Below, one piece after another: positions 1 to 64,000 of a DNA stretch of 64,000 bases. The stretch is from Anatilimnocola sp. NA78. GTDB taxonomy: Bacteria; Planctomycetota; Planctomycetia; Pirellulales; Pirellulaceae. Where the stretch lies: assembly GCF_049819085.1 (NCBI RefSeq), contig NZ_CP187419.1, forward strand, positions 5,021,518 to 5,085,517, read 5' to 3'. Every line of letters begins with the position of its first letter. Positions within the stretch are counted from its first letter, which is position 1. The notes beneath the pieces are model-generated. The model was not told the DNA's origin, did no database searches, and was given only the letters and a program-made list of their open reading frames with translations. A program made the translations under genes and the position numbers.

Positions 1-941
1 GTGAACTGGTTGGCATCGATGATCTTCACTCCCTCGAAGGCAACCAGGCGATCGCTCAGTTCGAGCCCCGCCTTGGCGACGGACGAGTCAAGGTTCAATG
101 ACTGACAGATCACGCCCCCTGCTCGATTGCCGAACTGGGCGTCGAGCGTGCCATGCTGGGCCAGCTTGGTAGCGAGCAATTCGGGAATGAAGTTACGCAC
201 CTGGTTCGACGAGATGGCATAGCCGAGGCCGACATTCACGCGGCCACGTTCTTCGAAACTGCCGCGGCCGTTGATGCCGATCACTTCGCCACGCAGGCTG
301 AAGAGCGGGCCGCCCGAGTTACCTGGATTGATCGAGCTATCGACCTGAATGCAGTTGCCATACACCAGTTGATTCATGCCCGAGCCAGGCTGATAGCGGT
401 GCACGCCGCTGACGATCCCCAGCGTGACTGTGGGGCGTTGATCTTCAGCCAGAACGAAGGGATTGCCCATCGCCATCGCCCAGTCGCCGACGCGCACTCG
501 CTCGGAATCGGCGAGCGGCGCCGTAGGGAACTTGTCTTTGCTTTGCAGTTGAATGATCGCCACATCACCGCCCGGATCAGTCCCGATCAGCTTCCAGCGA
601 TAAAGCTTGCCATCTGCTAGGCCAGCCCAGCCTTCAACGCCGGCACCAGCGACGACGTGGTGATTCGTCAGGGCGTAGCCGGCCGGATCGTAAAGCACTC
701 CGGAGCCGCCACCTTTGCGATCGTTGCCATAGATGGCGACCACCGAGCCATAGACGCCGTCGATGGCCGAGATGCGGGCTTCTTCCGCCGCGCGAATGGC
801 AGCCAGTTCCGTTGCCGAGATCTCTTCATCGGCTTCCGCCGCTCTCACACGGCCAAGCGAATAGCTGCTGCCCAAGATGACCGCGATGGCAACGCACCAG
901 CGAGCCAGAGACCAGCGAGACACGGTCGGGAGAGTATTCAT
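1..941 (-). CDS. HtrA/DegP-like trypsin-family serine protease (S1C), N-terminal part; C-terminus runs off the window
   Basis: Reverse-strand translation from the ATG at 939-941 gives MNTLPTVSRW...GYALTNHHVV...DVAIIQL...GNSGGPLF, i.e. signal peptide plus the His/Asp/Ser catalytic triad context of HtrA. No stop before position 1. Its ATG overlaps the TGA of the upstream gene (ATGA). Confidence 0.8.
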   Translation of the reverse strand, partial: MNTLPTVSRWSLARWCVAIAVILGSSYSLGRVRAAEADEEISATELAAIRAAEEARISAIDGVYGSVVAIYGNDRKGGGSGVLYDPAGYALTNHHVVAGAGVEGWAGLADGKLYRWKLIGTDPGGDVAIIQLQSKDKFPTAPLADSERVRVGDWAMAMGNPFVLAEDQRPTVTLGIVSGVHRYQPGSGMNQLVYGNCIQVDSSINPGNSGGPLFSLRGEVIGINGRGSFEERGRVNVGLGYAISSNQVRNFIPELLATKLAQHGTLDAQFGNRAGGVICQSLNLDSSVAKAGLELSDRLVAFEGVKIIDANQF

Positions 942-2158
942 TTTTTGTTTCGCATCAAACGGACTTCAGCCCAATCGGCATGATCTGCCAGATCGAGATC
1001 GGCACCAGGCAGAACGGCGAGCGTGACCTGTTTGCCGCGGGCCACGGGAACTTGAATGTCCTTGGGGGGATCGCTTCCGCGCACACGTTCGGAGAATAGT
1101 CGCTGGCCGTCGACCAGCACTTCAAACACACAATCGCCTTTGCCGGCAGCGTCGGCATCAATGCCGATCGTCGCGGCAAGCACGTCGTAGCCTTCCGGTG
1201 CGTCGAAAGTCAGTTCATTTTGCGATTGAACGCCGATTCCCTTTTCGAAGGTTCGGCCGCCCAGCGTGAGCGTGCGTCCAGTCACACTGCGATCTTTCTG
1301 CCACGGGCGAGCCAGGGTCACAAACGCTTGCTGTTTAACGGAGGTTGGTTTGAGATCAGACAGATACGCAATGCGCGACGAGCGCACCGCAACTCGTTGC
1401 ACTGCATCCCAAGGAATGGAAGTCTTCGTAGCACCGATTTGAATTTCGGCTTTGCCATCCGCCAGCGAAGTGAGATCGCCACCGATGACCGAACCATCGC
1501 GCAGTTGAAACGTGCAACGAGGAAGACGAGTTTCGGGTGCGGCCAGCGCCACCACGACGCCGAAGACCCGTTCTCGCGGCAAGTTGCGAACCTGACCATC
1601 AAGCTCGACGGAAATTTCCGTCTCGGTCAGTTTGTTCACCAGACCGGTCACACTGTCGATCTTTCCTTCGATGGTCACGAAGATTTTATCGACGTCCGCG
1701 GACGGAGCGGCTAATGATTTCGTGAATTCGTCATTCATCACCGTGGGCTGAAAGCGGATCGAACGCACGGCGTCGATGGCGACCTTCAACGGGTCGCCCA
1801 GAGACCAGGCGATCGTGCATTGATCATCTGCAATCGTCACTTGCTTCGCGGCAATGCTGCCACCGCCGGCCAGTTCTACAATGACGGTTGGCTTTTCGAT
1901 CGGAGGCAGAGGTGCTCCAGAGCTCGAAGCAATCGAGCGGACATCGTCGAGCGAGATTCCGCCAGGAAGCCCGGTGGCGGATAGCTCCGTGCCCGTAAGT
2001 TTCAAATCGACTGCTGGGTACGTCTTACCGTCTAGCAATGTGATCTGAGGACCTGTTGCAGGCGATTGTGCAGCAAGCGCACCAACGCAGAAAAGTAAGA
2101 GGACGAGCACCGAGAGCGCCACATCCCACAGCCGGATTCTTAAGTCGCGAAACACCAT
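938..2158 (-). CDS. Secreted/membrane-anchored hypothetical protein with C-terminal NPCBM-like (GH98-associated) domain
   Basis: ORF track 406 aa. N-terminal hydrophobic signal. C-terminal GIDADAAGKGDCVFEVLVDGQRLF motif typical of the NPCBM/NEW2 beta-sandwich. Confidence 0.55.
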   Translation of the reverse strand: MVFRDLRIRLWDVALSVLVLLLFCVGALAAQSPATGPQITLLDGKTYPAVDLKLTGTELSATGLPGGISLDDVRSIASSSGAPLPPIEKPTVIVELAGGGSIAAKQVTIADDQCTIAWSLGDPLKVAIDAVRSIRFQPTVMNDEFTKSLAAPSADVDKIFVTIEGKIDSVTGLVNKLTETEISVELDGQVRNLPRERVFGVVVALAAPETRLPRCTFQLRDGSVIGGDLTSLADGKAEIQIGATKTSIPWDAVQRVAVRSSRIAYLSDLKPTSVKQQAFVTLARPWQKDRSVTGRTLTLGGRTFEKGIGVQSQNELTFDAPEGYDVLAATIGIDADAAGKGDCVFEVLVDGQRLFSERVRGSDPPKDIQVPVARGKQVTLAVLPGADLDLADHADWAEVRLMRNKK

Positions 2159-2220
2159 GCCTCTATCATACTTGCCGCAGCTGGGCCGACTCTAGTCAAG
2201 GACGCATGACTCAAAGTGAA

Positions 2221-3327
2221 TCACTCGCCGCCGTCGTTCCCGTCCTGGAAGCTCTTATAGTACTGTTCGATCAACTGCTGATAACGTCCGGGAAACTTCT
2301 CCTTGATGGCACTGTAAACGGGATCGCGATCCTTGTCGCGAAGTTGGCTCCAAGGGCTCTGCGGGCCGCCACGATGCAGTCGTTTGACGGCTTCGCCATC
2401 GGTTCCCTTGCTGCCGCCACCTTGAGTTCCACCTTGGCCCTGTCCTTGTCCTTGACCCTGGCCTTCTCCCTCACTCCCTTCGCCCTGTTGTTCGCCGGGC
2501 TTCTTCTGGCCTTCGCCTTTGCCCTTGCCTTGCGATTCTTTCTCTTCAGCGGCCTTGATCAGTTTGGCAAGCATATCGACGATGCGGTCTTGCTGGTCGC
2601 GAGTTTCTTTGCCGGTATCTTCCAACCCCAATTTACGCCGACTGTATTCCATCCGCAGTTGCACGTCCGACAAGGTTCCTTCTTCCACCAGCTTCAACTG
2701 TTCGATTTGACGGAAGGCAGCGACTCGCATTCGTTCGGGAGAGGCCGGATAGTCCTTCAAAAACTTCGTCAGCGATTCCATTGCCTCTTTGTGCTTCAGC
2801 AGTTGAATCTGCGCGACGCCTTGCAGGAACAGACTTTCGCCTTGATGCGTGGAATGGTTCACCGACTTGCCGCGCAACTGCTCAAGTAGTGGCATCGCTT
2901 CTTCAAAGCGTTCTCCAATCAAGTAACCTCGCGCCAGAAAATAAGCTGCATCGGTGGCGAGCCAGGTGTCGCTCGACTTGGTCAATTTTGCGAGTGCGGG
3001 GAGCGCACTACTGAGGTTTTCATCACCGAGGTCGGTTAAGGCTTGTTGATAGTCGGGACTCATCGCGCGCAGGGCTTCAGTCACCGCAACCGACTTCCCT
3101 TCAGGATCTGCCCGCAGCGAGAGCACCAACTGCTTGATCTGCTGCCGAGCTTCGTCCGGGAGTTCTTTGCGCTCGGCCAGTTCTTTGACAAAGCGATCGA
3201 GCACCTGATCGGTGGTATCAGCTGCGGAGGCAGACCAGACGAGGCCAAGGGTCAGCACGACACTTGTGAACCATCGAAGCGATTGCCGAACCATCGTGCG
3301 AACTCCTGTTTCCAATCCTGTCATCAA
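2221..3327 (-). CDS. Secreted TPR-like protein with low-complexity (GQ/GEG) tail
   Basis: ORF track 368 aa. Signal peptide (SVVLTLGLVWSASAAD), helical repeats, and a GEGSEGEGQGQGQGQGQGG low-complexity region. Confidence 0.5.
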   Translation of the reverse strand: MMTGLETGVRTMVRQSLRWFTSVVLTLGLVWSASAADTTDQVLDRFVKELAERKELPDEARQQIKQLVLSLRADPEGKSVAVTEALRAMSPDYQQALTDLGDENLSSALPALAKLTKSSDTWLATDAAYFLARGYLIGERFEEAMPLLEQLRGKSVNHSTHQGESLFLQGVAQIQLLKHKEAMESLTKFLKDYPASPERMRVAAFRQIEQLKLVEEGTLSDVQLRMEYSRRKLGLEDTGKETRDQQDRIVDMLAKLIKAAEEKESQGKGKGEGQKKPGEQQGEGSEGEGQGQGQGQGQGGTQGGGSKGTDGEAVKRLHRGGPQSPWSQLRDKDRDPVYSAIKEKFPGRYQQLIEQYYKSFQDGNDGGE

Positions 3328-3348
3328 ACCGAGCTGCGAACCGACTCA

Positions 3349-5727
3349 CTACTTACCGCTGCGTTCCAAAATGCGGATGGTCATTTCGCCGATATCCGAC
3401 TGCCGCTCCGAAACCTTGCGAACTTCACCCTTCAGCACGTCGTCGAATTCACCTTCTGCTGGACGAGCCGACTCGAGCGATTCCGTACGGCGATTCACAC
3501 GAAGCTGAGCAGCCCGCAGCAACTTCAGTTCGGCCGAGTTAGGCAGCAAAGGCTCGTTGCCTCCACCACCACCGCCGCCGCCACCCTCGCCGCCGTCTTT
3601 TTGCTTCTGGGCTTTTTGCAACGATTCGATTAGTTCTTCGAGCGTGATCTCAATTTCTCGCTGCATCGTTTGCGTGTAACCGTCCGTGCGGAGGTTATCC
3701 GAAAGGAGCGTACCGACCGTGATCAAATCGTCTCGCAGTTGTTCGACCACATCCGGAAAGACCACGCTGGTACCATCATCGAGAATGATCTCAAGCGCCT
3801 GCTGAGCTTTGAAGGCCAGCGGGATGCGGTCGGACTGCCCGTCTTGCTTGATGATGGCCAGGCCTCGTTCATCTTCACCGAGCGACTTCAGCGTATTGCG
3901 ATCGCTGCGGGCCAGGTTGCCCATGTTGTCGACTTTCTTTTTGTCGATGACGAGCGTGCGAGCCGAAAGGTCTTTCTGCACCGCCAGCATCTCACGGAAG
4001 CGAGCCTCCAACTTGGCGAGCTTTTCGACCTGGGTCTCTTCGCGCAACTGAGCGAGCCGCTCTTCAATTTCCTTCAAGGCATCTTCGAGATCTTTGATCG
4101 CCTTGCCTTGCTTGCGCGAGGCATCGGAAGGGTCTTGCTTGCGAAGATCGCCGGACGCCTGCTCCATCGACTTTTGAGCTTGTTGAACCTTTTGCTGGCC
4201 GGGCTTTGGCTTACCACCTTCGCCACCGCCCGATTCACCGCCACCAGGCTGGCCACCGCCAGGCTGACCGCCACCTTCCCCACCCTTTTTCTCGTCCTGC
4301 TTCATCTTCTCCTGAATCTTGCCGGTTTGATTGGCAATATCGTCTTGCTTGCCGGCCATCTTCTCAAATGCTTCGGGCGGCAAGGAGGCAATGCGTTGCG
4401 ATTCCTTCTTCAGCTCTCCCAAGGCTCGCTGGAGATTTTCGAGCGCGGTCTGCTCGTCTTGCTGGGCCGCTTTCCCTTTCCCTTCTTGCAGTTTGCCTTC
4501 GGCCTGCTTTTGATTTTCGATGGCTTGCTTTAGCGGGCGCTCGCCAGCTTCCGGTGGTCGTTGTGGCTGAACCCCCGGTTGTCCGCCTCCCGATTGACCT
4601 TCACCGGGCTTACCTTCACCGGGCTTACCTTCTCCGGGCTTACCTTCTCCGGGCTTACCTTCTCCGGGCTTACCTTCTCCGGGCTTACCTTCTCCAGGCT
4701 TACCTTCTCCAGGCTTACCTTCACCGGGCTTACCTTCACCGGGCTTACCTTCTCCAGGCTTACCTTCACCGGGCTTACCTTCACCGGGCTTACCTTCACC
4801 GGGCTTACCTTCACCGGGCTTACCTTCACCGGGCTTACCTTCACCGGGCTTACCTTCACCGGGCTTACCTTCACCGGGCTTACCTTCACCGGGCTTACCT
4901 TCACCGGGCTTACCTTCACCGGGCTTACCTTCACCGGGCTTACCTTCACCGGGCTTACCTTCGGCGTTTCCCTCTGCGGCCGGTTTGTCGCCGGCTTCTT
5001 TGCCGATCTGTTCAGCAACCGATTGAGTTCCTTCGCGGACCTTGGCTTGTTCGCTGGCAACTTTGCCCAGGCCTTGGATGCCGCTTTCGCGAGCCGTTTC
5101 GGTATTTCCGATAACTCCCTTTTGCTGCTCGATCAGGGCTTCGACCGCTTTGATCTTGGCTTCGAGCGATTTCAGCGTGTCATCTTTATTGGCGACGCGA
5201 TCGGCCTCTCGCTTTTCGCCCTTTTGCTGCTGAATGACTTCTTCGATCTGCTTCTTCCATTCGCTGAGCTTTTCGAACTCCTCACGAATCTTGTCCTTGT
5301 CGTTTTTCTCATCCAGCAACAGGGCGAGCAGGTCTTTCAGATCGCCGAGAATCTTTTGTTCTTCCGCTTTGGCCGGATCGAGTTGCTGCTGATCGAGCAT
5401 GCGGGTGATGAGGGCCATCCGCCCCTTGATGCCCAAGGCCTGAGACTGCTTCAGCGCGTCGGCCAGTTTCTGGGCTCGCTCGGGTTCCGCTTTGGCGAGT
5501 GCCTGAGCCAGTTGATTGAACTTCCGTTCCAGGTCCTCCACCATTCGCTCGACGTGAGCCTGCCGGACACCAAGTGGCGTCGTTTTAAAGCTGTCTGCTT
5601 CACTCGGCTTCGTCTGCCCGCTGGCCACTCCCGCAAGCAACAGGCCCGCCGCTAACGCCGCCGTCATGCCCAAGCGACACCCTCGCGCGGTGAGGCAATT
5701 CCACATGCGGGAAGTCAAACGATCCAT
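3349..5727 (-). CDS. Secreted coiled-coil protein carrying a (GEGKP)n pentapeptide repeat array plus poly-Gly/Gly-Gln tracts
   Basis: ORF track 3349..6078. The most plausible start is MDRLTSRMW... with a following signal-like [15 protein letters not shown] (codon arithmetic gives 5727). About 24 GEGKP repeats, long charged coiled-coil segments, and a [15 protein letters not shown] tract. Confidence 0.55.
4597..4965. repeat. Intragenic 15-bp tandem repeat (gggcttaccttcacc, ~24 copies; minor ttcacc/ttctcc variants)
   Basis: Read directly in sequence lines 4561-4980. Encodes (GEGKP)n on the minus strand. Alternate-frame ORFs (HRAYL..., GLTFT..., KVSPV...) are artefacts of this repeat. Confidence 0.9.
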
Positions 5728-6017
5728 GAGCCAATCCTCCGGGGCAGCCTGCGAACCGACGCGCACGTCGCGCGGGAATTGCCAGGCAGCAACGCAACCG
5801 CAACGAGCACTGGCGTGGTAACTGTCCCTTAGTCCAGTTGGGGGGCAGTTTGGTTCAATCCACTCCAATATGACGGGCGAAACAGGCAGCCGCAAAAGCA
5901 AATGGCCAAATTTTCGCAAATTGGTCGGCGGGCGACGCTGAAGTGGGTGGGGCGAGCATGCCCAGAAGATGGTGCGAACGGCCGCGAGCGAAGCCCAGCT
6001 TTCCAATCCGTCCCTTT

Positions 6018-6158
6018 TGTCCAAAAACCCTCGCGATTGTTGGACGGGTGACTTCCTGTGGCCGCGGCTGCAACTCATTGCTGCGTCGTGCCTTGCTGTC
6101 TATTCGGCACATTTCCAAACACGCCTATCTGTCCAACAACCCCCTCAGTTTTTGGACA
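6018..6158. promoter_or_regulatory. Two copies of inverted repeat TGTCCAA-N15-TTGGAC(G/A) (6018-6046 and 6130-6158) upstream of pyrB
   Basis: Seen in sequence. Identical half-sites and identical 15-nt spacing, 112 bp apart, 350-480 bp upstream of the pyrB start, in a 600-bp non-coding leader. Confidence 0.35.
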
Positions 6159-6512
6159 CGTCGCTTTTTTGATGTACTGCGTTTTCTGGCAGCGGAACCA
6201 TCTCCGTACGAAACGCCCTCGCCACCGGCGATCAGGCTTCATCGCGCCGCTTGCCAGCCACCAAATTGTGCCAAAACCGAATTGCATTAGCTCCGCTTGC
6301 TGAATTATTGTCAATACAAGTTTGGCAATTCTTTAGCTTTCGATCTTCACCTAGAAATGAGTCGCTGGGGTGGCCCTGGCTTCACGATACATCCATGGGC
6401 GCTGTCTCCGTCCTTGCGTGATCGACTCAGGCTGCTAGAATCCTCGCAATTTTGTACGCCACGCACTCTGCTGACTCACGGGCAGAGCACCGCCAGAATT
6501 AGAGGATGCTGC

Positions 6513-7481
6513 ATGATCGCCGCTGCGGCCGATTTCGAAAAACTCCCCGCCGTTTGGAACCGCCGCCATTTGCTCGATCTGGAAAGCCTCTCCCCCGAAG
6601 AATTGACCTGCCTGCTCGATACGGCTGACCGCTTTAAAGCTGCGACGGACGATTGCCGTCGCAAAATCAGCGTGCTCACGGGGCGCACCCTGGCCAATCT
6701 GTTTTTTGAGAACTCCACCCGCACGCGCAACAGCTTTTCGCTCGCCGCGCGACGTCTGGGGGCCGATACCGTGGAGTTTTCGTCGTCCGGCAGCAGCACG
6801 GCCAAGGGCGAAACGGTGATCGACACGGCCAAGAACATCGAGGCCATGAATGTTGATGCAGTGGTGATTCGCCACCGCACGCCCGGTTCGCCCTACCTGC
6901 TTGCCAAGAATCTGGAGTGCTCGGTCATCAACGCCGGCGATGGCCCGCACGAACATCCCACGCAAGGCCTGCTCGATATTCTCACCATTCGCCAGCGCCG
7001 CGGCAGCTTAAAAGGGCTGACGGTGGCCCTGGTGGGAGATATTGCCCACAGCCGTACCGCGCGTTCGAACATCTGGGGGCTGCAAAAGCTCGGCGCGCAC
7101 GTGATTCTGTGTGGCCCCGCCACGCTGGTCTCGCGTCGCTGGGAAGAATTCGGCGTCGAGATTGCCTATCGGCTGGACGACATCGTCGATCGCTGCGACG
7201 TTCTGAACCTGCTGCGAATTCAATTCGAGCGACAGTACACGCGCCCGTTTCCTTCGGTGCGCGAGTACGCGTTGCTGTATGCCATGAACAGCGAACGGAT
7301 GCGCCGCGCCAAGTCCGACATTTTAATTATGGCTCCCGGCCCGATTAATCGCGGCGTCGAGATCACTCCCGATGTCGCCGACGGCCCGCATAGTGTGATC
7401 CTCGAACAAGTGACCAATGGCATTGCCGTCCGCATGGCAGTCCTTTGGCTCACGATGAACACGCCGCAAGCTTCGACTTAA
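6513..7481 (+). CDS. pyrB: Aspartate carbamoyltransferase catalytic subunit
   Basis: STRTR, HPTQ and LVGD motifs; ~320 aa from the internal start [11 protein letters not shown]. The ORF-track upstream extension lacks homology. Confidence 0.85.
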
Positions 7482-7531
7482 CCAGCACGTTTTCCTTTTG
7501 CATTCTGACTTCTAACTTCTGCATTCTCCCC

Positions 7532-8809
7532 ATGCGCTTGCTCATTCAAAACGGCCGCCTGATCTGTCCCGACCAAGGTCTCGATCGGGTCATGTCGGTA
7601 CTCGTCGAAGACGGTCGCATCGTCTCGCTCGATGCCGAAGGGCGCGGCGATGAGCAGGTCATTGATGCTGCCGGGAAGATCGTCGCACCGGGGCTCATCG
7701 ATATTCACACCCAGTTGCGCGAGCCAGGCTGCGAAGAAGACGAAACCATCGCGACCGGAACGGCCTCGGCGCTCGCGGGGGGCTATACCACCATCGCCTG
7801 TTTGCCAGAGACCGATCCGCCCATCGATACGGCAGCCAGCGTGGAGTTTGTGCGGCAAAAAGCGGCCCGCGCGGCGAATTGCAATGTGCTGGTGATTGCC
7901 TGCGTCAGCAAGAACAAGGAGGGGAAAGAACTCGCCGAACTCGGCACCCTCTCCGAAGCCGGTGCGATTGCCTTTAGTGATGGACTCTCATCCATTCAAA
8001 GCAGCGAATTGTTGCGCCGGGCGCTCGAGTACGCTCAGATGTTCAACAAGCCGATCTTGCATCATCCCGAGTCGATCGAGCTCTCGCGCGGCGGCGTGAT
8101 GCACGAAGGCAAGACCTCGCTGGTACTCGGTCTGGCCGGCATGCCCGCCGAAGCCGAAGACGTGATGACCAGCCGCGATATCAGGCTGACGGAAGCCACC
8201 CACGGCCGACTGCACCTGCTCAACATCTCGAGCGCCGTCAGCATCGAACTGGTTCGCCGCACCAAGCTGCGCGGCATCCAACTGACGGCTGGCGTGTGTG
8301 CGATCAACTTCACCCTCACCGACGAAGAACTCCGTTCGTTCGATGCAGAGTTCAAACTCAATCCGCCCCTCCGCTCGCGCGAGCATGTCGACGCTTGCAT
8401 CGCGGGCCTCAAGTTCGGGACCATCGACATCATCTCGACCGGTCACGCGCCACGAGCTTCCGAAAAGAAGATGCAGGAACTCGACCTGGCACCGTTTGGC
8501 ATGTGCAGTCTGGAAACGACCTTGCCTCTAGTCATCACCAAGTTGATCGAACCGGGGCATCTCGACTGGCTGTCGGCCCTCGCCAAACTGACCATTAATC
8601 CTGCCAAACTGCTTGGCCTAAACAAAGGGACCTTGCGGGCTGGTGCCGATGCGGACATCACCATCATCGATCCCACCACGCCCTGGAAAGTGGAGCCTCG
8701 CAAGTTCAAATCGAAAAGCTGCAATACGCCCCTCGCTGGCTACCCACTCATTGGCCGGGCCAGCCACACCATCGTTGGCGGGGAAGTGAAATTTCAACGC
8801 GAATTGTAG
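7532..8809 (+). CDS. pyrC: Dihydroorotase
   Basis: MRLLIQNGRLI...GLIDIHTQLREPG. Metal-binding amidohydrolase motifs. Directly downstream of pyrB (operon). Confidence 0.85.
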   Translation: MRLLIQNGRLICPDQGLDRVMSVLVEDGRIVSLDAEGRGDEQVIDAAGKIVAPGLIDIHTQLREPGCEEDETIATGTASALAGGYTTIACLPETDPPIDTAASVEFVRQKAARAANCNVLVIACVSKNKEGKELAELGTLSEAGAIAFSDGLSSIQSSELLRRALEYAQMFNKPILHHPESIELSRGGVMHEGKTSLVLGLAGMPAEAEDVMTSRDIRLTEATHGRLHLLNISSAVSIELVRRTKLRGIQLTAGVCAINFTLTDEELRSFDAEFKLNPPLRSREHVDACIAGLKFGTIDIISTGHAPRASEKKMQELDLAPFGMCSLETTLPLVITKLIEPGHLDWLSALAKLTINPAKLLGLNKGTLRAGADADITIIDPTTPWKVEPRKFKSKSCNTPLAGYPLIGRASHTIVGGEVKFQREL

Positions 8810-8915
8810 TTTTCGCGCGCCGTCGCTTGTCACAATTCGCGCCGCTCCACGCTTGACCTCTTGGGCAGACAACTGCCGCGATTAGTCGTCTCAACAGCGA
8901 AACAGGAGTGGGCAC

Positions 8916-9122
8916 ATGTCGAAGTTCATGGAACGGTTTGGGATCAATTTGCGCGCGGTCCATTGTCCGGAATGCGGCCGGAAGCTGAGGTTTTTGCGCA
9001 TGCCCACCAGCCTGCGGCAAATGTGCTGGGGCGGCTACACCTGCCGCGATTGCAACTGCGAAATCGATCGCTGGGGCCAGCCGTTGGAAACCGCCAGCAC
9101 AGCTAACAAGACAACCGCGTAG
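8916..9122 (+). CDS. Small zinc-ribbon protein (CPEC...CRDC)
   Basis: 68-aa ORF with two CxxC pairs ~20 aa apart. Located between pyrC and the convergent operon. Confidence 0.4.
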   Translation: MSKFMERFGINLRAVHCPECGRKLRFLRMPTSLRQMCWGGYTCRDCNCEIDRWGQPLETASTANKTTA

Positions 9123-9128
9123 TAGTGC

Positions 9129-9893
9129 TTACTTTGTCGGCTCGGTCACGGTGATCGAGCTGACCTGCCACTCGACCGCACCAGAAATGGGGCTGCGCTC
9201 GCGCGTTGCCCCAATCCACACCGAGCCACTGCTGCCGGGCACCGTTCCGCGTGTGATCTCGTAGCGAAAGGTGAAGTAGTCGGAATTTGCATCGACCACA
9301 TGCTGGGTGATCTCGCCCGGCGCAAGCTCGATGGGATCTTTGCTCGTCAGGGCAACGACGGCCGGGTTCTTTACAAAGACATCCAACTCCTTCGCCGGCT
9401 CAGCAGACGCTTTGTAATAGCTGTCTAAGTCGGTACCCACGGGTGTGCGTCGCGAGGGAGGACTGAGAACCTGATGGCTCTCGTGCAGCTTGCCCGCGCG
9501 CAAAAGATCGAGCCAGCTATCGACAAATCGTTGCGCTTCAGTCGTCGCGTGGATCTCGCGACTCAAGCGCTGCGAGACGGCCCAACCAAGAAACAGCATG
9601 CTCAGACAAATGCCTATGACAGCGGCCTTCTTGCCGACATACGGCGGATCGCCGCGCTGCAACTGACGGCTGGCAAGCAGCGCCAGTGGAATCGCCAGCA
9701 GCGGAACCCACCACAACAGAGGCCCGACGAGCGCTAGGGGAGCAGCAATGCCGGCAATCAGCGTGGCCACGGCCCAAGGGCTGATTGCGCGATACTGCGA
9801 CAGTTCTGGTTCGGCTCGTTCTAGTTTCGATTCGCTGTGATTCGTGGCGGTCATCGTGTTGGCTGACGAACTGCGATCGTGAAGGTTGGTCAT
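9129..9893 (-). CDS. Membrane protein (2-3 TM + ~140-aa periplasmic domain), last gene of the pilT operon
   Basis: ORF track 254 aa. Hydrophobic helices (WAVATLIAGIAAPLALVGPLLWWVPLLAIPLALL; AAVIGICLSMLFLGWAV). 15-nt gap to the upstream gene. Confidence 0.5.
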   Translation of the reverse strand: MTNLHDRSSSANTMTATNHSESKLERAEPELSQYRAISPWAVATLIAGIAAPLALVGPLLWWVPLLAIPLALLASRQLQRGDPPYVGKKAAVIGICLSMLFLGWAVSQRLSREIHATTEAQRFVDSWLDLLRAGKLHESHQVLSPPSRRTPVGTDLDSYYKASAEPAKELDVFVKNPAVVALTSKDPIELAPGEITQHVVDANSDYFTFRYEITRGTVPGSSGSVWIGATRERSPISGAVEWQVSSITVTEPTK

Positions 9894-9908
9894 CGCTGGG
9901 CGAACGCA

Positions 9909-10544
9909 CTATTCCGGAGTCATACCCGACAGGGCAGCGTACTTCTCTCGCCGGTAACGATACTTGTGGGTGAACTCACCGTAGGGATCGAACACTTCGG
10001 CGCCCGTGTCTTGGTCTTTGCTCGCATTCACCACGCCCGAGTAGTTGCCGCGGCTGAGATAGCCGCGCGAGTTTTTCTGCATGAAGCCCAGCCACATGCG
10101 ATCGGGGGCAAATCCCAAAAAGGTTCCTTCGGTCGGAGTCTTCCATGCGCCCATCGGTTCGACGCTGTTAAGCGGAGCCATTTGCAGGGTGAAGGTGACG
10201 AAGCAAACCATCAGCCAAGCCGACCACAGGGACAGCACGGTTCGTCCGGCCATCTCGACCGGCATGATGAACTTCACGGGTTGTTGCGAGAGCCCGTCGG
10301 TGATCACGCGAAAAATGACGAAGAAAATGAAGAACAAAACCCAGACTGCGGCGAAGTCCCAAAAATAGTTAGCACCGGCACTGAAGCCGGTGGCCATCGT
10401 TGCCACCGGTTCGTAGAAGTTCGTTGCGAGCAGCATCGCCAGCATCAAGTTAATGAGCGTGATCGCGTTGCCCCACAAGCCATGAAACCAGAGTGCTCCG
10501 GCGGCAATGGCAAAGACCACAAAGAGTAATAAGAACATGAGCAT
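9909..10544 (-). CDS. Polytopic membrane protein (4 TM), pilT operon member
   Basis: ORF track 9909..10592. That start is TTG; the first ATG is at 10544, giving MLMFLLLFVVFAIAAGALWF.... Four hydrophobic helices, then a soluble tail. Confidence 0.5.
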   Translation of the reverse strand: MLMFLLLFVVFAIAAGALWFHGLWGNAITLINLMLAMLLATNFYEPVATMATGFSAGANYFWDFAAVWVLFFIFFVIFRVITDGLSQQPVKFIMPVEMAGRTVLSLWSAWLMVCFVTFTLQMAPLNSVEPMGAWKTPTEGTFLGFAPDRMWLGFMQKNSRGYLSRGNYSGVVNASKDQDTGAEVFDPYGEFTHKYRYRREKYAALSGMTPE

Positions 10545-10596
10545 TTGAAGAACTCCGCAGACTGAATTTCTCTCGAACGACCTAGGGACCAATCAC

Positions 10597-12414
10597 TTAC
10601 TGCTTGAGCACACGCTGTAACTCGGTAAGTGACGTCACGCCTAGCGCGACGAGGAGAATTCCTTCTTCTTGCAAGGATCGATTGCCGGCTTGCCGCGAGA
10701 CCTGCTTCAGCACTTCCAATTTGGGCTGCTGAATCAAGGCTTGCTTCATTCGGTCGTCGAGAACCATGATTTCGTAGATCGCCGTGCGACCGTGATAGCC
10801 AATGCCGCGACACTTGGGGCAAGTTACCGGGATATCTTTCTTCTTCATCTCCGCCAATTGTTCCGGCGTTGGCGGCTGGTATTCGCGATAGATGTGATCA
10901 ACACGACCGGGCGGAATGCCCAATCGCTGGCTCAGTTCCGGCGTCAGCGGCACTGCCTGTTTGCAGTCGCATAGTTTGCGAATCAAACGCTGATTGATGA
11001 CCGCCTTCAGTTGCTCCGCGAATTGCGGCATCGGCGGCTTGAGCGCCAGCAGGCGGAGGGCGGCGTCCGGAGCTTCCTTGGCCCGCAAGCTGACGATGCC
11101 CAGTTTGGCATCGTCGATCGCTTTTTCGGTTAACACCTTCAGCACCGCGCCGCTGGTGATGTTCGGCACGCACAGCACTTCGGGCATCTTCAGCAGCACT
11201 TTTGGCAACACCGACTCAATGGTCTCGCCAGCGGCAATGCTCACTCGCTGTGAATTGACGTTTTCGATTTCGGGTTCTTTGGCCGTCTCGAGTTCCAGCG
11301 AAACAAAGTCTCGCAGCAAACGGTCGGTGGCTCGCAAGGCGGCGACCCAAGTGGAAGTGAGGCCATCGCCGGGCATCGCCGAAAACGCGACGATGCCGGT
11401 GCTGCCCATCCCAAGGATTTCTTTCAGCTGGTCACGCTGCTTATCGCGCATACCGAGTTCTTCGAGCGAACGCACGTGCTTCGTTACAAAGACCAATGTC
11501 AGCACAGCCCGTTCACCGGTGGGCGTGCCCTGCGACATCAGTTGCGTGTCGTACTTGGCGTTGTTGAACTCGACCTTCAGCTTACCTTCCTGCTTGTTGC
11601 GGCGATCGGCCGGATTGAGAGCGGCGAGCTTCTTAAGGACGAACAACATCTGATCGCCCCATTGGCGAGTGAGTTGCTCTTTCTCGTGGATTTTGGGATT
11701 GCCGTTGTGCCAGACACCATCGACGTAATAGCGAACGGTCACTGCTTCGGCAGTGAAATCAAGCATGATCTTCTCGGCTCGATTCTCGATGCCATCGGCG
11801 AGCAGGCGCTTCACCGGAACGTAAGCCGGCGATTGCCGCGCTTCGATCATGTTCGCCTGGTTGACGGTCGCGATCGGTCCCACCGCCTGCATCTCGACCG
11901 CGGGGCCCAGTTCCCAAGGCTGTTTTTCTTCAACGGGACCTTTATTACCGCGGCCGATGTTAGTGATCATTCGTTTGAAGTGATCGGGCGTTAGCACTTT
12001 GCGTTCTTTGGTCACGCGGCTATTGCGCAGCGCGATATAGGTCGCCAGGGGAGCAATGTAGGCAACCAGAATCAGGAAGTATCCCGCAAAGAAAATAGGA
12101 ATCAGCATCGCGATGATGAAGACCAGCAAGAACGAGAACACGGCGACCGGGTTCCAAACCTCCGGTGGCAGGCCGATGCTCTTGCCGATTTCATGCGTGT
12201 CTTGACTGATCCAGTCCGTCGTCTTTACCCACATCCAGAACGTAAAGAGCAGGAGCAGGATCTTCCAAATGGCCAGATACCAGCCACCACCGCGATTGAG
12301 TGTATGCGGATCGGATTCACCGGTCGTGTATTCGGCCCATTGGGCATCGGCGACGCCAACGCCAATCAACACGATCAGCGCGGCGACCGAACAGGTCGTC
12401 AAGGTGCGAAACAT
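10597..12414 (-). CDS. Membrane-anchored GspE/PilB-family pseudo-ATPase (N2 + degenerate ATPase core + intact C-terminal tetracysteine domain)
   Basis: 605 aa. N-terminal signal plus TM helices. The N2-like segment KLKVEFNNAKYDTQLMSQGTPTGERAVLTLV matches the GspE Q..RvS..pt..GE..vLRl pattern. Walker A reads AMPGDGLTSTW (Lys lost), Walker B reads VPNITS (Glu lost), and the His box is absent. The C-terminal block AVINQRLIRKLCDCK...CPKCRGIGYHGRTAIYEIMVLDD aligns closely with the GspE C-terminus. Its ATG overlaps the pilT stop (TAATG). Confidence 0.7.
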   Translation of the reverse strand: MFRTLTTCSVAALIVLIGVGVADAQWAEYTTGESDPHTLNRGGGWYLAIWKILLLLFTFWMWVKTTDWISQDTHEIGKSIGLPPEVWNPVAVFSFLLVFIIAMLIPIFFAGYFLILVAYIAPLATYIALRNSRVTKERKVLTPDHFKRMITNIGRGNKGPVEEKQPWELGPAVEMQAVGPIATVNQANMIEARQSPAYVPVKRLLADGIENRAEKIMLDFTAEAVTVRYYVDGVWHNGNPKIHEKEQLTRQWGDQMLFVLKKLAALNPADRRNKQEGKLKVEFNNAKYDTQLMSQGTPTGERAVLTLVFVTKHVRSLEELGMRDKQRDQLKEILGMGSTGIVAFSAMPGDGLTSTWVAALRATDRLLRDFVSLELETAKEPEIENVNSQRVSIAAGETIESVLPKVLLKMPEVLCVPNITSGAVLKVLTEKAIDDAKLGIVSLRAKEAPDAALRLLALKPPMPQFAEQLKAVINQRLIRKLCDCKQAVPLTPELSQRLGIPPGRVDHIYREYQPPTPEQLAEMKKKDIPVTCPKCRGIGYHGRTAIYEIMVLDDRMKQALIQQPKLEVLKQVSRQAGNRSLQEEGILLVALGVTSLTELQRVLKQ

Positions 12415-13604
12415 TAGATAATTCCAGGCTGCGAAACATTGATGCCTTTGAGGGCCATCTTCAGCGCGTCGGGGTTGGGTGCCACTTCAAAAGCAGTCGG
12501 CCGGTCAATCAAGTTGTCGTCGATCAATTGCTTCAAACTCATGGTGAAATCTTGCATGCCGTCGGCCGCACCAATGCGGATCGCATCGGCCAGTTTATTG
12601 TCTTGCGACTCGAGCACGATCTTCTTGATGATCGCGTTGAAGAGCATGATTTCGCACGTGGGCACGCGCGGCACGCCCGGCTTGATGCTCTTCAGCAGCT
12701 TTTGCGCGACGATGCCCTTCATGTTAAACGCAATGGCCGAACGAATCGCCTTGTGCATCGCTTCGGGGAACAAGTCGAGAATACGGCCGATGGTCGAAGG
12801 AGCCGAACTGGCGTGGATAGTTCCGAACACCAAGTGGCCCGTTTCGGCCGCGTGAATGGCCGTCATGAAGGTTTCTTCGTCACGCATTTCGCCCACGAGC
12901 ATGATGTCGGGATCTTCGCGGACCGCGTGCTTCATGCCGATCTTAAAATCCTTCACATCGAAGCCGACTTCGCGCTGGTTGATGAGCGCCTTGTCTTCCG
13001 AAAAGATGAATTCAATCGGGTCTTCCAGCGTCAGAATGTGTACCCGCTCACGACGATTGATAAAGTCGAGCATTGAGGCAATCGTCGTACTCTTGCCGGA
13101 ACCCGTCACGCCGGCGAGGAGCACCATCCCTTGATCGTAGAAGCAAAGACTCTCGATCGAAGGAGGCAGGTACAGGCCTTCGAAGTTCGGGATCTTGTTG
13201 CTGATACGGCGGGCGACCATGCCCATGCAGCCGTTCTGTTGCAGCAAGTTCACACGAAAGCGCCAACGAACGCCATCGACATCGCAGCTATGCGAAAAGT
13301 CGGCGCCGCCTTCGTCGTCATAGATGCGGCGATTGCGGTCGTTCATCATGGGCACCAACAGCTTCGCCATCTCGATGCGCTCGATGTTCGGATGATTGAG
13401 CGGGCGCAGTTCATTGCGCACGCGAATCATCGGCGGCCGGCCAACCTTCATGTGCAAGTCGGAGCCTTCGAACTTGACGAGTGCGCGGAAGAACTTGTCG
13501 ACTTCGAGATCGTGAGTCTCGACCGACATTTTCTTGATCAGGTCTTCGATCGACGGCGCTGCAGCCGGTGGCCCCGAAGGGGCCGGTGATGGTGAGTGAC
13601 TCAT
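12414..13604 (-). CDS. pilT: Type IV pilus retraction ATPase PilT-family
   Basis: Walker A GVTGSGKSTT, DPIEF, GEMRD, TGHLVFGTIHA His box; ~396 aa. Confidence 0.85.
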   Translation of the reverse strand: MSHSPSPAPSGPPAAAPSIEDLIKKMSVETHDLEVDKFFRALVKFEGSDLHMKVGRPPMIRVRNELRPLNHPNIERIEMAKLLVPMMNDRNRRIYDDEGGADFSHSCDVDGVRWRFRVNLLQQNGCMGMVARRISNKIPNFEGLYLPPSIESLCFYDQGMVLLAGVTGSGKSTTIASMLDFINRRERVHILTLEDPIEFIFSEDKALINQREVGFDVKDFKIGMKHAVREDPDIMLVGEMRDEETFMTAIHAAETGHLVFGTIHASSAPSTIGRILDLFPEAMHKAIRSAIAFNMKGIVAQKLLKSIKPGVPRVPTCEIMLFNAIIKKIVLESQDNKLADAIRIGAADGMQDFTMSLKQLIDDNLIDRPTAFEVAPNPDALKMALKGINVSQPGII

Positions 13605-13698
13605 GTTTGTTTTCCTTTTTCTCTCTGTTCCATTCCATGAGGCAGGAGTCGGGAGTCGTTGAACTCTGACTTCTGATCTCTGCTCTCCGACCTCGGTC

Positions 13699-14466
13699 CT
13701 ACAGCCTCACCGGCACTCCGCGCCCAGCCATGATTTCTTTCGTTTGGCGAATGGTGAACTCGCCAAAGTGGAAGATGCTCGCAGCGAGGGCGGCATCGGC
13801 CCGACCGATGAGGATGGCATCGGCCAGGTGTTCCGGCTTACCGGCACCACCGCTGGCGACGACCGGAATCGTGACTGCGTCGCTTACCGCGCGGGTGATT
13901 TCCAGGTCGTAGCCATCCTTGGTTCCATCGCAGTCCATGCTAGTCAAAACGATCTCGCCGGCACCCAAGGCTTCCACTTCTTTGGCCCAAGCAACTGCTT
14001 CCAGGCCAGTGGGGGTTCGGCCGCCGTTGATGTGAACTTCCCACACCTCGCGGCCATCGCGTTGGACGCGTTTGGGGTCGATGTTGACCACGATGCACTG
14101 ATTGCCAAAGCGGCGGGCGGCTTCGCGGACGAAGTTCGGGTCTTTGCACGCAGCGGAATTGATCGAAACCTTGTCGCTACCGGCGTTGAGTAGAGCGCGA
14201 ATATCTTCGATGGTGCGGATGCCGCCGCCGACGGTCAGCGGCATGAAGACTTGTTCTGCCGTGCGACGTACCACATCGAGCATGATGCCCCGCTGTTCGT
14301 GGCTGGCGGTGATATCGAGAAAAACGAGCTCGTCAGCTCCTTCTTGCTCGTAGCGGCGAGCCACTTCGACGGGGTCACCCGCGTCGCGCAGCTGCAGGAA
14401 GTTCGTACCTTTCACGACCCGGCCTTGATTGACATCGAGACAGGGAATCACACGTTTTGCGAGCAT
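13699..14466 (-). CDS. hisF: Imidazole glycerol phosphate synthase cyclase subunit
   Basis: [20 protein letters not shown]...[13 protein letters not shown]...VASGGAG. Start placed at internal M50 of the ORF-track protein. Confidence 0.85.
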
Positions 14467-14685
14467 GCACGAATGGCCAATCAGGAGCGATAAGAGTTGC
14501 CGGCGACAAGCGTCACGGACCCACCATGCCCCGAGCGACTTCGCCCGCGGTGGCGTGCCAGCACTTGGCTGCCTTCCAAAACCTACTCTAAACGCTGGTG
14601 TGGCAAGGGTCAACGTAACGGGCGATTACATTGCGCACCGCCCACTGACGTGGGACGGCAACCGGCAGCCTAATTCCTGTACGTG

Positions 14686-15654
14686 CTAGTAATTGGGAGT
14701 CGGGGGGCGATAGTGCGAGAGGTCGATGTTGCGGAACCAGTCGATGGTCTTTTGCAGACCTTCGCGAAGTTTGATGGTGGGTTCCCAGTCGAGTTTCTCG
14801 CGAGCGAGGGAGATATCCGGGCGACGGCGGGTCGGGTCATCGGCAGGAAGATCTTCGTGGATGATCTTCGATTTTGAGCCCGTCAATTCGAGAACCATCT
14901 CGGCCAATTCTCGCACGGTAAACTCGTCCGGGTTGCCGAGATTCACGGGCCCAATGAACGAGTCGGGACCTTCCATCATCCGAATGATGCCGCTGATAAG
15001 ATCGTCGCGATAACAGAAAGAGCGAGTTTGCAGGCCGTTGCCAAACAGCGTGATGTCTTCGCCCTGCAGTGCCTGGCGGATGAAGTTCGAGACGACGCGG
15101 CCATCGAACGGGTGCATGCGCGGGCCGTAGGTGTTGAAGATTCGCACGATGCGAATGTTGATGCGGTTCACGCGGTGATAGTCCATGAACAGCGCTTCGG
15201 CGGCTCGCTTTCCTTCGTCGTAGCAAGCCCGGGGGCCGATGGGGTTCACGTTACCGCGATAGTCTTCTCGCTGGGGGTGAACCTCGGGGTCGCCATAGAC
15301 TTCGCTGGTCGAGGCTTGCAGCACCTTGGCGCGGCAGCGGCGCGCCATGCCGAGAACATTGATCGCCCCCATGACCGAAGTCTTGAGCGTCTTGATAGGA
15401 TTGAATTGATAATGACCGGGTGCGGCCGGGCAGGCGAGGTTGTAAATTTCGTCGACCTCGAGCCAAAACGGCAAGGTCACATCGTGGCGGATGAGGTCGA
15501 AGTTGGTTCGGCCAATCAGATGCGTAATATTGCTCTTCTGACTCGTGAAGAAGTTGTCGAGGCAGATCACGTCGTGCCCAAGTTCCACGAGCCGTTCGCA
15601 GAGATGTGACCCAAGAAACCCAGCGCCACCAGTGACGAGAATGCGTTTGATCAT
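14686..15654 (-). CDS. UDP-glucuronate decarboxylase (UDP-xylose synthase), NAD-dependent epimerase/dehydratase family
   Basis: [22 protein letters not shown] Rossmann motif, [11 protein letters not shown] catalytic YxxxK. ~322 aa. Confidence 0.8.
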
Positions 15655-15805
15655 GTCGTTCTTATCGTAAAATGCTCGAACCACAGCCTGCCGTAATATA
15701 GGTCATCGTCGTTCCCCCCCGGCAAGATGATAGTCGGCGGGTGATAGCGATTGCAACGAACGGGCGGACGCGCAACCACGCTTCACTCACAAACCACGGG
15801 CCTTC

Positions 15806-17035
15806 ATGGATCGCCAGACCACTACCGCTTACCGGGCTCGCTGGGTTTTTTCCGTCGCTCGCGAACCGATCGAAAACGGCGTCGTGACGGTTAGTTCCGA
15901 CGGGCTGATCGTCGCCCTTGGTTCACAAGCGGCGGGTGAAGAGACGACGATCGACCTGGGCAATGTCGCCCTGTTGCCGGGCCTAATTAACGCCCACACG
16001 CACCTGGAGTTCAGCCTGTTCGACCAGCCCTTTGGTGAGCGAGGCACATCGTTCAGCCAGTGGTTGCGGCAAGTAGTGGCCTGGCGACGCGAGCAGCCCG
16101 CGGTGCTGGGGCAAGAAGAACAGGCCTTGATTCAGGGCTTGCAAGAGGTAAGAACCACGGGCACAGCGGCCATCGGAGAAATCGCGACGCCGCTGTTTGT
16201 CGACCATTGGCTGAATGAGCCACAAAAGCAAACAGGGGTCGTGTTCTTTGAATTGCTCAGCCTGAACCCCGAGCGGGTCGGTCCACTGCTCCAATTGGCC
16301 ACCGAGTACTTGCTGCCGGGAGTGCAGGGCAATCAGCTACGCGGGCTTAGCCCACATGCCCCGTACACAGTGCATCCCCAGTTGTTGGCAGCTGCGGTAA
16401 GGTTAAGTGCCGAGCGGCAGTGCCCGCTGACCATGCACGTCGCGGAATCGCGAGAGGAACTCGAACTGCTGCGTAACCAAACAGGACCGCTCGTCGAGCT
16501 GCTTCGAAGTCTCGGTGCCTGGTATTCAAACTCACTGACAAAAGGTTTGCGGCCACTCGATTATCTGCAGGCACTTTCGAAAGCACACCATGCGTTGATC
16601 GCCCATGGCAATTATCTGCAGCCGGATGAAATCGCCTTTGCGGCAGTACATCGAGACCGACTGACCATTGTCTATTGCCCGCGCACGCAGGGGTACTTTG
16701 ATCACGAACCGTATCCACTCTCTCAGATGCTCAACTCCGGCGCACGCGTGGCGGTGGGTACCGATTCCCGAGCGAGCAATCCCGATCTATCGGTGTGGAA
16801 AGAACTGCAGCAGGTACGGGCGAATCATCCAGCAGTTTCACCTGAGCAAATCCTGCGCATGGGAACCATCAACGGCGCGGAAGGACTTGGACTGCAGAAT
16901 TGTCTGGGAACGATCTTGCCGGGCAAGCGAGCGGTCTTCACGACGATTCAACTAGCCGGCGAACGAGACGATCCGCACGAATCGCTATTTGCCGGCGAGC
17001 AGGTTACTCATCCGACTTGTCAAACAGAATGCTGA
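15806..17035 (+). CDS. Amidohydrolase-family metallo-deaminase (chlorohydrolase/aminofutalosine-deaminase-like)
   Basis: LPGLINAHTHLEFS metal-binding signature plus later HxH/D motifs. 409 aa. Exact substrate not assignable. Confidence 0.6.
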   Translation: MDRQTTTAYRARWVFSVAREPIENGVVTVSSDGLIVALGSQAAGEETTIDLGNVALLPGLINAHTHLEFSLFDQPFGERGTSFSQWLRQVVAWRREQPAVLGQEEQALIQGLQEVRTTGTAAIGEIATPLFVDHWLNEPQKQTGVVFFELLSLNPERVGPLLQLATEYLLPGVQGNQLRGLSPHAPYTVHPQLLAAAVRLSAERQCPLTMHVAESREELELLRNQTGPLVELLRSLGAWYSNSLTKGLRPLDYLQALSKAHHALIAHGNYLQPDEIAFAAVHRDRLTIVYCPRTQGYFDHEPYPLSQMLNSGARVAVGTDSRASNPDLSVWKELQQVRANHPAVSPEQILRMGTINGAEGLGLQNCLGTILPGKRAVFTTIQLAGERDDPHESLFAGEQVTHPTCQTEC

Positions 17036-17960
17036 TCGACTGATCGTGGTGGATGCGTTTGATGGCTTCGGCCAAGAGCGGAGCGACCGAGAGAACCTGC
17101 ATGTTGGGCAAGCGTTTGTCCTGAGGAACAGGAACAGTATCGCACACGGCCAGCGTGGTGATCTTGGAGTCCTTGATCTTTTCGATCGCTTTGCCGCACA
17201 ACACACCGTGTGTGGCAGCAACGAAAATCTCACGGGCGCCAGCTTCATGGACGCGGGCGGCAGCGCCGGTGATCGAGCCACCGGTGGTGATCATGTCGTC
17301 GAACATGAACGCGGCTTTGCCAGCGATCGGTCCGCCGATAATGTGCTCCTGGCGAGTTTCCAGGGCGTTGTCACGGCGTTTATCGACAATGGCGAGCTTG
17401 CCCCCCATTCGCTTGGCGTAGCCGAGAGCGCGCTTGATGCTACCGACATCCGGGCTGACGACGACACGGTCCTCTTCCGCATAGGGCAACGACGAAGCCC
17501 ACTCTTGCAGCACGGGAGCCGCGTAGAGGTTATCCACGGGGCAATCGAAGAAACCCTGAATCTGCGGCGAGTGCAGGTCCATCGTCAGCACGCGGTCAGC
17601 ACCGGCGCGGGTAATGAGATTCGCGACGAGCTTGGCGGTGATTGGCACGCGACCTTCGTCTTTGCGATCTTGCCGCGCGTAGCCAAAGTACGGGATGACC
17701 GCTGTAATGCGTTCGGCCGAAGCCCGCTTACAGCTGTCGATCATGATCAGCAGTTCCATCAAGTGATCGTTGACGGGTGGGCAGGTGGGCTGCACCAGAA
17801 AGATATCGCGGCCGCGAATATCTTCTTCGATCTTGCAGAAGTTCTCGCCGTCCGGGAATTTACCCAGCGTGATTTCGGCCAGCGGCAAATGCAGGAAGCT
17901 GCAGATGCTCTTGGCCAAGGGTCGGTTGGCCTGACCGGAAAATATTTTCAGTTCACGCAT
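17004..17960 (-). CDS. prs: Ribose-phosphate pyrophosphokinase (PRPP synthetase)
   Basis: MRELKIFSGQAN...DLHSPQIQGFF...DDMITTGGS. Convergent with the amidohydrolase (32-nt overlap of the 3' ends). Confidence 0.85.
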   Translation of the reverse strand: MRELKIFSGQANRPLAKSICSFLHLPLAEITLGKFPDGENFCKIEEDIRGRDIFLVQPTCPPVNDHLMELLIMIDSCKRASAERITAVIPYFGYARQDRKDEGRVPITAKLVANLITRAGADRVLTMDLHSPQIQGFFDCPVDNLYAAPVLQEWASSLPYAEEDRVVVSPDVGSIKRALGYAKRMGGKLAIVDKRRDNALETRQEHIIGGPIAGKAAFMFDDMITTGGSITGAAARVHEAGAREIFVAATHGVLCGKAIEKIKDSKITTLAVCDTVPVPQDKRLPNMQVLSVAPLLAEAIKRIHHDQSISILFDKSDE

Positions 17961-18074
17961 GGATCACAGGTAACTTTTGTTGGCGGACGTCGATTGATTC
18001 GGAAATGCAATAGAGCCGCAGCCCCTCACCCCGACCCTCTCCCCAGAATGCTGAGGCGAGGGAGTTAATTGCGA

Positions 18075-18962
18075 TTACAGCAAGCCGTAGTTGACGAGCG
18101 TCTTCTTCAACTTGGCTTCACCGGCCGCGTCGAGCGGAGTCATTGGCAATCGCAGTTCCCCCGTGTCGCGGCCGAGCATCTGCATCGCGGCCTTGAGCGG
18201 AATGGGATTGGTCGAGAGGCCCAGCATATCGCGGCAAAGGTGGAACAACTTGTGATGCCACTTCTCGGCGCCCTTCGTATCGCCCTTGGCATACGCCGCG
18301 AGCAAAGCCAGCATGTCTTTTGGCACAATGTTGCCGACGACGGAAATCACACCTTCACCGCCGACCGACAGCAGGGGCAACGTCAGGCTGTCATCACCGC
18401 TGAGAATCGTCAGGTCAGTGGCGCTGAGGATTTGAGATGCCTGGTCGAGCGAACCGGTCGCTTCTTTTACCAGCGTGATGTTCGGCAATTCCGCAAAGCG
18501 GACGAAAGTCTCGGGCTCGATGTTCTTGCCGGTGCGTCCTGGGATGTTGTAGACGCAAATCGGAATGCCAACTTGCTCGGCAATGGCCTTGTAATGCTGA
18601 TAGAAGCCTTCTTGCGTTGGCTTGTTGTAATAGGGACCTACGATGAGGGCAGCGTCGGCACCTTCCTTGGCGGCCCATTTGGTCAGGCGAAGCGCCTCGG
18701 CAGTGCTGTTGGAACCGGTGCCGGGCATCACCTTGCAGCGGCCACGAGCGGTTTGCACGACGATGGAAATAACCCGTTCGTGCTCTTCGTGCGACAGGGT
18801 GGGCGATTCACCGGTCGTGCCCACCGGGCAGAGCCCGTGCGTACCGGCGGCGATCTGAAACTCGACCTGTTCCTTCAGTTTTGCTTCGTCCAACTGGCCA
18901 TCTTTGAGAGGCGTGGTAATTGCAACCCACAGACCCGCAAACGCCGAACCTTTCCGCGCCAT
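18075..18962 (-). CDS. dapA: 4-hydroxy-tetrahydrodipicolinate synthase
   Basis: [15 protein letters not shown] and KEATG motifs. Start placed at internal MARKGS (codon arithmetic from the ORF track). Confidence 0.8.
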
Positions 18963-19956
18963 AGCCTCATCCACCTTACAAAGATCGCCAGCTGCCAAGA
19001 AACGCACTCGTCGAGCCACGGGCAAACAGCCCAGAATCTCCCACGGGCAAACGACCATGATAGCGCCCGCAGGCTAAAGTTCGCAATGGGCGGCTGTGGT
19101 TGCTACGGTCCCGTTGGGAGCGACTAGCTGGGTCGCGCCATTAGCTCCGGGTGGCAGGCAACCAAGCCGTGACAGTCGGTTTGACCGCACTTCGCCCAGC
19201 CGCCAGCCCCGTCTTCGCTGGCTATGCCGGCAACTGCCGCCCCCCGGCAAATGCCTCGCTCAACCTGCGGGGGGGCGAAAGTCCAAGGTGGAGACCTTGC
19301 CTGCCAATCCACGTTGCTCTGATAACCATTTTTGATAACCTTTTCACGCATTTTTCTGTGATAACTATTTGCCGTAACTCTTAGCCCATCCGCCTGTTAT
19401 GCCAACCAATCCGCAAATCATGGCGATCCGCTGATAACCAATTGTTATCTTTGCCCAAGTTGCCCCAACCGCGCCAGCAAGTGGCCGGCACCGCCGGAGA
19501 TACTCACTCGTCGTTTCGCACCAACAGGCTTCTCCAGACCCACGCTGGGGATTGCCATCAACCTCCCGTGCATCGGAGTCGCACGAACCGCCCGGCAGCC
19601 GTCCCCCTGGCTCGTCACCTGCGCACAGCGAGCGCAGGCTCTTCTCAACGAAGAACATCTACGCATCACATAGACAATATTTGCTGTGCATTAATTTACT
19701 TCATTTTCTCGACATGACAATTCATTGTCAAGTGTTTTTCGCTTGCGCCGCCAGTCAACACAGCAGACGGCACGCAGAGACACCGATCTGGCGTATCGAA
19801 TCAGCGGCTGAAGCCGGGACGCTGCCTACGGCTGCCGCAAGCTGGCTGCTGGCTTTCAACTCCCCTCTGCGTAGGCTATTCTGGGGGCACAAACGATTGC
19901 CAATGAACATTTGCTATTGAACGAACGACGGCTAATTCCCGCTGGAGCCTGCCTCA

Positions 19957-20955
19957 ATGGATTCCGCATTTCTGCTTGCCCAAAACCCCGCCCAAAACCA
20001 AGGTTGGGGCTGGGAAACGATTGCCATCCTCTCGGTCGTGGCCATTGCGGGCATGGTGCTCTTCTTTGCCGCGATCGCCTTCGCCGCGTTCGGCAAGGTC
20101 TGGTTTCAGGCCTACATGTCGAGCGCCGATGTCAGCATGATCGCGCTCGTGGGCATGTGGTTCCGGCAAGTGAACATGCGAATCGTGGTACAGGCCAAGA
20201 TCATGGCCGCCCAGGCTGGTCTCGATATCAACCGCCGAACCGGCATCAGCACCGCCCGCGTCGAAGCTCACTACCTGGCCGGCGGTAACGTGATGAATGT
20301 GATCCACGCTATCATCGCCGCCCATCGCGCGGGAATTGAGATCGACTTTGATCAGGCTGCAGCGATCGACCTTGCCGGCCGTGATGTGCTGGATGCGGTC
20401 CGCACCAGCGTACATCCCAAAGTTATCGACTGCCCCGATCCGCGACGTAGTGGCAACGATACCCTCGCGGCCGTGGCCAAGGACGGCATCGAATTACGCG
20501 TCAAAGCTCGCGTGACCGTCCGCACCAATCTGGCCCGCCTGATTGGCGGCGCTACGGAAGACACCGTCATCGCCCGCGTCGGTGAAGGGATCATTACTTC
20601 GATTGGCTCGTCTGATAACTACAAAGACGTGCTCGCCAATCCGAATCGAATTTCCCGCGCGGTGCTCGATCGTGGTCTCGACAATCAAACGGCGTTCGAA
20701 ATCGTTTCGATTGATATCGCCCACGTGGTCGTTGGCCAGAACATTGGCGCTCGTTTGCAGGCCGATGCGGCCGAAGCCGATACCCGCGTGGCCCGCGCCA
20801 TGGCGGAGCAACGCCGCAGTGAAGCCATCGCCCACGAACAGGAAATGAAGGCCAAGGTCGCCGAGAACCGCGCCGCCCTGGTCGAAGCCGAAGCGCAAGT
20901 TCCGCAAGCGATGGCTGCAGCCTTCGAAAAGGGACACCTCACCGTCGCCAGCTAG
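19957..20955 (+). CDS. floA: Flotillin-like protein FloA (UPF0365/YqfA family)
   Basis: N-terminal [28 protein letters not shown] and [21 protein letters not shown] match the FloA family. Confidence 0.8.
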
Positions 20956-20989
20956 AAAAATCGAACTTCCCACCGCTGAGGATGCCTTC

Positions 20990-22675
20990 ATGATTGCCTG
21001 GCTGTTGCTGGCTGCTACGTTTTCGAGCGAACTTGCCCCAGAGGGTGTGCAGTTGCTCGAGACCTTTCGCAACGAGTTTGTGCTGATCACACCGGGAACA
21101 GGGAAGTTTCCCACCGACGAAAAGGTAAAAGAGCCGTTCGCAATTTCGCGCTACGAAGTGACTCAGAACGTATGGCGTGTCGCGCTGGGCAAGAATCCTA
21201 GCGAGTGGAAAGGTGAGCGAAATTCGTGCGAGCGATTCCATTTTCAAGAGGCCAAGCATTTTTGCGACCGCATTACGTCGGAACTCCGGCGTCAGAAATT
21301 GATCGGACCCAAGCAGGAAGTAAGATTGCCGACGTCGGAGGAATGGGGATACGCGACCGCAGCAGGCACCAACACGAAATTCTCGTTTGGCGACGATGAA
21401 AGCAAGCTTGGTGAGTTTGCCTGGTTCAACGGGAATGCAGCTGGTAACGATCCCGTCGTCGGTGCCAAGAAGCCGAACAACTGGGGCCTCTATGACGTGC
21501 ATGGCTATTTGTGGGAATGGTGCACCACTGAAGCTGGTCCGGTGCTGCGCGGCGGCAGTTGGACTGATCCAGCCGATCAATTGGCGACGGCTGTTGTGAA
21601 AAAGGTGACTCCAGAAACGCGCGGTCCCCATATTGGTCTCCGCTGCGTACTCTCAGGCGAAGGCATCGCTGCGGCAAAGTTTGTTGCCGTCGCAGAACCG
21701 ATCAAGGGAGTTTTCGCACCGGTAAAACAACGGGCGCTGGTTTCCGAAACGGCGAAGCTGGAAAAGTTATGGGGCGAGGGTGAATTCACCGAGGGCCCCG
21801 CGCTGGCACCGGATGGCTCGATTTTGTTTTCAGACATCGGCACCAAGATTTTTCGTTTTGATACGACTACGAAAGAGACCAAGGTTTTTCGCGACCCCAG
21901 TGGCCGCAGCAACGGACTGCTGTTTGATTCCCAAGGTCGCTTGATTGCCTGTGAGGGGGCCAACACTGGTGGCAATCGGCGGATCTCGATTACGGCTGGT
22001 ATCCAAGGAGAGAAAGACGGCAAGATCGAAACGCTGGCCGACAACTTTCAAGGGAAGCGATTCAATAGCCCGAATGATTTGGCCATTGATGGTCAGAACC
22101 GGGTCTATTTCACCGATCCACGTTACGTCGGCGACGATCCGCGGGATCTCGATTTTGAAGCGGTGTTTCTCGTGGCCGCTCCAGTTGCCGGTAAGAAAAG
22201 TGACGTGATCGTCGCGACGCGTGAAGTGCAGAAGCCGAACGGGATTCTGGTCTCCGCCGATGGCAAAACCGTTTACATCGCCGACAACAATCCGAAGGGA
22301 AACGTACACCTAGTTGCTATGACGGTGCAACGGAAAGGCATGCTCGCGGACAAACGCGTGCTGTTTGATTTTGTCTCGGGACGGGGTATCGACGGCATGA
22401 CGCTCGATACGGCGGGCAACATCTATGCGACCGCGGGCACCGGCGACAAAGCGGGCATCTATGTCTTTTCCGCCCAGGGTGAGCATCTGGCGTTTATTGC
22501 TACGCCCGGCGATCCCACGAACTGCACCTTCGGCGCGAACCAGGCCAACGGTTCTTACCTCTATATCACCGCTGCGACGAGCGGAAAAAAAGAAGACGGC
22601 AGCTCTCCGAAATTCGGGCTGTTTCGCATTCTGCTCCCAGCGAAGGGACAGCCATTGCCGAAAGCGATGCCTTGA
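20990..22675 (+). CDS. Fusion protein: FGE-sulfatase (formylglycine-generating-enzyme-like) domain + SMP-30/gluconolactonase/LRE-like beta-propeller
   Basis: N-terminal YEVTQNVW...YLWEWC...RGGSW FGE signature. C-terminal NGLLFD / PNGILVSADGKTVYIAD repeats typical of SGL. Signal peptide present. Confidence 0.65.
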   Translation: MIAWLLLAATFSSELAPEGVQLLETFRNEFVLITPGTGKFPTDEKVKEPFAISRYEVTQNVWRVALGKNPSEWKGERNSCERFHFQEAKHFCDRITSELRRQKLIGPKQEVRLPTSEEWGYATAAGTNTKFSFGDDESKLGEFAWFNGNAAGNDPVVGAKKPNNWGLYDVHGYLWEWCTTEAGPVLRGGSWTDPADQLATAVVKKVTPETRGPHIGLRCVLSGEGIAAAKFVAVAEPIKGVFAPVKQRALVSETAKLEKLWGEGEFTEGPALAPDGSILFSDIGTKIFRFDTTTKETKVFRDPSGRSNGLLFDSQGRLIACEGANTGGNRRISITAGIQGEKDGKIETLADNFQGKRFNSPNDLAIDGQNRVYFTDPRYVGDDPRDLDFEAVFLVAAPVAGKKSDVIVATREVQKPNGILVSADGKTVYIADNNPKGNVHLVAMTVQRKGMLADKRVLFDFVSGRGIDGMTLDTAGNIYATAGTGDKAGIYVFSAQGEHLAFIATPGDPTNCTFGANQANGSYLYITAATSGKKEDGSSPKFGLFRILLPAKGQPLPKAMP

Positions 22676-22696
22676 CGCACGTCCTAAGATTCAGCA

Positions 22697-22981
22697 ATGA
22701 GTGCCGAGTTTGAATGTGAACTATGCCGGCGGTTGTTGAAGGTCAGCGGCAGTCGCCACCATTTGATTCCCCGAGCCTGCCATCGGCGCACTTGGTTCCG
22801 CAAGCGTTACTCGCGCGAACAGATGCAAGCCACCGTCGATCTGTGCAGTGATTGTCACTCGGCGATTCACGACCTTATTCCGGATGAGCGTGAACTTGGC
22901 CGCTCGTATTTCACCCTGGAGCTTCTTTCCGCTCATCCTGCGATGGCAAAGTTTTTGATCTGGGTCCGTAAGCAGAAGTAG
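22697..22981 (+). CDS. Small stand-alone HNH endonuclease-family protein
   Basis: 94 aa. CELC...HHLIP...CSDCHSAIH HNH/zinc-finger motif. Confidence 0.5.
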   Translation: MSAEFECELCRRLLKVSGSRHHLIPRACHRRTWFRKRYSREQMQATVDLCSDCHSAIHDLIPDERELGRSYFTLELLSAHPAMAKFLIWVRKQK

Positions 22982-23148
22982 ACAAGTCCTTGGCCGTGCA
23001 ACTTGCCAGCCGATCGCTTTTTGACCGTGACACTGGCAAGTGCTGCGACCAACTGTTAGGGTTAATCTTCGTGGCGGCGAACATGCGCCTGCCGCAGCCA
23101 GATTTCATGAGTCCTGGCTCCCGCCTCAATATCCCCGGAGAATGAACG

Positions 23149-23760
23149 ATGACGAAGTGGAATACGTTGCTTTTAACAAGTGTGGTCGCTGCCTGTATCA
23201 GCACCGTTTACGCAGCCGATAAGGCTCCCAACGCAGAAAAGGCTCCGGCCGTGCTCGATCACAAAGTAAAGAATATCGCCGGCAAAGAAGTCGACCTGTC
23301 TCAATACAAGGGCAAGGTCCTGCTGGTTGTGAATGTCGCCAGCAAGTGCGGCCTGACCGGTCAGTACGAGGAACTCGAAGCCTTGCACGAAAAGTACAAC
23401 GGCAAGGGATTGGCTGTGATGGGATTTCCCTGCAACCAGTTCGGCAAGCAAGAGCCCTTGAGCGAAGACAAGATCGCTGAGTTCTGCTCGTCAACTTACG
23501 GCGTGAAGTTCGATATGTTCTCGAAGCTCAACGTGAACACTGTCGAAAAAGATGGCAAGATCATCGAAGAAGCCGACCCCTTCTACAAGAGCCTCACTGC
23601 TGCCGACACCAAACCAACCGGCAAGGGCAAGATCAGCTGGAACTTCGAAAAGTTCGTGATCGGTCGCAATGGTGAAGTGGTCGCCCGCTTTGCCCCGCGC
23701 ACTTCGCCCGACGATGCCGAAGTGGTGAAGGTCATCGAAGCTGAACTGGCAAAGAAATAG
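23149..23760 (+). CDS. Glutathione peroxidase (secreted/periplasmic)
   Basis: VASKCGLTGQY and FPCNQF motifs; N-terminal signal peptide. Confidence 0.85.
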   Translation: MTKWNTLLLTSVVAACISTVYAADKAPNAEKAPAVLDHKVKNIAGKEVDLSQYKGKVLLVVNVASKCGLTGQYEELEALHEKYNGKGLAVMGFPCNQFGKQEPLSEDKIAEFCSSTYGVKFDMFSKLNVNTVEKDGKIIEEADPFYKSLTAADTKPTGKGKISWNFEKFVIGRNGEVVARFAPRTSPDDAEVVKVIEAELAKK

Positions 23761-23787
23761 CCCTCAGCAAGCTGAAGAATGGAAATT

Positions 23788-23826
23788 GAAAAGCCTCGCA
23801 CGGTTCGCCCTGCGAGGCTTTTTTCG
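23788..23826. terminator. Bidirectional intrinsic terminator: 13-bp GC stem with UUCG tetraloop flanked by A-run/T-run
   Basis: aaagcctcgcacgg-ttcg-ccctgcgaggcttttttt between convergent gpx and purQ. Read in lines 23761-23830. Confidence 0.65.
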
Positions 23827-23842
23827 TACGCGGGACGGGCAT

Positions 23843-24631
23843 CTAGCCGAAGAAACGCACGGCGTTCTCAAAGACTGCCAAGCCATCACCCCGCTCATGC
23901 TTTTCGCGGGTCCACCTCGGGTGATGCGTGGGGTCGATGTGCCGCTCGGGATGCGGCATTAAGCCAAAAACTCGGCCCGTGTCGTCGCACAGGCCAGCGA
24001 CGTTCCGCTGAGCACCGTTGGGATTAACGGGATACGGCAGCAAGCCGTCCGTAGTCAGCGAGGCACCTTCCGGAGGCGAGTCGTAACGAAGGGTGAGTTG
24101 GCCAGCAGCGTCAAGTTGATTGAGGGTAGCTTCGTCGCGGGCGATGAACTTCCCTTCGGCATGCGCGATGGGCAGGTACATCTGTTCGATGCCTTGCAAA
24201 AACACGCACTTCTGGCTGGCGGTCCGCAGCCAAATCCAACGGTCTTCGAACTTGCCGGAATCGTTGAGCGTGAGTGTAGCTTGGGGCTCATCGGCACGAT
24301 CCGGCAGCAAGATGCCTGACTTGATGAGGATCTGAAAGCCGTTGCAGATGCCGAGAATCAGTTTGCCTGCGGCGCGGAACTCCTGCAGGGTATCGCGCAG
24401 GTGATGGCGAATCTGGTTGCCGAAAATGCGACCAGCGGCAATGTCATCGCCATAGCTGAAGCCACCGGGAATGCTGAGGATTTGATAATCGGCGGCGAGG
24501 GCGGGGCGCTCGAGCAGGCGATTCAAGTGAACCACCTCCGCCTTCGCACCGGCGGTCTCAAAGGCAAAAGCAGTTTCCTGATCGCAGTTGCTGCCGGGTG
24601 CTCGCAAGATCAACACGCGCGGGGTTGCCAT
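23843..24631 (-). CDS. purQ: Phosphoribosylformylglycinamidine synthase glutaminase subunit
   Basis: GICNGFQ catalytic Cys motif and the HPER motif. The ORF-track N-terminal extension is read-through; start placed at MATPRVLIL. Confidence 0.8.
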   Translation of the reverse strand: MATPRVLILRAPGSNCDQETAFAFETAGAKAEVVHLNRLLERPALAADYQILSIPGGFSYGDDIAAGRIFGNQIRHHLRDTLQEFRAAGKLILGICNGFQILIKSGILLPDRADEPQATLTLNDSGKFEDRWIWLRTASQKCVFLQGIEQMYLPIAHAEGKFIARDEATLNQLDAAGQLTLRYDSPPEGASLTTDGLLPYPVNPNGAQRNVAGLCDDTGRVFGLMPHPERHIDPTHHPRWTREKHERGDGLAVFENAVRFFG

Positions 24632-24861
24632 CGCTCCCATTCCTATCAAAAACGCTGCGAAACGACCAACAGTTGCCTGCCGTAATCGGAATTGCCAGCG
24701 TACCAAGAAACGGCTGTTTTCGGTAGGCGGCAACGACTGCAACTGCCGGCAAGCGAAGGCCTTCACGATTTCGCTCATGATTCACTGCCTTAGCTATTTC
24801 CCCGCCGATTGCGGTGGCCGATAATGCTGATAGATCGATTCACACCTAGGAGGGCGGAACC

Positions 24862-25305
24862 ATGCAGGCGAAGAAGATTTTGTTGCCGGTCGATTTTTCC
24901 ACGGCGGGACAGGCAGCGCTCAATATGGCGACGATGCTCGCCCGTGATGGCGGCGGCACGATCGTAATTTTGCACGTGGAAGAACCACCGATGGCCTATG
25001 GCGGTGGCGAACTGTATTACGGGCTGGTGGAACCAGACCGTACTGAGTTGACTCGCATGCTGCACGAGATCAAACCGACCGATCCGAATGTTCCCGTCGT
25101 CTATCGCCTGGTGACAGGCGACCCGGCAACAGCTGTTGTGCAAGCTGCGGAAGAAGAAGGTGCCGACTTTATCGTCGTGGGCTCGCATGGGCGCACGGGA
25201 ATTGGCCGCCTGCTGATGGGAAGTGTCGCTGAGTCGATCGTACGACACGCCAAGTGCCCGGTGGTGACGGTCAAGGCACCGGCTCACATGCAGAAGAAGT
25301 CCTAA
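24862..25305 (+). CDS. Universal stress protein (UspA family)
   Basis: KILLPVDFS...IVVGSHGRTGIGRLLMGSVAESIVRHAKCPVVTVK. Confidence 0.85.
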   Translation: MQAKKILLPVDFSTAGQAALNMATMLARDGGGTIVILHVEEPPMAYGGGELYYGLVEPDRTELTRMLHEIKPTDPNVPVVYRLVTGDPATAVVQAAEEEGADFIVVGSHGRTGIGRLLMGSVAESIVRHAKCPVVTVKAPAHMQKKS

Positions 25306-25332
25306 CGTAGTCCAAGCGATCAAGAAAAACTT

Positions 25333-25370
25333 ACGGCCCCTGGTGAGTGTTTCACCAAGGGCCGTTTATT
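25333..25370. terminator. Candidate bidirectional terminator hairpin (acggcccctggtg...caccaagggccgt + T-rich tail)
   Basis: Read in line 25321. Lies between convergent uspA and the minus-strand stress operon. Confidence 0.5.
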
Positions 25371-25394
25371 GTTTCAACCTGCAAAAGCGTATTT

Positions 25395-26108
25395 CTATGA
25401 CCACCGCTGCTGCGTTGATTGGTTGGGTTGCTGTTCACCCAGGATCGAGCCGCGAATTATCTGACCGCCCAATGAAGTCGTCAGCCCATCGATGATTTCG
25501 TTAATCTGACCTTCGAGTGGCTTGGGAGCCGCTTTGATAATCATGTCTCGGAAGAGTCCGAGCGCCGCACCAACCGCCAAACCCTGTAGTTGGGTTGTCG
25601 CCGGTTTGAGAGCTTCTCCCAGTTGGCTCATCATGTGCGACGAGCGGCTGGGTCGCGACTCACTCTGCGGCACGGCCCGTGGCGTTGGTTCAAAGTTGCT
25701 GCTGGCGTTGTAAGCACCCTGCGGCAAGCTGGCCTGCGCTGCAGAAAGGTGACGGAACTTCTCGTCAGCACGGGCGTCACTCGATTTGTGCAGCATCATG
25801 TAGCCACCGACAAAGCCGACCGCTGCAGCGCCAGCGACCATTGGCCAAGGGTGACGCTCGACGTGATGGGCGATGTTGAACGCTTCACCCACGGCGTCAA
25901 CCGTGTCGCGCACCTGAGTCTTGACAGTTTGTACCGTGTCTTCGACCGCGTGCTTTACTTGTTCGACGGTGTCGGCAGCACCTTGAACGGTATCGCTGAC
26001 TTGCCTTTCGAGCATTTCGAGCTTCTCCGTTAAAGCAGTGCGTGTTTCGTCCATCTGGCCACGAATCGCCAGCGTTTCTTGAATGCTCATCTCTGCTGAG
26101 TGATCCAT
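25395..26108 (-). CDS. Coiled-coil protein with C-terminal hydrophobic anchor (third gene of YqjD/YqjE-like module)
   Basis: 237 aa. Repeated DTV-containing helical segments. C-terminal LAVGAALGLF stretch. Confidence 0.5.
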   Translation of the reverse strand: MDHSAEMSIQETLAIRGQMDETRTALTEKLEMLERQVSDTVQGAADTVEQVKHAVEDTVQTVKTQVRDTVDAVGEAFNIAHHVERHPWPMVAGAAAVGFVGGYMMLHKSSDARADEKFRHLSAAQASLPQGAYNASSNFEPTPRAVPQSESRPSRSSHMMSQLGEALKPATTQLQGLAVGAALGLFRDMIIKAAPKPLEGQINEIIDGLTTSLGGQIIRGSILGEQQPNQSTQQRWS

Positions 26109-26512
26109 TGCACATTCTCCTTCAGCGCTCGGGCAGATTCGTCCGGCAGGGGATTGAATTCGTTAAACTTCCGTAGGGCACCATAAAAGGCGATGCCGCC
26201 GCCAGCAGCCAACAGGCCGCCGACGATTCCAAAGCAGCCCCACAGCGGCAACTCCGTCGCTGCCTCGAGTGCATACACGAACATGAAACAGAGCAACGTG
26301 CCACCGACCGAGGCCAGCGCCAAACCGGTGACCAAGGCGATGACCGCGGCCTTCGTCTTTCGCACGTCTTCTTTTACTTCGGTGCGAAACAGAGCAAGCT
26401 GCTGCTTCATCAACTCTTGTGCATCGGCGATAATGCCACTCACCAGATGCGTCATGCTGGGAGCGGCCGTAGAGCCGGGCTCCGCGTAATCGGTTCGCAG
26501 GTCGGTTGCCAT
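26087..26512 (-). CDS. YqjE-like membrane protein (Phage_holin_3_6/DUF1469 family)
   Basis: 141 aa. Two TM helices (AVIALVTGLALASVGGTLLCFMFVYAL; LWGCFGIVGGLLAAGGGIAFYGAL). Positioned as yqjE is after yqjD in enterobacteria. Confidence 0.5.
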   Translation of the reverse strand: MATDLRTDYAEPGSTAAPSMTHLVSGIIADAQELMKQQLALFRTEVKEDVRKTKAAVIALVTGLALASVGGTLLCFMFVYALEAATELPLWGCFGIVGGLLAAGGGIAFYGALRKFNEFNPLPDESARALKENVQWITQQR

Positions 26513-26518
26513 GATCGG

Positions 26519-26974
26519 TTAGCTCCGGCTAGAAGACGTGCAAGCGCGGGCGACGAGGAAGCCAATACCAGCGGCAATGAAGATCGCGGGAATTGGGTTC
26601 CGCTTGATCGTGGCCGTGATGTCTTCCACCATGCCATTGAAGCCTTGCTCTTCAATGTACTTGCCGGTGTTTTCGAGCGTGTCGGCAACCGAACAAGCGG
26701 CCGAATGCATCATGCTCTCCTCTTCGGGACAAGCAGCACGCAGGCTCTCGCCAGCCGACTTGAGCGAACCGCCTAGAGCCGTTTTGGCGTCTTCCGCCCG
26801 GTGACCCATGTAGGTAGCTGCCTGTTCGGCACCCTTGCCAACGGAGGAAGCAACATTCTTGCTCATATCTTGGACGTAGTTCCCGGCATCCTGGGCCATG
26901 CCACTAGCGGCGTTGGACAGGGAGGCGGTGGCATCTTCGGCTTTAGCTCGGGCTTGATTCGCGACGTTGGACAT
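26519..26974 (-). CDS. DUF883 (ElaB/YqjD-like) stress-associated membrane-anchored protein
   Basis: Start at MSNVANQ. C-terminal NPIPAIFIAAGIGFLVARA anchor typical of DUF883. Confidence 0.55.
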   Translation of the reverse strand: MSNVANQARAKAEDATASLSNAASGMAQDAGNYVQDMSKNVASSVGKGAEQAATYMGHRAEDAKTALGGSLKSAGESLRAACPEEESMMHSAACSVADTLENTGKYIEEQGFNGMVEDITATIKRNPIPAIFIAAGIGFLVARACTSSSRS

Positions 26975-27313
26975 GACTGATTCTCCTGCTTGATTCGAGA
27001 GGACTCCTCGCTGACACCAGCCAGCATGCATCGGTAATTAGCAAGGCGTGTGCCAAGACCAGATTTCAGAGACCGTTTCACAAGTCGTGGTCTCAGCGAA
27101 CCGGAAAAAAACACCCAAAGCCCTGTATTCCGCGAGGAATCAAGCCTTCACCTCAAAGGTTACGTGAATTCTGGCTTTAGCCTCACAATCGGTTGTGCGG
27201 ATCGCCCTCTCCGCACCGTGAGTGCGGGTTCACCAGACTGGTCGACCAGAAACCGCTGCCAATAATGAGCTTTGCCCGATACCGCACACTGGATTCACGC
27301 CTGCGAGCACGAC

Positions 27314-27820
27314 ATGTCACCCTCAGCTACCGAAACTCGCCCCCTCGCCAATCGCAGCACGCTTACCAGCTGGCTGAGTTACGCCTTGGCGTTTTTACTG
27401 ACTTTTGCGGCCGCCTCGTTTGGAACCATGTTTATGCCGGGCGGTTGGTACGCGTCGCTGCAACGGCCGCCGTTGACCCCACCCAACTGGATCTTTGGTC
27501 CAGTCTGGACGTTGCTCTACATCATGATGGCGATCGCGGCCGGTCGAGCCGCCAATCGCAGTTCTCCGGCACAACGGTGGACGACCTGGTCACTCTTCAT
27601 CACCCAACTGGCATTCAATGCCGCCTGGAGTGCTCTGTTCTTCGGAGCCCAGCAGCCTGGTCTGGCCCTGATCGACATCGTGCTGATGTGGTTGGCGATT
27701 GTCGCGACCATTGCCTGGTTCTGGCGAATCGATCGCGTCGCGGCTTGGCTCTTCGTCCCCTATCTGGCTTGGGTCAGTTTTGCCACCTACCTCAACCTGG
27801 GCTTCTGGTGGCTGAACTGA
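27314..27820 (+). CDS. tspO: TspO/MBR tryptophan-rich sensory protein
   Basis: [25 protein letters not shown]...[15 protein letters not shown]; 5 TM; ~168 aa from M15. Confidence 0.8.
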
Positions 27821-27917
27821 CCAGGCCGATTTGACGGGTACCTATCGCTTAGCGACAATGCGATTGCCTTCGGACACAACCCCTCACCTGTCTTGCTGCC
27901 AGAAAGCGCCTCTCGCC

Positions 27918-29444
27918 ATGCGTTTGCTAGCCCACCTTTGTTTGCTTGCTTTTCTCTGCCTGCTCGGTGCAAGTTCGTTTGTCCTAGCGCAGGAGAAGGC
28001 GGAGCGTCCAAACATTCTGTTCATCATGTCGGACGATCATGCCTATCAGGCCATCAGCGCTTACGGCAGCAAGGTGAACCAAACGCCTAACATCGATCGC
28101 CTGGCAAAGGAAGGAATGCGGTTCGATCGCTGCTTCGTGACCAATAGCATCTGTGGTCCGAGCCGCGCGGTGATCCTCACCGGCAAGTACAACCACCTGA
28201 ATGGCTTCACGACTAACTCGGTCCGTTTTAACGGCGGTCAGCAAACCGTGGCGAAACTGCTGCAAGCGGGTGGTTATACGACGGCCATGATTGGTAAATG
28301 GCACCTCGTCACCGACCCGACGGGCTTCGACCACTGGAGCGTCCTTCAGGGACAAGGACCGTACTACAACCCCGCGATGAAAACCGCCGCTGGCGTGGTC
28401 AAGCACACCGGCTACACGACCGACATCATCACCGACCAGGCCGTCGAGTGGCTCGACAAGACGCGCGACAAGAGCAAGCCTTTTTTGCTGATGTATCAGC
28501 ACAAGGCCCCGCATCGCAACTGGCAACCGGCACCGCGGTACCTGGATAAGTACAAAGACGTCACGATTCCCGAGCCAGCGAATCTGTTTGACGACTACAA
28601 GGGTCGTGGCACGCCAGCACGCGAAAACCAGATGAGCATCGCCAAGCATCTGACTCCCAACGATCTCAAACTGGGGCCGCAGCAAGGTCTGAACCCCGAA
28701 CAACGCGAAGCACTGACCAAGGCCTATGCCGAGGAGAATAAGAAATTCGCGGAAGCGAATCTGCAGGGTGACGATCTCACTCGCTGGAACTACCAACGCT
28801 ATGTGAAGGACTATTTGCGCTGCGTCGATGCCGTGGACGAAAACGTCGGTCGCGTGCTGAAGTATCTGGACGACACCGGCCTCGCCAAAAACACGCTCGT
28901 CATCTACACCTCCGATCAAGGCTGGTATCTCGGCGAACATGGCTGGTACGACAAGCGTTGGATGTACGAAGAGTCGTTCCGCACACCGCTGCTCGTTCGT
29001 TGGCCGGGCAAGATCCAGCCCGGTACCGTGAACAAAGACATGGTGATGAATCTCGATTTCCCCGAGACGTTTTTAGAGATCGCCGGTCTTCCTATCCCTG
29101 CCGATATGCAGGGCCGCAGCATGGTTCCCGTGCTGCAGGGAAAGACGCCCAGCGATTGGCGCAAGAGTGTCTATTACCACTATTACGAGTTTCCGCAGCC
29201 TCACCATGTGCATCCGCATTACGGCGTCCGGACTGAAAAGCACAAGCTGATCCACTTCTACACGATCAACGAATGGGAGCTCTACGATCTCGAAAAAGAC
29301 CCGAGCGAGATGCAGTCCCGCTACATGGATCCCGCTTACGAACAGATCGTCGCCGATCTCAAACGCCAGCTCGAAGAACTGCGCAAGCAATACAAAGACG
29401 ACGGCAAAGTAGCCGAATTTGACGAGCTAACGCCCAAGCCCTAG
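27918..29444 (+). CDS. Sulfatase (arylsulfatase/GlcNAc-6-sulfatase family) with Cys-type formylglycine motif
   Basis: Signal peptide [37 protein letters not shown] and the [14 protein letters not shown]-x-P-x-R motif. Confidence 0.85.
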
Positions 29445-29502
29445 ATGCAGAGCAAGGTCTAATTAGGTGACGTGGCGAACGTCGTTTTGAACAAGGGTAA
29501 TC

Positions 29503-29757
29503 ATGGTTATTCAACTTACTCCGCAGTTGCAAGCCACCCTGGCAGAAGAAGCCAGCAAGCTGGGTGTCACTCCCGAGCAACTAGCGATTGCTGCGCTACA
29601 GGAGCGATTCCCGGCAAAGACGTCGCCGGTGCTTGCTCCGAATGCTCAGCGGATGGAACCGCAGGATGAATGGGAACGACGACTGTTTTCCATCGGCAAG
29701 GATCTCGGTTTCTCCCCACCTCGTGAATGGTTAACCAGCGAGAATTATTACGACTAA
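29503..29757 (+). CDS. VapB-type antitoxin
   Basis: 84 aa. Its stop overlaps the start of the downstream PIN gene (TAATG at 29755-29759). Confidence 0.55.
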   Translation: MVIQLTPQLQATLAEEASKLGVTPEQLAIAALQERFPAKTSPVLAPNAQRMEPQDEWERRLFSIGKDLGFSPPREWLTSENYYD

Positions 29758-30218
29758 TGAGCGTTTTGCTGGATACAAGCGTACTTTGCCGTTTAGCGAA
29801 CAACGTGGACGTCGATCATGCGATAACGAATGCCGTGCTGGTCAAGATCCATCGGCAAGGCGAACGCTCGTGTATTACGGCACAGAACTTGATCGAATTT
29901 CGCAACGTGGCCACGCGACCGACCTCTGTTAACGGTTTGGGGATGAGCGCACACCACGCAGATTTGATGAGCGAGGATTTTGAGCGCACATTTCATTTCC
30001 TTTCCGAGATACCCACGATCTTTACCGCCTGGAAGTCACTCGTTACCAATGCTGGCGTTATTGGCAAGCAGGTCCATGACGCCCGACTGGTTGCTGTCTG
30101 CCACGCTCACCAAATCGATCAACTGCTGACGTTCAATGTTGGGCACTTCACGCGTCTCGCTGCGTTTGGTCCACCGCTGAAGATTCTCGATCCGCGAACT
30201 TACTCGCCACCTGCATAA
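29757..30218 (+). CDS. vapC: PIN-domain toxin (VapC family)
   Basis: MSVLLDTSVL N-terminal Asp, ...TFNVGHF C-terminal motif. Start at M11 of the ORF-track protein. Confidence 0.65.
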   Translation: MSVLLDTSVLCRLANNVDVDHAITNAVLVKIHRQGERSCITAQNLIEFRNVATRPTSVNGLGMSAHHADLMSEDFERTFHFLSEIPTIFTAWKSLVTNAGVIGKQVHDARLVAVCHAHQIDQLLTFNVGHFTRLAAFGPPLKILDPRTYSPPA

Positions 30219-30402
30219 TCACCGTGATAATCAGGATATCGATCCTTCCAACAAGCGTTTCCGCATCGTTCTTCCCGCCGAATTCACTCGCGATTCGCGC
30301 CATTTGCGGCAATAATTGCTTGGCAGGTGCGAACTACTGCCAAAGCAACTTATCGTTTCAGCCCGTAATTCGCGGGTGTACCCGTTCGCGGGAGTTTAAG
30401 CC

Positions 30403-31065
30403 ATGACAGCCCTGTTTTTGTTCTTTGCCGTCGTCGGTGGCACCGTTCTCATCTGCCAGTTCGTGCTCACATTGGTAGGCTTGAGCGGCGGTCATGATCT
30501 GCCGGACGATCTGTCGGTGGAGCATGGTGGCGATTTTGGCGGCCACGACGTGAGTGCCGATCATGGCGGCGATATCGGCCACGACCATGGCCATGCCGGC
30601 GAAGCCCATGTTTCGAATTGGCTGTTTGGCGTCATCTCGTTCCGCACGCTCGTCGCCGCGAGCACGTTTTTCGGGTTGGGAGGCTTGGCCGCTCACGAAG
30701 GCGGTTTAAATCTCGCTTCGCAGCTCGGCATCGCCGTGATTTGCGGCCTAGGCGCTATGTATGGGGTACACTGGATCATGAAGTTAATCGGTCGCTTGGG
30801 GGAGGACGGCACTGTCCGCATCCAGCGAGCCATCGGCCAGGAAGGAACGGTCTACGTTCCCATTCCAGGCAGCAAGTCGCGAGCGGGCAAGATCCAGCTG
30901 CGGCTGCAAAACCGGTTGATGGAATACGCCGCCGTGACTGAAGGAACCGAACGTCTGGCAACGGGCACCAAGGTTCGCGTGATTCGTGTCGCCGGCGACG
31001 TCCTCGAAGTTGCTCCCCTGCCTACCTCTACTCCAACTCGGTCCGCTGAAGTTCATTCGGCCTGA
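30403..31065 (+). CDS. NfeD-like membrane protein (short form, YuaF-like) with C-terminal OB-fold
   Basis: N-terminal TM, His/Gly-rich linker, TM, then EGTVYVPIPGS..GKIQLRLQNRLMEYAAVTEG...VRVIRVAGDVLEV. Confidence 0.65.
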   Translation: MTALFLFFAVVGGTVLICQFVLTLVGLSGGHDLPDDLSVEHGGDFGGHDVSADHGGDIGHDHGHAGEAHVSNWLFGVISFRTLVAASTFFGLGGLAAHEGGLNLASQLGIAVICGLGAMYGVHWIMKLIGRLGEDGTVRIQRAIGQEGTVYVPIPGSKSRAGKIQLRLQNRLMEYAAVTEGTERLATGTKVRVIRVAGDVLEVAPLPTSTPTRSAEVHSA

Positions 31066-31187
31066 CCGTTTTGCCTATACGTCACTGCTGCCGCTAGCCG
31101 CGAAAGGATGCGTTTCATCCTCGCGGGCTAGGCGTGCGCTTGCCAGTCTCGAAATATCGAACGACGGAATTTCGACGGAGAATCGCG

Positions 31188-32813
31188 ATGTCACTGAACC
31201 TACTACAAGTCCCGCTGGCCGATATCACCACCACGCTCGGTGTGGTCGGAATCGGCTTCGTCTTTCTGACGATCATTTTCTTCAGCACGATCATCATGCT
31301 GGTCAAGCAGTTCAAACGCTGCCCCAGCAACCGGGTGCTCGTCATCTATGGTCGCACCGGCAAGGGTGGCCAGGCCAGCAAGACCATTCACGGCGGCGCT
31401 GCCTTCGTGTGGCCCCTGGTGCAAGACTACGCGTACCTGAGCCTGGAACCGATCCAGATCGAAGTGCCACTCCGCGGCGCATTGTCGTCTGAAAACATCC
31501 GCGTGAACGTCCCCAGTGTGTTCACCGTGGCCATCGACACCAGGCCCGATGTGATGCAGAACGCCGCGATCCGTTTGCTCGGGCTCACCGTGCAAGAAGT
31601 CCGCAAGCAAGCCGAAGAAATGATCTTCGGTCAATTGCGGCAAGTGATCGCTTCGATGGGGATCGAAGAAATCAACCGCGACCGCGATAAGTTTCTCGAA
31701 CACGTGATGCATTCGCTCGAGCCAGAACTGTCCAAGATCGGCCTCACGCTGATCAACGTGAATATCACCGACATCACCGACGAGTCGGGCTACATCGACG
31801 CCATCGGTCAGAAGGCTGCATCGCTCGCCATTCAACAGGCTCGTGGTGACGTCGCCGACAACGAAAAGATGGGTGAAACCCGCGTCGCCGCCGCCGAACG
31901 CGATAAGTCGATTCAGGTCTCGAATGCTCGCAAAGAGCAAGCCATCGGTACTCGCGAAGCTCAGCGCGATCAGCTGGTCCGCGTTGCTGCCCTAGAAAAA
32001 GATCAGGCGGTCGGTGAGAAGCAAGCCGCCTTCGAACGCGAAGCTTCGGTGAAAGACGCCGAGCGACACATGCGTATTCAAGTGGCCGAAGCCGATGCCA
32101 GCGCCATCGACGGCGAAAATAGCTCCGCCGCCCGCGTAGCTGCCTCCGCTGCCGAACTGGCAATTCGCAAAGCCGAAGCCTACGAGAAAGGTGAAGGCCG
32201 CCGCAAGGAAGCCGAAGCTCACGTGTTGGAGATTCAGAACCGCGCCATGGCCAAGGCGGCTCTAGCCGAGGCCGAACGGGTCGAAGCCGAACAACGTGCC
32301 AAGCTCGAAGCGCCTGCCAAGGCCCAAAAGGCCAAGCAGATCGTCGATGCCGAAGCGATTGCCGAAAAGCGGATGATTGAAGCCAAGGCTGAAGCCGATG
32401 CAATCTTCCTCAAGCTCGAAGCTGAAGCTCGCGGTCAGTACGAAATGCTGGCCAAGAAGGGCGAAGGTCTCAAGCAGATCGTCGCGGCTTGCGGTGGCTC
32501 GAACCAGGCCTTTCAGATGCTCATGCTCGAACACCTCGACAATCTGGCTGAAGCCTCGGCCAAGGCGATCTCGAACATCAAGTTCGACAAGGTCGTGGTG
32601 TGGGAAGGTGGCGGCGGCAACGGTCGCAGCAGCACTGCTGATTTCCTGAGCGGCATGGCCCGCAGCCTCCCGCCGATGATGCAAGTGATGCGCGATATCG
32701 GCGGCGTCGAGCTGCCCGAATCGCTCGTCAAACTCGGCACCGACACACCGTCGGTCGTCGATCCCGTCGTCTCTCGCAATGGCGACGCCCCCGCGAAACC
32801 AGCGAAGGCGTAA
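31188..32813 (+). CDS. Flotillin (SPFH/band-7 family, FloT/YuaG-like)
   Basis: N-terminal TM, then an SPFH domain and a long EA-rich coiled coil. Follows nfeD (operon). Confidence 0.8.
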   Translation: MSLNLLQVPLADITTTLGVVGIGFVFLTIIFFSTIIMLVKQFKRCPSNRVLVIYGRTGKGGQASKTIHGGAAFVWPLVQDYAYLSLEPIQIEVPLRGALSSENIRVNVPSVFTVAIDTRPDVMQNAAIRLLGLTVQEVRKQAEEMIFGQLRQVIASMGIEEINRDRDKFLEHVMHSLEPELSKIGLTLINVNITDITDESGYIDAIGQKAASLAIQQARGDVADNEKMGETRVAAAERDKSIQVSNARKEQAIGTREAQRDQLVRVAALEKDQAVGEKQAAFEREASVKDAERHMRIQVAEADASAIDGENSSAARVAASAAELAIRKAEAYEKGEGRRKEAEAHVLEIQNRAMAKAALAEAERVEAEQRAKLEAPAKAQKAKQIVDAEAIAEKRMIEAKAEADAIFLKLEAEARGQYEMLAKKGEGLKQIVAACGGSNQAFQMLMLEHLDNLAEASAKAISNIKFDKVVVWEGGGGNGRSSTADFLSGMARSLPPMMQVMRDIGGVELPESLVKLGTDTPSVVDPVVSRNGDAPAKPAKA

Positions 32814-33041
32814 TCACCGCTGTCGCAGTCGAATGCCGGCGAAGCGCACAATCCGAATGTCGAGGGACACCCACAGGCTGTCCCCTTCGCCAAGACAAAG
32901 GGGATCAAGTTAGAGACGGAGTTATTCTTCGATTAGAGAAGGTCCAGATTGCCACCGGACGCGCGCGGTCGCCTAGAATAGAAGGAGCAAGACCAACTCA
33001 CGTCTCCGCACGCCCTCCTTCTCCCTCGGAGCTCACACGTC

Positions 33042-34520
33042 ATGGCTACTGCGACCGCCCCCGTCAAAATCCCACGTCCCAAGATTCAGCAGACGACGTG
33101 TTTCATCGATGGCCAATGGATTCCCGCTCAAAGCGGTAAGACCTTTGCCACGTACAATCCGGCGACCGAAGAACTGATCGCCGATGTCGCCGAGGGTGAT
33201 GCGGCCGATATCGATCTGGCCGCGAAGGCTGCCCGCAAGGCGTTCGACTCGGGTCCATGGAGCAAGATGGACGCCCGCGATCGTGGCCGGCTGATGTACA
33301 AGCTGGCCGATCTGCTGGAAGCCGAAATCGACGAACTGGCCGCGCTGGAATCGCTCGATAACGGCAAGCCTTTCCGCGATGCTCGCCATGCCGACCTGCC
33401 GCTAACGATCGATTGCCTGCGCTACTACGCGGGCTACGCCGACAAGATTCACGGCAGCACCATTCCAATCCGCGGCAACTACTTTTGCTACACGCGCAAA
33501 GAGCCTGTGGGAGTCGTCGGGCAAATCATTCCGTGGAACTTCCCCATGCTGATGACGGCGTGGAAGTGGGGACCGGCTCTCGCCGCCGGCTGCACAATCG
33601 TCATGAAGCCTGCCGAGCAGACGCCACTCTCTTGCCTGCGTATGGCCCGTCTCGCACAGAAGGCCGGCATTCCCGATGGTGTGATCAACGTCGTTCCCGG
33701 CTATGGCCCCACGGCAGGCGGGGCGATTCTTAAGCATCCCATGATCGACAAGGTGGCCTTCACCGGCTCAACCGAAGTCGGCAAGATCATCATGCGCGAA
33801 GCTGCGGACTCGATGAAGCGCGTCACGCTCGAACTGGGCGGCAAGAGCCCGAACATTGTGTTTGACGACGCCGATCTCGATGCCGCGATTGCCGGAGCAC
33901 ACTTCGGCTTGTACTTCAATCAGGGGCAATGCTGCTGTGCCGGCAGCCGCCTGTTTGTGCAAGAAAAGATTCACGACAAGTTCGTCGACCAAATCGTCTC
34001 GATGAACAAGATTCGCAAGCTGGGCGATCCGCTCGACCCCGCGACGGAGCAAGGCCCGCAAGTCGACAAGGAACAATTCGACAAGATCCTCGGCTACATC
34101 GAGAGCGGCAAAAACGAAGGGGCTCAGTGTCTCACGGGCGGCAAGCGTCACGGCGATCGCGGCTTCTATGTCGAGCCCACGCTCTTCACCGGCGTGCAGG
34201 ACAACATGAAGATCGCTCAGGAAGAAATCTTTGGACCGGTAATGTCGGTGCTCAAGTTTAAGACGATCGACGAGATCGCCGCTCGCGCCAACAACACTCC
34301 CTACGGTCTCGCGGCAGCTGTTTGGACTCGCGACATTCAGAAAGCTCATGCCCTCGCCCATAAGCTTCGAGCGGGCACCGTCTGGGTGAACTGCTACGAC
34401 GTCTTCGATGCCGCCGCACCCTTTGGCGGCTTCAAGTTCAGCGGCCAAGGTCGCGAACTGGGCGAAGAAGGGCTCAAGGGTTACCTCGAGCACAAGACCG
34501 TCACGGTTGCGATGGGGTAA
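33042..34520 (+). CDS. NAD(P)-dependent aldehyde dehydrogenase
   Basis: [25 protein letters not shown] catalytic Cys; 492 aa. Confidence 0.85.
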
Positions 34521-34523
34521 AAC

Positions 34524-35105
34524 CTACTCAGCACTATTCGAAATGCTGACGCCCTCGTAGATTTCTGCGAGGGCCAGTTCGGCTTCGATTTCTGGCAGCG
34601 GAATGGACTGCTCAAGACCACTGTAGACTTCGCGATGAAATCCTTGGTTGGTGCGACGATGAACGATAACCAGTCCCGTCTCTTGCTCGACTATTGCGTA
34701 TAGACTCAGGGACTGCAGAGTTAAGTAGGCATCTTTCTTCTCACCTTCGTCGGTCCGTCTGGTCGCATCGGAGATGACTTCAAACAAAACGACTGGTTCG
34801 TCCTGGAAGGAATCGTCCGGCGGATTCGGATGGCAAATAACCGAAGCATCCGGATAGTAAAAGCGAACGTGCGTAGGCAGTCTTATCCGGATCTTCGTGT
34901 CGGAGTTAAAGGGCTGGCAAGACTTCTTTCGCAGCTTGGCATGCAGCAGGCCGACAATATTTGTGGCGATGCGATTGTGAGCATTCTTCGCTCCGGCCAT
35001 CGCATACACGACGCCACCCAGATATTCGTGCTTGACCGGAGAATTAAGCTCTCCCGCCAGATAGTCGTCGACCGAGACGAGATTAAATCGCTGAATGGCT
35101 GTCAT
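34524..35105 (-). CDS. Uma2-family endonuclease (DUF820)
   Basis: PDASVICHP, VLFEVISDATRRTDEGEKKDAYLTLQSLSLYAIVEQE. ~193 aa from M20. Confidence 0.6.
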   Translation of the reverse strand: MTAIQRFNLVSVDDYLAGELNSPVKHEYLGGVVYAMAGAKNAHNRIATNIVGLLHAKLRKKSCQPFNSDTKIRIRLPTHVRFYYPDASVICHPNPPDDSFQDEPVVLFEVISDATRRTDEGEKKDAYLTLQSLSLYAIVEQETGLVIVHRRTNQGFHREVYSGLEQSIPLPEIEAELALAEIYEGVSISNSAE

Positions 35106-35162
35106 TGGGTTTAGCTTATTCTCGCTCTTGGGATCGAACAAGGTAGATTGAAGCTGCATCAC

Positions 35163-35972
35163 CTAACCCACCATCCTAAACACCCACGCTCCCGCCAACC
35201 CACCCAGAATCGGCCCGACGATCGGAATCCACGCGTAGCCCCAATCAGAGGTGCCTTTGCCGGCAATCGGCAGCAGCGCGTGGGCCAGCCGTGGGCTGAA
35301 GTCGCGCGCGGGGTTAATCGCATAGCCAGTCGTACCACCCAGGCTAAGACCAATGGCCCACACGACGAGTCCGATCAGTGGCGGTTCGAGGCCGCCGACA
35401 ACGGTCAGGCCCGTCCCGGTGTTCGTCACTTTGCCTACGGAAGAGGCAATGAAGACCAGTGCAAACGTCCCGATGAACTCGCCGAGGACGTTCGACAGCG
35501 GACTGCGAATCGCGGGCCCCGTGCAGAAGACGGCCAGCTTAAGATCCTGTTCTTTGGTCACCGACCAATGCGGCAGGTAGTGCAGCCACACCAGCACCGC
35601 GCCCACAAACGCGCCAAGCAACTGTGCGGCGATGAGAGGCAATGTTTCGGCGACGGGCGTCTGCTTCAGCACGAGATCGGCAATGGGACCGACCGGGTTG
35701 AGTGCTCCCGGGCCACCGATTGCCTTCGAGACAAAGATGCCGCAGGTCACGGCAAAGGCCCAACCGGCGGTGATCACGATCCACCCCGCGTTGTGGGCTT
35801 TCGACCGATTCAGCAACACGCCGCCGACGACACCATCGCCCAGCAATATCAATGTCGCCGTTCCGGCAAACTCGCCGATGACGGCCGGAGAGATCGAGAG
35901 AGGCACAGCAGGCTCCTGAAAAGCAGATGAGTGTGAGCGGGCAACCATCGCCAGGTAGCCCGCGCGTGTCAC
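35163..35972 (-). CDS. MIP-family channel (aquaporin/glycerol facilitator)
   Basis: GEFAGTATLILLGDG, NPV and NPARD half-helix motifs; 6 TM. Confidence 0.8.
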   Translation of the reverse strand: MTRAGYLAMVARSHSSAFQEPAVPLSISPAVIGEFAGTATLILLGDGVVGGVLLNRSKAHNAGWIVITAGWAFAVTCGIFVSKAIGGPGALNPVGPIADLVLKQTPVAETLPLIAAQLLGAFVGAVLVWLHYLPHWSVTKEQDLKLAVFCTGPAIRSPLSNVLGEFIGTFALVFIASSVGKVTNTGTGLTVVGGLEPPLIGLVVWAIGLSLGGTTGYAINPARDFSPRLAHALLPIAGKGTSDWGYAWIPIVGPILGGLAGAWVFRMVG

Positions 35973-36021
35973 AGCATACGATGCTTCGTCAGGTTCGTAC
36001 AGCGCGCTCGCCGCTGCGTCG

Positions 36022-36495
36022 TTACTGTGGCCCGCAAGCCTTGGCCATGTTCTGCATCATCTCTTCGGGCGTCAGATCGTACTGGTGATGGGCGATCGAC
36101 CAGCTATGGCCAAACGGGTCGGCGACAATGCCGTAACGATCGCCCCAAAAGGCATCGTTTATCGGCATCACCACGGTCGCACCGGCGGCCACTGCTTGGG
36201 CGAATAGCTTGTCGGCATCTTCGACCGAGAGATGAATCGTGACCGGCGTCCCCTTAAGCAACTTCGGCCCCAGGCAGCCCCACTCGGTGTTTTCGTCGAC
36301 CAGAAAAACCTTCGAATCGCCAATCCGCACGCAGGCATGCATCAGGCGACCATTTGGCCCCGGCATCCGCATTTCTTCAACGGCACCAAAGGCCTTCTTG
36401 TAGAACTCAATCGCGTTGGCCGCTCCATCGACGACCAGGTGCGGCGTTACGGTGTGCATTCCGTCGGCAATTCGCTTAGTGGCTGCTTTGGGCAT
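36022..36495 (-). CDS. VOC/glyoxalase-family (PhnB-like) protein
   Basis: 157 aa; HLVVDGAANAIEFYKKAFGA...; glyoxalase fold pattern. Confidence 0.65.
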   Translation of the reverse strand: MPKAATKRIADGMHTVTPHLVVDGAANAIEFYKKAFGAVEEMRMPGPNGRLMHACVRIGDSKVFLVDENTEWGCLGPKLLKGTPVTIHLSVEDADKLFAQAVAAGATVVMPINDAFWGDRYGIVADPFGHSWSIAHHQYDLTPEEMMQNMAKACGPQ

Positions 36496-37049
36496 CGTTC
36501 AGACTCCTATCAGTGGCAGTAAATGACGGCAGCCGCTGCGAGCAGCCACCTGCTGGAATTGCAGAATAGTCGTTCGCCCGTCCGGCGAATCGACATCGGC
36601 CAAAAAATCTGCGTGCCTGCTGCTCGCTCGATTCTTCAACACCCCCCTTTTGCCGTCTCTGCTCCTAACTGGTTCAACTGCAATCGTTTCCGGCCCAACT
36701 GCTGCTGTCTCAATGTTCCTCTTTGTTGAAAAATCCAAAGCTCCATCGCACCTTGCCAATTGCCTGCCTCCGCTCGGAACTGCTCGCTTGTGGGGATTCT
36801 GCTCGTGAAGATCCCTCACCTTGCCGGACAACTCGAATCAACGATGAGTTCGTCCGTTTTTGGACAGCTGCCAGTTCTTGCCTTACGCCGCAAGCACCGC
36901 GGAAATGACGACTTGCAACAAGTCACCCGTTTTTGCCACCACTCCCTTTTGTCCAAGAACCGTTAAAGCCAACTCGCTGCTTCCCACAAAACCGGCTGCC
37001 TTGCTTTTCGGACGTAAGTCTTCAATCGCGTTGCCTCACCAGAAAAACT

Positions 37050-37145
37050 GTGTTCACAAACCGGCCCGGTTTGTAAACACGACCTGCAACATCTCTCGGC
37101 TTTGGCGCGCCTGCGTGTTCAAAAACCCCACCGGTTTGTGAACAC
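37050..37145. promoter_or_regulatory. Pair of operator-like palindromes with half-site GTGTTCACAAACCGG (37050-37080, 14/15 arms; 37115-37145, 12/15 arms), centers 65 bp apart
   Basis: Read in lines 37021-37141: gtgttcacaaaccgg-c-ccggtttgtaaacac and gtgttcaaaaacccc-a-ccggtttgtgaacac. They lie inside a 1.3-kb stretch with no credible ORF. Confidence 0.5.
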
Positions 37146-37808
37146 CCGCCTGTTCCACACGTTTCGACTTACGTCGAATCGCAACGCCTTCGTGCAGAGT
37201 CGCCGCGCTTGCATCCCGCCAAGCCGCCCGATATAATCCCGACATTATCGCAATGTCGTTAGTTATTGTCAAGTGTTTATTATGGACCTCCTTGCACAAC
37301 AACCCCTGAACAGAATCGCATTACCCTGGCCCCTTCCTCTCTAGCCTCTAGCCCCGCTCCTCGCCAGATTCAATTCCAACAGTCGAGCCAGCAGTTCGTC
37401 GTCGGTGAGCGTGACGGGCCATCCGCAATCGGCCAAGATCAACTCTGCGGGCACGACTCACCGCGATTCCGCAATTGGATTGAGGAAACCCGAAGCGTGA
37501 GCGAGGAGCGCGCTGTGGAAGTCTTGAACTGAACTCCCCGGGGGTTCGTTTACAAATCGTTCGTGCGATGTTCGAGGGCAGAAACGAATGGTCTGGCCAC
37601 GACGACACTTCCGTGCGGCGAAGAGCACTCTCCTCGCTCACGCTTCGGGTTACCTGAACAGGCGAGCGTGACGCCCGTAGTCAAGTCGAACGAATTCCGC
37701 GGCCAGCTTGGTATGGCAACGACGAACTAGCATCCACCGCTGTTGTAAGGGGATGCTGTCGAAATTCAGCCTAACGAATCCCTCGCATTGCTTGAGGCGC
37801 ACGTCGCG

Positions 37809-38267
37809 TTATTTCAGTTCCACCTTCAAATCGGTCGAGCCCGCGGGGGGAATTTCCAGCGACAGACCACTCGTGGTGGTGCTGCCGAACTTGGCGGGAA
37901 TGGGCGATTTGAACCCGCCGGGCGGTTCCGGCGCGAGGACTCCCGGCTCGATCTCTTGCGCGCCGCTCACGGAAACCGTCAGCGTGTACTTGCCGGCCGG
38001 AGCGCCTTCCTTTTCGCCATACGACTTCAGCGCGAAGCGACCGTCGCTCCCGGTCTTGGCGGTGGCTGTGACTTTGCCTTCCGAATGCTGGAAGGAGACG
38101 TCCGCGTTGGCGATCGGACTTCCTTGGTACGTCACCGTTCCGGCTGCTGGCACCGTGGGGAGTTGTTCGGGGCCGGCAGGCCCGCCACCAGTGCAGCCCA
38201 CCAGAGACAAAACCACACTCGAAAGGACAACGGCGAGGATTTGCAAAGACAATATTTTCGAAGACAA
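37809..38267 (-). CDS. Lipoprotein with carboxypeptidase-regulatory/transthyretin-like domain (DUF1559 partner)
   Basis: Lipobox LSLVGCTGG. GTVTYQGSPIANADVSF...DGRFAL pattern. Directly downstream of the DUF1559 gene. Confidence 0.65.
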   Translation of the reverse strand: MSSKILSLQILAVVLSSVVLSLVGCTGGGPAGPEQLPTVPAAGTVTYQGSPIANADVSFQHSEGKVTATAKTGSDGRFALKSYGEKEGAPAGKYTLTVSVSGAQEIEPGVLAPEPPGGFKSPIPAKFGSTTTSGLSLEIPPAGSTDLKVELK

Positions 38268-38456
38268 GAAAGAGACTCCAGAAGAAGTTGCGGAGATGGA
38301 GATTCTGAAAATCGCAGGCCAGGCGAGCCTGTTGGCAGGCTGTCTCGCTTGTCGCGCAATGATGCGTGGCGCGACAAGAAAGTGCGACCACTCAGCAAGC
38401 AGGCCGGCGAAGGCGATTCGCCGGCTTCAACACGACAGGACCGACGGAAGCAAACC

Positions 38457-39515
38457 TTAGTCGAGCTGCAGGCTCTCAGAGCCCGAGCGGCTGCCCAGAG
38501 CGCCGAAGACGCCGTAGGGGCTCAGGCCCGTGGGGTTCTTCCCGTCGGCGTTCAGGTCGCCGCAGTTGATGTTTTGCGTGATAAACCGTACCGAGCCGTC
38601 TCCCATCGCCGCATTCACGCCGCCCGGGTGATAGCTGCTGGGCGGATACAGGCCGTTCTGAGCATCGTGGGCGTTCCAAGCACAAGAGACCGAGTTCGGC
38701 GGAGCATTCGTGGTCAGACCATGAAAGCCCATGCCGCCATCGCCCCAGCGCACACCCGCCCAAGCGCCGGTCGTCGAGATCGCCCAGGTCTTGGTGGTGG
38801 TGTTGTACTGCGAGAGGCAGCCATTGGGCGTCAAGAACCATTCGCCCCCCTGGTGGGCCGTCAGCGTCGACTTCACGCTGCTGATTCCCTTACGCCGTTC
38901 AGAGACGGCAATCGTGTTGCTCAGTCCGTCCGTCACGTCGGCCAGGCGGAAGCCCTTGTCGGTGTTCGTGCGACCAAACATGCCACGGCTTTGATTGTCG
39001 GCGTTGTTCTGGCCGATCGAGTCGCCGCTGCACAGCATGTAGTTCGTTTTGCCGATGCCACCCGTCGTGGTGAACGCGTCGGAGGGACAAGTCCAACTCT
39101 TCACCGTGTTTTGCCAGGGAGTATAAGAGCCGTTCCACGGTTCCGGACCACCAGGGGCGTAGGTCGTGGCGCCAATCACCTGTTGAGTCATGACCAAATC
39201 GTGGAGCGGCTTCTGTTCCATGAAAGGGAGTAGGGTGATGAACCCGCTCTTGCGCCCTTGATAGCTGCTGGGGTACGCGGTGAAGCGACCCTCGCGGAAC
39301 GGCAAGTAGCCATAAGTGTCGTGATGATTGTGGAGCGCGATGCCAAGTTGCTTGTGATGGTTGCTGCACTGGATGCGACGAGCCGCTTCGCGCGCGGCCT
39401 GCACCGCAGGAAGCAACAGGGCGACCAAGACGCCAATAATGGCAATGACAACCAACAGTTCGACCAGGGTGAACCCCCTGGCACGAACGCGATCTCGAAA
39501 CATGAGGGGAGTCAC
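38457..39515 (-). CDS. DUF1559 protein with prepilin-type N-terminal cleavage/methylation domain
   Basis: [54 protein letters not shown]... A family hallmark of Planctomycetota. Confidence 0.8.
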
Positions 39516-39992
39516 GTTTGACCTCGTACAGTGAGAAATAAATGAAAAAAAACCAGAGTTTTTCGTCGGCGCGATGCGACAATTCGCAGTTTTCCAGTCC
39601 AGCTCGGAAGTGTCAAGAAAAATAATTAGAACACGAACCTTTTGCTGCCCTTCATAACACCCATAAGGGTGGACTATGGCTTACTAGATGCCTTTAGCCC
39701 GCCAATTTGTCGCACCCATGCATCCCAGCTGGCTGGTGGGGGAACGAAAAAGCTGCAACGAAAGTCGTATGCCAGCGTATCAATATCCCTCATAAGAAAG
39801 ATTAGGGACCGAGATTCTTGCGCAGCGCCCGATAGCGCTCTGTGCAACATCGGCAGCAGGAAAGCGAGCGCAGACGGTGAATGAACCTGGCAAAAAGGGG
39901 ATCACTCCACTTCACGTTCGCCTTTGTTCCGCTTGGTATGATTAGGCCCATACGCAGGATGACATCGCAGTCGATCTTTCCGCGAGGCACCC

Positions 39993-41090
39993 ATGGCAAC
40001 GACGAACGAGCAACAACCTTTGTTGTATGCAGATGCTGTCGAAACGATTCCCGCTGACGAGTCGGAAGATATTCGGCTGACGATTGCGGCGATGCAGCGG
40101 GTGCTGGAGCAGACGTTTCAAAAGAGTGGTCAACGGCGGCGCGATGTCCATTTGAAGTCGCACGGCTGCGCACTCGGGACGATGCAAGTGCTGCCGAACT
40201 TGCCAGCGGAACTGGCCCAGGGCATCTTTGCTCGCGAGCAGACTTTCGAGGCGGTGGTGCGGTTCTCGAATGCGGCCAGTTCGCCCCAGCCTGACTATGT
40301 GCCCGATGGTCGTGGTCTGGCCGTGAAGGTTTTGGACGTCGGAGGCGAATCGCTCACCGCGGAAAGTGGCACTGGCGCGCAAGCGAGCACCGCGACGCAA
40401 GACTTCGTCATGGTCAATCATCCGGTCTTCATTGCCCGCAATGTGAAGGACTACTTGCGCATTCAGCAGACCATCGCCGACACCGGCGACAACAAGCTGG
40501 CGACGCTCAAAGATGCGTTGACGGGTGGCGATTGGAACCCGCTGAATTGGCACTGGCGCGAAGCACTCACGGCTGCCCAAATCGCCAGCAAGTTGCCCGC
40601 CCATCCCGCCAGTTTGACTTACTTCAGCATGGCGCCGATCCGCTTTGGCGATTACGTCGCCAAGTATCGCGTGCGGCCCGCCTGCGAGATTGCTGGCTCC
40701 ATTCTCGAACTCGTGAATCAACTCGGCCAGCAAGCCGATGCGTTTCGCTGGATGCTCGAAGAAACGCTGCGATCTCAGTACCTGCTGTTCGAATTTCAAA
40801 TTCAGCTGCGAACCTCAGCCGAGAAGATGCCCATCGAAGATGCGATGGTGGAATGGCCGGAGAGCGAATCGCACTATCGCACGGTGGCGTTGCTATTATT
40901 GCCCCGTCAGGAAATCGCGACGGCTGAGCAACGCGCGACCTGCGATCAGCTGATGTTCGATGTGTGGCACGCAGTCGCGGCGCACCGACCACTAGGGGGC
41001 ATCAACCGCCTGAGGCGCGAAGTCTATCCCATCTCTGCTGCCTGGCGACGCCAGACAGCGAGCGAACATCCGGCGAGCGAATCGCCCTAA
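39993..41090 (+). CDS. Catalase-related (mini-catalase/heme peroxidase-like) protein
   Basis: RDVHLKSHGCALG, AVVRFSNA and DGRGLAVKV match the catalase heme-core motifs; 365 aa, no C-terminal catalase extension. Confidence 0.6.
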   Translation: MATTNEQQPLLYADAVETIPADESEDIRLTIAAMQRVLEQTFQKSGQRRRDVHLKSHGCALGTMQVLPNLPAELAQGIFAREQTFEAVVRFSNAASSPQPDYVPDGRGLAVKVLDVGGESLTAESGTGAQASTATQDFVMVNHPVFIARNVKDYLRIQQTIADTGDNKLATLKDALTGGDWNPLNWHWREALTAAQIASKLPAHPASLTYFSMAPIRFGDYVAKYRVRPACEIAGSILELVNQLGQQADAFRWMLEETLRSQYLLFEFQIQLRTSAEKMPIEDAMVEWPESESHYRTVALLLLPRQEIATAEQRATCDQLMFDVWHAVAAHRPLGGINRLRREVYPISAAWRRQTASEHPASESP

Positions 41091-41113
41091 GCGGTTTTTG
41101 GCTGGGCCAAAAA

Positions 41114-41371
41114 CTACTTGGCCTTCTTCTTGCCGGTGAATTCTTCCAGCGTCAGCGAGCCGTCGCCGTCCTTGTCCTTCTTCTTGAAGGTCTCTTCGGC
41201 CTTCGTGGCTTTCTCGCCCTTGCGCTTGCCCAGGAATTCTTCCTTGGTCAGTTTGCCATCGCTGTTCGTATCGAGCTTCTTAAATTGCTCGGCTGGTTCA
41301 GCCTTCTTTTCTTGAGCCATGACAGGCGCGCAAAGACCAAACACCACCAACAGAGCCAGTAACTTCTTCAT
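41114..41371 (-). CDS. Secreted EF-hand calcium-binding protein
   Basis: Signal MKKLLALLVVFGLCAPVMA. Two EF loops DTNSDGKLTKEEF and DKDGDGSLTLEEF. Confidence 0.7.
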   Translation of the reverse strand: MKKLLALLVVFGLCAPVMAQEKKAEPAEQFKKLDTNSDGKLTKEEFLGKRKGEKATKAEETFKKKDKDGDGSLTLEEFTGKKKAK

Positions 41372-41569
41372 GCGAACGATCCTCAAAAGTGACAAGAAAG
41401 TTGCGAGTCGATCAGAACCCGTTACCAACAAGATGCACGAAACGGCGAATTATGCGCCGCCCAATCGATTTTCTGGAGTTTGCCCTCGCACTAATGGCAA
41501 CGGCCCCACTTTGGCGGCACAATAGCGGCTCCCAGGCATCGATCATCACTTATTTACCGAAGGGCGGAT

Positions 41570-42373
41570 ATGAAGAATCGCACAAACCACTTGGCCACCA
41601 TGCTGGTCGCATTTCTTCTCGGCTGGTCGTCGTCGACGATCGCTGCAGATGCCGTTCCACTGCCGGCCAAGGAGAAGTTTCATCTCTTCCTGCTTGTGGG
41701 GCAGTCAAACATGGCGGGTCGCGGCAAGGTCGAAGCCGAAGACAAGCAGCCCGCGCCTCGCGTGTTGATGCTCAACAAAGAGGGCGACTGGGTCCCCGCC
41801 GTCGATCCACTTCACTTCGACAAGTCGGCCGCTGGTGTCGGCCTCGGCAAGACTTTTGGCAAGTTGATTGCCGAAGCAAATCCGGACGTCACCATCGGCC
41901 TGATTCCCTGTGCCGTCGGCGGCTCGCCCATCGACTCGTGGAAGCCGGGAGTTCTCTACAAGCCAACCAACAGCCATCCCTGGGACGATGCCATCCGTCG
42001 TGCCAAGCTGGCGCAAGAGAAGGGCGTGCTCAAGGGTATGCTCTGGCACCAAGGCGAGTCCGATTGCTCCGCCAAGGCTGCTCCTGCCTATGCTGAAAAA
42101 CTACAGTCGCTCGTGGCTGCCTTTCGTAAAGAGCTGAATGCTGACGTGCCGTTTCTCGTGGGTCAGCTTGGTCAGTTCGACGAGGTTCCTTGGGACGACA
42201 ACCGCAAGCTGGTCGACCAGGCCCATCGCGAGCTTCCCAAGCACGTCACCAACAGCGCCTTCGTTCCCTCCGACGGCCTGAAGCACAAAGGGGACAAAGT
42301 CCACTTCGACTCCGCCGGCCTGCGCGAGTTCGGCAAGCGGTACGCCGAGGCCTACCTCAAGCTTGCCAAGTAA
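41570..42373 (+). CDS. Sialate-O-acetylesterase-like (SASA/DUF303) carbohydrate esterase
   Basis: Signal peptide; GQSNMAGRG catalytic-Ser motif; 267 aa. Confidence 0.7.
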   Translation: MKNRTNHLATMLVAFLLGWSSSTIAADAVPLPAKEKFHLFLLVGQSNMAGRGKVEAEDKQPAPRVLMLNKEGDWVPAVDPLHFDKSAAGVGLGKTFGKLIAEANPDVTIGLIPCAVGGSPIDSWKPGVLYKPTNSHPWDDAIRRAKLAQEKGVLKGMLWHQGESDCSAKAAPAYAEKLQSLVAAFRKELNADVPFLVGQLGQFDEVPWDDNRKLVDQAHRELPKHVTNSAFVPSDGLKHKGDKVHFDSAGLREFGKRYAEAYLKLAK

Positions 42374-42439
42374 GCCGGCAACAAGCGGTACTCGGCGATG
42401 TCCCGGCGCTTCGACCAACTGCCGGCCCTGCCCCGCCGG

Positions 42440-42960
42440 GTTTCCCCTCCGCTGAACAGTCCTCCGCATCCCTCTCGGCATTCCATTTTTGATAACTTTT
42501 TGCGCGAAAAATCGAAACCAACGCCTCGCTCTAACCCGTTCTGCTCCAAACTATTGCGATCACAACCGACCCAAAATCACCCGTTTCCTGATAACCATTT
42601 GATAACCACTCCTGCCCCTGTTCACTCCGCAGCCTGAACAGGCCCTAAACAGGGGGTCCAGTCTTCGTGGCGGCAGACCTCCTGGTCTGCCTTCCCCCGG
42701 CCTCTCCATTCTCTTCTGACGTCGCGGCAATCCTCCCGAACTTGCCTCGCTGAACAGTCCCTGTTCAGCGCTTCTGACAGCCCGTCTTGATAACTTTTTG
42801 CGCGAAAAATCGCATCCGCTTCCTCGCCCTAACCAGTTCTGCTTCAAGCCATTGCAATCAGAACCTCCCCAAAATCACCCGTTTCCCGATAACCGTTTGA
42901 TAACCACTCCTGCCCCCTGTGCGCTCCCTAGCCTGAACAGGCCCTAAACGGGTGGCTCAG
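42440..42960. repeat. Two tandem ~298-bp non-coding repeats, each with a TGAACAG/CTGTTCA hairpin, a TTGATAACTTTTTGCGCGAAAAATCG box and a CTGATAACC-N4-GATAACC box
   Basis: Period of 298 bp measured from gctgaacag (42451 / 42749) and ttgataac (42489 / 42787). ~85% identity between copies. Confidence 0.85.
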
Positions 42961-43251
42961 ACTGCCCCTCCTCGGTTAACCGAGCCGCTTGCGGCCGTTG
43001 AACTGGCAATCAAGTCAGTCCACACTTCTCCCGCGCAACCGCGTGGGTTAACCAAATACTGGGGCAGTAGGTCCAGGAACTCCGTACCTGACGACCTCGC
43101 TGAGTTGCAGTCAGGCGCGCGACGCTGGCCTTGCCCGACTCCGCCACTCGCTCCCATAAACCTTAAAATGTCCTTGACACTAAGTCAACAAATTGTAACA
43201 ATAATTCGGTGTGACACCGTCCGGCCAAAGTGCCCGGACCGCTCAACTCCG

Positions 43252-43722
43252 CTACTGAAGATCCCGAACAGAACTTTCGAAGCAATTGAGTTCAGCCTCA
43301 ATCACATCCCAAAATGAAGTCCCGCAAATGCTGAATGCGCCTCTTCCCTCGAAGTAGAAGTAGATTGGAAGCTCAACAAGAGGAGTGCCAGTTTCAAAAA
43401 ACATAAACTGTTCCCCCTGTCTCATTGCAAATACAAAAGCATTGTTGGGAATGGGCAACTTGCCATCTTCCCAGTTTGCCACCATCTCCTTCGCACGACT
43501 TTGCAATTCGACGAGCTGTTTGACTCGAAAATCGACATCGTCCCAAAAAGCTCCCGCGCTGTGCCCCACGGCCTTCAAGAACGAGCGGTAGTCTTCCGGC
43601 AAGGCAACCCCAAGCGTGGTTTCCAGCGAAGCTATCTCTACCTCGAATGCGCCGCAAATGGGTTGATGTTTCGCCAACCCGGCGGCAACAATTCGGTCAA
43701 CTAGCTTTCTCGAAGTGAGCAT
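43252..43722 (-). CDS. SUKH-1 (SMI1/KNR4) family immunity-type protein
   Basis: LPEDYRSFLKAVGHSAGAFWDD matches the SMI1/KNR4 core. Start placed at MLTSRK. The ORF-track N-terminal extension is read-through into the upstream repeat. Confidence 0.6.
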   Translation of the reverse strand: MLTSRKLVDRIVAAGLAKHQPICGAFEVEIASLETTLGVALPEDYRSFLKAVGHSAGAFWDDVDFRVKQLVELQSRAKEMVANWEDGKLPIPNNAFVFAMRQGEQFMFFETGTPLVELPIYFYFEGRGAFSICGTSFWDVIEAELNCFESSVRDLQ

Positions 43723-43786
43723 TGAACTCTTTCCAAACGCACTTTCTCTCGCTCGATGGTGCAGCAGCTTTTCGTAACTAAGTCCC

Positions 43787-43969
43787 CGCCAGGTGCCACT
43801 GGCTCGGCCAGTGCAGATTGGCCATCGCCGGGTTGCCTCCCAGCAGAAGAGAACCTCTTGCCTTTTTGCACAGGACAACCTCTTGGCAAAATGGCAAATC
43901 TCCAGCCGCCTTCGATCCAGCTACCCATTCGAGCCGGTCATTCACTGGCGAAGCCAGTGGCACCCGGCG
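43787..43969. repeat. MITE/attC-like 183-bp palindromic element, copy A (17-bp terminal inverted repeats CGCCAGGTGCCACTGGC / GCCAGTGGCACCCGGCG)
   Basis: Three >90% identical copies (A, B, C). Each sits 6-60 bp beyond the stop of a minus-strand gene. Confidence 0.8.
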
Positions 43970-44029
43970 CACGACCACGTCTCAAATCACAGGGACCGCG
44001 ACGCCCGCCCGGTCCGCTCCAATGGCTGG

Positions 44030-44524
44030 TTATGTGCCGGCCGACTGCCGCCACACCGGTTTGGCCGCACACCGCAAATCGACGCCGCGCCACTTCAACA
44101 GAGCGTAGAGAGCGCGGTCAATTAGCAACCTATCCGCCCAGATTGCGATCGAGCCCACCAAGGTCTGACCGTCGAGCGGATCGGCATAGACGACGACCTG
44201 AATCCGCCAGTCTTTGTAAACATCTATCAACAGCGCCCGCAGCTCATCGAGGAATGCCTGTGAAAAGCTGTCGATCGACGCCTCCAGATGCCGCGTGTGA
44301 TCCGGCCACCAGTCCCAGCCGATTTCCAGATGCTTCTCCACGTAGCTGGGCTCATACAAGCGATCCGCCACCGCCACGATTCGCTTGCGAAGCTCCTCGT
44401 CCCTCCGCACGTAATCCGCCTCTGCCTGTTCGCCTTTGAACTTCGCGATCCGCGCAGAGGCTTTGAACAGATCGTCAAAGACATCATCTTTCGCGGCTAT
44501 CGTGACCTCGCGGACGTCATTCAC
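44030..44524 (-). CDS. Hypothetical cassette protein (GTG start); last ~8 codons share nucleotide homology with the 3' end of the gene at 48145
   Basis: 164-aa acidic cytoplasmic protein. Its start abuts the duplicated recombinase-5' segment. Confidence 0.45.
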   Translation of the reverse strand: MNDVREVTIAAKDDVFDDLFKASARIAKFKGEQAEADYVRRDEELRKRIVAVADRLYEPSYVEKHLEIGWDWWPDHTRHLEASIDSFSQAFLDELRALLIDVYKDWRIQVVVYADPLDGQTLVGSIAIWADRLLIDRALYALLKWRGVDLRCAAKPVWRQSAGT

Positions 44525-44654
44525 AAGCGGCTCGCCTCCGGCAAATAACTTCTTATTCTACAGAATCGCCACGAGGCTTGATTCTTGATAACAGGAGTTT
44601 TATTCTGTCGAACGGGAAATAGATGTCAATCATTTCCTTCAGAATCTTCCAAGC

Positions 44655-44801
44655 TTGCGACGGAGCGGGAGGTGTTCGGTGGCCACAGAAACGACTCCAG
44701 TCAAGCCCGGCCCGAAGCTGTTGGAGCGAATGCGTCACAAGTTACGCGCCAAGCATTTGGCATTGAGCACCGAACGGAGTTACCTGCATTGGGCCGAGCG
44801 G
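44655..44801 (+). pseudogene. 5' fragment (first ~49 codons) of an integron-integrase-like tyrosine recombinase, copy 1, interrupted by repeat element X
   Basis: KLLERMRHKLRAKHLALSTERSYLHWAER matches the IntI/Xer N-terminal SAM-like domain motif (R.[22 protein letters not shown]). The reading frame then diverges into the inserted repeat. Confidence 0.6.
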
Positions 44802-45023
44802 CGGGTGGCATGGGTTCTACCCATGTCCTCCTTGGTCTTCTGAGGTAAGGATCCTCGCCAGCCGAGGCAAAACTCAACTCGATTTCACCAGCAACTGCAG
44901 TCCTGCGTTACCCCAGAACAGTTTGAGCTCCACCAAAACTGGCACTCGACGTCACACGAGAATTGCCAGCAGACATGGGTAAAACCCATGCCACCCAGAG
45001 ATGGCGAATGACCACGCATGCCA
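44801..45023. repeat. Second repeat family (element X, ~220 bp) with terminal inverted repeats GGTGGCATGGGTTnTACCCATG / CATGGGTAAAACCCATGCCACC, copy 1
   Basis: Near-identical copy at 46276-46499. Confidence 0.75.
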
Positions 45024-45029
45024 ACACCG

Positions 45030-45212
45030 CGCCAGGTGCCACTGGCTCGGCCAGTGCAGATTGGCTCTCGCTGGGTTGCCTCCCAGCGGAAGAGAACCTC
45101 TTGCCTCTTTGCACAGGGCAACGTCTTGGCAAAATGGCAAATCTCCAGCCGCCTTCGATCCAGCTACCCATTCGAGCCGGTCAGGCACTGGCGAAGCCAG
45201 TGGCACCCGGCG
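45030..45212. repeat. MITE/attC-like 183-bp element, copy B
   Basis: Same termini as copy A. 13 bp beyond the stop of the LRR gene. Confidence 0.8.
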
Positions 45213-45225
45213 TTGTAACCCATGC

Positions 45226-45981
45226 TCATTCCGCAATCAAAAAATCATTCTCCAATTGCCAGTCGCCATTAGAAGTGTGAACCACCTCTAATTCTGGGCG
45301 CAGCTGCCGCAGGCGATCAACACACGTTGATGATACGAGGGACCCGGAGAGATCCACTCGTCTCAATCGAGTCGATGCAATCAGTTTCTCGATTATAGCA
45401 TCTGACACCTGAGTTAACGACACATCAAAGGAATGCAGGATCGGCAATCTTAAGAGACAAAGTGCGACATTATCATCCATTTTAGTCCGCGAACAGTCAA
45501 GCTCCTCTATGCCAGAAAAAATACTTACAAGTTCCCTTGCGAAATCAACGTCAACTTGTTCTCGCGAAAGTGCAATCCTTCGCACATTTCTCCAGCCTCT
45601 CATCGATTCGACAGCTGAAGGCGGCAGTTCTTTTAAAAATATATATTGAGCTGACGTAGATCTTGGCATCATCGCGTTGCACGCTCCGCCTTTGCAGTCC
45701 ACGATCACCGTCCTCAGCGAGCGCAACTCCTCAATTGCCCGAAAGTCGCTCATTGCTCCGCAGTCAATCCTGGCAAGTGCAGGATGAGCGGTGGGCAGCC
45801 CAATCCATGAGGGAAATTCAAGTGAAGATTGCTCATAGAGTTCGAGGCTGCATCCATTTTCCTTGAGCTCCCGCTCAGCTGACAGCAAGTCACGATGAAA
45901 TCTCAGTCGCTCGCTGATACAAAAGGCTACAAGAGCTGCGACAACCATCAAGAGCAATAATGCGCGGATCGAGAATGTCAT
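45226..45981 (-). CDS. Leucine-rich-repeat (RNI-like) membrane-anchored protein; low-GC, likely horizontally acquired
   Basis: Start at MTFSIRALLLLMVVAALVAFC (TM), then L-rich repeats. The DNA of 45.3-46.1 kb is visibly AT-richer than its surroundings. Confidence 0.5.
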   Translation of the reverse strand: MTFSIRALLLLMVVAALVAFCISERLRFHRDLLSAERELKENGCSLELYEQSSLEFPSWIGLPTAHPALARIDCGAMSDFRAIEELRSLRTVIVDCKGGACNAMMPRSTSAQYIFLKELPPSAVESMRGWRNVRRIALSREQVDVDFARELVSIFSGIEELDCSRTKMDDNVALCLLRLPILHSFDVSLTQVSDAIIEKLIASTRLRRVDLSGSLVSSTCVDRLRQLRPELEVVHTSNGDWQLENDFLIAE

Positions 45982-46275
45982 TTTTAGTCTACTTAACGGA
46001 GATTCGCGCTGGTGTATATTGGCCAGTGTGCTTTTTGTAGTGACAGCCCGTTTGCCGATTGCGCCTGTTTGACTCATCCTAGCTAAACCCCCAGCTATCC
46101 TGAGAATTCCATTGCGCAAATCTGTTTACTATAGTAATGTTGTCTAAGTGCCCTTGACTAATCCCCACAGGCCGCAACACTTGGTGCATAGGATCACTTG
46201 AGTAGGTTTGATCTCCGTTGGCGTCCGATATTGTGATGCTTTGTAAAATCAAGTGCGAGCCGAACCAAAATCCTG

Positions 46276-46499
46276 CGGCGGGTGGCATGGGTTGTACCCA
46301 TGTTCTTCTTGGTCTTCTGAGGTAAGGATCCTTGCCAGCCAAGGCAAAACTCAACTCGATTTCACCAGCAACTGCAGCGCGGCGTTACCTCAGAACGGTT
46401 TGAGCTCCACCAAAACTGGCACGCGACGGTCCGCGAGAGTTGCCAGCAAACATGGGTAAAACCCATGCCACCCAGAGATGGCGAATGACCACGCATGCC
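46276..46499. repeat. Element X, copy 2
   Basis: Same TIRs as copy 1. 32 bp beyond the stop of the 46532 gene. Confidence 0.75.
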
Positions 46500-46531
46500 A
46501 CCCCGCCGCCGCAGTCAGGTGCAACTGATTG

Positions 46532-47206
46532 TTATCCCGCCTTTTCAATGCGTGCTTTTACCCATTCAACAAACGTGGCCGGATCCATGTTACCCGCAAC
46601 ACGGAACTCACAAGGCTCCTCGGAGTCCCAGTGAGCTTCGGGCGTCGGAAATTCGCCTTGTCTGTCTTCGCCCCAATACATCGTCGTCTCTTCGTAGTCA
46701 TTGATCCTGAAAGCCGAACCTTTATTGCCTTCAAAGATGTACATCCCCGACACCTTGAATTCGTCGGCTATGCCCGGTTGACCAAAAGCACGAACGAGCG
46801 AGCGAGGGCTGACATGCAACATGGTCCCGAACCCATTCAAATCCTTCGTGGTGTCGGAGACAAGATCAAATGTACTGCTGTCGTCAGCGGGCGCAACGAC
46901 CGGCTCTTGTTTCTTACGAAAACCGGGTTTGCCCCTGAAAAACTCATGTTTGCTCACCCAGACGATCTGGCCGAAAACATCGTACTCTTCACCGTCAAGT
47001 TGAAAAGAGCCAATGGTGTTGATTCGACCTTCCGTTTGACTGCTGAACGTGAGCTTCAGATTCGTTGCATCTGCGGGCATGTTGTTCACAAACGCCGTGG
47101 AAGCGAACTGCATGAAGTCGGCAAAACTTGGCGGAGTAGTTTTGCGCCAACATGACTTGTAGGATTCGACGTCAATCAACGCTTCAAGTTGTTCTTTGAC
47201 GGTCAT
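46532..47206 (-). CDS. Hypothetical cassette protein (224 aa, acidic)
   Basis: ATG start 12 nt from the second copy of the recombinase-5' segment. No recognisable domain. Confidence 0.45.
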   Translation of the reverse strand: MTVKEQLEALIDVESYKSCWRKTTPPSFADFMQFASTAFVNNMPADATNLKLTFSSQTEGRINTIGSFQLDGEEYDVFGQIVWVSKHEFFRGKPGFRKKQEPVVAPADDSSTFDLVSDTTKDLNGFGTMLHVSPRSLVRAFGQPGIADEFKVSGMYIFEGNKGSAFRINDYEETTMYWGEDRQGEFPTPEAHWDSEEPCEFRVAGNMDPATFVEWVKARIEKAG

Positions 47207-47328
47207 GTCTTTAGCGGGATAACTTCTTATTCTACAGAATCGCCACGAGGCTTGATTCTTGATAACAGGAGTTTTATTCTGTCGAACGGGAAATAGAAGT
47301 CAATCATTTCCTTCAGAATCTTCCAAGC

Positions 47329-47484
47329 TTGCGACGGAGCGGGAGGTGTTCGGTGGCTACAGAAACGACTCCAGTCAAGCCCGGCCCGAAGCTCTTGGAG
47401 CGAATGCGTGACAAGTTGCGTGCCAAGCATTTGGCATTGAGCACCGAACGGAGTTACCTGCATTGGGCCGAGCGGTTCATACGC
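47329..47484 (+). pseudogene. 5' fragment of integron-integrase-like tyrosine recombinase, copy 2, truncated exactly at the left end of MITE-like copy C
   Basis: ...LRAKHLALSTERSYLHWAERFIR then the frame enters cgccaggtgccactggc. 258 bp (47219-47477) is ~97% identical to 44545-44800. Confidence 0.6.
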
Positions 47485-47664
47485 CAGGTGCCACTGGCTC
47501 GGCCAGTGCAGATTGGCCATCGCCGGGTTGCCTCCCAGCAGAAGTGAACCTCTTGCCTTTTTGCACAGGGCAACATCTTGGCAAAATGGCAAATCTCCAG
47601 CCGCCTTCGATCCCACTACCCATTCGAGCCGGTCAGGCACTGGCGAAGCCAGTGGCAACCGGCG
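47482..47664. repeat. MITE/attC-like 183-bp element, copy C
   Basis: Same termini as copies A and B. Ends 30 bp beyond the stop of the gene at 47695. Confidence 0.8.
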
Positions 47665-47694
47665 CCCCTGTCGATAGGGAAGGCCATAGAGAGG

Positions 47695-48060
47695 TTAGGC
47701 CGACTTCCTTTGCAACCACTCCTGATACTGTCTCCAATCATCGTCAATCGCCGCTTGCTGCACGGTTTCTGAAACATCGCCAAATTCAATCTCGCGCATG
47801 TATCTCGGATATTCCGCCTCCGCAAGGACATCTCGGTAGTCTTGGATCGCGGTCTGCGTTTCGTCCAGAAGTCGAGCAAGATCACCGTTTACGAGCTTGA
47901 GGATGGCGAGTCGCACGCGCGGGTTGGGGCGATTCCAATCCTGCTTTCCGAACTCTTCGAGAATCGAAAGCGCCAGTGCAGCCTGAGCATCGCCAAAGTC
48001 GCGGAGCGCGATCCTCTTTACGTCTTCGTAAGTCACATCTGGGATGGGTTGTTCCGCCAT
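47695..48060 (-). CDS. Hypothetical small cassette protein (121 aa)
   Basis: Acidic, helical, no known domain. Immunity-protein-like context. Confidence 0.4.
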   Translation of the reverse strand: MAEQPIPDVTYEDVKRIALRDFGDAQAALALSILEEFGKQDWNRPNPRVRLAILKLVNGDLARLLDETQTAIQDYRDVLAEAEYPRYMREIEFGDVSETVQQAAIDDDWRQYQEWLQRKSA

Positions 48061-48144
48061 AAGCGTGTCGGCCTAACGACCAAGTTCACCTGCTGCGGCG
48101 GCGGTGAGACGTTGAACTCTGAAAAAGCCGTAATGCCGCCGCAG

Positions 48145-48669
48145 TCAGGTGCAACGGCTGGTTATGGCCGGCCGGTTGCCGTCGAACTCCACATGGAAGC
48201 CTACCGGTAGAAGCCAATACGGAGCGAATCGCGCGTCATGAATCGTCAGCTCGTACAGCGACTGAAAATGCAAGTTCGCGGGTTCATTCACATCCAAGGG
48301 ATCGTCGGCGACTCCAACGAACCAACCCGATTTGTTGCCTTCAAGCTGATCGAGTCGCTCCATGAATGCACGCGGCGACCCCGGCATGTAAGACCTGCTG
48401 ATGAGCGCCGCATGCCACAGCGCACAGCGCTCCGGCTCAACCCGCTGTTTGGCCAACACAGCCGACTGTTCCGCGTCGATACGTTCCACTGGCCCGAAAT
48501 CTCGAGTGAACGACGCCATGGCCAGGAAATCAAGTGTCTCCAAGTCCAATTGGCCGTTCTCGACGATGGCCTGAAAGATGAACCAGCCGTACTCGACTGA
48601 CTCGCCGTGCTTAACGGTGCGCGTGGAGAGGAAGTCGAGGACATTCGATCGTAGAGCACTTGAGGCCAT
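48145..48669 (-). CDS. Hypothetical cassette protein (174 aa)
   Basis: Its 3' end shares the ggctggttatgGccggccgGTtgcc segment with the 3' end of the 44030 gene. A hairpin, cacctgctgcggcggcgg ... ccgccgcagtcaggtg, lies 3' of its stop. Confidence 0.4.
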   Translation of the reverse strand: MASSALRSNVLDFLSTRTVKHGESVEYGWFIFQAIVENGQLDLETLDFLAMASFTRDFGPVERIDAEQSAVLAKQRVEPERCALWHAALISRSYMPGSPRAFMERLDQLEGNKSGWFVGVADDPLDVNEPANLHFQSLYELTIHDARFAPYWLLPVGFHVEFDGNRPAITSRCT

Positions 48670-48922
48670 AACTACTTATAATCTTGCGCGGCGGTCATGT
48701 TAACCTAAGCCGCGATCAAGGGATCGAATCCGATCTATCTGAAGTAGGTTAAGTGGGTTACGCTCCGAATGTCAACTGATAAGCAAACCAGCAATTCTTG
48801 CGCAGCGTGAGTCCAACTAAAAGGCTGCTGCTGAGGTTGGGGAAAAGTTCCGGACCGGTTGCTTACGGGGTGCGAGAACAACCGGATTGAGAGCGTGAGG
48901 AAAATGACCGAGCAAATTGGGG

Positions 48923-49405
48923 CTAAGCGATCGATTGGTCAGCAAGTGCAACGGCGGGCCGTGGGGCCAAGACGAGCCGCATGAACACTTTGTCCAGGCC
49001 CGGCTGATACCCGTCGACGATCACCCGAAACGCCTCGAAGTCGAACCGGGCGAAAAACGGAGCGGTGTGCTGACTCGTGTCGATCAAAACGCACCACGCA
49101 TGGGTAATCTGCCGAATTTGCTCGAGCCGCCACTGGAGCAGGCTCGCCCCTACTCCCCGTCGGTGCCAGTTCGCGCGGACCATGCCCCATTCCAGGTAAC
49201 CCACCCCATAGTCATCGACACGAAACCCACCGCACCCGCGGACCTCCCCCGCGATCTCAGCGACGAAGAAAGGCTGATCCCGCCGCCGCAGGTAGGCCGC
49301 GAAGAGATCTCGCTCAGGCGCGGTGAAATACTTCGGCCGGTTGCTGTCGAAGATTTCCAAGCAGGCCGACTCGTCGTCTTGTCGGTACTCACGAATGTCT
49401 CCCAA
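48923..49405 (-). CDS. GNAT-family N-acetyltransferase
   Basis: RGVGASLLQWRL acetyl-CoA binding motif; 160 aa. Confidence 0.7.
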   Translation of the reverse strand: MGDIREYRQDDESACLEIFDSNRPKYFTAPERDLFAAYLRRRDQPFFVAEIAGEVRGCGGFRVDDYGVGYLEWGMVRANWHRRGVGASLLQWRLEQIRQITHAWCVLIDTSQHTAPFFARFDFEAFRVIVDGYQPGLDKVFMRLVLAPRPAVALADQSIA

Positions 49406-49547
49406 GAGCGACCTCCGCTGCTGAACGGATCAATGTTCAATGGCCAACACCGCGCCGACAAACTCCGACTTTACCAAAACGCTCAACGCCAAGTGCCGCT
49501 GGCTCGGCTGGCGAAGCCACTGGCATAGCGCAAGATCTGTTCGCGAC

Positions 49548-50843
49548 CTACTTCCCCGCGACGTCGTAACAGAAGATCAACTCCTGATCGCGCAAAAACA
49601 GTTTGCTGTTGGCAACGACCGGCGGCGTCCAGATTTTGCCGCTCGGTTTGCGCAGCTTCGATTGCTCGGGAATGCGGAACGTCGCGACGATGTTAGGAGC
49701 CGTCGGATTGGCCTCGACGACCGCCAGGGTGCCATCACCTTCGGCGTACGTAAAAAGTTGGCCATCGGCATAAGTGACGGAACCAGCCCGCAGCTTCGCG
49801 CGCTCGGTCCAGGCGATTTCGCCCGATTCGAGTGACTGGCACAGCCAGCCGCGGCCACCAGCGCCATAGATGTGTTCGCCGACGAGCACCACATTGCCGT
49901 GATGATTGGCCAGGTTGCGGTTCGTGTACACTTCCTCCGCAGCGAACTTGCCGTCGCTCGGTTTGATCCGCAGCAACGTACAACCATGCGCGCCACCGAC
50001 GGTCACATAGACAAGCGAGCCGCGCACGATGGGACTATTGACGACTTCGGTCCCGTACTTGGTTTCCCACATCCACAACAGCGAGCCATCTTGAGCACTC
50101 ACCCCAAACACGCCCTGATTCGTGAGCACCACATATTGTCGCTGGCCGTTCACTTCGGCAAGCATCGGCGACGCATACGCTGCCTGCTGAGTGACTTCTT
50201 TGCTGCGCCATAGCACTTCGCCGGTCTTTTTATTCAAAGCAGCGACGGTTCCTTGTGGTCCGCCAGGCAGACAGACCAGTTGATCCCCGTCGACGAGCGG
50301 CGACCAGGTGAATCCCCAGCCCAGCTTCTTGGGGCCACCACCAATGGGATTCACTTCGGCGGCCAGATCGGCGGGGAGATTCTTTTTCCAAACCACTTTG
50401 CCATCTGCTTTGCCGACACAGACCAGGTCGCCATTGCCACCCAGCGCGAAGATCAAGTCGCCATCGACCGTGGGTGTGGCACTGGGCCCCGCGCTCCAGT
50501 TGTTCCCTTTGAAGTCGAACAGCGGACCAATTTCGGTGGCCCACGCTTCTCTCACGTTGCCATCGACAAAGCTGCTGGTATCGAGCGCAATCAGGTACTC
50601 TTTGCCGTCACGGGCACCCATCGTGTAGAGCCTGTCGCCAACGATCGCTGGTCCCGAGTAGCCAATGCCCGCATTGCGGTAAGTCCACAGGAGCTTGGGG
50701 CCTTCCTTCGGCCAGTCTTTCAACAGTCCTTTTTCTGCCGAGACGTCGTCACGGTTCGGCCCGCGATACTGCGGCCAATCGTCGGCAACCGCCACCAGTG
50801 GGAGCGCGCAGCAAAGGGCGAGAGTGAGCGAAGAGGCGTTCAT
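49548..50843 (-). CDS. PQQ-repeat beta-propeller protein (BamB-like fold), secreted
   Basis: Start at MNASSLTLALCCALPLVAVADDWPQYRG. Repeated PQQ-type blades. Confidence 0.7.
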   Translation of the reverse strand: MNASSLTLALCCALPLVAVADDWPQYRGPNRDDVSAEKGLLKDWPKEGPKLLWTYRNAGIGYSGPAIVGDRLYTMGARDGKEYLIALDTSSFVDGNVREAWATEIGPLFDFKGNNWSAGPSATPTVDGDLIFALGGNGDLVCVGKADGKVVWKKNLPADLAAEVNPIGGGPKKLGWGFTWSPLVDGDQLVCLPGGPQGTVAALNKKTGEVLWRSKEVTQQAAYASPMLAEVNGQRQYVVLTNQGVFGVSAQDGSLLWMWETKYGTEVVNSPIVRGSLVYVTVGGAHGCTLLRIKPSDGKFAAEEVYTNRNLANHHGNVVLVGEHIYGAGGRGWLCQSLESGEIAWTERAKLRAGSVTYADGQLFTYAEGDGTLAVVEANPTAPNIVATFRIPEQSKLRKPSGKIWTPPVVANSKLFLRDQELIFCYDVAGK

Positions 50844-51146
50844 GCGTACCTCGGGGGAAGTCGTGTGGGAGGGAGGAACAACGACGGCGGGTTTGACGAG
50901 CAGTAGACTACACCTCGCCTCCAGCAATTGCCATCGTTACGTTTCGCTTGATTTGCCGCCCCCTGATTTGACGCCCGCAACGGGGGTGGGTATCGTGACA
51001 GGTTCCTACCGGGTGGGTTGTGCTGGGCGATCGGCACGTAGCGAAGCAAGGGCGAAAGTTGCTTCCACCACCTTGCCAGTTGAATGATGGCTGGTTGTCG
51101 TTTGTCGACGGTCCTGCTGACCGCTGTTTCACTTTGGAGTTTCGTT

Positions 51147-54100
51147 ATGTCTTGGTTGGTAAAGCCTCTCTCTCTGTTGCTGCTCGTCGCACTTGCCTGC
51201 GCGACCCCAGCACTCGCTGCCGACGATGGTTTTGTCTCGCTCTTTGATGGCAAGTCGCTCGAAGGTTGGGACGGCAATCCCGATTTGTGGAGCGTACAGG
51301 ACGGTGTCATCACCGGCCAAACGACCAAAGAAAAGCCGACCAAGGGGAACACCTTTCTGGTCTATCGCAAGGGCGATGTCGGCGATTTTGAATTGCGGCT
51401 GCAGTTCAAAATCGTGGGTGGCAATAGCGGCGTGCAATATCGCAGCGAAGAAGTCAGCAAGCACGTCATCAAGGGCTATCAAGCCGACTTCGATGCCGCT
51501 GGCGGTTGGGCTGGCACGTTGTACGAAGAAAAAGGTCGCGGCGTGCTCGCCAAGCGGGGCAGCAAGGTTGTCGTGAAGGCGGATGGCAAGAAAGAAGTTG
51601 CAGGCAAGACTGCCGAAGAGAAAGAGATTGTCGACAAGCTGAAGAAAGAAGACTGGAACGACTACACCATCATCGCCAAGGGGAATCACCTCATTCACAA
51701 GTTGAATGGCGTCGTCACCGTCGACCTGATCGATGAGCAAGAATCGGCTCGCAAGATGAGCGGCCTGCTAGCTCTGCAACTGCATGCTGGTCCGCCAATG
51801 ACCGTGCAGTTCCGCAATCTCGAAATCAAACAACAGCCGCCTGCGGAGAAGAAGTCGGTGGACCAAAAGTCCGGCGGCGGCGGTGCGGACGAAGCCAAGC
51901 AGGCCGACGGCAAGGCTCCGAAAAAGATCATCTTCCTGGCAGGTGGTCCCAGCCATAACTATGGCGCGCACGATCACCTGGCCGGCTGCAAGTTGCTGGC
52001 TGCCCAACTCGAGAAGAGCATGGGCTACAAGACCGAGGTTTACTACAAGAACTGGCCAGCGGAACTCTCGGCCTACGACGGCGCTGACGCCGTCGTGATG
52101 TACAGCGATGGTGGCGGCGGCCATCCTGTGAAGAAGATCATGGAGACGATGGAAAAGGTCGCTAAGCGCGGCACCGGCATCGTTTGCATTCACTACGCCG
52201 TCGAAATCCCCAAGGGGAAAGAAGGTGGCGACAATTTCCTGGATTGGACCGGCGGCTATTTCGAAGCCAACTGGTCGGTGAATCCTCACTGGGTCGGCAA
52301 GTTCGAAAAGTTTCCTGACCATCCCATCAGCCGGGGCGTGCAACCGTTCGCAGCCGACGATGAATGGTACTACCACATGCGATTTCGGCCGGACATGAAG
52401 AATGTCACGCCGATCCTCTCGGCACTGCCGCCCAAAGAAACCCTGTCGCGCGGCGATGGCCCTCACAGCGGCAATCCCGACGTGCGGCGCGATGTGCTGG
52501 AGAAGAAAGAAATCCAGCATGTGGCTTGGGCCGGCGAGCGTGAGGGTGGTGGCCGCGGCTTCGGCTTCACCGGTGGTCACAACCACTGGAACTGGGGTGA
52601 CGATAACTTCCGCAAGGTCGTGCTGAATGCCATCGTTTGGAGCGCTCACGGCGAAGTGCCTAAGAATGGCGTCACCGGCGAAGAGGTCAGTTTTGAACAG
52701 CTGACGGAAAACCAGGACGAAACTCGTCCGGCCAATTTGAACAGCAAGCAAATCATCGAGAAGTTCAAACTGAAGAGCACCGGCAAGGAATTGCCTCCGG
52801 CAACTCCCGCGGCTGCGGCGGCACCGAAGACCGGCGCAGTGCCGGAATCGAAGAGCCGCGTAAAGCCGCTGTTCGAAAGCAAGATCGTTTCGGCCGCGAC
52901 CCCCGGTCATGCGATCGAAATCGACGTTGACCTGAAGGGTGCCAAAAAAGTTTACCTCGTCGCTGGTGACGGCGGCGACGGTTTTGGTTGCGACTGGGTC
53001 GCTTATGCCGAACCTCGCCTGGTCGGTGCCAAGGGGGAACTCAAGCTGACCGACCTCAAGCCGACTGTCGCTTCCAGCGGTCACGGCACCGTGCAGATGA
53101 ACAAGAATAGCTCGGGCGGTGCGCTGAAGATCAATGGCCAGTCGGTTGAGTACGGTATTGGTGCGCACGCCATTTCGGTCATCGGTTTTGATGTTCCCGA
53201 AGGTTACACGCGGCTGAAGACTCGCGCCGGTCTCGACGACGGCGGCATCAAGCAAGGCTGCGGTTCAACCGTCGACTTTGCCGTTTACGATCAGGCCCCC
53301 GGCGACATCAAGCCCTCGGCTCCCGGCGCTGCCGGGGCGACCGCTGCCAATCGCGAACCCGCCGAAGCAGTCAACGGCCTCGATGTGGCGGAAGGTCTCG
53401 AAGCGAAGCTCTTTTCGAGCGAACCCCAGATCTCGAACGTCACCAACATCGATATCGATCACCTTGGCCGCGTGTGGGTGGCCGAAGTGAAGAACTATCG
53501 CAAGTGGAACAACAGCCGACCTGAAGGGGACCGGATTCTCGTTCTGGAGGACACCAACGAAGATGGTGTCGCTGATAAGCAGACCGTGTTCTATCAAGGT
53601 CGCGATATCGATTCGATTCACGGCCTGTGCGTGCTGGGCAATCGCGTGATTGTCTCAGCTGGCGACAAGGTGATGAATTTTTATGACGACAACGATGACC
53701 TGAAGAGTGACCGCAAAGACGTGATGTTCAGCGGCATTGCTGGTACCCAGCACGATCACGGCATTCATGCGTTCATTTTTGGCCCCGACGGCAAGCTGTA
53801 CTTCAATTTCGGCAATAGCGGCAAGCAGTTGAAGGACAAAGATGGCAAGGTCATTGTCGATGCTGCCGGCAATCCGGTGACCGATGCTCGCAAGCCTTAT
53901 CAAGAAGGCATGGTCTTCCGCTGCGATCTGGATGGCAGCAATCTCGAAACGCTCGGCTGGAATTTTCGCAATAACTGGGAAGTGACCATCGACTCGCTGG
54001 GCACGATCTGGCAGAGCGATAACGACGACGACGGCAACAAGGGCGTGCGCATCAATTTTGTGATGGAGTACGGCAATTACGGTTACAAAGACGAACTGTC

Positions 54101-55238
54101 CGGCGCGGGCTGGCAAGCCAAGCGGGAGAATATCGAGGCCGAGATTCCTCGCCGTCACTGGCACCTCAACGATCCTGGTGTTGTGCCCAACCTGATCCTC
54201 ACTGGCGCCGGTTCGCCCACGGGCATCTGCGTTTATGAAGGCAACCTGCTGCCCAAGGTGTTTCACAACCAGGTGATTCACTGCGACGCTGGCCCGAATG
54301 TGTGCCGCGCCTATGTCGCCAGCAAAGATGCTTCCGGCTACACCGCCGAAATGGTCAACGTGCTGTTTGGCAAGCGCGACAATTGGTTCCGCCCATCGGA
54401 CGTCTGTGTTGCTCCCGATGGCTCGCTGTTCGTTGCCGACTGGTACGATCCGGGCGTGGGTGGTCACAACCAACAAGACGTCGATCGCGGTCGCATCTTC
54501 CGCCTGGCTCCTGCCGGCACGAAGTACAAGACGCCGAAGTACGACTTCAAGACGCCGATTGGCCAACTCGAAGCGCTGGCCAGCCCGGCGCTCAGCGTGC
54601 GCTATCTCGCTTTTCAAGCGATCCAGAAAAGCGGCGAAGCTGCTGCTCCGGCGCTGATCAAGTTCGCGCAAGACAACGCCAAGGACAATCCTCGCCTGCA
54701 AGCACGGGCGCTGTGGGCCCTGGGCAAGTTGCCGAACCAAGGTGCCACGGCCGTGAAGGAAGCTCTCAAGAGTGGCAATCCCGATATCCGCATCGTCGGC
54801 ATTCGCCTGGCGCGTGAACTGGGCCAAGATCTCGGCAGTGTCGCCGCCTTGGCGAAAGACTCGGCTCCTGAAGTTCGCCGCGAACTGGCCATCTCGACTC
54901 GTCACAGCAAGAGCCCCGAAGCAGCCGCCATCTGGGCCGAACTCGCCGCCCAGCACGACGGCAAGGATCGCTGGTATCTCGAAGCGCTCGGCATTGGTGC
55001 CGACAAGCAATGGGATGCCTATCTCGATGCGTACCTGAAGAAAGTCGACGGCAAGTGGGACACCGCTGCCGGTCGAGACATTGTTTGGCGCAGCCGGGCG
55101 AAGCAAACTCCGGCCCTCCTCGCCAAGATCATCACCGCCGACTCCACCAAAGAAGAAGAGCAGCCTCGCTACCTGCGAGCGCTCGACTTCCTCTCCGGTC
55201 CCGAGAAAGAAGCGGCCCTCAAGGCCATTCTGGAATAG
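51147..55238 (+). CDS. Giant secreted multidomain protein: DUF1080 (LamG-like) + ThuA-like + NPCBM-like + membrane-bound-dehydrogenase beta-propeller + HEAT repeats
   Basis: Start at MSWLVKPLSLLLLVALACATPALA. DGKSLEGWDG...TFLVYRKGDVGDFELRLQFKI (DUF1080); KKIIFLAGGPSHNYGAHDH (ThuA); GDGGDGFGCDWV (NPCBM-like); C-terminal HEAT-like repeats. Confidence 0.7.
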   Translation: MSWLVKPLSLLLLVALACATPALAADDGFVSLFDGKSLEGWDGNPDLWSVQDGVITGQTTKEKPTKGNTFLVYRKGDVGDFELRLQFKIVGGNSGVQYRSEEVSKHVIKGYQADFDAAGGWAGTLYEEKGRGVLAKRGSKVVVKADGKKEVAGKTAEEKEIVDKLKKEDWNDYTIIAKGNHLIHKLNGVVTVDLIDEQESARKMSGLLALQLHAGPPMTVQFRNLEIKQQPPAEKKSVDQKSGGGGADEAKQADGKAPKKIIFLAGGPSHNYGAHDHLAGCKLLAAQLEKSMGYKTEVYYKNWPAELSAYDGADAVVMYSDGGGGHPVKKIMETMEKVAKRGTGIVCIHYAVEIPKGKEGGDNFLDWTGGYFEANWSVNPHWVGKFEKFPDHPISRGVQPFAADDEWYYHMRFRPDMKNVTPILSALPPKETLSRGDGPHSGNPDVRRDVLEKKEIQHVAWAGEREGGGRGFGFTGGHNHWNWGDDNFRKVVLNAIVWSAHGEVPKNGVTGEEVSFEQLTENQDETRPANLNSKQIIEKFKLKSTGKELPPATPAAAAAPKTGAVPESKSRVKPLFESKIVSAATPGHAIEIDVDLKGAKKVYLVAGDGGDGFGCDWVAYAEPRLVGAKGELKLTDLKPTVASSGHGTVQMNKNSSGGALKINGQSVEYGIGAHAISVIGFDVPEGYTRLKTRAGLDDGGIKQGCGSTVDFAVYDQAPGDIKPSAPGAAGATAANREPAEAVNGLDVAEGLEAKLFSSEPQISNVTNIDIDHLGRVWVAEVKNYRKWNNSRPEGDRILVLEDTNEDGVADKQTVFYQGRDIDSIHGLCVLGNRVIVSAGDKVMNFYDDNDDLKSDRKDVMFSGIAGTQHDHGIHAFIFGPDGKLYFNFGNSGKQLKDKDGKVIVDAAGNPVTDARKPYQEGMVFRCDLDGSNLETLGWNFRNNWEVTIDSLGTIWQSDNDDDGNKGVRINFVMEYGNYGYKDELSGAGWQAKRENIEAEIPRRHWHLNDPGVVPNLILTGAGSPTGICVYEGNLLPKVFHNQVIHCDAGPNVCRAYVASKDASGYTAEMVNVLFGKRDNWFRPSDVCVAPDGSLFVADWYDPGVGGHNQQDVDRGRIFRLAPAGTKYKTPKYDFKTPIGQLEALASPALSVRYLAFQAIQKSGEAAAPALIKFAQDNAKDNPRLQARALWALGKLPNQGATAVKEALKSGNPDIRIVGIRLARELGQDLGSVAALAKDSAPEVRRELAISTRHSKSPEAAAIWAELAAQHDGKDRWYLEALGIGADKQWDAYLDAYLKKVDGKWDTAAGRDIVWRSRAKQTPALLAKIITADSTKEEEQPRYLRALDFLSGPEKEAALKAILE

Positions 55239-55334
55239 TCCCGGGCTGATGAGTTAAGATTGAAGTGCCCCTGGTGAATCCGTATGGATTGACCAGGGGC
55301 ACGTTTGTTTTCCCACCCCAAGCTGGTTCCTGTC

Positions 55335-56468
55335 ATGCTGCTCACGCCCTCCCGCCTGTTGATTGCGACTTTGTTCTGTCTCGCGTTTGCTCCACTCGTT
55401 GCTCAAGAGGTAACCGACGCCACGCGCGCCAAAGATGCCCGCCGCGTAAAAGCACTGCTGCGTCTCGAAAATGTCGATCTGGAAACTTTGCCTGAAGCCA
55501 AGGCTTCGCTATTGCGACATCTCGAAACGATTCATGGCACCGATGAATACCTGGAACTGGTGCGTCGCTTTCAGTTGAAGGCAACGACGCCAGAACTCAT
55601 TCGCCTGGCGATTGAGAAAGGGGAAGAGACCATTGGCGTCGAAGCCGTCAAGACGCTGTTCGATTTTGGTGCGACCGCCGAGCTTGAAATGGAACTCGCC
55701 GGCAAAGATGAACAACGAGCCGCCAAACTGGCGACAGCGCTGGGGCTCGCTGGCGATGCCCGCTGCAATACACTGCTGCTGACCACGATCGAAAATGGCG
55801 AGCGGAGCGTGCCCCTTCGTTCCACCGCCGTCATGGCAGCGGGCAAAAGCAAGGCGGGACAAGAGCAACTCCTCAAGCTGGTCGAGGCCGGCAAGCTGGC
55901 GAAGGAATTGAGTTTCGCGGCAGCCAACGTGCTTCTCTCGTCCAGCGATGCCGCGATTAAGACTGCCGCGAGCAAACATCTCACGCTGCCCGCCACAGCC
56001 GATAGCAAACCACTGCCGCCAGTCGCCGAATTGGTCAAGAGCGCCGGCGACATCGGTGCGGGCAAGCAAGTGTTTGCCACGGTTGGTACCTGTATCAAGT
56101 GCCACAAGGTGCGCGGCGAAGGCAAAGATGTCGGCCCCGATCTTTCCGAAATCGGCAGCAAGCTTTCGAAGGAAGCGTTCTACGTTTCGATCCTCGATCC
56201 CAGCGCCGGTATCAGTCACAACTTCGAGACCTACACGCTGTTGCTAGCCGATGGCACTGTGCAGAACGGCATCCTGGTCAGTCAAACCGATGCCGATATT
56301 CAAATCAAAACCGCCGACGCAATCATCAAAAGGTTCGCTCGCGACGAAGTCGAAGATTTCAAAAAATCGACCGTCAGCTTGATGCCCGCCGACTTGCAAA
56401 AGGCGCTCACCGCGCAGAACCTCGTTGATGTGGTGGAATACCTCACGACGCTGAAGAAAATGAACTAG
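55335..56468 (+). CDS. HEAT-repeat protein with C-terminal cytochrome c (CxxCH) domain
   Basis: CIKCHKVRGEG heme-binding motif. Follows the giant dehydrogenase-domain protein. Confidence 0.7.
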   Translation: MLLTPSRLLIATLFCLAFAPLVAQEVTDATRAKDARRVKALLRLENVDLETLPEAKASLLRHLETIHGTDEYLELVRRFQLKATTPELIRLAIEKGEETIGVEAVKTLFDFGATAELEMELAGKDEQRAAKLATALGLAGDARCNTLLLTTIENGERSVPLRSTAVMAAGKSKAGQEQLLKLVEAGKLAKELSFAAANVLLSSSDAAIKTAASKHLTLPATADSKPLPPVAELVKSAGDIGAGKQVFATVGTCIKCHKVRGEGKDVGPDLSEIGSKLSKEAFYVSILDPSAGISHNFETYTLLLADGTVQNGILVSQTDADIQIKTADAIIKRFARDEVEDFKKSTVSLMPADLQKALTAQNLVDVVEYLTTLKKMN

Positions 56469-56477
56469 AGGCCCGGA

Positions 56478-58208
56478 ATGCGTCTCGTAGTCACATCCAT
56501 ATCGCTCCTGCTGACGGTGCTCGTCGGCTCGGTGATTCTGGCCGATGATAAATCCGCAGATTGGCAATTGGCGGCAATTGGCGTGACGAGCAAAGGAACT
56601 GAGATTCCCGTCTGGCTCTCGTCCGGTTCGACAGACATTGCTTCTCCGGTCCCGCGCATCCTCGTCATCGGCGGTCACGATGGTTCGGTCGTCTCGACGC
56701 AATTCGTAAACAAGTTGAAGGACTGGTTCACCGAGAACAAGCGTCCAACGGACAAGCCGATTCACGTCGCCCTGATTCCTAATGTCTATCCAGATGGCTT
56801 GCCAACGAACCTGGTAGCCGCGGACGCCATCTGTGGTTATCCGTTTGAAAAAGGTTACTATGACGATCCGCAGCGTCCCGAAGCTCGCTATCTGTGGCGC
56901 TGGGCGCGTATGTTTGGCGCTGATCTGATCATCGATGTGCGCGTGGGCAAGACCATCGGCTATTGGCTACCGCAGCGCGACCTCGAAGCAGGTCGCAAGT
57001 CGGCCCTCGCTCGCAAGATTCCCGATCCACGCCTCCCCGACCCACCTGCCGATGATTTCGTGCGTCAGGTTTCCGAAAATGGTGCCGACGATCTCAATAC
57101 ACCCGCGATGATCTTTCAAATTACGGAGAACGATTGGGAGTTGGAACTGAAAACGCGAATCGGCGATTGGCTCGTCTCCCGGGGCCCACAGTCGACTGCC
57201 CACCGAGAATTGACTCGCCGCCTCAATCGTAGCGCTCTCGCCGTTGCCACCGAACTTTCAACTTTCTACGGCCACGATCTCAAGCAAGTCGCCTACATCC
57301 CCGCGCTCGCCGTCGTGGGTCGCCTGCGAACAGCGGAAGAGGCGAAGAATGACGAAGAATTGGCTGCGCTGAAGCAGCTACTCGCGCCGTTTCTCTCGGG
57401 CGAGAAAACTCCCACGCCCAAGTCGGGCAGTGAGCAAGCGGGGCATTTGCTCTTCGCAGAACTGGCCAAACAATCGGAAGGCAAGGAACGCGACCGCTGG
57501 ATCCAACTGTGTCGCGCCGCTGCGGATCAGATATTTGACAAGGATGGCAAGCCACTCAAGTTGATGCCCTCGCACAACGAAATGAGCGATGCCGTCTTCA
57601 TGGCCACGCCGATCATTTGTGCGACCGGCAAGCTGACGGGCGAACAAAAGTACTTCGATGCCGCGGTCACGCATTTTCGCAGCATGAAAAAGCTGTGCGT
57701 CCGCGAGGATGGCCTTTATCGGCATTCACCGCTCGACGAAGCGGCCTGGGGACGCGGCAACGGCTTTCCGGCACTGGGCTTGGCTTGGGCGCTCAGTGAG
57801 TTCCCGGAAGATCATCCGGCCTTTCCCGAACTCAAGCAGGAATTTCAGAATCACATCACGGCGCTTTTGAAGCATCAGGATGCATTCGGTTGCTGGCACC
57901 AGGTGATCGACAAGCCGGGGAGCTACCGCGAGTTCAGCAGCACTTGTATGATCGGCTGGGCACTCAAACGCGGGATTGATCGAGGCTGGCTTAATCCAAA
58001 AGCTCATCAGCCGGCGCTCGATCGCGCCTGGATCGCGGCCAAGCAACGCATTGGTCCCAAAGGCAAAGTCGTCGATATCTGCACGGGCACCGGTAAGATG
58101 AAATCGCTGCGAGACTATTACGATCGGCCAGCGATCTGGGGAGTCGATGCTCGCGGCGGTGCCATGGCTCTCATGTTCTCAACGGAAATGATGAACGGAA
58201 CGAAGTAA
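56478..58208 (+). CDS. Glycoside hydrolase family 88/105-like (unsaturated glucuronyl/rhamnogalacturonyl hydrolase) with N-terminal extra domain
   Basis: C-terminal half DGLYRHSP...WGRGNGFPALGLAWAL...WHQVID is the GH88/105 (alpha/alpha)6 signature. Signal peptide present. Confidence 0.6.
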   Translation: MRLVVTSISLLLTVLVGSVILADDKSADWQLAAIGVTSKGTEIPVWLSSGSTDIASPVPRILVIGGHDGSVVSTQFVNKLKDWFTENKRPTDKPIHVALIPNVYPDGLPTNLVAADAICGYPFEKGYYDDPQRPEARYLWRWARMFGADLIIDVRVGKTIGYWLPQRDLEAGRKSALARKIPDPRLPDPPADDFVRQVSENGADDLNTPAMIFQITENDWELELKTRIGDWLVSRGPQSTAHRELTRRLNRSALAVATELSTFYGHDLKQVAYIPALAVVGRLRTAEEAKNDEELAALKQLLAPFLSGEKTPTPKSGSEQAGHLLFAELAKQSEGKERDRWIQLCRAAADQIFDKDGKPLKLMPSHNEMSDAVFMATPIICATGKLTGEQKYFDAAVTHFRSMKKLCVREDGLYRHSPLDEAAWGRGNGFPALGLAWALSEFPEDHPAFPELKQEFQNHITALLKHQDAFGCWHQVIDKPGSYREFSSTCMIGWALKRGIDRGWLNPKAHQPALDRAWIAAKQRIGPKGKVVDICTGTGKMKSLRDYYDRPAIWGVDARGGAMALMFSTEMMNGTK

Positions 58209-58608
58209 TGTCAAACGCAACTGCCAGCCGTTGGACTCATTGGAATGACCGGCTGAAGATCATCGCGCTGGGTTTGACCCTGGGTATTGCTGCCCGCTGG
58301 GTGACGCGTACCTGGCAAGCGAGCGCCGCATCAGCGCCACAACCGGCCGCTGAAGCGAACGACTCCTCGGCGAAGTCACAGCGGTAGCAATCAGCAATTG
58401 CCACTCTTTCGCACGCTAAGCATTCTGCTTCCGGCGCTGTTCGTTCCACAAAAGCGAGCGCCCCGCGCGTCATTACGATTGGCACGTTGTCGCCAAGTGA
58501 CGAAACAACCGTGCCGCTGTTGTGTTATAAACTTGTCGAAAATCATTGCCGAGATTACGTTACACTTCTCCGCGGTTCCTCTCCCTCCAGCGACCATCAG
58601 GCTTCTCC

Positions 58609-59640
58609 ATGCCCTCCTCTCTCCGCCAACGGGGCTTCACGCTCGTTGAGCTGCTCGTCGTGATTGCCATCATCGGTGTCTTGGTGGCCCTGCTCTTGCC
58701 GGCGGTACAGGCTGCACGCGAAGCGGCACGGCGAACTCAGTGCATCAATCACCAGAAGCAATTGGTGCTGGCCACGCACAACTTTCACGACACGCTCCGG
58801 CGTTTGCCGCCGGGCGGGGCCAGCGACCAGCCTCCGTTTGGCATCGATGCGGCCACCGGCAATCGCTGGGGCAGCAGCTGGTTCGTCTACATTTTGCCAT
58901 ACATCGAACAGCAGCCACTGTTTGACAAGTGGCAATTCACCGGCCAGTCGGGGGCGTTCAATACCAACAACAACACCGCCGCGACCGGCGTGATGATCAA
59001 GACGTTCTTCTGCCCTTCGTCACCGCTGCAAAAAGCTGCGCCCAATCGGCAACTTGGCTCTACCTTTGCTTCTTACGTCGGCATCAGCGGAGCTGTGAAC
59101 GGCTTGATTCCCGGTTATACCGAAGACCGCATCAACACTTGGCCCTGCGGCGGCACCATGAGCGGCGGCGGTGTGCTTGTCCCCAATGGCCAGTTCAATC
59201 TTGGTTCGATCACCGACGGCACCAGCAGCACGATGGCCATCAGTGAGCAGGGAAACTTCTTGATCGACAACACGGGCAAGAAGCAGGAATGGCGAGCCTC
59301 GCAGATCTGGGGCTGGTATCTGGGCGTGAAGTCGGTGGGTGTTCCGCCGAATTTTGATAACGGCGGCACGGACAATCGCCAACCCAACATGGCGACGATT
59401 CGCTACTCCATAAACTATGCCCCAGCCGGTGGCTGGGCGAATGATGTCCCGGGGCTTGGCGTCGGCGGCGCGAATGGCACGAACTGCGTGGGAGCTAACA
59501 TTCCACTGAACTCGACGCATACCAACGGCGTCGTGGCTGCCTTCAGCGACGGCTCGGTCCGTTTTCTGACGCAATCGACTTCCCTCGCCGTGCTGGCTCA
59601 GTACGCGACTCGCGACGACGGCCTGCCCGTTCCTGAGTAG
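58609..59640 (+). CDS. DUF1559 protein with prepilin-type N-terminal cleavage/methylation domain (second copy in window)
   Basis: [52 protein letters not shown]... Confidence 0.8.
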   Translation: MPSSLRQRGFTLVELLVVIAIIGVLVALLLPAVQAAREAARRTQCINHQKQLVLATHNFHDTLRRLPPGGASDQPPFGIDAATGNRWGSSWFVYILPYIEQQPLFDKWQFTGQSGAFNTNNNTAATGVMIKTFFCPSSPLQKAAPNRQLGSTFASYVGISGAVNGLIPGYTEDRINTWPCGGTMSGGGVLVPNGQFNLGSITDGTSSTMAISEQGNFLIDNTGKKQEWRASQIWGWYLGVKSVGVPPNFDNGGTDNRQPNMATIRYSINYAPAGGWANDVPGLGVGGANGTNCVGANIPLNSTHTNGVVAAFSDGSVRFLTQSTSLAVLAQYATRDDGLPVPE

Positions 59641-59667
59641 TCCCTGCGGCCGCGGCTGGTTTCTTTC

Positions 59668-60102
59668 TTGCCTAAAATTGCTCTCTTCAAAAAGCTGCTC
59701 ATGATCGCCTCGCTTCGCCCTGCCTGTTGGCTCAGCCTATTGCTTCTCACCGCTTGTCTAGGCATTGGCTGCGCCAAAAAAGAAGCGCCGGTCTTCCCGG
59801 TGAAAGGGACCGTGACGTTAGATGGCAATCCGCTCAGCGAAGGGACCGTCTACTTCAAGACGCTGGCCGAGGGGAAGGTCGAAGCGATGCCCGTGAAGGA
59901 TGGCAAATTCGAGGGGAAGGCTTTGGAAGGCAAGCGCCGCATCGAAGTCGTGGCCTATCGCCAGATTCCGGTCCCCGGTGAGATGGGCGGCTCCATTCAG
60001 GAGAATATGATCGCCCGCCGCTACAATTTTGAAAGTACCCTCACGGCCGATGTCGGTCCCACCAGTTCGAACGAGTACGAATTTAAAGTTACCAGTAAAT
60101 AG
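59668..60102 (+). CDS. Lipoprotein with carboxypeptidase-regulatory-like domain (DUF1559 partner, second pair)
   Basis: Lipobox LLLTACLGIGCAKK, then GTVTLDGNPLSEGTVYF. Confidence 0.65.
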   Translation: MPKIALFKKLLMIASLRPACWLSLLLLTACLGIGCAKKEAPVFPVKGTVTLDGNPLSEGTVYFKTLAEGKVEAMPVKDGKFEGKALEGKRRIEVVAYRQIPVPGEMGGSIQENMIARRYNFESTLTADVGPTSSNEYEFKVTSK

Positions 60103-60166
60103 CAACGTCCGGGCGAACATTCGCCGGGCATACCTCTCTCTTAGATAACTTCAGGAGAGGAAACGC

Positions 60167-61033
60167 ATGTTGAGCGACGATGCAATTCAACTTCGGCCAA
60201 TGCAAGCGGCTGAAGTCACCCAGTTGGTCGAGTGGGCCGCAAAAGAGGGTTGGAATCCCGGGCTGCACGATGCGCAGGCCTTTTACGCGACCGATGCCGA
60301 CGGCTTTCTGGCCGTCGAAGTGAATGGCCAGTTCGTCGGGGGCGGGGCGATTGTGCGGCACCATGCCAGCTTCGGCTTCATGGGGCTGTTTATTGTCCGG
60401 CCCGAGTTTCGCTCACAAGGGATTGGCCGCAAGCTGTGGTTCGCACGGCGCGATTTGCTCGCCTCGCGACTCGACCCCGCCGGCACGATTGGCCTGGATG
60501 CCGTCGAAGCCATGCGCGACTTTTATGCGCAGGGCGGTTTCGTAGGGACATCGTTTCACCTTCGTTTCGAACTGGCGACATTGCCTGCTGGAAAGCCCGA
60601 CGCTTCCCTAGTTCCGCTCAGTTCCGTTCCTTTCTCTCAAGTTGCGGACTTTGACCGTGCGTGCTTTACTGCGCCGCGAGAGAGCTATCTGAAGGCCTGG
60701 CTGGCACTGCCGCAGAGCCATGCCTTGGCCTCCGTTCAGCAGGGAGAACTACGTGGCTACGCGGTCTTGCGCCGCGCGCAAGTAGGCTGGAAAATCGGTC
60801 CGCTCTTCGCCGCCGATCGAGCCACGGCAACCAAGCTGTTTCAGGCTTGCTGTCAGGCTGCCGGCGAGGGGCCCATCTATCTGGATGTGCCCGAGGCGAA
60901 TCCTGCAGCCATCGCGATGGTCGAAGAGTTCGGCATGCAGCCCGGCTTCCGTTGCCTGCGAATGTACCGCGGCCCGATTCCCACAGTTCATCACGAGCGG
61001 ATCTTTGGCATCACGACGCTCGAACTGGGCTGA
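60167..61033 (+). CDS. GNAT-family N-acetyltransferase (two-lobed, 288 aa)
   Basis: QGIGRKLW acetyl-CoA motif in the N-lobe. Confidence 0.65.
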   Translation: MLSDDAIQLRPMQAAEVTQLVEWAAKEGWNPGLHDAQAFYATDADGFLAVEVNGQFVGGGAIVRHHASFGFMGLFIVRPEFRSQGIGRKLWFARRDLLASRLDPAGTIGLDAVEAMRDFYAQGGFVGTSFHLRFELATLPAGKPDASLVPLSSVPFSQVADFDRACFTAPRESYLKAWLALPQSHALASVQQGELRGYAVLRRAQVGWKIGPLFAADRATATKLFQACCQAAGEGPIYLDVPEANPAAIAMVEEFGMQPGFRCLRMYRGPIPTVHHERIFGITTLELG

Positions 61034-61045
61034 TCGACAGCATCA

Positions 61046-61798
61046 CTACACTGCCACCGAACGGCTGAGCCAATCGGCAAATCGCGTTCGACCCACGCGT
61101 TGATTGACATCGGGCGTCAGGCTCTGATCGTTAACCGGCGTGCCAAAGTACGTGGCGCTGGCATCGGTGGTGACTTGCCGCGCATCTGCGGTCGCGCTCA
61201 AGTAGTGCCGCACCAGGTCGTCCATGCCAATTTTCTCGGGACCGGCCAGATCGACTGTGCCATTCAATGGCGGCTCGAGGGCTACCTCGGCGATAGCCTC
61301 GGCAACATCGTCGGAAACGATGGGTTGCATGAGCGAGTGTGGCAGTCGCACCGTCTGTCCATCGGTCGCGGACTGCGCGATGGCACTCACAAACTCAAAG
61401 AACTGTGTCGCGCGCACAATGGTGTAGGGAATGGACGAAGCCTTGATCAGGTTTTCCTGTGCTAGCTTCGCGCGAAAATATCCGCTGGCGAGCATGCGCT
61501 CGGTTCCGACGACCGACAAGGCAATGTGGTGCTTCACACCGGCAGCCGCTTCGGCAGCGAGCAGGTTGCGTCCCGAGGTTTCGAAGAACGCCAGGACCGC
61601 CTGATCTTCAAACGAAGGACTGTTGGCAACATCCACCACAACCTCGGCTCCCTGCAGCGCAGCGGCGAGTCCTTCACCGGTGAGTGTATTGACGCCTGTC
61701 GAGGGTGACGCAGCAATCACCTCGTGACCTTGGCCGCGCAGGTTGCCGACGACCTTCTTCCCGATGAGCCCACTGCCGCCAATGACGACGATCTTCAT
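61046..61798 (-). CDS. NAD(P)H-binding NmrA/SDR-like protein
   Basis: MKIVVIGGSGLIGKKVV Rossmann motif. Confidence 0.7.
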   Translation of the reverse strand: MKIVVIGGSGLIGKKVVGNLRGQGHEVIAASPSTGVNTLTGEGLAAALQGAEVVVDVANSPSFEDQAVLAFFETSGRNLLAAEAAAGVKHHIALSVVGTERMLASGYFRAKLAQENLIKASSIPYTIVRATQFFEFVSAIAQSATDGQTVRLPHSLMQPIVSDDVAEAIAEVALEPPLNGTVDLAGPEKIGMDDLVRHYLSATADARQVTTDASATYFGTPVNDQSLTPDVNQRVGRTRFADWLSRSVAV

Positions 61799-61862
61799 GA
61801 CAAATCTCCTGACTGAAAGTTGGAACTGTGGGAACGATGGAATTTGAAGTTACTGCGGCCCC

Positions 61863-62285
61863 TTAATGCTTTGCAGCTTCCGGAATCGCAATCTGCTTGG
61901 CAGAGCGCGGTTGCAAAACAACCGCGATGACGCGAGTCTTTCCCTTAGCGGCCGGGTTTTTGGAAACACGATGCAGGCAACCGGTCGGTTCGTAGAACGT
62001 CTCCCCCTGCTTGAGCACCTTCGTCGGTTGATCGTCGATTCCCAGTTCGTATTCACCCTCCAGCACGTAGCCAAAACCGGGCCCTGGGTGGCGATGTGGC
62101 AACCCTGCTTGCCCGGGCTCCAAGGTCACTTCCACGACCGTGGCCTTGGTCTCTTGGCCGTCGAGCTTTTCGACAATGTTCCGCTCGGCGAGCACTGCGA
62201 CTTGTTCACCGTCGTGGTGCACCGCAGACATGCCGCCAATGCCGATGCCGATTCCTGCCGCGAGTGTGAATAGGTGGCGAATCAT
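61863..62285 (-). CDS. Secreted cupin-domain protein
   Basis: Signal peptide; HRHPGPGFGYVLEGEYEL...HRVSKNP cupin motifs. Confidence 0.6.
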   Translation of the reverse strand: MIRHLFTLAAGIGIGIGGMSAVHHDGEQVAVLAERNIVEKLDGQETKATVVEVTLEPGQAGLPHRHPGPGFGYVLEGEYELGIDDQPTKVLKQGETFYEPTGCLHRVSKNPAAKGKTRVIAVVLQPRSAKQIAIPEAAKH

Positions 62286-62521
62286 GCTTCACTCCTGGTC
62301 GATGGGTTGGTGCTGTGTCCTCGTTCGTGAATAGAGACGGCTGGCGAATTGAGTTTGTGACAAGACGCAGAAATTTTCTGCGATGCCCATGGAACACCCA
62401 CAGCGGAAAAGTTCATCGCTGGGGAAGAATGCGCGCGGAAGGATTCCAATCGAGCGCGCTGCGGGTCACTCACCCCGTGAGGACACACGAGGCGAGGGAG
62501 AAAGATAAAGAAAGGAGAGAA

Positions 62522-64000
62522 CTAGCTTCGGCCGCCGGAGGAGCGAAGGCGCTCGACGGCGAGGCGATAACGGCTGTAGAACTCGGCGGCGGTCCAGCCT
62601 AGGTAGAGGTTGGCACCGATCGAGAAGAACAGAATGATGACCGTGAACAGGAGCGGCCACCAAGGCTTCTCGGCTTCGACGACAGGCAGGGGATTGCCCT
62701 TCGAGTCGACGCGCGTGTTGGAAAGCGGGCGATTGAGATTGCTGTTGCTCGGCAACGAAGCCATCTGGTTGTCGCCGCTGATCGGACGGAAGTCGACCGA
62801 TTGCCCCGAGCCCATGTTCGGGTCGCCGTAGTTGCGACCTGCCAGCTGGTTATCCTGCGGCAAGCCCACGCCCGGACGATACGGCACACTACCCGCGGGG
62901 GCGAGGTGATCGTTCGATCGATAGTTCGGGTTCTGGGGCGTGTTCGCGTAATTGTTGCCCGCGAAGTTGTTATTGTTATTGTTCGGAAACGGATCGTTTC
63001 GCGGAGCACCGGGCGGATTCAAATCGCGACCGTACTGATCGCGGCCATAGGGATCGCTGTTGAGCGCGGGAGGGTTTAACCCGCTGCCACGCAGTCCGTT
63101 CTCTTGAGTCGGATTGCGATAGTCGTTCGTGTAGCCTGTGGGAGGCGGAGCGATGCCGGGGCGCGTGTTCTGAAAATCGTTCCCGCCTTGCGCGGTAGGT
63201 TGCACGGCATCGTAGCCGGCAGCCGGATTCACGCGGGAGGTATCGCGATCGAAGGTCGAACCGGTTGTGCCCGCAAAGGGACGAGGCGGATTCGAGAAAC
63301 CGCCGGTAGATCCGGCAGCTGGATTGCTACCAAACCCGTTACTACCCAAACCAGTGGTCGGCGAATTGAAGCCTGGAGTTGTGGGAGACGTGGGCGTCGT
63401 CGACCAAGGGGACGCAGCGGGAGCGAGCGGGGCAGGTGAAGGCGAGGAGGCCGCACCGGCACCAAACGCGGGGCTGCTGAAGGGAGGATTCGAACCAGCC
63501 AGATTACTGGGTGGTGGTCCGAGGGGCGGAGCACCGATTCCCGTGCGGGGCTTGTTCAAGTCGGTGGTGGCTGGACTGGTCGCGGCAAAGTTGTTGCCCG
63601 CCAGATTATTACCCCCAAACGCTCCGACGGGCTGACTGCTGGCCGCCAGTGGAGCCGGGGCAGGGCGACCGGGGACCTTCGGCAACGGCTTGGTGTTCGA
63701 GAAGACGACGAAGGTATCGACTCGGCCGGACTCGGTAGACAACTGCGTGTAGATTTCGTCGCCGGGCGCTAAGGTGCGCAGCAGCTTGGGATCGATCTGG
63801 ACGAAGTATTCGAGCAGGCCCTCTTTGGTCGGCTGCCAACCAAAACGGACGTTGAAATTCTGTTCTGGCTGGCCGTTGGCCTTCCACAGGATGGTGGGCG
63901 GATCGGTGGCGCCGCGTACCGCTCCCGACGTAAAGGCACTGGCGGGCAACTTTCGCTGACTGGCGCTGGCCGGGGCATTCGCCGGGGGCGCAATGCGGAT
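62522..64000 (-). CDS. Low-complexity Asn/Pro/Gly-rich membrane-anchored protein, 5' end beyond window
   Basis: ORF track 62522..63949. That start is TTG, and the frame stays open upstream to the window edge. C-terminal TM WWPLLFTVIILFFSIGANLYLGW. Long N/P/G-rich region. Confidence 0.45.
   Translation of the reverse strand: MRIAPPANAPASASQRKLPASAFTSGAVRGATDPPTILWKANGQPEQNFNVRFGWQPTKEGLLEYFVQIDPKLLRTLAPGDEIYTQLSTESGRVDTFVVFSNTKPLPKVPGRPAPAPLAASSQPVGAFGGNNLAGNNFAATSPATTDLNKPRTGIGAPPLGPPPSNLAGSNPPFSSPAFGAGAASSPSPAPLAPAASPWSTTPTSPTTPGFNSPTTGLGSNGFGSNPAAGSTGGFSNPPRPFAGTTGSTFDRDTSRVNPAAGYDAVQPTAQGGNDFQNTRPGIAPPPTGYTNDYRNPTQENGLRGSGLNPPALNSDPYGRDQYGRDLNPPGAPRNDPFPNNNNNNFAGNNYANTPQNPNYRSNDHLAPAGSVPYRPGVGLPQDNQLAGRNYGDPNMGSGQSVDFRPISGDNQMASLPSNSNLNRPLSNTRVDSKGNPLPVVEAEKPWWPLLFTVIILFFSIGANLYLGWTAAEFYSRYRLAVERLRSSGGRS

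Follow-up and report, generated by a model that had tools for sequence, protein, structure and literature searches.

The TGATAAC(C) boxes between dapA and floA of Anatilimnocola sp. NA78 are, with a probability that we put slightly above one half, conserved modules of a mosaic, non-coding repeat dispersed through the intergenic DNA of Anatilimnocola and candidate protein sites, and not operators of the flanking genes. The repeat element is previously undescribed, and no described family fits it. It forms a family in which the boxes are selectively conserved at a fixed spacing, carries no RNA or coding signal and shows turnover at orthologous sites; at the DNA level, both the short boxes and the distances between them are constrained. 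The window is the whole stretch analysed, 64,000 nucleotides (64 kb) from strain NA78, which is A. aquadivae NA78T (genome of 7,974,895 bp; PMC12992917).

Boxes and element copies in the window

The window contains 14 occurrences of TGATAAC, where 2.56 ± 1.31 are expected, and none of 100 dinucleotide-preserving shuffles reached 14, so that the over-representation claimed in an earlier note on this DNA (13+ against about 4) is borne out, and the positions listed there are correct. Nine of the 14 matches fall within three short stretches (19320-19439, 42490-42606 and 42788-42904), namely at 19320, 19333, 19359 and 19432, where an inverted GTTATC follows at 19444-19449, at 42490, 42589 and 42600 in tandem unit A, and at 42788 and 42898 in tandem unit B, which also has CGATAACC at 42888. 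Outside the three element copies there are five matches (four once one duplication is collapsed), which is about the background expectation; the whole excess is therefore due to three copies of one element of about 170 nt, with a background count elsewhere. All 14 matches lie on the + strand, a bias explained by the orientation of the element together with duplication, the independent single matches being too few for a test; five of the 14 are duplication products (unit B and the repeat D3).

The earlier note had all boxes in non-coding DNA, which does not hold, as the matches at 2279, 20613 and 59355 are inside ORFs, that at 20613 inside floA. It had also placed the box in two modules upstream of recombinases. 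The box is indeed present there, at 44586 and 47260, where the 257-nt repeat D3 (98% identical) has duplicated one occurrence, with flanks (TTGATAACAGGAG) that are off the box consensus and without a match to the element profile, and this TTGATAAC is a duplicated chance match unrelated to the element. A search with Pfam and NCBIfam found no recombinase domain in the ORFs between 43 and 49 kb, so that the label of a recombinase module is unconfirmed; the region holds two immunity-type ORFs, SUKH and Imm33-like.

A three-way alignment identifies 19300-19470 as homologous, without gaps though diverged, to the cores of the two 298-bp tandem units, and a profile built from the three copies matches the window only at these copies (Table 1; E = 1e-36 to 1e-42), while a profile of 11 copies, described below, recovers copy 1 at 19311-19456 (E = 2.3e-23). 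The three copies have a common layout, with box1 (TTTTGATAACYTTTT), box2a 99 bp further on and a second box 11 bp after box2a; in all three, TTGATAACYTTTT is followed by exactly 88 nt and then GATAACCNNTTG, which gives the 99 bp from box to box. In copy 1 an inverted pair with a 5-bp spacer (19433-19449) stands where a direct doublet is usual, so that the counterpart of the 42589/42600 doublet in the dapA-floA spacer is the box at 19432 with the inverted box at 19444. The doublet at 19319-19340 and that of the 298-bp units were thus wrongly equated before, the 13-bp pair being box0/box1 and the 11-bp pair box2a/box2b. The clustering between dapA and floA stands, in a spacer of 994 bp and not 900 bp, because DapA homologues have 295 aa, which sets the dapA start at 18962.

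The direct repeats D5 and D10 recur at 298-299 bp. Next to unit A, at 42450-42459, there is a degenerate copy of the CGCTGAACAG-tcc-CTGTTCAGCG palindrome found upstream of unit B, a motif that also precedes the elements on two metagenome contigs (L017 and L022), and unit B has a mutated copy (about 42916-42941) of the CCTGTTCA-N10-TGAACAGG palindrome, in which no compensatory changes were seen among the units, L017 and L022.

Table 1 Element copies, boxes and palindromes in the window (positions of the 64-kb stretch).
Feature	Position	Strand	Basis
Element copy 1, diverged, in the dapA-floA spacer	19301..19469	+	Three-copy profile, E = 1.7e-36; gapless against the tandem units
Copy 1 box0, TGATAACC, 13 bp upstream of box1	19320..19327	+	TGATAAC search
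Copy 1 box1 with T tracts, ATTTTTGATAACCTTTT	19328..19344	+	Box1 kept in 11/11 copies
Extra box, TGATAACT, exclusive to copy 1	19359..19366	+	TGATAAC search
Copy 1 box2a, TGATAACC, with inverted box, GATAACCAATTGTTATC	19432..19449	+	Box2a 99 bp after box1, as in units A and B
Tandem 298-bp units (two), left edge of the strain-specific island (42.4-51 kb)	42440..43000	+	Repeats D5, D10
Element copy 2, core of unit A	42458..42624	+	Profile, E = 2.8e-42; within direct repeats D5, D10
Unit A box1, TTGATAACTTTTT	42489..42501	+	Sequence
Unit A box2a/box2b doublet, TGATAACCATTTGATAACC	42589..42607	+	11-bp period; minus strand matches WATCAANNNNTTR
Palindrome CCTGTTCA-N10-TGAACAGG, downstream of the unit A doublet	42617..42642	.	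Sequence kept in L017, L022
Palindrome CGCTGAACAG-tcc-CTGTTCAGCG, upstream of unit B	42748..42770	.	Inverted repeat I5, 100% complementary
Element copy 3, core of unit B	42759..42922	+	Profile, E = 3.2e-39; 87% identical to unit A over D5
Unit B box1, TTGATAACTTTTT	42787..42799	+	Sequence
Unit B box2a/box2b doublet, CGATAACCGTTTGATAACC	42887..42905	+	11-bp period; minus strand matches WATCAANNNNTTR

Conservation of boxes and spacing in metagenome copies

Scanning metagenome contigs with a slightly stricter version of the layout pattern gave matches on 11 contigs, three of which, low in GC and without the other features of the element, were set aside. The remaining eight, all from one sample and with 55-59% GC, have one pattern-matched intergenic element each; a second tandem unit on L017 was found by the profile alone. 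Their genes are planctomycete genes such as DUF1559, and the L021 BtaA and its A. aggregata counterpart are 95% identical.

Since the search pattern fixed box1 and box2a exactly, conservation at these two boxes is partly by construction in the metagenome copies, and only box2b, the T tracts, box0 and the second unit on L017 are independent of the pattern. Outside the pattern, the mean pairwise identity of the eight copies is 0.93 in the rest of box2b (ATAACCA) and 0.88 in the two T's before box1, against 0.40 between the boxes and 0.34-0.41 in the flanks; across the family, identity between the boxes is about 0.39. The distance from box1 to box2a is 99, 100 or 101 bp, and the corresponding spacers of 88, 89 and 90 nt mean that no reading frame runs across the element. 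The doublet has its 11-bp period in 10 of the 11 copies.

Overall, the box has a 10-bp consensus, TTTGATAACC. Box1 (TTTTGATAACCTTTT) is followed by a short GC-rich run, and 99-101 bp after it comes the head-to-tail doublet, with the consensus yTGATAACCrTTTGATAACCAc. Around half of the copies have a box0 (GAYAACC) 13-14 bp before box1, with a homologous box in L017, L021 and L022, and in five (L013-L016 and L019) box2a is preceded, at about 20 nt, by an inverted GGTTAT(C). The middle stretch is poorly conserved, with weak CTAAC and TTGCG motifs only. A first subfamily (units A and B, L017 and L022) has CTGAACAG/CTGTTCAG palindromes on both sides and can form tandem 298-bp units.

In the species-representative genomes the layout pattern had no planctomycete match, which means that the family has a narrow distribution or that most of its copies depart from the pattern. 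The same scan gave two singletons and six matches in a single conserved cluster of GTTATCAACAG boxes from Anaerolineae, a cluster that we treat as unrelated and DnaA-box-like. Phage, plasmid and viral collections yielded neither similarity nor a pattern match to the element, and the literature searched on TGATAAC motifs and on the DnaA boxes and repeats of planctomycetes had nothing relevant.

Genomic context, turnover and a possible TTTCC variant

The genes next to the element are unrelated from copy to copy and include dapA, floA, a SASA esterase gene (41570-42373) and genes for an EAL protein, ImpE, a PUA methyltransferase, BtaA (btaA), a DUF1559 protein and a peroxiredoxin-like protein; no transposase or recombinase is encoded among the genes flanking the window and contig copies. 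The spacers are divergent as well as convergent, units A and B and the L016 copy lying between gene ends in convergent spacers, and the neighbouring gene on the box1 side is co-directional with the element at about half of the loci and divergent at the other half.

Comparison with relatives shows turnover at orthologous sites. At the dapA locus the element is absent from three relatives with DapA 92-95% identical (L001, L002 and L003). The closest of them (L001, DapA 95%) has a 310-bp floA-dapA spacer without the element and shares with NA78 only the 130 nt beside dapA, including a conserved promoter-like TTGCGA-18-TATCAT; L003 has an FKBP gene at this site, and A. floriformis has other neighbours. 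At the SASA locus the tandem units are absent from A. aggregata and from a closer metagenome relative (L025/L026), and the distance from SASA to a ThuA-like gene is 1.7 kb in A. aggregata against 8.7 kb in NA78, which places units A and B at the left edge of a strain-specific island. At the btaA locus the element is present in L021, and relatives at 90% identity lack it and have a different neighbour. All three comparable sites (dapA, SASA and btaA) have a conserved anchor gene on the box1 side and variable DNA on the box2 side. The copies and relatives compared showed none of the features that would prove mobility, be it terminal inverted repeats, target-site duplications or clean empty sites, and the far edge of the 42.4-51 kb island has no inverted box cluster.

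Sigma70-like promoters are aimed into the element from the box2 side at four loci (the dapA-floA spacer, where the promoter is at 19731-19703 on the minus strand, L013, L021 and L022), at distances of 90 to 330 nt; 7 of the 11 copies examined have no such promoter. Because the promoters at these four loci point into the element, it may have a role in or on a transcript, e.g., in blocking or ending transcripts that start on the box2 side.

In the btaA spacer of A. aggregata, one strand has ten TTTCC boxes inside a 1-kb stretch. There, AAAAATTTCC, 40 nt, CTAACCCGTT, 58 nt and ATTTCCGGAATGTTTCCAC follow each other, with CCTGTTCAA...TTGAACAGG before and TTTGAACAGG after, and unit A of NA78 reads TTTTTGATAAC, 40 nt, CTAACCCGTT, 59 nt and GATAACCATTTGATAACCAC, with TGAACAG palindromes of the same kind. 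Reduced to the boxes, ATTTCC-40 nt-CTAACCCGTT-58 nt-ATTTCCggaatGTTTCCAC in A. aggregata thus stands against GATAAC-40 nt-CTAACCCGTT-59 nt-GATAACCatttGATAACCAC in unit A. The gapless identity of the two elements is 0.30, about 2 sd above the null, so that the likeness lies in the geometry and the shared 10-mer and not in the sequence in general. This is suggestive of, and does not prove, an element of the same geometry into which TTTCC boxes have been swapped. If the variant is real, a scaffold that is kept while the box is exchanged is what would be expected of cognate protein-site pairs.

Alternative readings, known systems and significance

The BIME/RIP (RIB) elements of enterobacteria are mosaic intergenic repeats in which REP palindromes flank an IHF site. 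Like them, our element is a dispersed, non-coding, mosaic intergenic repeat that often follows gene ends and is sometimes tandem, and in one subfamily palindromic units (CTGAACAG/CTGTTCAG) flank the protein-site module. Even the IHF consensus WATCAANNNNTTR has a match, on the minus strand of the doublet, an automatic consequence of the 11-bp repeat of TTATCAA. In contrast to BIME/RIP, however, the conserved part consists of identical direct-repeat boxes at fixed spacing instead of REP hairpins, which are absent from most copies. REP/BIME/RIP families are defined by a GC-rich palindromic repeated unit of 20-40 bp, usually with a GTAG/CGTC tag, and an associated RAYT; here palindromes flank subfamily 1 alone and carry no evident GTAG/CGTC tag, the shared core has no palindrome, and no RAYT-type (Y1) transposase was present among the scanned proteins. 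A MITE was also considered and rejected, as no inverted repeat bounds any copy and the comparison with relatives yields no clean empty site. The same applies to integron attC/attI sites, for which RYYYAAC ... GTTRRRY sites in an imperfect palindrome together with intI are required: the boxes are direct repeats, TGATAAC misfits RYYYAAC and an integrase is absent.

The boxes might instead be bound, as arm-type or subterminal sites, by an integrase or transposase whose gene lies elsewhere; the element would then mark one end of variable DNA or its integration platform, a reading that we regard as unlikely. It fits the occurrence of the element at breaks of synteny, where the variable DNA is always next to box2, and the arrangement, in which a spacer separates one site from two identical short boxes in tandem; this arrangement resembles lambda attP arms or the left end of Mu and is likewise seen in Mu/Tn7 subterminal sites. 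Box-swapped variants of the same geometry would suit cognate recombinase-site pairs, and the inverted boxes of some copies (19444; GGTTAT(C) in L013-L016 and L019) also fit, since independently binding domains would tolerate inversion. Against this, the scanned proteins of the window island and of the eight contigs include neither an integrase nor a transposase, the far side of the island lacks an inverted box cluster, there is no second inverted end, terminal inverted repeats, target-site duplications and core-type inverted repeats were looked for and not found, and the phage, plasmid and viral collections gave no match. A lambda-type att site has arm-type sites flanking a core with inverted core-type sites and an adjacent tyrosine integrase; the box layout is compatible with this, whereas no integrase in the island or the eight contigs and no core inverted repeat were seen. 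Furthermore, in contrast to lambda, Mu and Tn7, the element has many solitary copies per genome.

It is rather doubtful that a single transcription factor, e.g., a response regulator of the OmpR/PhoB type, binds the boxes and thereby controls dapA, floA and the other neighbours. Sites of the OmpR/PhoB/CtrA family include Pho boxes, the CtrA site TTAA-N7-TTAAC and the cyanobacterial PyTTAAPyPy(T/A) repeats. Head-to-tail repeats of 6-8 bp at a 10-11-bp period, which characterise the OmpR/PhoB type, are found in box2a/box2b of 10 of the 11 copies; the likeness extends to direct repeats of 7-8 bp, an 11-bp period and the A/T-rich linkers typical of the family, and the core (A/T)TAACC resembles the half-sites of CtrA and SphR. 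In addition, the copy at 19.3 kb lies within a divergent promoter region, and L021 and L015 have a same-strand gene downstream of the element. However, units A and B and the L016 copy sit between gene ends in convergent spacers, the neighbouring genes have no function in common, and relatives with DapA 92-95% identical manage without the element, with just the proximal TTGCGA-18-TATCAT promoter-like site. Unlike the response-regulator sites, the element has no -10 element at a fixed distance from any box (no TAnnnT hexamer was found at a constant distance after box1 or box2b, and the promoter-like sites vary in distance and are mostly antisense), occurs in convergent as well as divergent spacers as part of a repeat, and has a second site cluster 100 bp away. 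The idea of a one-regulator motif put forward in the earlier note survives in part: the boxes behave as predicted sites of one protein, and they do so as modules of a repeat and not as scattered operators of a regulon. The likenesses to response-regulator sites and to integrase arms are best taken as leads and not as tests.

Promoter readings of the box itself were rejected as well. TTGATA taken as a sigma70 -35 element has no consistent -10, and sigma28 (GCCGATAA), sigma54 and ECF readings were dropped by eye as having no partner element.

A small RNA gene or a transcribed leader in which the boxes are read as RNA is a reading that we hold to be very improbable. The sigma70-like promoters into the element at four loci and the conserved hairpins of the subfamily-1 units would agree with it. 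Yet RNAalifold gives 0 pairs on the + strand and on the - strand a trivial 7-pair stem inside the doublet, the conserved hairpin of subfamily 1 is invariant and shows no compensatory change, and the folding energy of unit A is no better than that of shuffled sequences (z = -0.71). With Rfam, the whole window gave no match at the gathering threshold, and at E ≤ 5 there was none in 42.3-43.3 kb and in 18.95-19.96 kb one far-below-threshold chance match outside the element. Moreover, the inward promoters are 90 to 330 nt away and absent from 7 of the 11 copies examined. The window contains no tRNA or tmRNA.

That the boxes form a DnaA-box cluster, i.e., a site like oriC, datA or DARS, has scant probability. 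The layout pattern also matches the Anaerolineae cluster, which has more than 10 TTATCAACA boxes sharing the 8-mer TTGATAAC, and an 11-bp phased array in one orientation resembles the low-affinity DnaA arrays of E. coli oriC. On the other hand, no TTATCCACA with ≤1 mismatch is found near any box (the 64 kb contain three such 9-mers against 5.7 expected), and the boxes differ from TTATCCACA at 2-4 positions. Their conserved part is GGTTATCA, positions 7-9 of the DnaA box varying at box2a, which leaves the ACA part without conservation. Each genome has many copies, the flanks are unrelated on each contig, and dnaA and dnaN are not among the annotated neighbours. The Fur box shares with the DnaA box and the element a GATAA/TTATC core and was rejected. 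It is a 19-bp GATAATGATAATCATTATC or a 7-1-7 inverted repeat, TGATAAT-N-ATTATCA, while the boxes are direct GATAACC repeats 11 or 13-14 bp apart whose hexamer ends in C and not T, and the sole inverted pair has a 5-bp spacer. The earlier note was therefore right that the motif is neither a Fur box nor a DnaA box.

Finally, a functionless AT-rich word multiplied by chance and local duplication accounts for the five duplicated matches (unit B and D3) and has next to no probability, since the diverged copy at 19.3 kb keeps identical box spacing despite an identity of about 0.39 between the boxes across the family and eight further copies from other genomes keep box positions that were outside the search pattern; in our view it is already refuted.

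Returning to the boxes as conserved modules of an intergenic repeat, we infer that they would be recognition sites of one sequence-specific DNA-binding protein. As 11 bp is about one helical turn, the doublet would be occupied by two neighbouring protomers or domains facing the same side of the helix, with another contact some 100 bp away. In its geometry the layout comes closest to winged-helix response-regulator sites of the OmpR/PhoB/CtrA type and to the arm-type sites of tyrosine integrases. The element may be pictured as a mobile or recombination-associated repeat, or as a repeat bound by a nucleoid-associated protein, and these two possibilities are favoured over a regulon operator because the element turns over between relatives, lies at junctions and seems to exist with exchanged boxes.

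A bolder proposal, which we advance tentatively and consider improbable, is that the copies are junction sites of an undescribed recombination or integration system of Pirellulaceae, in which a predicted binder encoded in trans would be specific for the box type, the element would provide a scaffold of fixed geometry and variable DNA would be gained or exchanged on the box2 side. If true, such a system would explain the position at the island edge, the polymorphism between close relatives and the box swap with constant layout. The box types concerned are GATAACC in NA78 and a metagenome Anatilimnocola, and TTTCC in A. aggregata.

Planctomycetes have long intergenic regions, and to our knowledge almost nothing is known of planctomycete cis-elements, global DNA-binding proteins and mobile DNA. 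Here the element offers a defined 10-bp candidate recognition box (TTTGATAACC) with a strict layout, as well as a ready probe (TTTGATAACCGTTTGATAACCAC) with which to pull down its binder. It can also serve as a marker for variable junctions in Anatilimnocola genomes. Should it be merely a selfish repeat, it would still aid annotation, since the boxes are then not a regulon motif for dapA or floA; and if the box-swapped variant reflects cognate protein-site pairs, the element would lead to a new recombination or chromosome-organising system.

Repeats and the low-GC3 island around the tandem units

CTGAACAG occurs eight times in the window against 2.3 expected, and five of these occurrences form palindrome arms in or around tandem units A and B (42452-42940). 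The spacer at 37.3-37.7 kb accounts for another two (37306, 37654). Unit B is followed immediately by a 20-nt inverted repeat; GGTTAACC corresponds to the TAACC core in palindromic form. Beyond this lies an island of low GC3 with a repeat mosaic (43252-48669), which carries two immunity-type genes and the repeats D2, D3 and D4, and searches against Pfam and NCBIfam found no recombinase domain in the ORFs of the 43-49 kb island. The entire 42.4-51 kb stretch of NA78 is missing from A. aggregata. A further direct repeat (52 nt, 85% identical), starting with ATGGCAACGACGAAC, was found at 37-40 kb, and its second copy is located at the start of a 365-aa ORF (39993-41090).

Features of the window and of the metagenome contigs
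Feature	Position	Strand	Details
15-nt unit, ~25 tandem copies	4484-5037		inside 909-aa ORF 3349-6078 (-)
Sigma70-like promoter, strong (predicted)	19703-19737	-	TTGACA-17-GAAAAT
Sigma70-like promoter, strong (predicted)	37247-37285	-	TTGACA-17-GATAAT
52-nt direct repeat	37713-37764; 39993-40044
20-nt inverted repeat	42974-43053		arms GGTTAACCGAGCCGCTTGCG / CGCAACCGCGTGGGTTAACC, 40-nt loop
Promoter-like site resembling these promoters	43174-43202	+	TTGACA-17-AACAAT
SUKH immunity-type gene	43252-43878	-	low-GC3 island
Repeat D2	43784; 45027; 47479		5' coding part common to three + strand ORFs
Repeat D3	44545; 47219		low-GC3 island
Repeat D4	44798; 46275		low-GC3 island
Imm33-like immunity-type gene	48145-48669	-	low-GC3 island
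Module ACCAAATTGCCAAAGAAC...AATTGTAC...GTGACTAGTCTGGTCAC	L014 4935; L015 1194; L016 1081 and 6621; L019 2201		Anatilimnocola-like metagenome contigs

Predicted promoters and a repeat-rich reading frame

The two predicted minus-strand promoters have the motif ATTGTCAAGTGTTT in common, and the one at 19703-19737 overlaps the palindrome TGACAATTCATTGTCA. The 909-aa minus-strand ORF probably encodes a pentapeptide-repeat, proline-rich protein, a reading suggested by its 15-nt repeats together with a weak Pfam match to Extensin-like.

Boxes and modules in other genomes

The three-part module listed in the table is conserved ~200 nt downstream of four metagenome copies of the GATAACC element, with one further solitary occurrence, and was not found in the window. 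On two other metagenome contigs of 31-33% GC, TTGATAACCTTTTG is present twice, 99 nt apart (L018 2099-2211 and L023 1583-1695); these pairs would reflect either chance or an unrelated repeat, because the remaining features of the element were not found around them. In A. aggregata CP036274, the 1 kb upstream of btaA (L027 4000-5000, minus strand) holds ten TTTCC boxes on one strand, including an element that matches the geometry of the GATAACC element with different boxes. The layout pattern of the element also hit six Anaerolineae/Chloroflexota genomes (L007-L012), which have in common a conserved cluster with over ten GTTATCAACAG (TTATCAACA) boxes, some in each orientation (e.g., L010 3400-3800). 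This cluster, flanked by a PHP-domain gene on one side and a cNMP-binding gene on the other, probably represents a DnaA-box cluster or oriC.

Follow-up and report, generated by a model that had tools for sequence, protein, structure and literature searches.

Gene Content of the Intergenic Stretch

The window considered here, a stretch of 64,000 nucleotides from Anatilimnocola sp. NA78, contains a gene desert (36496-37808) that lies between the minus-strand VOC gene (36022-36495) and the minus-strand lipoprotein/DUF1559 pair (37809-39515), and that harbors a pair of long palindromes. The VOC protein is 100% identical to a protein of strain NA78 (family Pirellulaceae), which was named A. aquadivae NA78T in 2026. 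All open reading frames (ORFs) of the desert are at most 110 aa long, and the best match of a Pfam run on ten of them, to LysM with E=0.12, lies below the family cut-off, in agreement with the first-pass annotation of this DNA, which had seen no credible ORF here. No tRNA or tmRNA gene was found in 36496-37808, and when the palindrome-bearing module was translated and spurious ORFs were sought in the protein collection, no candidate emerged. The Rfam scan that had been proposed for the region gave no match to any family at the gathering threshold across the 64-kb window; with E values up to 10 the desert yielded one chance-level snoRNA match and the region upstream of pyrB, where related palindromes occur (see below), yielded nothing. 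Tandem Repeats Finder detected a periodic array in neither of these two spacers. A set of 44 proteins of the window was scanned with Pfam for regulator, recombinase and transposase families, and no gene for a DNA-binding regulator, a recombinase or a transposase was found among them.

Two further repeats are present in the desert. An inverted repeat at 37480-37658, to which no strand is assigned, has 35-nt arms that are 89% complementary and enclose a 109-nt loop; it is separate from the palindrome family, and the core of its arms, CCTCGCTCACGCTTCGGGTT, is found again in other planctomycete-like DNA. A tblastx comparison of the desert with the rest of the window and with two loci revealed only a decayed fragment of the 5' end of a catalase-family gene. 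This plus-strand fragment (37684-37775) duplicates the first ~60 nt of the catalase-family gene at 39993 together with ~30 nt of its upstream flank and has stop codons. The lipoprotein/DUF1559 pair therefore sits between direct repeats of ~90 nt, and the ancestral spacer that separated VOC from the catalase-family gene extends over 36496 to about 37712.

The Palindrome Pair and Its Family

The first palindrome, P1 (37050-37080), reads GTGTTCACAAACCGG-C-CCGGTTTGTAAACAC, with arms that are complementary at 14 of 15 positions around one central base. On the minus strand it corresponds to the 3' of two stem-loops (37041-37080), in which 14 pairs, including one G-U, are followed by AGTTTTTCTG. The second palindrome, P2 (37115-37145), reads GTGTTCAAAAACCCC-A-CCGGTTTGTGAACAC with 12/15 matching arms, and corresponds to the 5' stem-loop on the same strand, with a 13-bp stem containing one mismatch and a 5-nt loop (nhmmer E=3e-8). 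The two share a half-site and their starts are 65 nt apart, so that the coordinates and sequences given in the first-pass annotation are confirmed. They are separated by a 34-nt spacer (37081-37114), in which the minus strand reads ..AAAGCCGAGAGATGTTGCAG...

In a census of palindromes with 15+15 arms and spacers of 0-5 nt over the whole window, with the expectation taken from 200 Markov-1 randomisations, three loci have at least 14/15 matching arms (0.025 expected) and 11 have at least 12/15 (5.2 expected). The earlier argument from rarity thus holds for P1, which is individually improbable, but not for P2, which taken alone is not rare. The pair is nevertheless non-random, because the right arm of P2 matches the first half-site exactly over 15 nt. 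Besides P1, the palindromes with 14/15 arms are those at 23789 and 55267, which are both located at gene 3' ends, and therefore long palindromes in this DNA are usually terminator hairpins. Read on the minus strand, P1 together with AGTTTTTCTG is scored as an intrinsic terminator.

Additional half-sites are found around the pair. A degenerate third palindrome-like site without strand (36981-37014; TTCCCACAAAAC-N10-GCTTTTCGGACG) is weak, with 9+9 of 24 positions. An orphan half-site with its flank (TCCCTTTTGTCCAAGAACC; 36943-36961 on the plus strand, the half-site itself at 36950-36961) is identical at 18 of 19 positions to 6011-6029 upstream of pyrB, and the half-site search returned another orphan, TGTCCAAAAACG, on the minus strand at 36855-36866, as well as further ones at 47083 and 61955. 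Overall, the half-site word TGTYCAMRAACC occurs 13 times in the window with at most one mismatch, compared with 1.9 expected. The recurring words that had been noticed upstream of pyrB are real and turn out to be half-sites of this same palindrome family.

The consensus of the family is TGTYCAMAAACC-N5-GGTTTKTGRACA, with four full copies in the 64 kb (nhmmer E 3e-8 to 4e-6). A symmetric scan recovers these four sites, all of them composed of a 12-nt arm, a 5-nt loop and a 12-nt arm. The desert sites (37051-37079 and 37116-37144) belong to a TGTTC subtype, while the two sites upstream of pyrB, 6018-6046 and 6130-6158, belong to a TGTCC subtype. Both of the latter are hairpins of the minus strand, hairpin a (6018-6046) being TGTCCAAAAACC-CTCGC-GATTGTTGGACG with E=4e-6 and hairpin b (6130-6158) being TGTCCAACAACC-CCCTC-AGTTTTTGGACA with E=3e-6. 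Their centers are 112 nt apart, compared with 65 nt in the desert. The spacer in which they lie measures ~790 nt if the 909-aa ORF on its other side starts near 5727, a position that is probable from a segment resembling a signal peptide; for pyrB, the start at 6513 agrees with the deposited protein.

A third doublet was found in a metagenome contig (L013), within the 324-nt spacer that separates the 3' end of tgt from rpmJ-rpsM-rpsK; the contig has 59% G+C and stems from another Pirellulales-like organism. Its palindromes, GTGTTCACAAACC-CAGCC-GGTTTGTGAACAC at 730-760 and GCGTTCACAAAC-TCCGGC-GGTTTGTAAGCG at 795-825, have starts that are likewise 65 nt apart. The 34-nt spacer of the contig's plus strand is identical to that of the window's minus strand at 20 of 34 positions, compared with 6 of 34 in the other orientation, so that the minus strand of the window corresponds to the strand of all L013 genes. 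At this doublet, neither a promoter nor a U-run was found.

An alignment of the six hairpins from the two organisms, several of which are local duplicates and thus represent few independent events, shows that 90% of the positions form standard pairs in the sense and 87% in the antisense orientation, compared with 30-47% in slid controls. Three to four pairs are altered on both sides: at arm positions 2 and 5, C-G takes the place of T-A, and at position 8, A-U that of C-G. The loops are not conserved, and each palindrome carries one subtype in both arms, never a mixture. These coordinated changes of the arms point to selection for self-complementarity, which would apply equally to either strand and to RNA or DNA; the G-U pairs of the six hairpins show no asymmetry from which a strand could be assigned.

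Promoter-Like Sites and a Predicted Transcript

On the minus strand at 37244-37272, a sigma-70-type promoter-like site is present, TTGACA-17-(TG)cGATAAT, with 11 of 12 matches and an extended -10 element, from which transcription is predicted to start near 37237. It is the only strong site that a promoter scan returned for the desert. Its -10 box is overlapped by the small palindrome GACATTATCGCAATGTC (37241-37257, no strand), which the first-pass annotation had correctly reported and which is without counterpart in the paralogue. A paralogous promoter-like site, TTGACA-17-GCTAAT, lies on the minus strand upstream of pyrB (6286-6314), and the two have TTGACAATAA and TAATG in common at identical spacing. 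A search of both strands of the window for TTGACA-N16-18-NNTAAT gave these two matches only, 37272-37244 and 6314-6286, both on the minus strand, a rarity that is partly post hoc since the pattern was loosened once both sites were known. The promoter-like sites are placed 98 and 127 nt upstream of their respective palindrome pairs, on the same strand.

Between promoter and hairpins, the predicted 5' segment of the desert transcript (37146-37237, minus strand) has the blocks TTGGYGG, GCAAGCG and GGCGTT in common with the paralogue, and the part between the -35 box and the first hairpin aligns between the two loci better than shuffled sequences do (z about 3.3, p 0.001-0.005). The likeness fades beyond the stretch from the promoter to the last hairpin. 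The desert and the pyrB spacer contain two copies of one unit, 31 kb apart, the second extending from 6314 to about 6010.

For the desert unit, a predicted 200-nt RNA (37237 to 37038) folds with -86 kcal/mol (z=-4.8). In the copy upstream of pyrB, for which a start near 6279 and a product of ~270 nt are predicted, no U-run follows the last hairpin, and the fold of the predicted RNA has no exceptional stability (z=-1.4). A U-run follows only P1, on the minus strand, and is missing after P2, after both hairpins upstream of pyrB and after both L013 hairpins.

Distribution in Relatives and Sequence Collections

The VOC and catalase-family genes of A. aggregata are divergently oriented neighbors, with 245 nt between them compared with 1.2 kb in NA78. 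The A. aggregata spacer bears no likeness to the desert, except for a short motif, GAATCGACATC, beside the VOC start. Relatives at the pyrB locus, with PyrB proteins 93-95% identical, were reached via the 90% protein cluster. One of these contigs (L104) is syntenic at pyrB and has two conserved blocks that match 5853-5914 and 6409-6459 of the window, the latter containing the pyrB promoter TTGCGT-16-(TGC)TAGAAT (6414-6441). Between the two blocks lie 177 nt in L104, which lacks the unit, compared with 494 nt in NA78. In a second contig (L107) the pyrB promoter is kept, while the upstream gene is different and the palindrome sites are absent. Since both units are absent at the syntenic sites of the relatives, they are NA78-specific insertions into long, divergent spacers. 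That two of them are found within 64 kb would point either to numerous copies across the genome or to a duplication of local extent.

Searches for further copies were made with the pattern TGTTYAMAAACC-N1-7-GGTTTKTRAACA, which required TGTTY and thus covered the TGTTC subtype only. With this pattern, the genome collection gave ten matches, all of them unrelated AAAAACC/GGTTTTT terminator hairpins from low-GC taxa, and the metagenome collection gave nine, among which L013 is the only related one. Viral contigs, scanned for both subtypes, contained only unrelated hairpins and a resolvase-associated palindrome. The module is absent from those contigs of L013's closest Tgt relatives that were examined, no copy of the family was found in ~116 kb of related Pirellulales DNA, and plasmid and phage BLAST searches with the unit returned nothing relevant. 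The half-site search that had been proposed to define a regulon did uncover more copies, but these have the appearance of a repeated unit and not of a regulon.

A Candidate Small RNA Unit

We tentatively interpret the palindrome pair as part of a lineage-specific dispersed unit that is transcribed into a two-hairpin RNA of ~200 nt, a reading that we put forward with limited confidence. In the order of the minus strand, the desert unit would comprise the promoter (37272-37244), ~95 nt of 5' sequence, P2, the 34-nt spacer and P1, and P1 with its U-run would terminate a non-coding RNA of ~200 nt near 37041. The unit upstream of pyrB would have the same layout. As a family, such units would behave as dispersed "sibling" small-RNA genes or as a promoter-carrying miniature repeat. 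Reading an RNA locus here is supported because a promoter and a terminator-like hairpin bracket ~200 nt of the minus strand, and because a paralogue exists 31 kb away; from the sequence, we infer that the unit is transcribed, that the transcript probably ends at P1 and that it may act at the RNA level. Of the two options offered by the first-pass annotation, a non-coding RNA or a regulatory locus, the former has gained support from the promoter, the terminator-like hairpin and the paralogue, while the operator half is not supported by the context.

Several findings count against a small RNA. L013 lacks the conserved promoter and the U-run, and the copy upstream of pyrB lacks the U-run and has a predicted RNA that is not particularly stable. 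Furthermore, the stem sequence itself is conserved, which would fit recognition of the DNA by a protein as well, and antisense pairing is as good as sense pairing (87% compared with 90%), with the G-U pairs giving no strand. The units are also absent at the syntenic sites of the relatives, unlike most established small RNAs, and have no match in Rfam.

The cuckoo/ar7 RNAs of Rhizobiales and the Qrr and PrrF paralogues are multicopy small RNAs that have their own promoter and terminator and are found in dispersed neighborhoods. The NA78 unit resembles such sibling RNAs in its promoter, its two stem-loops and the Rho-independent terminator of one copy, as well as in having paralogues at unrelated intergenic sites with conservation confined to the stretch from the promoter to the last hairpin. 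It differs from them in that stems are conserved instead of loops or single-stranded seeds, synteny is not conserved and there is no Rfam family. As in intrinsic terminators, the 14-pair stem of P1 is followed by a U-run on the minus strand; however, ordinary terminators have no conservation of stem sequence across loci, whereas the stems of NA78 and L013 do.

Alternative Interpretations

The main rival is that the doublets are selfish DNA of the REP/REPIN or MITE kind, spread and maintained at the DNA level by a transposase encoded elsewhere that would recognize them as single-strand hairpins, and transcribed only incidentally, which we regard as rather less probable than the small RNA but worth serious consideration. 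The Correia elements of Neisseria are promoter-carrying MITEs. Like them, the NA78 unit is short, dispersed and non-coding, and equips intergenic DNA with a functional-looking promoter and with repeats that can form hairpins. It differs from them in that neither terminal inverted repeats at its ends nor a target-site duplication was found, and in being represented by two units only. Selfish DNA would account for two units accompanied by orphan and decayed half-sites within 64 kb, for the insertion-like absence from the nearest relatives (494 compared with 177 nt in L104, 1.2 kb compared with 245 nt in A. aggregata) and for a third copy in the unrelated context of another organism. The strand-symmetric pairing with its coordinated arm changes would fit as well, as would the second, unrelated dispersed inverted repeat in the desert (37480-37658). 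REPs and NA78 palindromes alike are imperfect extragenic palindromes of ~30 nt that occur in close doublets with variable presence and with decayed copies nearby, as in REP, REPIN and BIME arrangements (PMC3733652). By definition, one end of a REP carries a conserved tag, GTAG or CGTC, that stays unpaired; families that lack terminal tags have been described as well, as have planctomycete REPs (PMC3733652). No common GTAG or CGTC tag is present in the flanks of the six palindromes, and neither terminal inverted repeats nor target-site duplications were found on reading the sequence. The NA78 unit further deviates from REPs, which occur in high copy number with a cognate RAYT gene, in what appears to be a low copy number, with four full copies plus fragments in the window, in the lack of a HUH/RAYT or other transposase gene in the window, and in its ~100 nt of non-palindromic sequence with a promoter. 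In addition, the collection scans for the TGTTC subtype gave one related locus only, the ~116 kb of related Pirellulales DNA contain no copy, and a near-consensus promoter kept at a similar distance in both copies would be left unexplained.

The first-pass annotation had taken the palindromes for an operator pair of a dimeric DNA-binding protein. In a broader form, the protein that would bind the 12+5+12 sites is a helix-turn-helix dimer, be it a transcription factor or a resolvase/invertase-type enzyme, and the sites would serve as operators or res-like accessory sites, which we consider unlikely. The conserved half-site sequence and the variable 5-nt spacer of fixed length, in six sites from two organisms, are compatible with such a protein, and the half-site TGTTCAAAAACC matches a Din-invertase half-site, TTATCAAAAACC, at 10 of 12 positions. 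Moreover, in two IMG/VR contigs, small serine recombinase genes are preceded at a distance of ~55 nt by a very similar palindrome, GTGTCCAACAACC-GATC-GGTTGTTGGACAC. Din sites are organized as 12+2+12 with half-sites ending in AAACC (PMC3241671 Table 3). Like the hix/gix sites of Din invertases and the res sites of resolvases listed there, the NA78 sites have half-sites of 12 bp with AAACC at the end, whose identity to a hix half-site reaches 10/12, and cluster as several sites with the same half-site within about 100 bp; they differ in their 5-bp instead of 2-bp center, and neither a recombinase in the window nor a flanked invertible segment accompanies them. The odd site length of 29 bp is incompatible with a 2-bp central crossover, and when two resolvases and a large serine recombinase were compared with the window by tblastn, no match had an E value below 1, nor was there a Resolvase match in Pfam. 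An operator function is disfavored by the distance to the promoters, since those of the desert lie at +93 to +190 relative to the start predicted at 37237, and those of the second locus are 255-395 nt upstream of pyrB's own conserved promoter (6414-6441). Neither a gene nor a remnant of a regulator or recombinase was found in the window, although a distant regulator may exist. The orthologous spacers of A. aggregata, L104 and L107 lack the sites, and with spacings of 65 and 112 nt helical phasing is not maintained. Finally, the arms change together between subtypes, as selection for self-complementarity predicts, and no palindrome of mixed subtype occurs. A long palindrome pair with a common half-site is thus by itself no proof of an operator pair.

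Least likely, and in our view very improbable, is that the distal promoters drive the VOC gene (36495) and the gene of the 909-aa secreted protein through structured leaders of 550-740 nt, with the hairpins as attenuators or stability elements. Both units are indeed oriented toward a minus-strand gene, an excess of G over C on the minus strand runs from 37400 to the VOC start, and P1 is terminator-like. However, the two downstream genes are unrelated, the likeness between the paralogues ends at the last hairpin, and the L013 doublet follows a gene instead of preceding one. The motif GAATCGACATC close to the VOC gene is seen by eye also in A. aggregata, which has no unit, suggesting that the gene has its own proximal control region.

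Other candidates were tried and rejected. A leader peptide or attenuator is not indicated, as the paralogues share no conserved small ORF. The half-site matches a DnaA box by eye at 6-7 of 9 positions, but the region lacks AT-richness and the 324-nt spacer of L013 contains the module as well, at odds with an oriC or a cluster of DnaA boxes. There is no GG-N10-GC element downstream as for sigma-54 enhancer sites, and a PyrR binding site has no Rfam match.

Implications

Our preferred reading remains the dispersed unit encoding a two-hairpin RNA. At a more speculative level, which we hold with little confidence, the units may represent an undescribed family of Pirellulaceae, in which promoter-carrying double-hairpin units insert into intergenic DNA, widen spacers into "gene deserts" and thereby make new small transcription units, and in which the 12+5+12 invertase-like stems might be bound by a helix-turn-helix or recombinase-type protein. 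A literature search found no paper in which small RNAs of Planctomycetota, or small repeat elements of this phylum, are described. If the unit is transcribed, it would constitute a new planctomycetal small-RNA family, and if it is mobile, it would help to account for the unusually long intergenic spacers of NA78.

Repeats within the desert

The ORF-free stretch between the VOC gene and the lipoprotein/DUF1559 pair (36496-37808, the desert), which holds the two-palindrome unit, also contains an inverted repeat of 35 nt, with arms at 37480-37514 and 37624-37658 and the arm core CCTCGCTCACGCTTCGGGTT. This core is a separate repeat. A second Pirellulales-like contig (L103) carries two inverted copies of it (3038-3057 and 3102-3123) in the space between convergent genes, and single, tandem or hairpin copies are found in seven high-GC IMG/VR contigs (L108-L114). 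Closer to the gene pair, positions 37684-37775 duplicate, in decayed form, the 5' end of a catalase-family gene together with the flank upstream of it (compared with 39962-40055). Stop codons are present in this copy (MATTN*HPPLL*GDAVEIQP), and through the duplication direct repeats of ~90 nt lie on both sides of the lipoprotein/DUF1559 pair. In the related genome of A. aggregata the VOC gene adjoins the catalase-family gene, and the lipoprotein/DUF1559 pair is not located between them.

A further spacer without ORF, of about 890 nt, is located at 19060-19950 and carries a third TTGACAAT promoter-like site on the minus strand (19731), which has AAACACTTGACAAT in common with the sigma-70-type promoter-like site of the desert (minus strand, 37272-37244); four direct copies of GGTTATCA words lie at 19320-19440 of this spacer. 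Nowhere in the window is C>G skew stronger than in an ORF-poor stretch at 42374-43251 (-0.36, 500-nt windows), apart from which skew below -0.2 is seen only in the deserts (19.2 and 36.5-37.0 kb) and a repeat-rich gene segment (4.2-4.7 kb).

The pyrB upstream region and related palindromes

The promoter-like element of pyrB (6414-6441) reads TTGCGT-16-(TGC)TAGAAT followed by CAATTTTGTACGC, an arrangement that is kept in three relatives (L104, L105/L106 and L107) and is independent of the palindrome unit. A 909-aa ORF listed on the minus strand at 3349-6078 includes a long perfect (PGEGK)n repeat and, as listed, overlaps palindrome a (6018-6046); its initial ~117 codons look non-coding, and the start is likely to lie near 5727. 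L013, a metagenome contig with the same palindrome doublet, opens with a long palindrome of ~118 nt (1-118) that is nearly perfect and has probably arisen through misassembly of the contig end.

In two high-GC IMG/VR contigs the palindrome GTGTCCAACAACC-GATC-GGTTGTTGGACAC (L125 1143-1172; L115 5433-5462) is followed about 55 nt downstream by a small serine recombinase gene (Resolvase and HTH_7), and probably represents the own site of this adjacent recombinase. The TGTCC subtype, a variant of the 12+5+12 palindromes found upstream of pyrB in NA78, is close to it in sequence.

Follow-up and report, generated by a model that had tools for sequence, protein, structure and literature searches.

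The two repeats lying between an esterase gene and a SUKH immunity-type gene of Anatilimnocola sp. NA78 are real, and the observation of the earlier note that described them is confirmed: they are copies of a multi-copy, lineage-restricted, non-coding module and not a private duplication. The module is an array of ~135–150 nt made of 8-bp boxes, (T)GATAACC, and we propose, with a probability of about 50% and on sequence evidence, that it is a DNA-level array of putative protein-binding boxes, carried by a portable intergenic cassette that also bears a promoter-like element. In the following, the window is the whole stretch of 64,000 nt that was analysed, and all the coordinates refer to it.

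The two units are located, as stated in the earlier note, between two convergent genes, a SASA-family esterase gene on the left (41570–42373, + strand) and the SUKH gene on the right (43252–43878, − strand). The esterase, like the FloA protein encoded elsewhere in the window, is 100% identical to its counterpart in Anatilimnocola sp. NA78. To the right of the repeats there is a low-GC3 region (~43.2–47.9 kb) containing an Imm33-like gene and two 97%-identical repeats of ~250 nt, each of which holds the first 33–45 positions of an integron-integrase-type N-terminal domain, as identified with Pfam. The conserved cores of the units, both on the + strand, span 42450–42664 (unit 1, ~215 nt) and 42748–42963 (unit 2, ~216 nt), and a global alignment of the 215 and 216 nt gave 81% identity. 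In the repeat search of the window, 42489–42618 and 42787–42916 were 87% identical at an offset of 298 nt, and 42615–42664 and 42914–42963 were 82% identical; the two repeats with a 298-nt offset, noticed previously by reading the letters, are thus borne out by both methods. Moreover, the three blocks that had been quoted as conserved have exactly two occurrences each in the 64 kb of the window, where chance alone predicts 0. The description of the pair as tandem holds for the two units 298 nt apart, but they are not strictly head-to-tail: a spacer of 83 nt (42665–42747), with nothing equivalent to it downstream of unit 2, separates them. The pair went unreported by Tandem Repeats Finder. A coding reading of the locus was rejected, since the ORFs overlapping the units (42398–42637, + strand; 42560–42847, − strand; 42952–43317, + strand) had no Pfam match and the family alignments show indels of 1–2 nt. 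A scan for tRNA and tmRNA found none.

Each unit is built of the same parts, all on the + strand. In unit 1, box A2 (TTGATAAC, 42489–42496), which is invariant in 26/26 aligned family members, is directly followed by TTTTTGCGCGAAAAA (42497–42511; exact 26-mer match); in unit 2, box A2 (TTGATAAC, 42787–42794) is followed by TTTTTGCGCGAAAAA at 42795–42809. The box pair B1–B2 of unit 1 starts 99 nt downstream of box A2 and reads TGATAACC ATT TGATAACC (42589–42607), two direct repeats 11 nt apart, and that of unit 2 reads CGATAACC GTT TGATAACC (42887–42905). The pair is therefore present in both units, as had been claimed, but the first box of unit 2 is CGATAACC and not CTGATAACC. After box B2 of unit 1 lies the inverted repeat CCTGTTCA-N10-TGAACAGG (42617–42642), the right arm of which is part of the conserved AGCCTGAACAGGCCCTAAAC block; its arms are also found, with different loops, in the family loci L044, L060 and L027, and in the unit 2 counterpart (42916–42941) the pairing is down to 5 bp. 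Two further hairpins are GGCAGACC-TCCT-GGTCTGCC, located in the inter-unit spacer (42672–42691), and the perfect CGCTGAACAG-TCC-CTGTTCAGCG, with which unit 2 begins (42748–42770). The latter had been reported, as a GCTGAACAG/CTGTTCAGC hairpin, for both units: it exists in unit 2, but unit 1 has its left arm alone (42450–42459). Unit 2 is followed by a single-copy non-coding stretch (42964–43173), including an inverted repeat (42974–42993 and 43034–43053) and the block GTAGGTCCAGGAACTCCGTACCTGAC (43067–43092), conserved with L060 from position 43067 on. The module is flanked by TGAACAG motifs, either single or paired in hairpins (TGAACAG/CTGTTCA), and such motifs are frequent in the surroundings of the other family members; the tandem units of the window are two occurrences of the module together with these motifs.

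A third, diverged copy of the module was found ~500 nt upstream of floA (19319–19449, + strand), with boxes at 19320, 19333, 19359 and 19432 and an inverted GTTATC at 19444; here, too, TTGATAAC is followed by TGATAACC 99 nt on, the same A2-to-B1 spacing as in the tandem units. In the whole window TGATAAC occurs 14 times against 2.6 expected, and all 14 occurrences are on the + strand. To look for the module elsewhere, we scanned with the pattern TTGATAAC-N85-100-GATAACC-N-GATAACC, which demands intact boxes and allows an A2-to-B1 distance of 91–106 nt. The 185,579 species-representative genomes gave 9 matches, two of them in Pirellulaceae (L005, and L006, from an Anatilimnocola MAG). In metagenomes 53 stretches matched the box-spacing pattern, and 21 of these, which have 54–60% G+C and for the most part derive from a single sample (Ga0138256), can be aligned over their whole length with the units of the window; the other pattern matches are low-GC satellites or coding repeats. 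The family beyond the window amounts to 23 loci, and the module is distributed over NA78, two Pirellulaceae MAGs and metagenome contigs of similar G+C. The cassette is abundant in only a few genomes.

To separate members from chance matches we used R1, a sequence-only model made from the 26-member alignment A3, in whose training the three window copies were included. The 24 loci, i.e., the 23 of the family and the window, scored 40–84 bits, and all other pattern matches scored at most 20 bits. Within the window R1 recognised only 42475–42618 in unit 1 (69.8 bits), 42774–42917 in unit 2 (67.1 bits) and 19319–19449 (58.9 bits), all on the + strand, and the independent matches in L058 (428–559, 43.9 bits) and L025 (1256–1401, 35.3 bits) indicate that the model generalises. 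A fourth, degenerate module, suspected by eye at 36.9 kb, was discarded with an R1 score of only 3.4–4 bits. Like the rest of the family by definition, the window modules show TTGATAAC, then GATAACC 99–102 nt on and TGATAACC 10–12 nt further. The window units form a subfamily with L044 and L060 (72–73% identity). In L058 a second module lies 275 nt downstream of the first, and L060 has a partial upstream unit, a GGCAGACCTCCTGGTCTGCC spacer hairpin as at window 42672–42691, and then a full unit, so that the two-unit layout appears to be recurrent in the family. L025 has two complete units in facing orientation, ~460 nt apart.

The geometry of the array varies within narrow limits. The upstream pair, A1/A2, has a spacing of 11–13 nt, with A1 often degenerate, and the downstream pair, B1/B2, of 10–12 nt (26/26 members); the distance from A2 to B1 is 99–102 nt, again in 26/26 members, though 91–106 nt had been allowed in the search. 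Invariant columns over the 26 members are those of box A2 (TTGATAAC), B1 (GATAACC) and B2 (TGATAAC, followed by an extra C in 25/26 members), together with a central TAA(C) and the TT within ACTTGCG, and about a third of the members have an inverted GGTTATC 18–19 nt upstream of B1. The mean column identity of the alignment is 59%, while the boxes are invariant; the sequence between them has diverged (~40–60% alike, as judged by eye on the alignment), with its length fixed. As the search pattern requires intact boxes, their invariance is partly built in; the narrow spacing and the separation at 40–84 bits are not. Invariant direct repeats one helical turn apart, with a spacer of constant length and free sequence, make up a type of conservation that is expected of protein–DNA assemblies and not of RNA.

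As for what the boxes could be, several known types were considered and discarded. The boxes match DnaA boxes (TGTGNAWAA/TTWTNCACA) at 6–7 of 9 positions, but TGTG is missing and the conservation extends 3′ (ACC), by inspection; true DnaA-box clusters are displayed by two unrelated loci, L011 and L047. A Fur 7-1-7 operator (TGATAAT-n-ATTATCA) does not fit either, because the boxes are mainly direct repeats and the spacing of the inverted boxes varies, being 1, 2 or 5 nt beside a direct box and 11–12 nt for the inverted box upstream of B1. A reading as IHF sites only was ruled out on box sequence and spacing, and σ54 or σ70 promoters inside the module by inspection. Rfam has no family matching the module, and the literature searched, with incomplete coverage, describes no TGATAAC, TTGATAACC or GATAACC element.

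The neighbouring genes of 20 modules show no relationship among themselves and occur in every orientation relative to the module; examples are an rRNA methyltransferase-like gene and those for a pseudopilin, a CPBP protease and a beta-propeller protein. The idea of a regulon was therefore dropped. Comparison with relatives shows that the module was gained in the NA78 lineage, since sister species are without it at the orthologous sites. The syntenic esterase-to-ThuA interval of A. aggregata measures 1.7 kb, against 8.7 kb in the window, and has no module. The floA–SGL synteny is kept in four relatives, whose floA upstream regions have no module and zero TGATAAC. Homology with one of the compared loci, L074, stops at window position 19091 and seems to resume near 19853–19875, just before the conserved floA promoter (alignment read by eye); the window would thus have roughly 720–760 extra non-coding nt upstream of floA, holding the 19319–19449 module. 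By inspection, this insertion shows no clear termini or target-site duplications. In the seven loci of the relatives, 146 kb in total, TGATAAC is absent, against 5.2 expected (P about 0.006). Since the copies within one metagenome are only ~40–60% alike outside the boxes, by eye, recent mobility is unsupported. Set beside the terminal inverted repeats, target-site duplication and near-identical copies expected of a miniature inverted-repeat transposable element or transposon end, the observations are a single inverted pair (in L025), none in the window, and a presence/absence polymorphism towards relatives that is real. The earlier note had considered that a unit confined to this locus and missing from relatives would be a random local duplication: the unit in fact recurs many times, while it holds true that the orthologous sites of sister species are without it.

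Downstream of the module, the family often carries a promoter-like element. In the window this is a σ70-like match, TTGACA-17-AACAAT (43174–43202, + strand), overlapping the palindrome TTGAC-N5-GTCAA; it is the sole promoter-like site in 42200–43400, as a match to the consensus only, and lies ~270 nt after unit 2, pointing into the 3′ end of the SUKH gene. In the subfamily of the window, L044 and L060, the homology continues past the module, via GTAGGTCCAGGAACTCCGTACCTGAC, to TTGACAnnAAGTCAACA-N-nAnnAT, and TTGACA-17-nAnnAT is conserved in all three. At 13 metagenome loci a conserved block, CTACCAAAWTGYCAAAGA...ATTGTAC...GTGACTAGTYWGGTCAC, is found downstream of the module, consisting of a −35/−10-like pair and then a 17-bp palindrome; its distance from B2 ranges from 162 to 439 nt, with 207–210 nt in 7/13 loci.

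Among the three readings offered in the earlier note, an array for a GATAAC-binding protein appears to fit best, in view of the invariant boxes, the direct pairs at one helical turn and the 99–102 nt between the pairs. A sequence-specific protein would occupy the two boxes of each pair in head-to-tail order, at a distance of one helical turn, in a mode that could be likened to that of winged-helix response regulators and plasmid initiators. The fixed spacer of ~100 bp would then let two bound pairs form one defined nucleoprotein complex, which most likely would control the promoter-like element downstream of the module. Module, spacer and promoter-like element, roughly 0.45–0.8 kb together, would behave as portable intergenic DNA, and the orientation of the module towards the flanking genes is not fixed. 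Two observations sit uneasily with this proposal: the promoter-like site of the window would fire into a convergent gene from its 3′ end, an unexpected arrangement for a gene regulator, and the facing units of L025 fit paired element ends better than a promoter cassette. We only tentatively suggest, as a possibility that we would not bet on, that the module is the cis-element of a planctomycete-specific system, in which a dedicated protein acts on the fixed-geometry array and the promoter-carrying cassette propagates itself.

The main rival is a mobile element, which we consider unlikely. In this case the boxes would belong to the end of a mobile or integrative element and serve there as arm-type sites or as binding sites for a transposase, of the kind known from the L1/L2-L3 sites of Mu, the TnsB sites of Tn7 and the P-arm sites of lambda attP; the units would mark the left junction of the immunity-gene island at 43–48 kb, and the tandem copies would come from repeated insertions. 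The layout of several directly repeated sites, a gap of ~100 bp and then short inverted repeats is consistent with it, as are the absence of the module from the orthologous sites of relatives and the position of the tandem pair, adjoining a low-GC3 variable region that is missing from A. aggregata; the facing units of L025 even look like a cargo-less mini-element. However, an inverted partner exists for only 1 of ~30 modules and the three window modules are co-oriented, no transposase or complete integrase was seen beside any copy, conserved termini and target duplications were not found, the 19.3 kb copy brought non-coding DNA only, and the copies are old and diverged. Somewhat less likely again is an iteron-like, centromere-like or chromosome-organising array, loading an initiator, a ParR/ParB-like or a nucleoid protein and acting on chromosome structure instead of on a nearby promoter. 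The repeats with an 11-bp period and a second locus ~90–100 bp away resemble the pMV158 origin, the context is independent of the neighbouring genes, and there is a polarity: besides the 14/14 TGATAAC sites of the window on one strand, the module strand is C-rich in 18/24 loci (p = 0.02). TGATAAC is also missing from the 146 kb of relatives. The bias towards a C-rich module strand, however, is not significant among contigs of at least 4 kb, and sister species without modules would be odd for a core chromosome function. Three chromosomal copies in 64 kb, plus dozens in one metagenome, are too many for an origin or centromere, and plasmid or phage iterons and replication origins were rejected also because of the lack of relatives there: a distant BLAST of 42440–43260 against 72,556 plasmids and 50,697 phages gave chance matches of 31–45 nt only, and none of the 6 box-pattern matches in viral contigs, which had R1 scores of at most 17 bits or were unregistered, is a family member.

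A structured RNA, such as tandem small-RNA genes, is improbable. Tandem, diverged small-RNA pairs do occur in other bacteria, and the units lie between convergent genes, where stand-alone small-RNA genes often lie; there are also the local hairpins at 42617–42642, 42672–42691 and 42748–42770, and unit 2 folds with z = −2.0. By contrast, unit 1 folds no better than shuffled sequence (z = −0.05), the predicted folds of the two units differ, the hairpins are not common to both, and what is conserved, short direct-repeat boxes and spacer length, is unlike RNA stems. The folding and covariation analysis that had been advised in the earlier note went against a structured repeat: over 26 homologues, RNAalifold gave 0 pairs and no consensus structure on the + strand, and on the − strand a trivial 6 invariant pairs between boxes, at −1 kcal/mol and with no covariation. 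Rfam returned 0 matches for the window at the gathering score, 0 for 42300–43300 at E ≤ 10 and, on 20 family loci, an unrelated RNase P in L033 only. Even less credence is due to a functionless local duplication of intergenic DNA. It is true that the closest relative of unit 1 is unit 2 and vice versa (81% identity; 72–73% to L060 and L044), and the duplication event itself may have been neutral; the module as such, though, recurs, its boxes invariant and its spacing constant, at 19.3 kb and at 23 further loci, and the tandem layout including the spacer hairpin is common to L060, so that this reading is refuted for it. The least probable of all the readings is an integron site, that is, an attI or a degenerate attC array serving the neighbouring cassette island. 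GCCCTAAAC of the units resembles the GCCCTAAAAC of attI1, the boxes on the other strand read GTTATC, reminiscent of IntI-binding GTTA sites, and two truncated IntI-like N-termini lie in the island (44655–44843 and 47329–47547), 1.7 and 4.4 kb from the tandem units. An attI core was discarded by inspection, as no GTTRRRY follows GCCCTAAAC and the GATAACC boxes give GTTATC on the opposite strand only; also by inspection, the direction of the boxes relative to the core-like block is opposite to that in attI1. An attC site (an imperfect palindrome of 57–141 nt with R''/L'' and L'/R' boxes, RYYYAAC...GTTRRRY) was discarded as well: the only perfect palindrome, at 42748–42770, is a hairpin of 23 nt and too short, its GCTGAAC and GTTCAGC are each one mismatch from the attC consensus, and unit 1 is without the right arm. 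In addition, the 19.3 kb copy has no adjacent cassettes. The attI-like recombination site of the earlier note also falls for want of an enzyme, since an attI site should adjoin a complete, divergently oriented intI gene and there is no complete integron integrase in the window and none at the 23 other family loci: tblastn, with an IntI1 query, found in the window 47359–47535 only (residues 3–63) and no integrase at any of those loci, and Pfam detected in the window a partial Phage_int_SAM_4 only (33–45 of 85 positions of the N-terminal domain), with no catalytic domain.

To our knowledge, almost nothing has been reported on transcription control, repeated elements and chromosome organisation in Planctomycetes. 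The module offers a testable handle on them, in that its 8-bp box is invariant, its spacings are fixed and natural variants exist by the dozen, and it could serve to fish out a DNA-binding protein and to probe its role. Should the cassette have a promoter of its own and move from one intergenic region to another, bacteria would offer in it a clear case of portable regulatory DNA. If the planctomycete-specific system exists, it would define a novel class of portable regulatory elements in bacteria or else a polar chromosome-architecture signal, an option suggested by the one-strand bias of TGATAAC in NA78 together with its avoidance in relatives. The reading of the neighbouring immunity-gene island is also affected, since the repeats would not be its integron attachment site.

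The proposed binding array shares features with several known systems. With the arm sites of lambda attP and with DR1/DR2 of attI it has in common direct accessory sites placed at the border of a variable island, with short inverted repeats some tens of bp away; unlike these, it has no integrase partner, most of its copies border no island, and its hairpin loops of 3 to 12 nt leave no common core with an overlap of 6–8 bp. A partial parallel is found in the repeated extragenic elements. In the BIME-1/RIB of E. coli, REP hairpins flank an IHF site, and the pneumococcal BOX is a modular multi-copy intergenic element; in the same way, the module is intergenic, modular and multi-copy, with a variable number of modules and with short hairpins (TGAACAG/CTGTTCA) flanking a putative protein-binding core. 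On the other strand, B1–B2 (TATCAA-ACGG-TTA) fits the IHF core consensus, WATCAANNNNTTR. Compared with BIME and BOX, the module copies are far more diverged outside the boxes, and the boxes are stricter than IHF sites. Compared with REP, the module is 5–10 times longer and tied to a promoter-like element, and CTGAACAG, with no more than 8 occurrences in the window, does not qualify as a high-copy REP.

The direct pairs recall, instead, the operators of winged-helix regulators. Pho boxes are direct-repeat operators of the OmpR/PhoB type. As described in a preprint, ToxR recognises TTTTGAT heptad repeats in the ctxAB promoter (bioRxiv 10.1101/2021.05.14.444153). In those operators, as in the module, of which TTTTGAT forms part of box A2, short head-to-tail boxes are spaced about one helical turn apart, in several pairs, upstream of a promoter; differently from them, the module is a ~150-nt array with a fixed inner spacer of ~100 nt that recurs dozens of times, is 160–290 nt away from the promoter-like site and has no constant relation to protein-coding genes. 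The double-strand origin of plasmid pMV158 has three tandem 11-bp repeats 84 bp from the nick locus, and its RepB protein acts on a high-affinity direct-repeat locus (bind) and on a second locus with a hairpin (nic), at a fixed distance (PMC1851628). That origin is single-copy, plasmid-borne and next to rep, whereas the modules are chromosomal, multi-copy and without a Rep gene. Within the literature searched, the module belongs to a known kind, the modular repeated extragenic elements with protein-binding cores, and what is new is the GATAACC module itself, along with the geometry of its boxes and the promoter-like element linked to it.

The interval that runs from the esterase gene to the large ThuA-domain gene is a variable hotspot and spans 8.7 kb in NA78 (window 42374-51083) but only 1.7 kb at the syntenic locus of A. 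aggregata (L069, 10814-12490). In NA78 the repeats share this interval with the SUKH and Imm33 genes, further ORFs of low GC3 and a PQQ beta-propeller gene, whereas in A. aggregata it holds a SnoaL gene, an ORF of 113 aa and a long palindromic repeat. The immunity-gene island located to the right of the repeats is punctuated by two copies of a ~250-nt sequence, ~97% identical to each other (window 44548-44800 and 47222-47475). In each copy, an integron-integrase-like gene (KLLERMR.KLRAKHLALSTERSYLHWAER) is represented by its first ~50 codons, together with an upstream region that includes TTGATTCTTGATAACAGGAG. By Pfam, the copies matched the 85 positions of Phage_int_SAM_4 at 1-33 or 1-45 only, and no catalytic domain was found after these partial matches in either of them. 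These integrase-fragment copies look like cassette boundaries.

Other repeats were observed in the window. A perfect 22-nt inverted repeat, AACCCGAAGCGTGAGCGAGGAG / CTCCTCGCTCACGCTTCGGGTT, has its arms ~130 nt apart (37477-37498 and 37631-37652); a near-identical sequence (GGAAACCCGAAGCGTTAGCGAGGAG) was found after the palindrome block of the metagenome locus L028, at about 2300, and the inverted repeat may be a further repeated element of these genomes. Two AT-rich intergenic patches share the 14-mer ATTGTCAAGTGTTT (19714-19727 and 37259-37272), which by itself is not significant in 64 kb; the 14-mer is similar to the block AAATTGTCAAAGA of the metagenome family and to AAATTGTAAC at window 43192. 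The 15-nt unit ACCTTCACCGGGCTT is repeated 24.4 times with 97% identity (4597-4962) within a long ORF of the minus strand (3349-6078), where it presumably encodes an array of pentapeptide repeats.

As for the GATAACC-box module, the metagenome locus L025 contains two complete copies in facing orientation (1256-2000), each with one promoter-like block, and the 17-bp palindromes are ~25 nt apart in the middle, resulting in a nearly symmetrical non-coding structure of ~750 nt. In the whole window, all 14 TGATAAC sites are on the plus strand, five of them outside the modules; by comparison, the 146 kb of the seven related loci (L069-L075) contained 0 copies against 5.2 expected. The metagenome locus L033 encodes an RNase P RNA of the bacterial class A type (282 bits) on its plus strand (2995-3438), 1.7 kb from its module, and a Y1 (IS200/RAYT-type) transposase gene is on the minus strand of L072, from a relative (14305-14901), 3.3 kb downstream of floA.

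Two further loci, L011 (contig Ga0209297_1000022) and L047 (contig Ga0209299_1000051), with 46-48% G+C, are unrelated matches to the box pattern. In these loci, DnaA boxes (TGTGGATAA / TTATCCACA) are interleaved with repeated CCTGTTGATAACCC, and both look like a chromosomal replication origin.

Follow-up and report, generated by a model that had tools for sequence, protein, structure and literature searches.

A probable decayed chromosomal integron region colonised by REPINs in Anatilimnocola sp. NA78

Within a 64-kb stretch of the genome of Anatilimnocola sp. NA78 (the window), the region at about 43250-48700 forms an island with a GC content of 0.47-0.55, as against about 0.58-0.62 in its flanks, which encode an esterase, a PQQ propeller and sugar-metabolism proteins. 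Six small genes lie on its minus strand. The gene at 48145-48669, whose start codon is overlapped by GTTATGG, encodes an Imm33-like domain (Pfam PF24719, E 8e-7), and it is followed by a 121-aa gene with no family match (47695-48060), the 224-aa gene NA78x_004016 (46532-47206), a low-GC gene with an N-terminal hydrophobic segment (45226-46119), a 164-aa gene with no family match (44030-44524), and a SUKH/SMI1-KNR4 gene (43252-43725; Pfam PF14568 and PF09346, E 6e-9) that likely starts at an internal ATG. Interspersed with the genes are three copies of a 184-nt element (E184), two of an element X (~232 nt) and two of a 257-nt integrase module, and further copies of these families are absent from the rest of the 64 kb. 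The original prediction had placed these repeats correctly and was also right about the GC anomaly and the SUKH/SMI1-KNR4 gene; the leucine-rich repeats that it assigned to gene 45226-46119 were not recovered, as this gene has no Pfam match at E<=0.01 and a weak NCBIfam match to STM4015 (E 0.065).

The integrase module consists of the 5′ end of an integrase gene (intI) and its upstream DNA, and the two copies (44545-44801 and 47219-47475) are, as had been predicted, nearly identical, with 6 mismatches in 257 nt. Platform remnant a (44545-44801, plus strand) comprises an attI crossover ATAAC at 44545-44549 (G|TTAT on the minus strand), an upstream region (44550-44678), and an intI fragment of 41 codons that begins with GTG (44679-44801, plus strand). 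Platform remnant b (47219-47481, plus strand) has its attI crossover at 47219-47223 and an intI fragment of 43 codons (P0001; 47353-47481, plus strand). A weak match to a sigma-70-like site faces the cassette in platform a (44629->44602). Each fragment breaks off 0-6 nt from a repeat, which agrees with the earlier claim that the fragments end at a repeat boundary; copy a is ended by the X_a copy of element X, which it overlaps by 4 nt (GCGG), and copy b extends 6 nt further (TTCATA) before it is ended by the E184c copy of E184. The fragment matches Pfam PF13495, and its NCBIfam matches, which cover 41-43 N-terminal codons only, are to two integron-integrase models alone (E 1e-5). Among longer relatives of the fragment, TIGR02249 (integron integrase) was the top NCBIfam match in all ten that were scanned, with five above the cutoff. 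The IntI-specific extra domain falls in the missing part of both fragments. No full-length integrase copy was found in the window, and a protein-database comparison by 5-mers shared with the fragment gave none either; a third intI 5′ fragment (P0002), some 1,500 genes distant by its locus tag, runs on from codon 33 into an X-type hairpin.

Identity between the platform copies ends upstream at G|TTAT (ATAAC), and DNA homology of NA78x_004016, the first cassette at attI b, with the cassette at locus L145 starts at the identical G|TTAT, a boundary common to L146 and L148. The protein has seven homologues of 68-76% identity. The homologous gene lies directly after a canonical attC with R′ G|TTATGA in L145 and L146, a canonical attC also follows it in L145 and L147, and its stop codon falls within (C/G)ATAAC in L146-L148 and NA78, not in L145. 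Comparison of these sequences confirms G|TTAT as the attI/cassette junction, backed by a metagenomic cassette that lies between canonical attC sites. Cassettes adjoin attI at G|TT and are oriented away from intI, with gene 44030-44524 as the first cassette at attI a. The island contains two near-identical platform remnants, each with the intI 5′ end, the upstream region and attI, that face promoterless cassettes on the minus strand.

One cassette boundary keeps an intact canonical attC (48071-48167, minus strand), with R″ CCATAAC, R′ GTTAGGC, the L boxes GTTGCACCTGACTGCGGCGGC and GCCGCCGCAGCAGGTGAAC, bulged bases on the R″/L″ arm, and a fold of -29.7 kcal/mol (z -4.5). Gene 48145-48669 ends inside this site and gene 47695-48060 starts 10 nt past its R′ box. 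Other cassettes retain the R″/L″ half alone; these sites were read by eye and with a crude script rather than with the IntegronFinder covariance model. The crude scan of the 64 kb returned two matches including 48071-48167, as compared to 0-2 in shuffled sequence, and this is the one cassette site that passes, the others being broken by the REPINs described below. For NA78x_004016, the R″-L″ half of its attC (46507-46539, minus strand) is 90% identical to the intact half, and when the X_b core is removed, R″ GGATAAC, L″ GTTGCACCTGACTGCGGCGGC, GCCGCAG, and R′ GTTCGGC (46259-46265) remain and a degenerate attC re-forms. An R″-L″-like half-site at the stop of gene 44030-44524 (ACATAAC CAGCC ATTGGAGC...; 43996-44035, minus strand) is 72% identical to the intact half, and no L′/R′ half matching it was recovered. 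On direct reading of the sequence, an R″ box GCCTAAC (47694-47700, minus strand) holds the stop codon of gene 47695-48060; the remainder of its attC is missing and E184c comes next. The stop codons of three genes are embedded in RYYYAAC-type boxes (GCCTAAC, GGATAAC, ACATAAC). The original prediction saw no R″/R′ boxes at the repeat termini, which holds for the ends of E184 and X, but it overlooked the attC at 48071-48167 and these three boxes elsewhere in the island. It also placed a palindrome after every one of the six genes, and one does follow four of them (47695-48060, 46532-47206, 45226-46119, and 44030-44524), whereas gene 48145-48669 has the canonical attC instead and the SUKH gene has neither.

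The palindromes, to which no strand is assigned, belong to E184 and X. E184a (43787-43970) lies 59 nt past the stop of gene 44030-44524, E184b (45030-45213) abuts the X_a unit and lies 12 nt past the stop of gene 45226-46119, and E184c (47482-47665) lies 29 nt past the stop of gene 47695-48060. A collapsed derivative, in which the outer ~19-21 nt of both ends are fused, is present at 49487-49525. The three copies share 94-96% identity and are sharply delimited (CGCC...GGCG), and their flanks differ. Each end is a hairpin of the form GTGC-CACTGGC-TNN-GCCAGTG-C, with a 7-bp stem and a variable loop, and all three copies have the form of an inverted doublet; in E184a the hairpins (43793-43814 and 43942-43963) are arranged around a 127-nt interior. 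E184c folds as a single long hairpin (-45.8 kcal/mol, z -4.5).

The E184a hairpin, GTGCCACTGGCTCGGCCAGTGC, is the Planctomycetota REP. Among the matches listed, the pattern GTGCCACTGGCTYSGCCAGTGC occurs in at least 120 stretches of Planctomycetota genomes, and 209 perfect-stem hairpins (GTGC-CACTGGC-TNN-GCCAGTG-C) were counted in the examined loci and the window. The hairpin is nearly invariant over Pirellulales, Planctomycetaceae, Isosphaeraceae, Thermoguttaceae, and Ca. Kuenenia. Homology of E184 with other Planctomycetota loci is confined to 25-40 nt around it, and what the doublets have in common is the hairpin, their loops and spacers being variable and their interiors unrelated. Inverted hairpin pairs in the examined loci are mostly spaced 39-58 nt (61 of 76), the rest 72-189 nt. 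The hairpins avoid long frames, 48% being covered by a frame of >=600 nt as opposed to 87% of random positions. At locus L095, hairpins at 6750+ and 7535- lie around a Y1 transposase gene (6873-7451), and at locus L001 a Y1 transposase is flanked by hairpins at 488+ and 1152-. The hairpin-flanked transposase matches Pfam PF01797 and the NCBIfam model REP_Tyr_transpos (83.2 bits, cutoff 80), and belongs to a family of 3266 members, the best-matching of which are 62-77% identical. This association of REP and RAYT is demonstrated in genomes other than NA78 (those of L095 and L001), and no RAYT gene was found within the 64-kb NA78 window. The REP/RAYT system of E184 is phylum-wide in Planctomycetota. 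Because its ends are the phylum-wide dispersed hairpin, arranged in inverted doublets and flanking RAYT genes in two genomes, E184 is a long REPIN, with its two REP hairpins in inverted orientation on either side of a 127-nt spacer. A point against this reading is that every REP hairpin observed within the 64 kb is <=4 kb from the island, a clustering that is odd for dispersed REPINs.

Element X is present as two duplicated units (44798-~45029 and 46275-~46506; ~232 nt) that are 91% identical. The X_a core (44803-44996) has the terminal hairpins GGTGG-CATGGGT-TCT-ACCCATG, and the X_b core (46280-46473) lies inside the decayed attC of cassette 46532-47206. The X hairpins (GTGG-CATGGGT-TNT-ACCCATG) are inverted, 170 nt apart, and have a compensated stem. 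The unit at 44798-~45029 carries about 5 + 33-37 nt of shared flank beyond the X_a core, and since X_a and X_b share this extra flank the pair does not demonstrate mobility of X within NA78. A homologue from metagenome sequence (L127/L138) matches the X core (194-196 nt) over its exact length at 80% identity and has unrelated flanks. Judged from sequence comparison, X has a hairpin architecture like that of E184 and a discrete, apparently mobile 194-nt core that is present in another genomic context. In 23 metagenome loci with the X hairpin pattern no RAYT was found near it, most pattern matches there being coding GGGMG motifs, and X is for this reason filed as REPIN-like by architecture only.

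Terminal inverted repeats, a length of 184-194 nt, a non-coding interior, and the presence of several copies would also suit MITEs derived from a DDE-type insertion sequence. We regard this origin of E184 and X as very unlikely, as a target-site duplication is absent at all three E184 copies, the terminal repeats are themselves stem-loops with varying loops, and identical hairpins flank a Y1 transposase that scores above the REP_Tyr_transpos cutoff. For X, no autonomous partner of either the DDE or the RAYT kind was found.

REPINs, or REP doublets, are mobilised by RAYTs in Pseudomonas and enterobacteria (PMC3116915, PMC3337134), and REPs have been surveyed more widely (PMC3733652, PMC6006769). 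Like REPINs, E184 and X consist of two short G+C-rich inverted stem-loops around a spacer and are non-coding, mostly extragenic, multi-copy, and free of target duplications, and in other genomes E184-type stem-loops border a Y1/HUH transposase that belongs to the REP_Tyr_transpos family. The X hairpin has the GT[AG]G-type 5′ foot of REPs (GTGG), whereas the E184 foot (GTGC) is one base off, and the spacers of 127-145 nt differ from the 20-30 nt of most doublets of the same family. Classical REPs are usually genus- or species-specific, unlike the E184 hairpin, whose sequence hardly changes between families and orders of Planctomycetota.

The 183-bp and 220-bp palindromes had been put forward as an unrecognised type of recombination site, in effect a new class of long attC-like sites at which an integron integrase or another recombinase would mobilise the upstream genes. 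E184 and X do lie 12-59 nt past four stop codons, are imperfect palindromes with strong folds, and are restricted within the window to the cassette region. The results obtained nonetheless largely refute this proposal, and we consider it extremely improbable: the conserved part is a 22-nt RAYT-flanking hairpin that is dispersed in Planctomycetota without integrases or attC arrays, the ends are CGCC...GGCG and not AAC...GTT, canonical attC boxes lie beside E184 and X or are interrupted by them, and the homologous cassette in other organisms has ordinary attC sites. The palindromes are instead REP doublets of a phylum-wide REP/RAYT system, and among the examined Planctomycetota loci that carry the hairpin no association with integrases or attC arrays was seen.

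Sedentary chromosomal integrons are known together with decayed forms, termed In0 or CALIN in IntegronFinder (PMC4889954). The island resembles them in having intI divergent from small, same-strand, promoterless genes, an attI junction at G|TT, attC with R″/L″/L′/R′ boxes and bulged bases, stop codons inside R″, and attC halves that are alike within the array. It differs in that intI is reduced to 41-43-codon 5′ fragments in two copies with a third elsewhere, platforms are interleaved in the array and not at one end, and most attC sites are broken. A CALIN in IntegronFinder requires >=2 detected attC sites with no intI nearby. Elements of the IS1111-attC group and group IIC-attC introns also insert into attC and can immobilise cassettes; they are autonomous, encoding a transposase or a reverse transcriptase, and are site-specific for attC. 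The position of X_b in the attC of gene 46532-47206 is similar, but E184 and X are non-autonomous hairpin doublets with no attC specificity evident in other genomes.

The integron-derived origin envisaged in the original prediction is upheld by the integron-integrase-only NCBIfam matches, the TIGR02249 matches of the relatives, the G|TTAT junction, and the attC with its half-sites, and the island is probably a chromosomal integron region of NA78 in decay, which REPINs have colonised. The SUKH and Imm33-like domains of two genes had also suggested a polymorphic-toxin immunity island unrelated to integrons, in which orphan immunity genes are gathered by recombination beside a toxin locus. We hold that to be highly unlikely, since no toxin, Rhs or secretion gene is nearby, the neighbours are metabolic, and the integron hallmarks (intI fragments, attI junction, attC) are present; what stands of the suggestion is the immunity-type genes themselves, which fit better as cassette cargo.

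Both integrase fragments break off at REPINs, and REPINs are also found within or next to decayed attC sites. A RAYT working in trans on single-stranded hairpin DNA may have inserted copies of them into the array, within or beside attC sites and within the 5′ portion of intI. Such insertions, combined with recombination or deletion events at individual copies or between them, would have cut intI short, ruined several attC sites and left the platform in two copies, and an array altered in this way would now be frozen. The palindromes probably have no role in cassette recombination and would at most provide transcript-end hairpins for the genes they follow.

An integron remnant with REPINs brings together known kinds of element, and the island is an instructive but ordinary case of modest interest. 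A closer connection would be that the attI-intI′ modules are passengers of RAYT-moved, REP-flanked composites, or that REPINs prefer folded single-stranded integron DNA (attC, attI, the intI 5′ end). Each module in the window has an E184 on one side and an X on the other, and P0002 also runs into an X-type hairpin, so that all three intI 5′ fragments end at a REP hairpin. The connection is nevertheless unlikely, given that the kind and order of the bracketing elements are not the same in the two modules, module identity stops at the attI crossover and not at a REP, and the hairpin and attC-like sites are unlinked across the examined Planctomycetota loci that carry the hairpin. Preferential insertion, or carriage of attI-intI′-cassette modules in composites, would account for the presence in one genome of three intI 5′ fragments with separate truncations, and a non-random interaction of this kind, if true, would be a previously undescribed route to the silencing, duplication, and scattering of integrons.

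The island at ~43250-48700 is a decayed sedentary integron together with REPINs (inverted pairs of REP hairpins) of a REP/RAYT system, RAYT being the REP-associated tyrosine transposase; both components are of known kinds. The G+C content inside the island is 0.47-0.55, in keeping with the anomaly first reported, and the repeat families of the original prediction are borne out, each with sharp boundaries. E184 is a 184-nt element with copies at 43787-43970 (E184a), 45030-45213 (E184b) and 47482-47665 (E184c) that are 94-96% identical, and X is a ~232-nt element whose copies at 44798-~45029 (X_a) and 46275-~46506 (X_b) are 91% identical. The third family, a 257-nt unit (44545-44801 and 47219-47475, with 6 mismatches), comprises the 5′-terminal part of a tyrosine-recombinase gene and 134 nt of upstream DNA. 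No further copy of any of the three is found in the remaining ~58 kb of the window, Rfam gave no match (whole window at gathering thresholds; 42300-49600 at E ≤ 1), and a tRNA search found none.

Read in the cassette direction, the island begins with gene 48145-48669 and an intact attC, followed by gene 47695-48060 with its R″ box, E184c, an antisense integrase 5′ fragment with its attI (intI′ b), gene 46532-47206 with its apparent attC holding X_b, gene 45226-46119, E184b and X_a, a second antisense fragment with its attI (intI′ a), gene 44030-44524 with its half-attC, E184a, and finally the SUKH gene. A repeat had been claimed to follow all six genes; E184 or X does so for four, and the other two have neither. 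The E184 copies are direct repeats, as are both X copies, so that recombination between copies would give deletions or duplications and not inversions. Fragment intI′ a meets X through a 4-nt overlap (GCGG), and intI′ b runs 6 nt longer before E184c begins.

An integron origin, suggested originally, is right: the recombinase fragment matches integron-integrase models, and an attI junction and canonical attC accompany it. The fragment matches Pfam PF13495, and the only NCBIfam matches of its 44 residues are the integron-integrase models NF011946 and TIGR02249, with residues 1-44 aligning to positions 1-46 of the NF011946 profile (E 1.3e-5). A HMMER search of 1.84 billion representatives gave 639 matches at E ≤ 0.001; ten longer matches were scanned, TIGR02249 being the best NCBIfam match in all ten and its 265-bit cutoff being exceeded by five. 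The IntI-specific domain region is absent from the surviving 5′ fragments, and a search of a 90%-clustered protein database with the 44 residues returned only the NA78 fragments themselves. Among the full-length integron integrases nearest to it, many (database proteins P0132, P0135, P0142, P0166, P0187 and others) align with the fragment at residues ~105-215 in two stretches, on which basis these proteins seem to have an additional SAM-like domain copy at the N-terminus.

The upstream identity of the two platform copies (integrase fragment, upstream DNA and attI) ends at ATAAC (G|TTAT when read on the cassette strand). Seven metagenomic homologues of gene 46532-47206 (NA78x_004016) are 68-76% identical to it. 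One homologue, in locus L145, lies within a run of small same-strand genes separated by canonical attC (for example ACCTAAC...GTTATGT and GCATAAC...GTTATGA); the context of another, L144, is without integron features. NA78 and L145 DNA are unrelated upstream, and their homology sets in precisely with G|TTAT, at 13-14 nt from the start codon, a boundary common to L146 and L148. By this onset of homology and end of identity, the attI-cassette junctions are fixed at 47219-47223 and 44545-44549. The stop codon lies within (C/G)ATAAC in NA78, L146, L147 and L148, and not in L145. Each attI copy has a sigma-70-like site directed toward the cassettes (44629->44602 and 47303->47276), by consensus match only and at a frequency that does not exceed chance in the region. 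The motif TGATAAC, which could bind a protein or belong to a promoter, occurs once per attI copy (44586, 47260); across the window it is found 14 times against 2.6 expected, all on the + strand, clustering in two intergenic regions (19320-19438 and 42490-42904), often as TGATAACCATTT(TT)GATAACC.

Gene 48145-48669 is separated from gene 47695-48060 by the intact attC (48071-48167), a 97-nt imperfect palindrome. In cassette orientation its R″ box reads CCATAAC, and its R′ box reads GTTAGGC and conforms fully to GTTRRRY; the L boxes complement each other, the arm with unpaired bases is the one expected when the bottom strand folds, and the fold energy is -29.7 kcal/mol (z-score -4.5). A crude scan of the 64 kb for AAC...GTT palindromes whose inner arms are complementary gave only this site and one at 1585-1640, shuffled sequences giving 0-2. 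A copy of the R″-L″ half also stands at the 3′-end of gene 46532-47206 (90% identity over 31 nt) and at that of gene 44030-44524 (72% identity), and the stop of gene 47695-48060 lies inside GCCTAAC. Removal of the X_b core in silico leaves flanks reading GGATAAC-AATCA-GTTGCACCTGACTGCGGCGGC ... GCCGCAG ... GTTCGGC, a putative degenerate attC whose loop region contains X. The repeats had been described as devoid of R″/R′ boxes, which is true of E184 and X themselves and overlooked the boxes adjoining them. Simple insertion of E184a or E184c into an attC was rejected, since excision of either restores none.

With regard to cargo, Pfam matches support the SUKH assignment (43252-43878) and add an Imm33-like domain in 48145-48669 and a GNAT domain in 48923-49405; the supposed leucine-rich repeat (LRR) gene has no Pfam match, and that assignment is not confirmed. 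No convincing attC hairpin was found after the SUKH gene or in the interval from the GNAT gene to gene 48145-48669, where the sole box seen was GTTATGG, at the start of the latter gene; the GNAT gene is therefore not claimed as a cassette. The identity of the locus as a toxin-linked immunity island gets no support from the neighbouring genes, and for the immunity-type genes cassette cargo is the better reading. The stretch 42400-43000, flanked by the SASA esterase gene (41570-42373) and the SUKH gene, holds two ~298-nt tandem units, ~84% identical, with a 15-nt perfect palindrome TTTTTGCGCGAAAAA and hairpins CTGAACAG/CTGTTCAG; these units contain no ORF and have no Rfam match.

All three E184 copies end in CGCC...GGCG, have unrelated flanks on either side, and carry at each end the hairpin GTGC-CACTGGC-TNN-GCCAGTG-C (E184 type, GTGCCACTGGC). 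A scan for GTGCCACTGGCTYSGCCAGTGC with one genome per species found at least 120 stretches. Among the matches listed, 80 of 80 were from Planctomycetota (Planctomycetaceae, Pirellulales, Isosphaeraceae, Thermoguttaceae, Fuerstiella, Blastopirellula and Ca. Kuenenia), several genomes having at least 5 hairpin-bearing contigs each. In the fetched loci the hairpins form mostly inverted pairs, 61 of 76 spaced 39-58 nt start to start and the remainder 72-189 nt; stems are conserved, loops and spacers are variable, and the likeness of E184 to other genomes is limited to 25-40 nt around the hairpin. Long open frames cover 48% of hairpins versus 87% of random positions, which indicates avoidance. Two loci (L095, L001) have a ~190-aa gene bracketed by two inverted hairpins, the product of which matches Pfam Y1_Tnp and the NCBIfam equivalog REP_Tyr_transpos (83.2 bits against a cutoff of 80). 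The family of this protein has 3266 members at E ≤ 1e-10, the best-matching being 62-77% identical, and some sources already label members as REP-associated tyrosine transposase. E184 is a long-spacer REPIN, as it fits the published definition, namely two inverted REPs plus spacer moved by a RAYT (PMC3337134, PMC3116915). Its identical ends and unrelated flanks, and the lack of a target duplication, fit RAYT mobilisation; that lack, and a Y1 transposase as partner, disfavour a DDE-type MITE.

A tyrosine recombinase was present in 1 of the 120 hairpin loci and attC-like site arrays in none. The suggestion of a new recombination-site type was wrong: that E184 and X form a new class of attC is contradicted by the link to a RAYT, the dispersal of the hairpins without integrons, and the coexistence of ordinary attC boxes with the elements. 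Same-strand tandem runs of E184-type hairpins with a 30-nt period also occur (L119 5193-5305; L011, L016, L055). Searching the literature in full text for the hairpin gave unrelated primer matches only, and REP survey papers mention Planctomycetes without giving a matching sequence. At 49487-49525, between the PQQ-propeller gene (49548-50927) and the GNAT gene, a 39-nt palindrome equals the outer ~19-21 nt of both E184 ends fused, and may be a collapsed or excised REPIN.

The ends of X carry GGTGG-CATGGGT-TCT-ACCCATG (X type, GGTGGCATGGGT) and, at a distance of 170 nt, its complement; foot, stem and triloop are arranged as in E184, and the stem is fully compensated. A metagenome scan for this hairpin gave mostly coding GGGMG motifs, the only informative relative being L127/L138, which is 80% identical to X over exactly the 194-196-nt core GGGTGGCATGGG...CCCATGCCACCC and differs in its flanks; by this comparison X has a discrete mobile core. 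The window copies have ~5 + 33-37 nt of additional common flank, which points to segmental duplication rather than independent insertion. Because of this extra flank, and since no RAYT was found adjoining an X-type hairpin, X is filed as REPIN-like by architecture only. A CRISPR array at L141 700-1101 (metagenome contig Ga0308417_1091966; repeat GTCGCCTTCCTCCCGGAAGGCGTGGATTGAAAC) has one spacer that holds an X-type hairpin, GGTGGCATGGGTTGTACCCATG, which could be a coincidence or a spacer against an element bearing this REP.

A third intI 5′ fragment, 94% identical to that of the window, lies elsewhere in the NA78 chromosome (P0002, NA78x_005501) and after codon 33 reads into an X-type hairpin (AGGMGST = GCGGGTGGCATGGGTTCTACC). 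All three known NA78 intI fragments are thus ended by a REP hairpin, and every REP hairpin of the window is inside the island, which would favour a specific interaction between REPINs and integrons; with one genome as its basis, such an interaction is improbable. For the decayed integron with its REPINs, the history may have begun with the entry of REPINs into intI and attC sites. At these REPINs, or between them, deletion and unequal exchange would then have truncated intI and multiplied the platform, and an integrase could have put different cassettes at the two attI copies, in trans given that identity stops at the crossover point. A single unequal crossover as the step that made either platform unit out of its counterpart was rejected, as the order of pieces does not fit.

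Other repeats occur in the window. Two further intergenic pairs of 32-35-nt inverted repeats, 84-89% complementary (37050-37145 and 37480-37658; for example GTGTTCACAAACCGG...CCGGTTTGTGAACAC), could be another palindromic repeat family. A long tandem array of ~35 units with a 15-nt period (4484-5037), within a 909-aa ORF (3349-6078, - strand), would encode a five-residue protein repeat, and a 163-nt inverted repeat (39316-39478 and 58631-58793; 74% complementary, arms 19 kb apart) probably consists of paralogous coding segments in opposite orientation.

A false lead is removed by these results, in that a long palindrome behind a small gene of a cassette-like array need not be a recombination site. 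REPINs can hide or disrupt true attC, and integron finders would therefore under-call such arrays. The locus is of modest interest, for the repeated association of truncated intI with REPINs and for a REP/RAYT system whose 22-nt hairpin is, among the matches listed, almost invariant across Planctomycetota, which bears on the persistence time of such elements. Should the recurrent loss of the rest of intI at REP hairpins not be coincidental, it would indicate that two systems, each acting on single-stranded DNA, interact.
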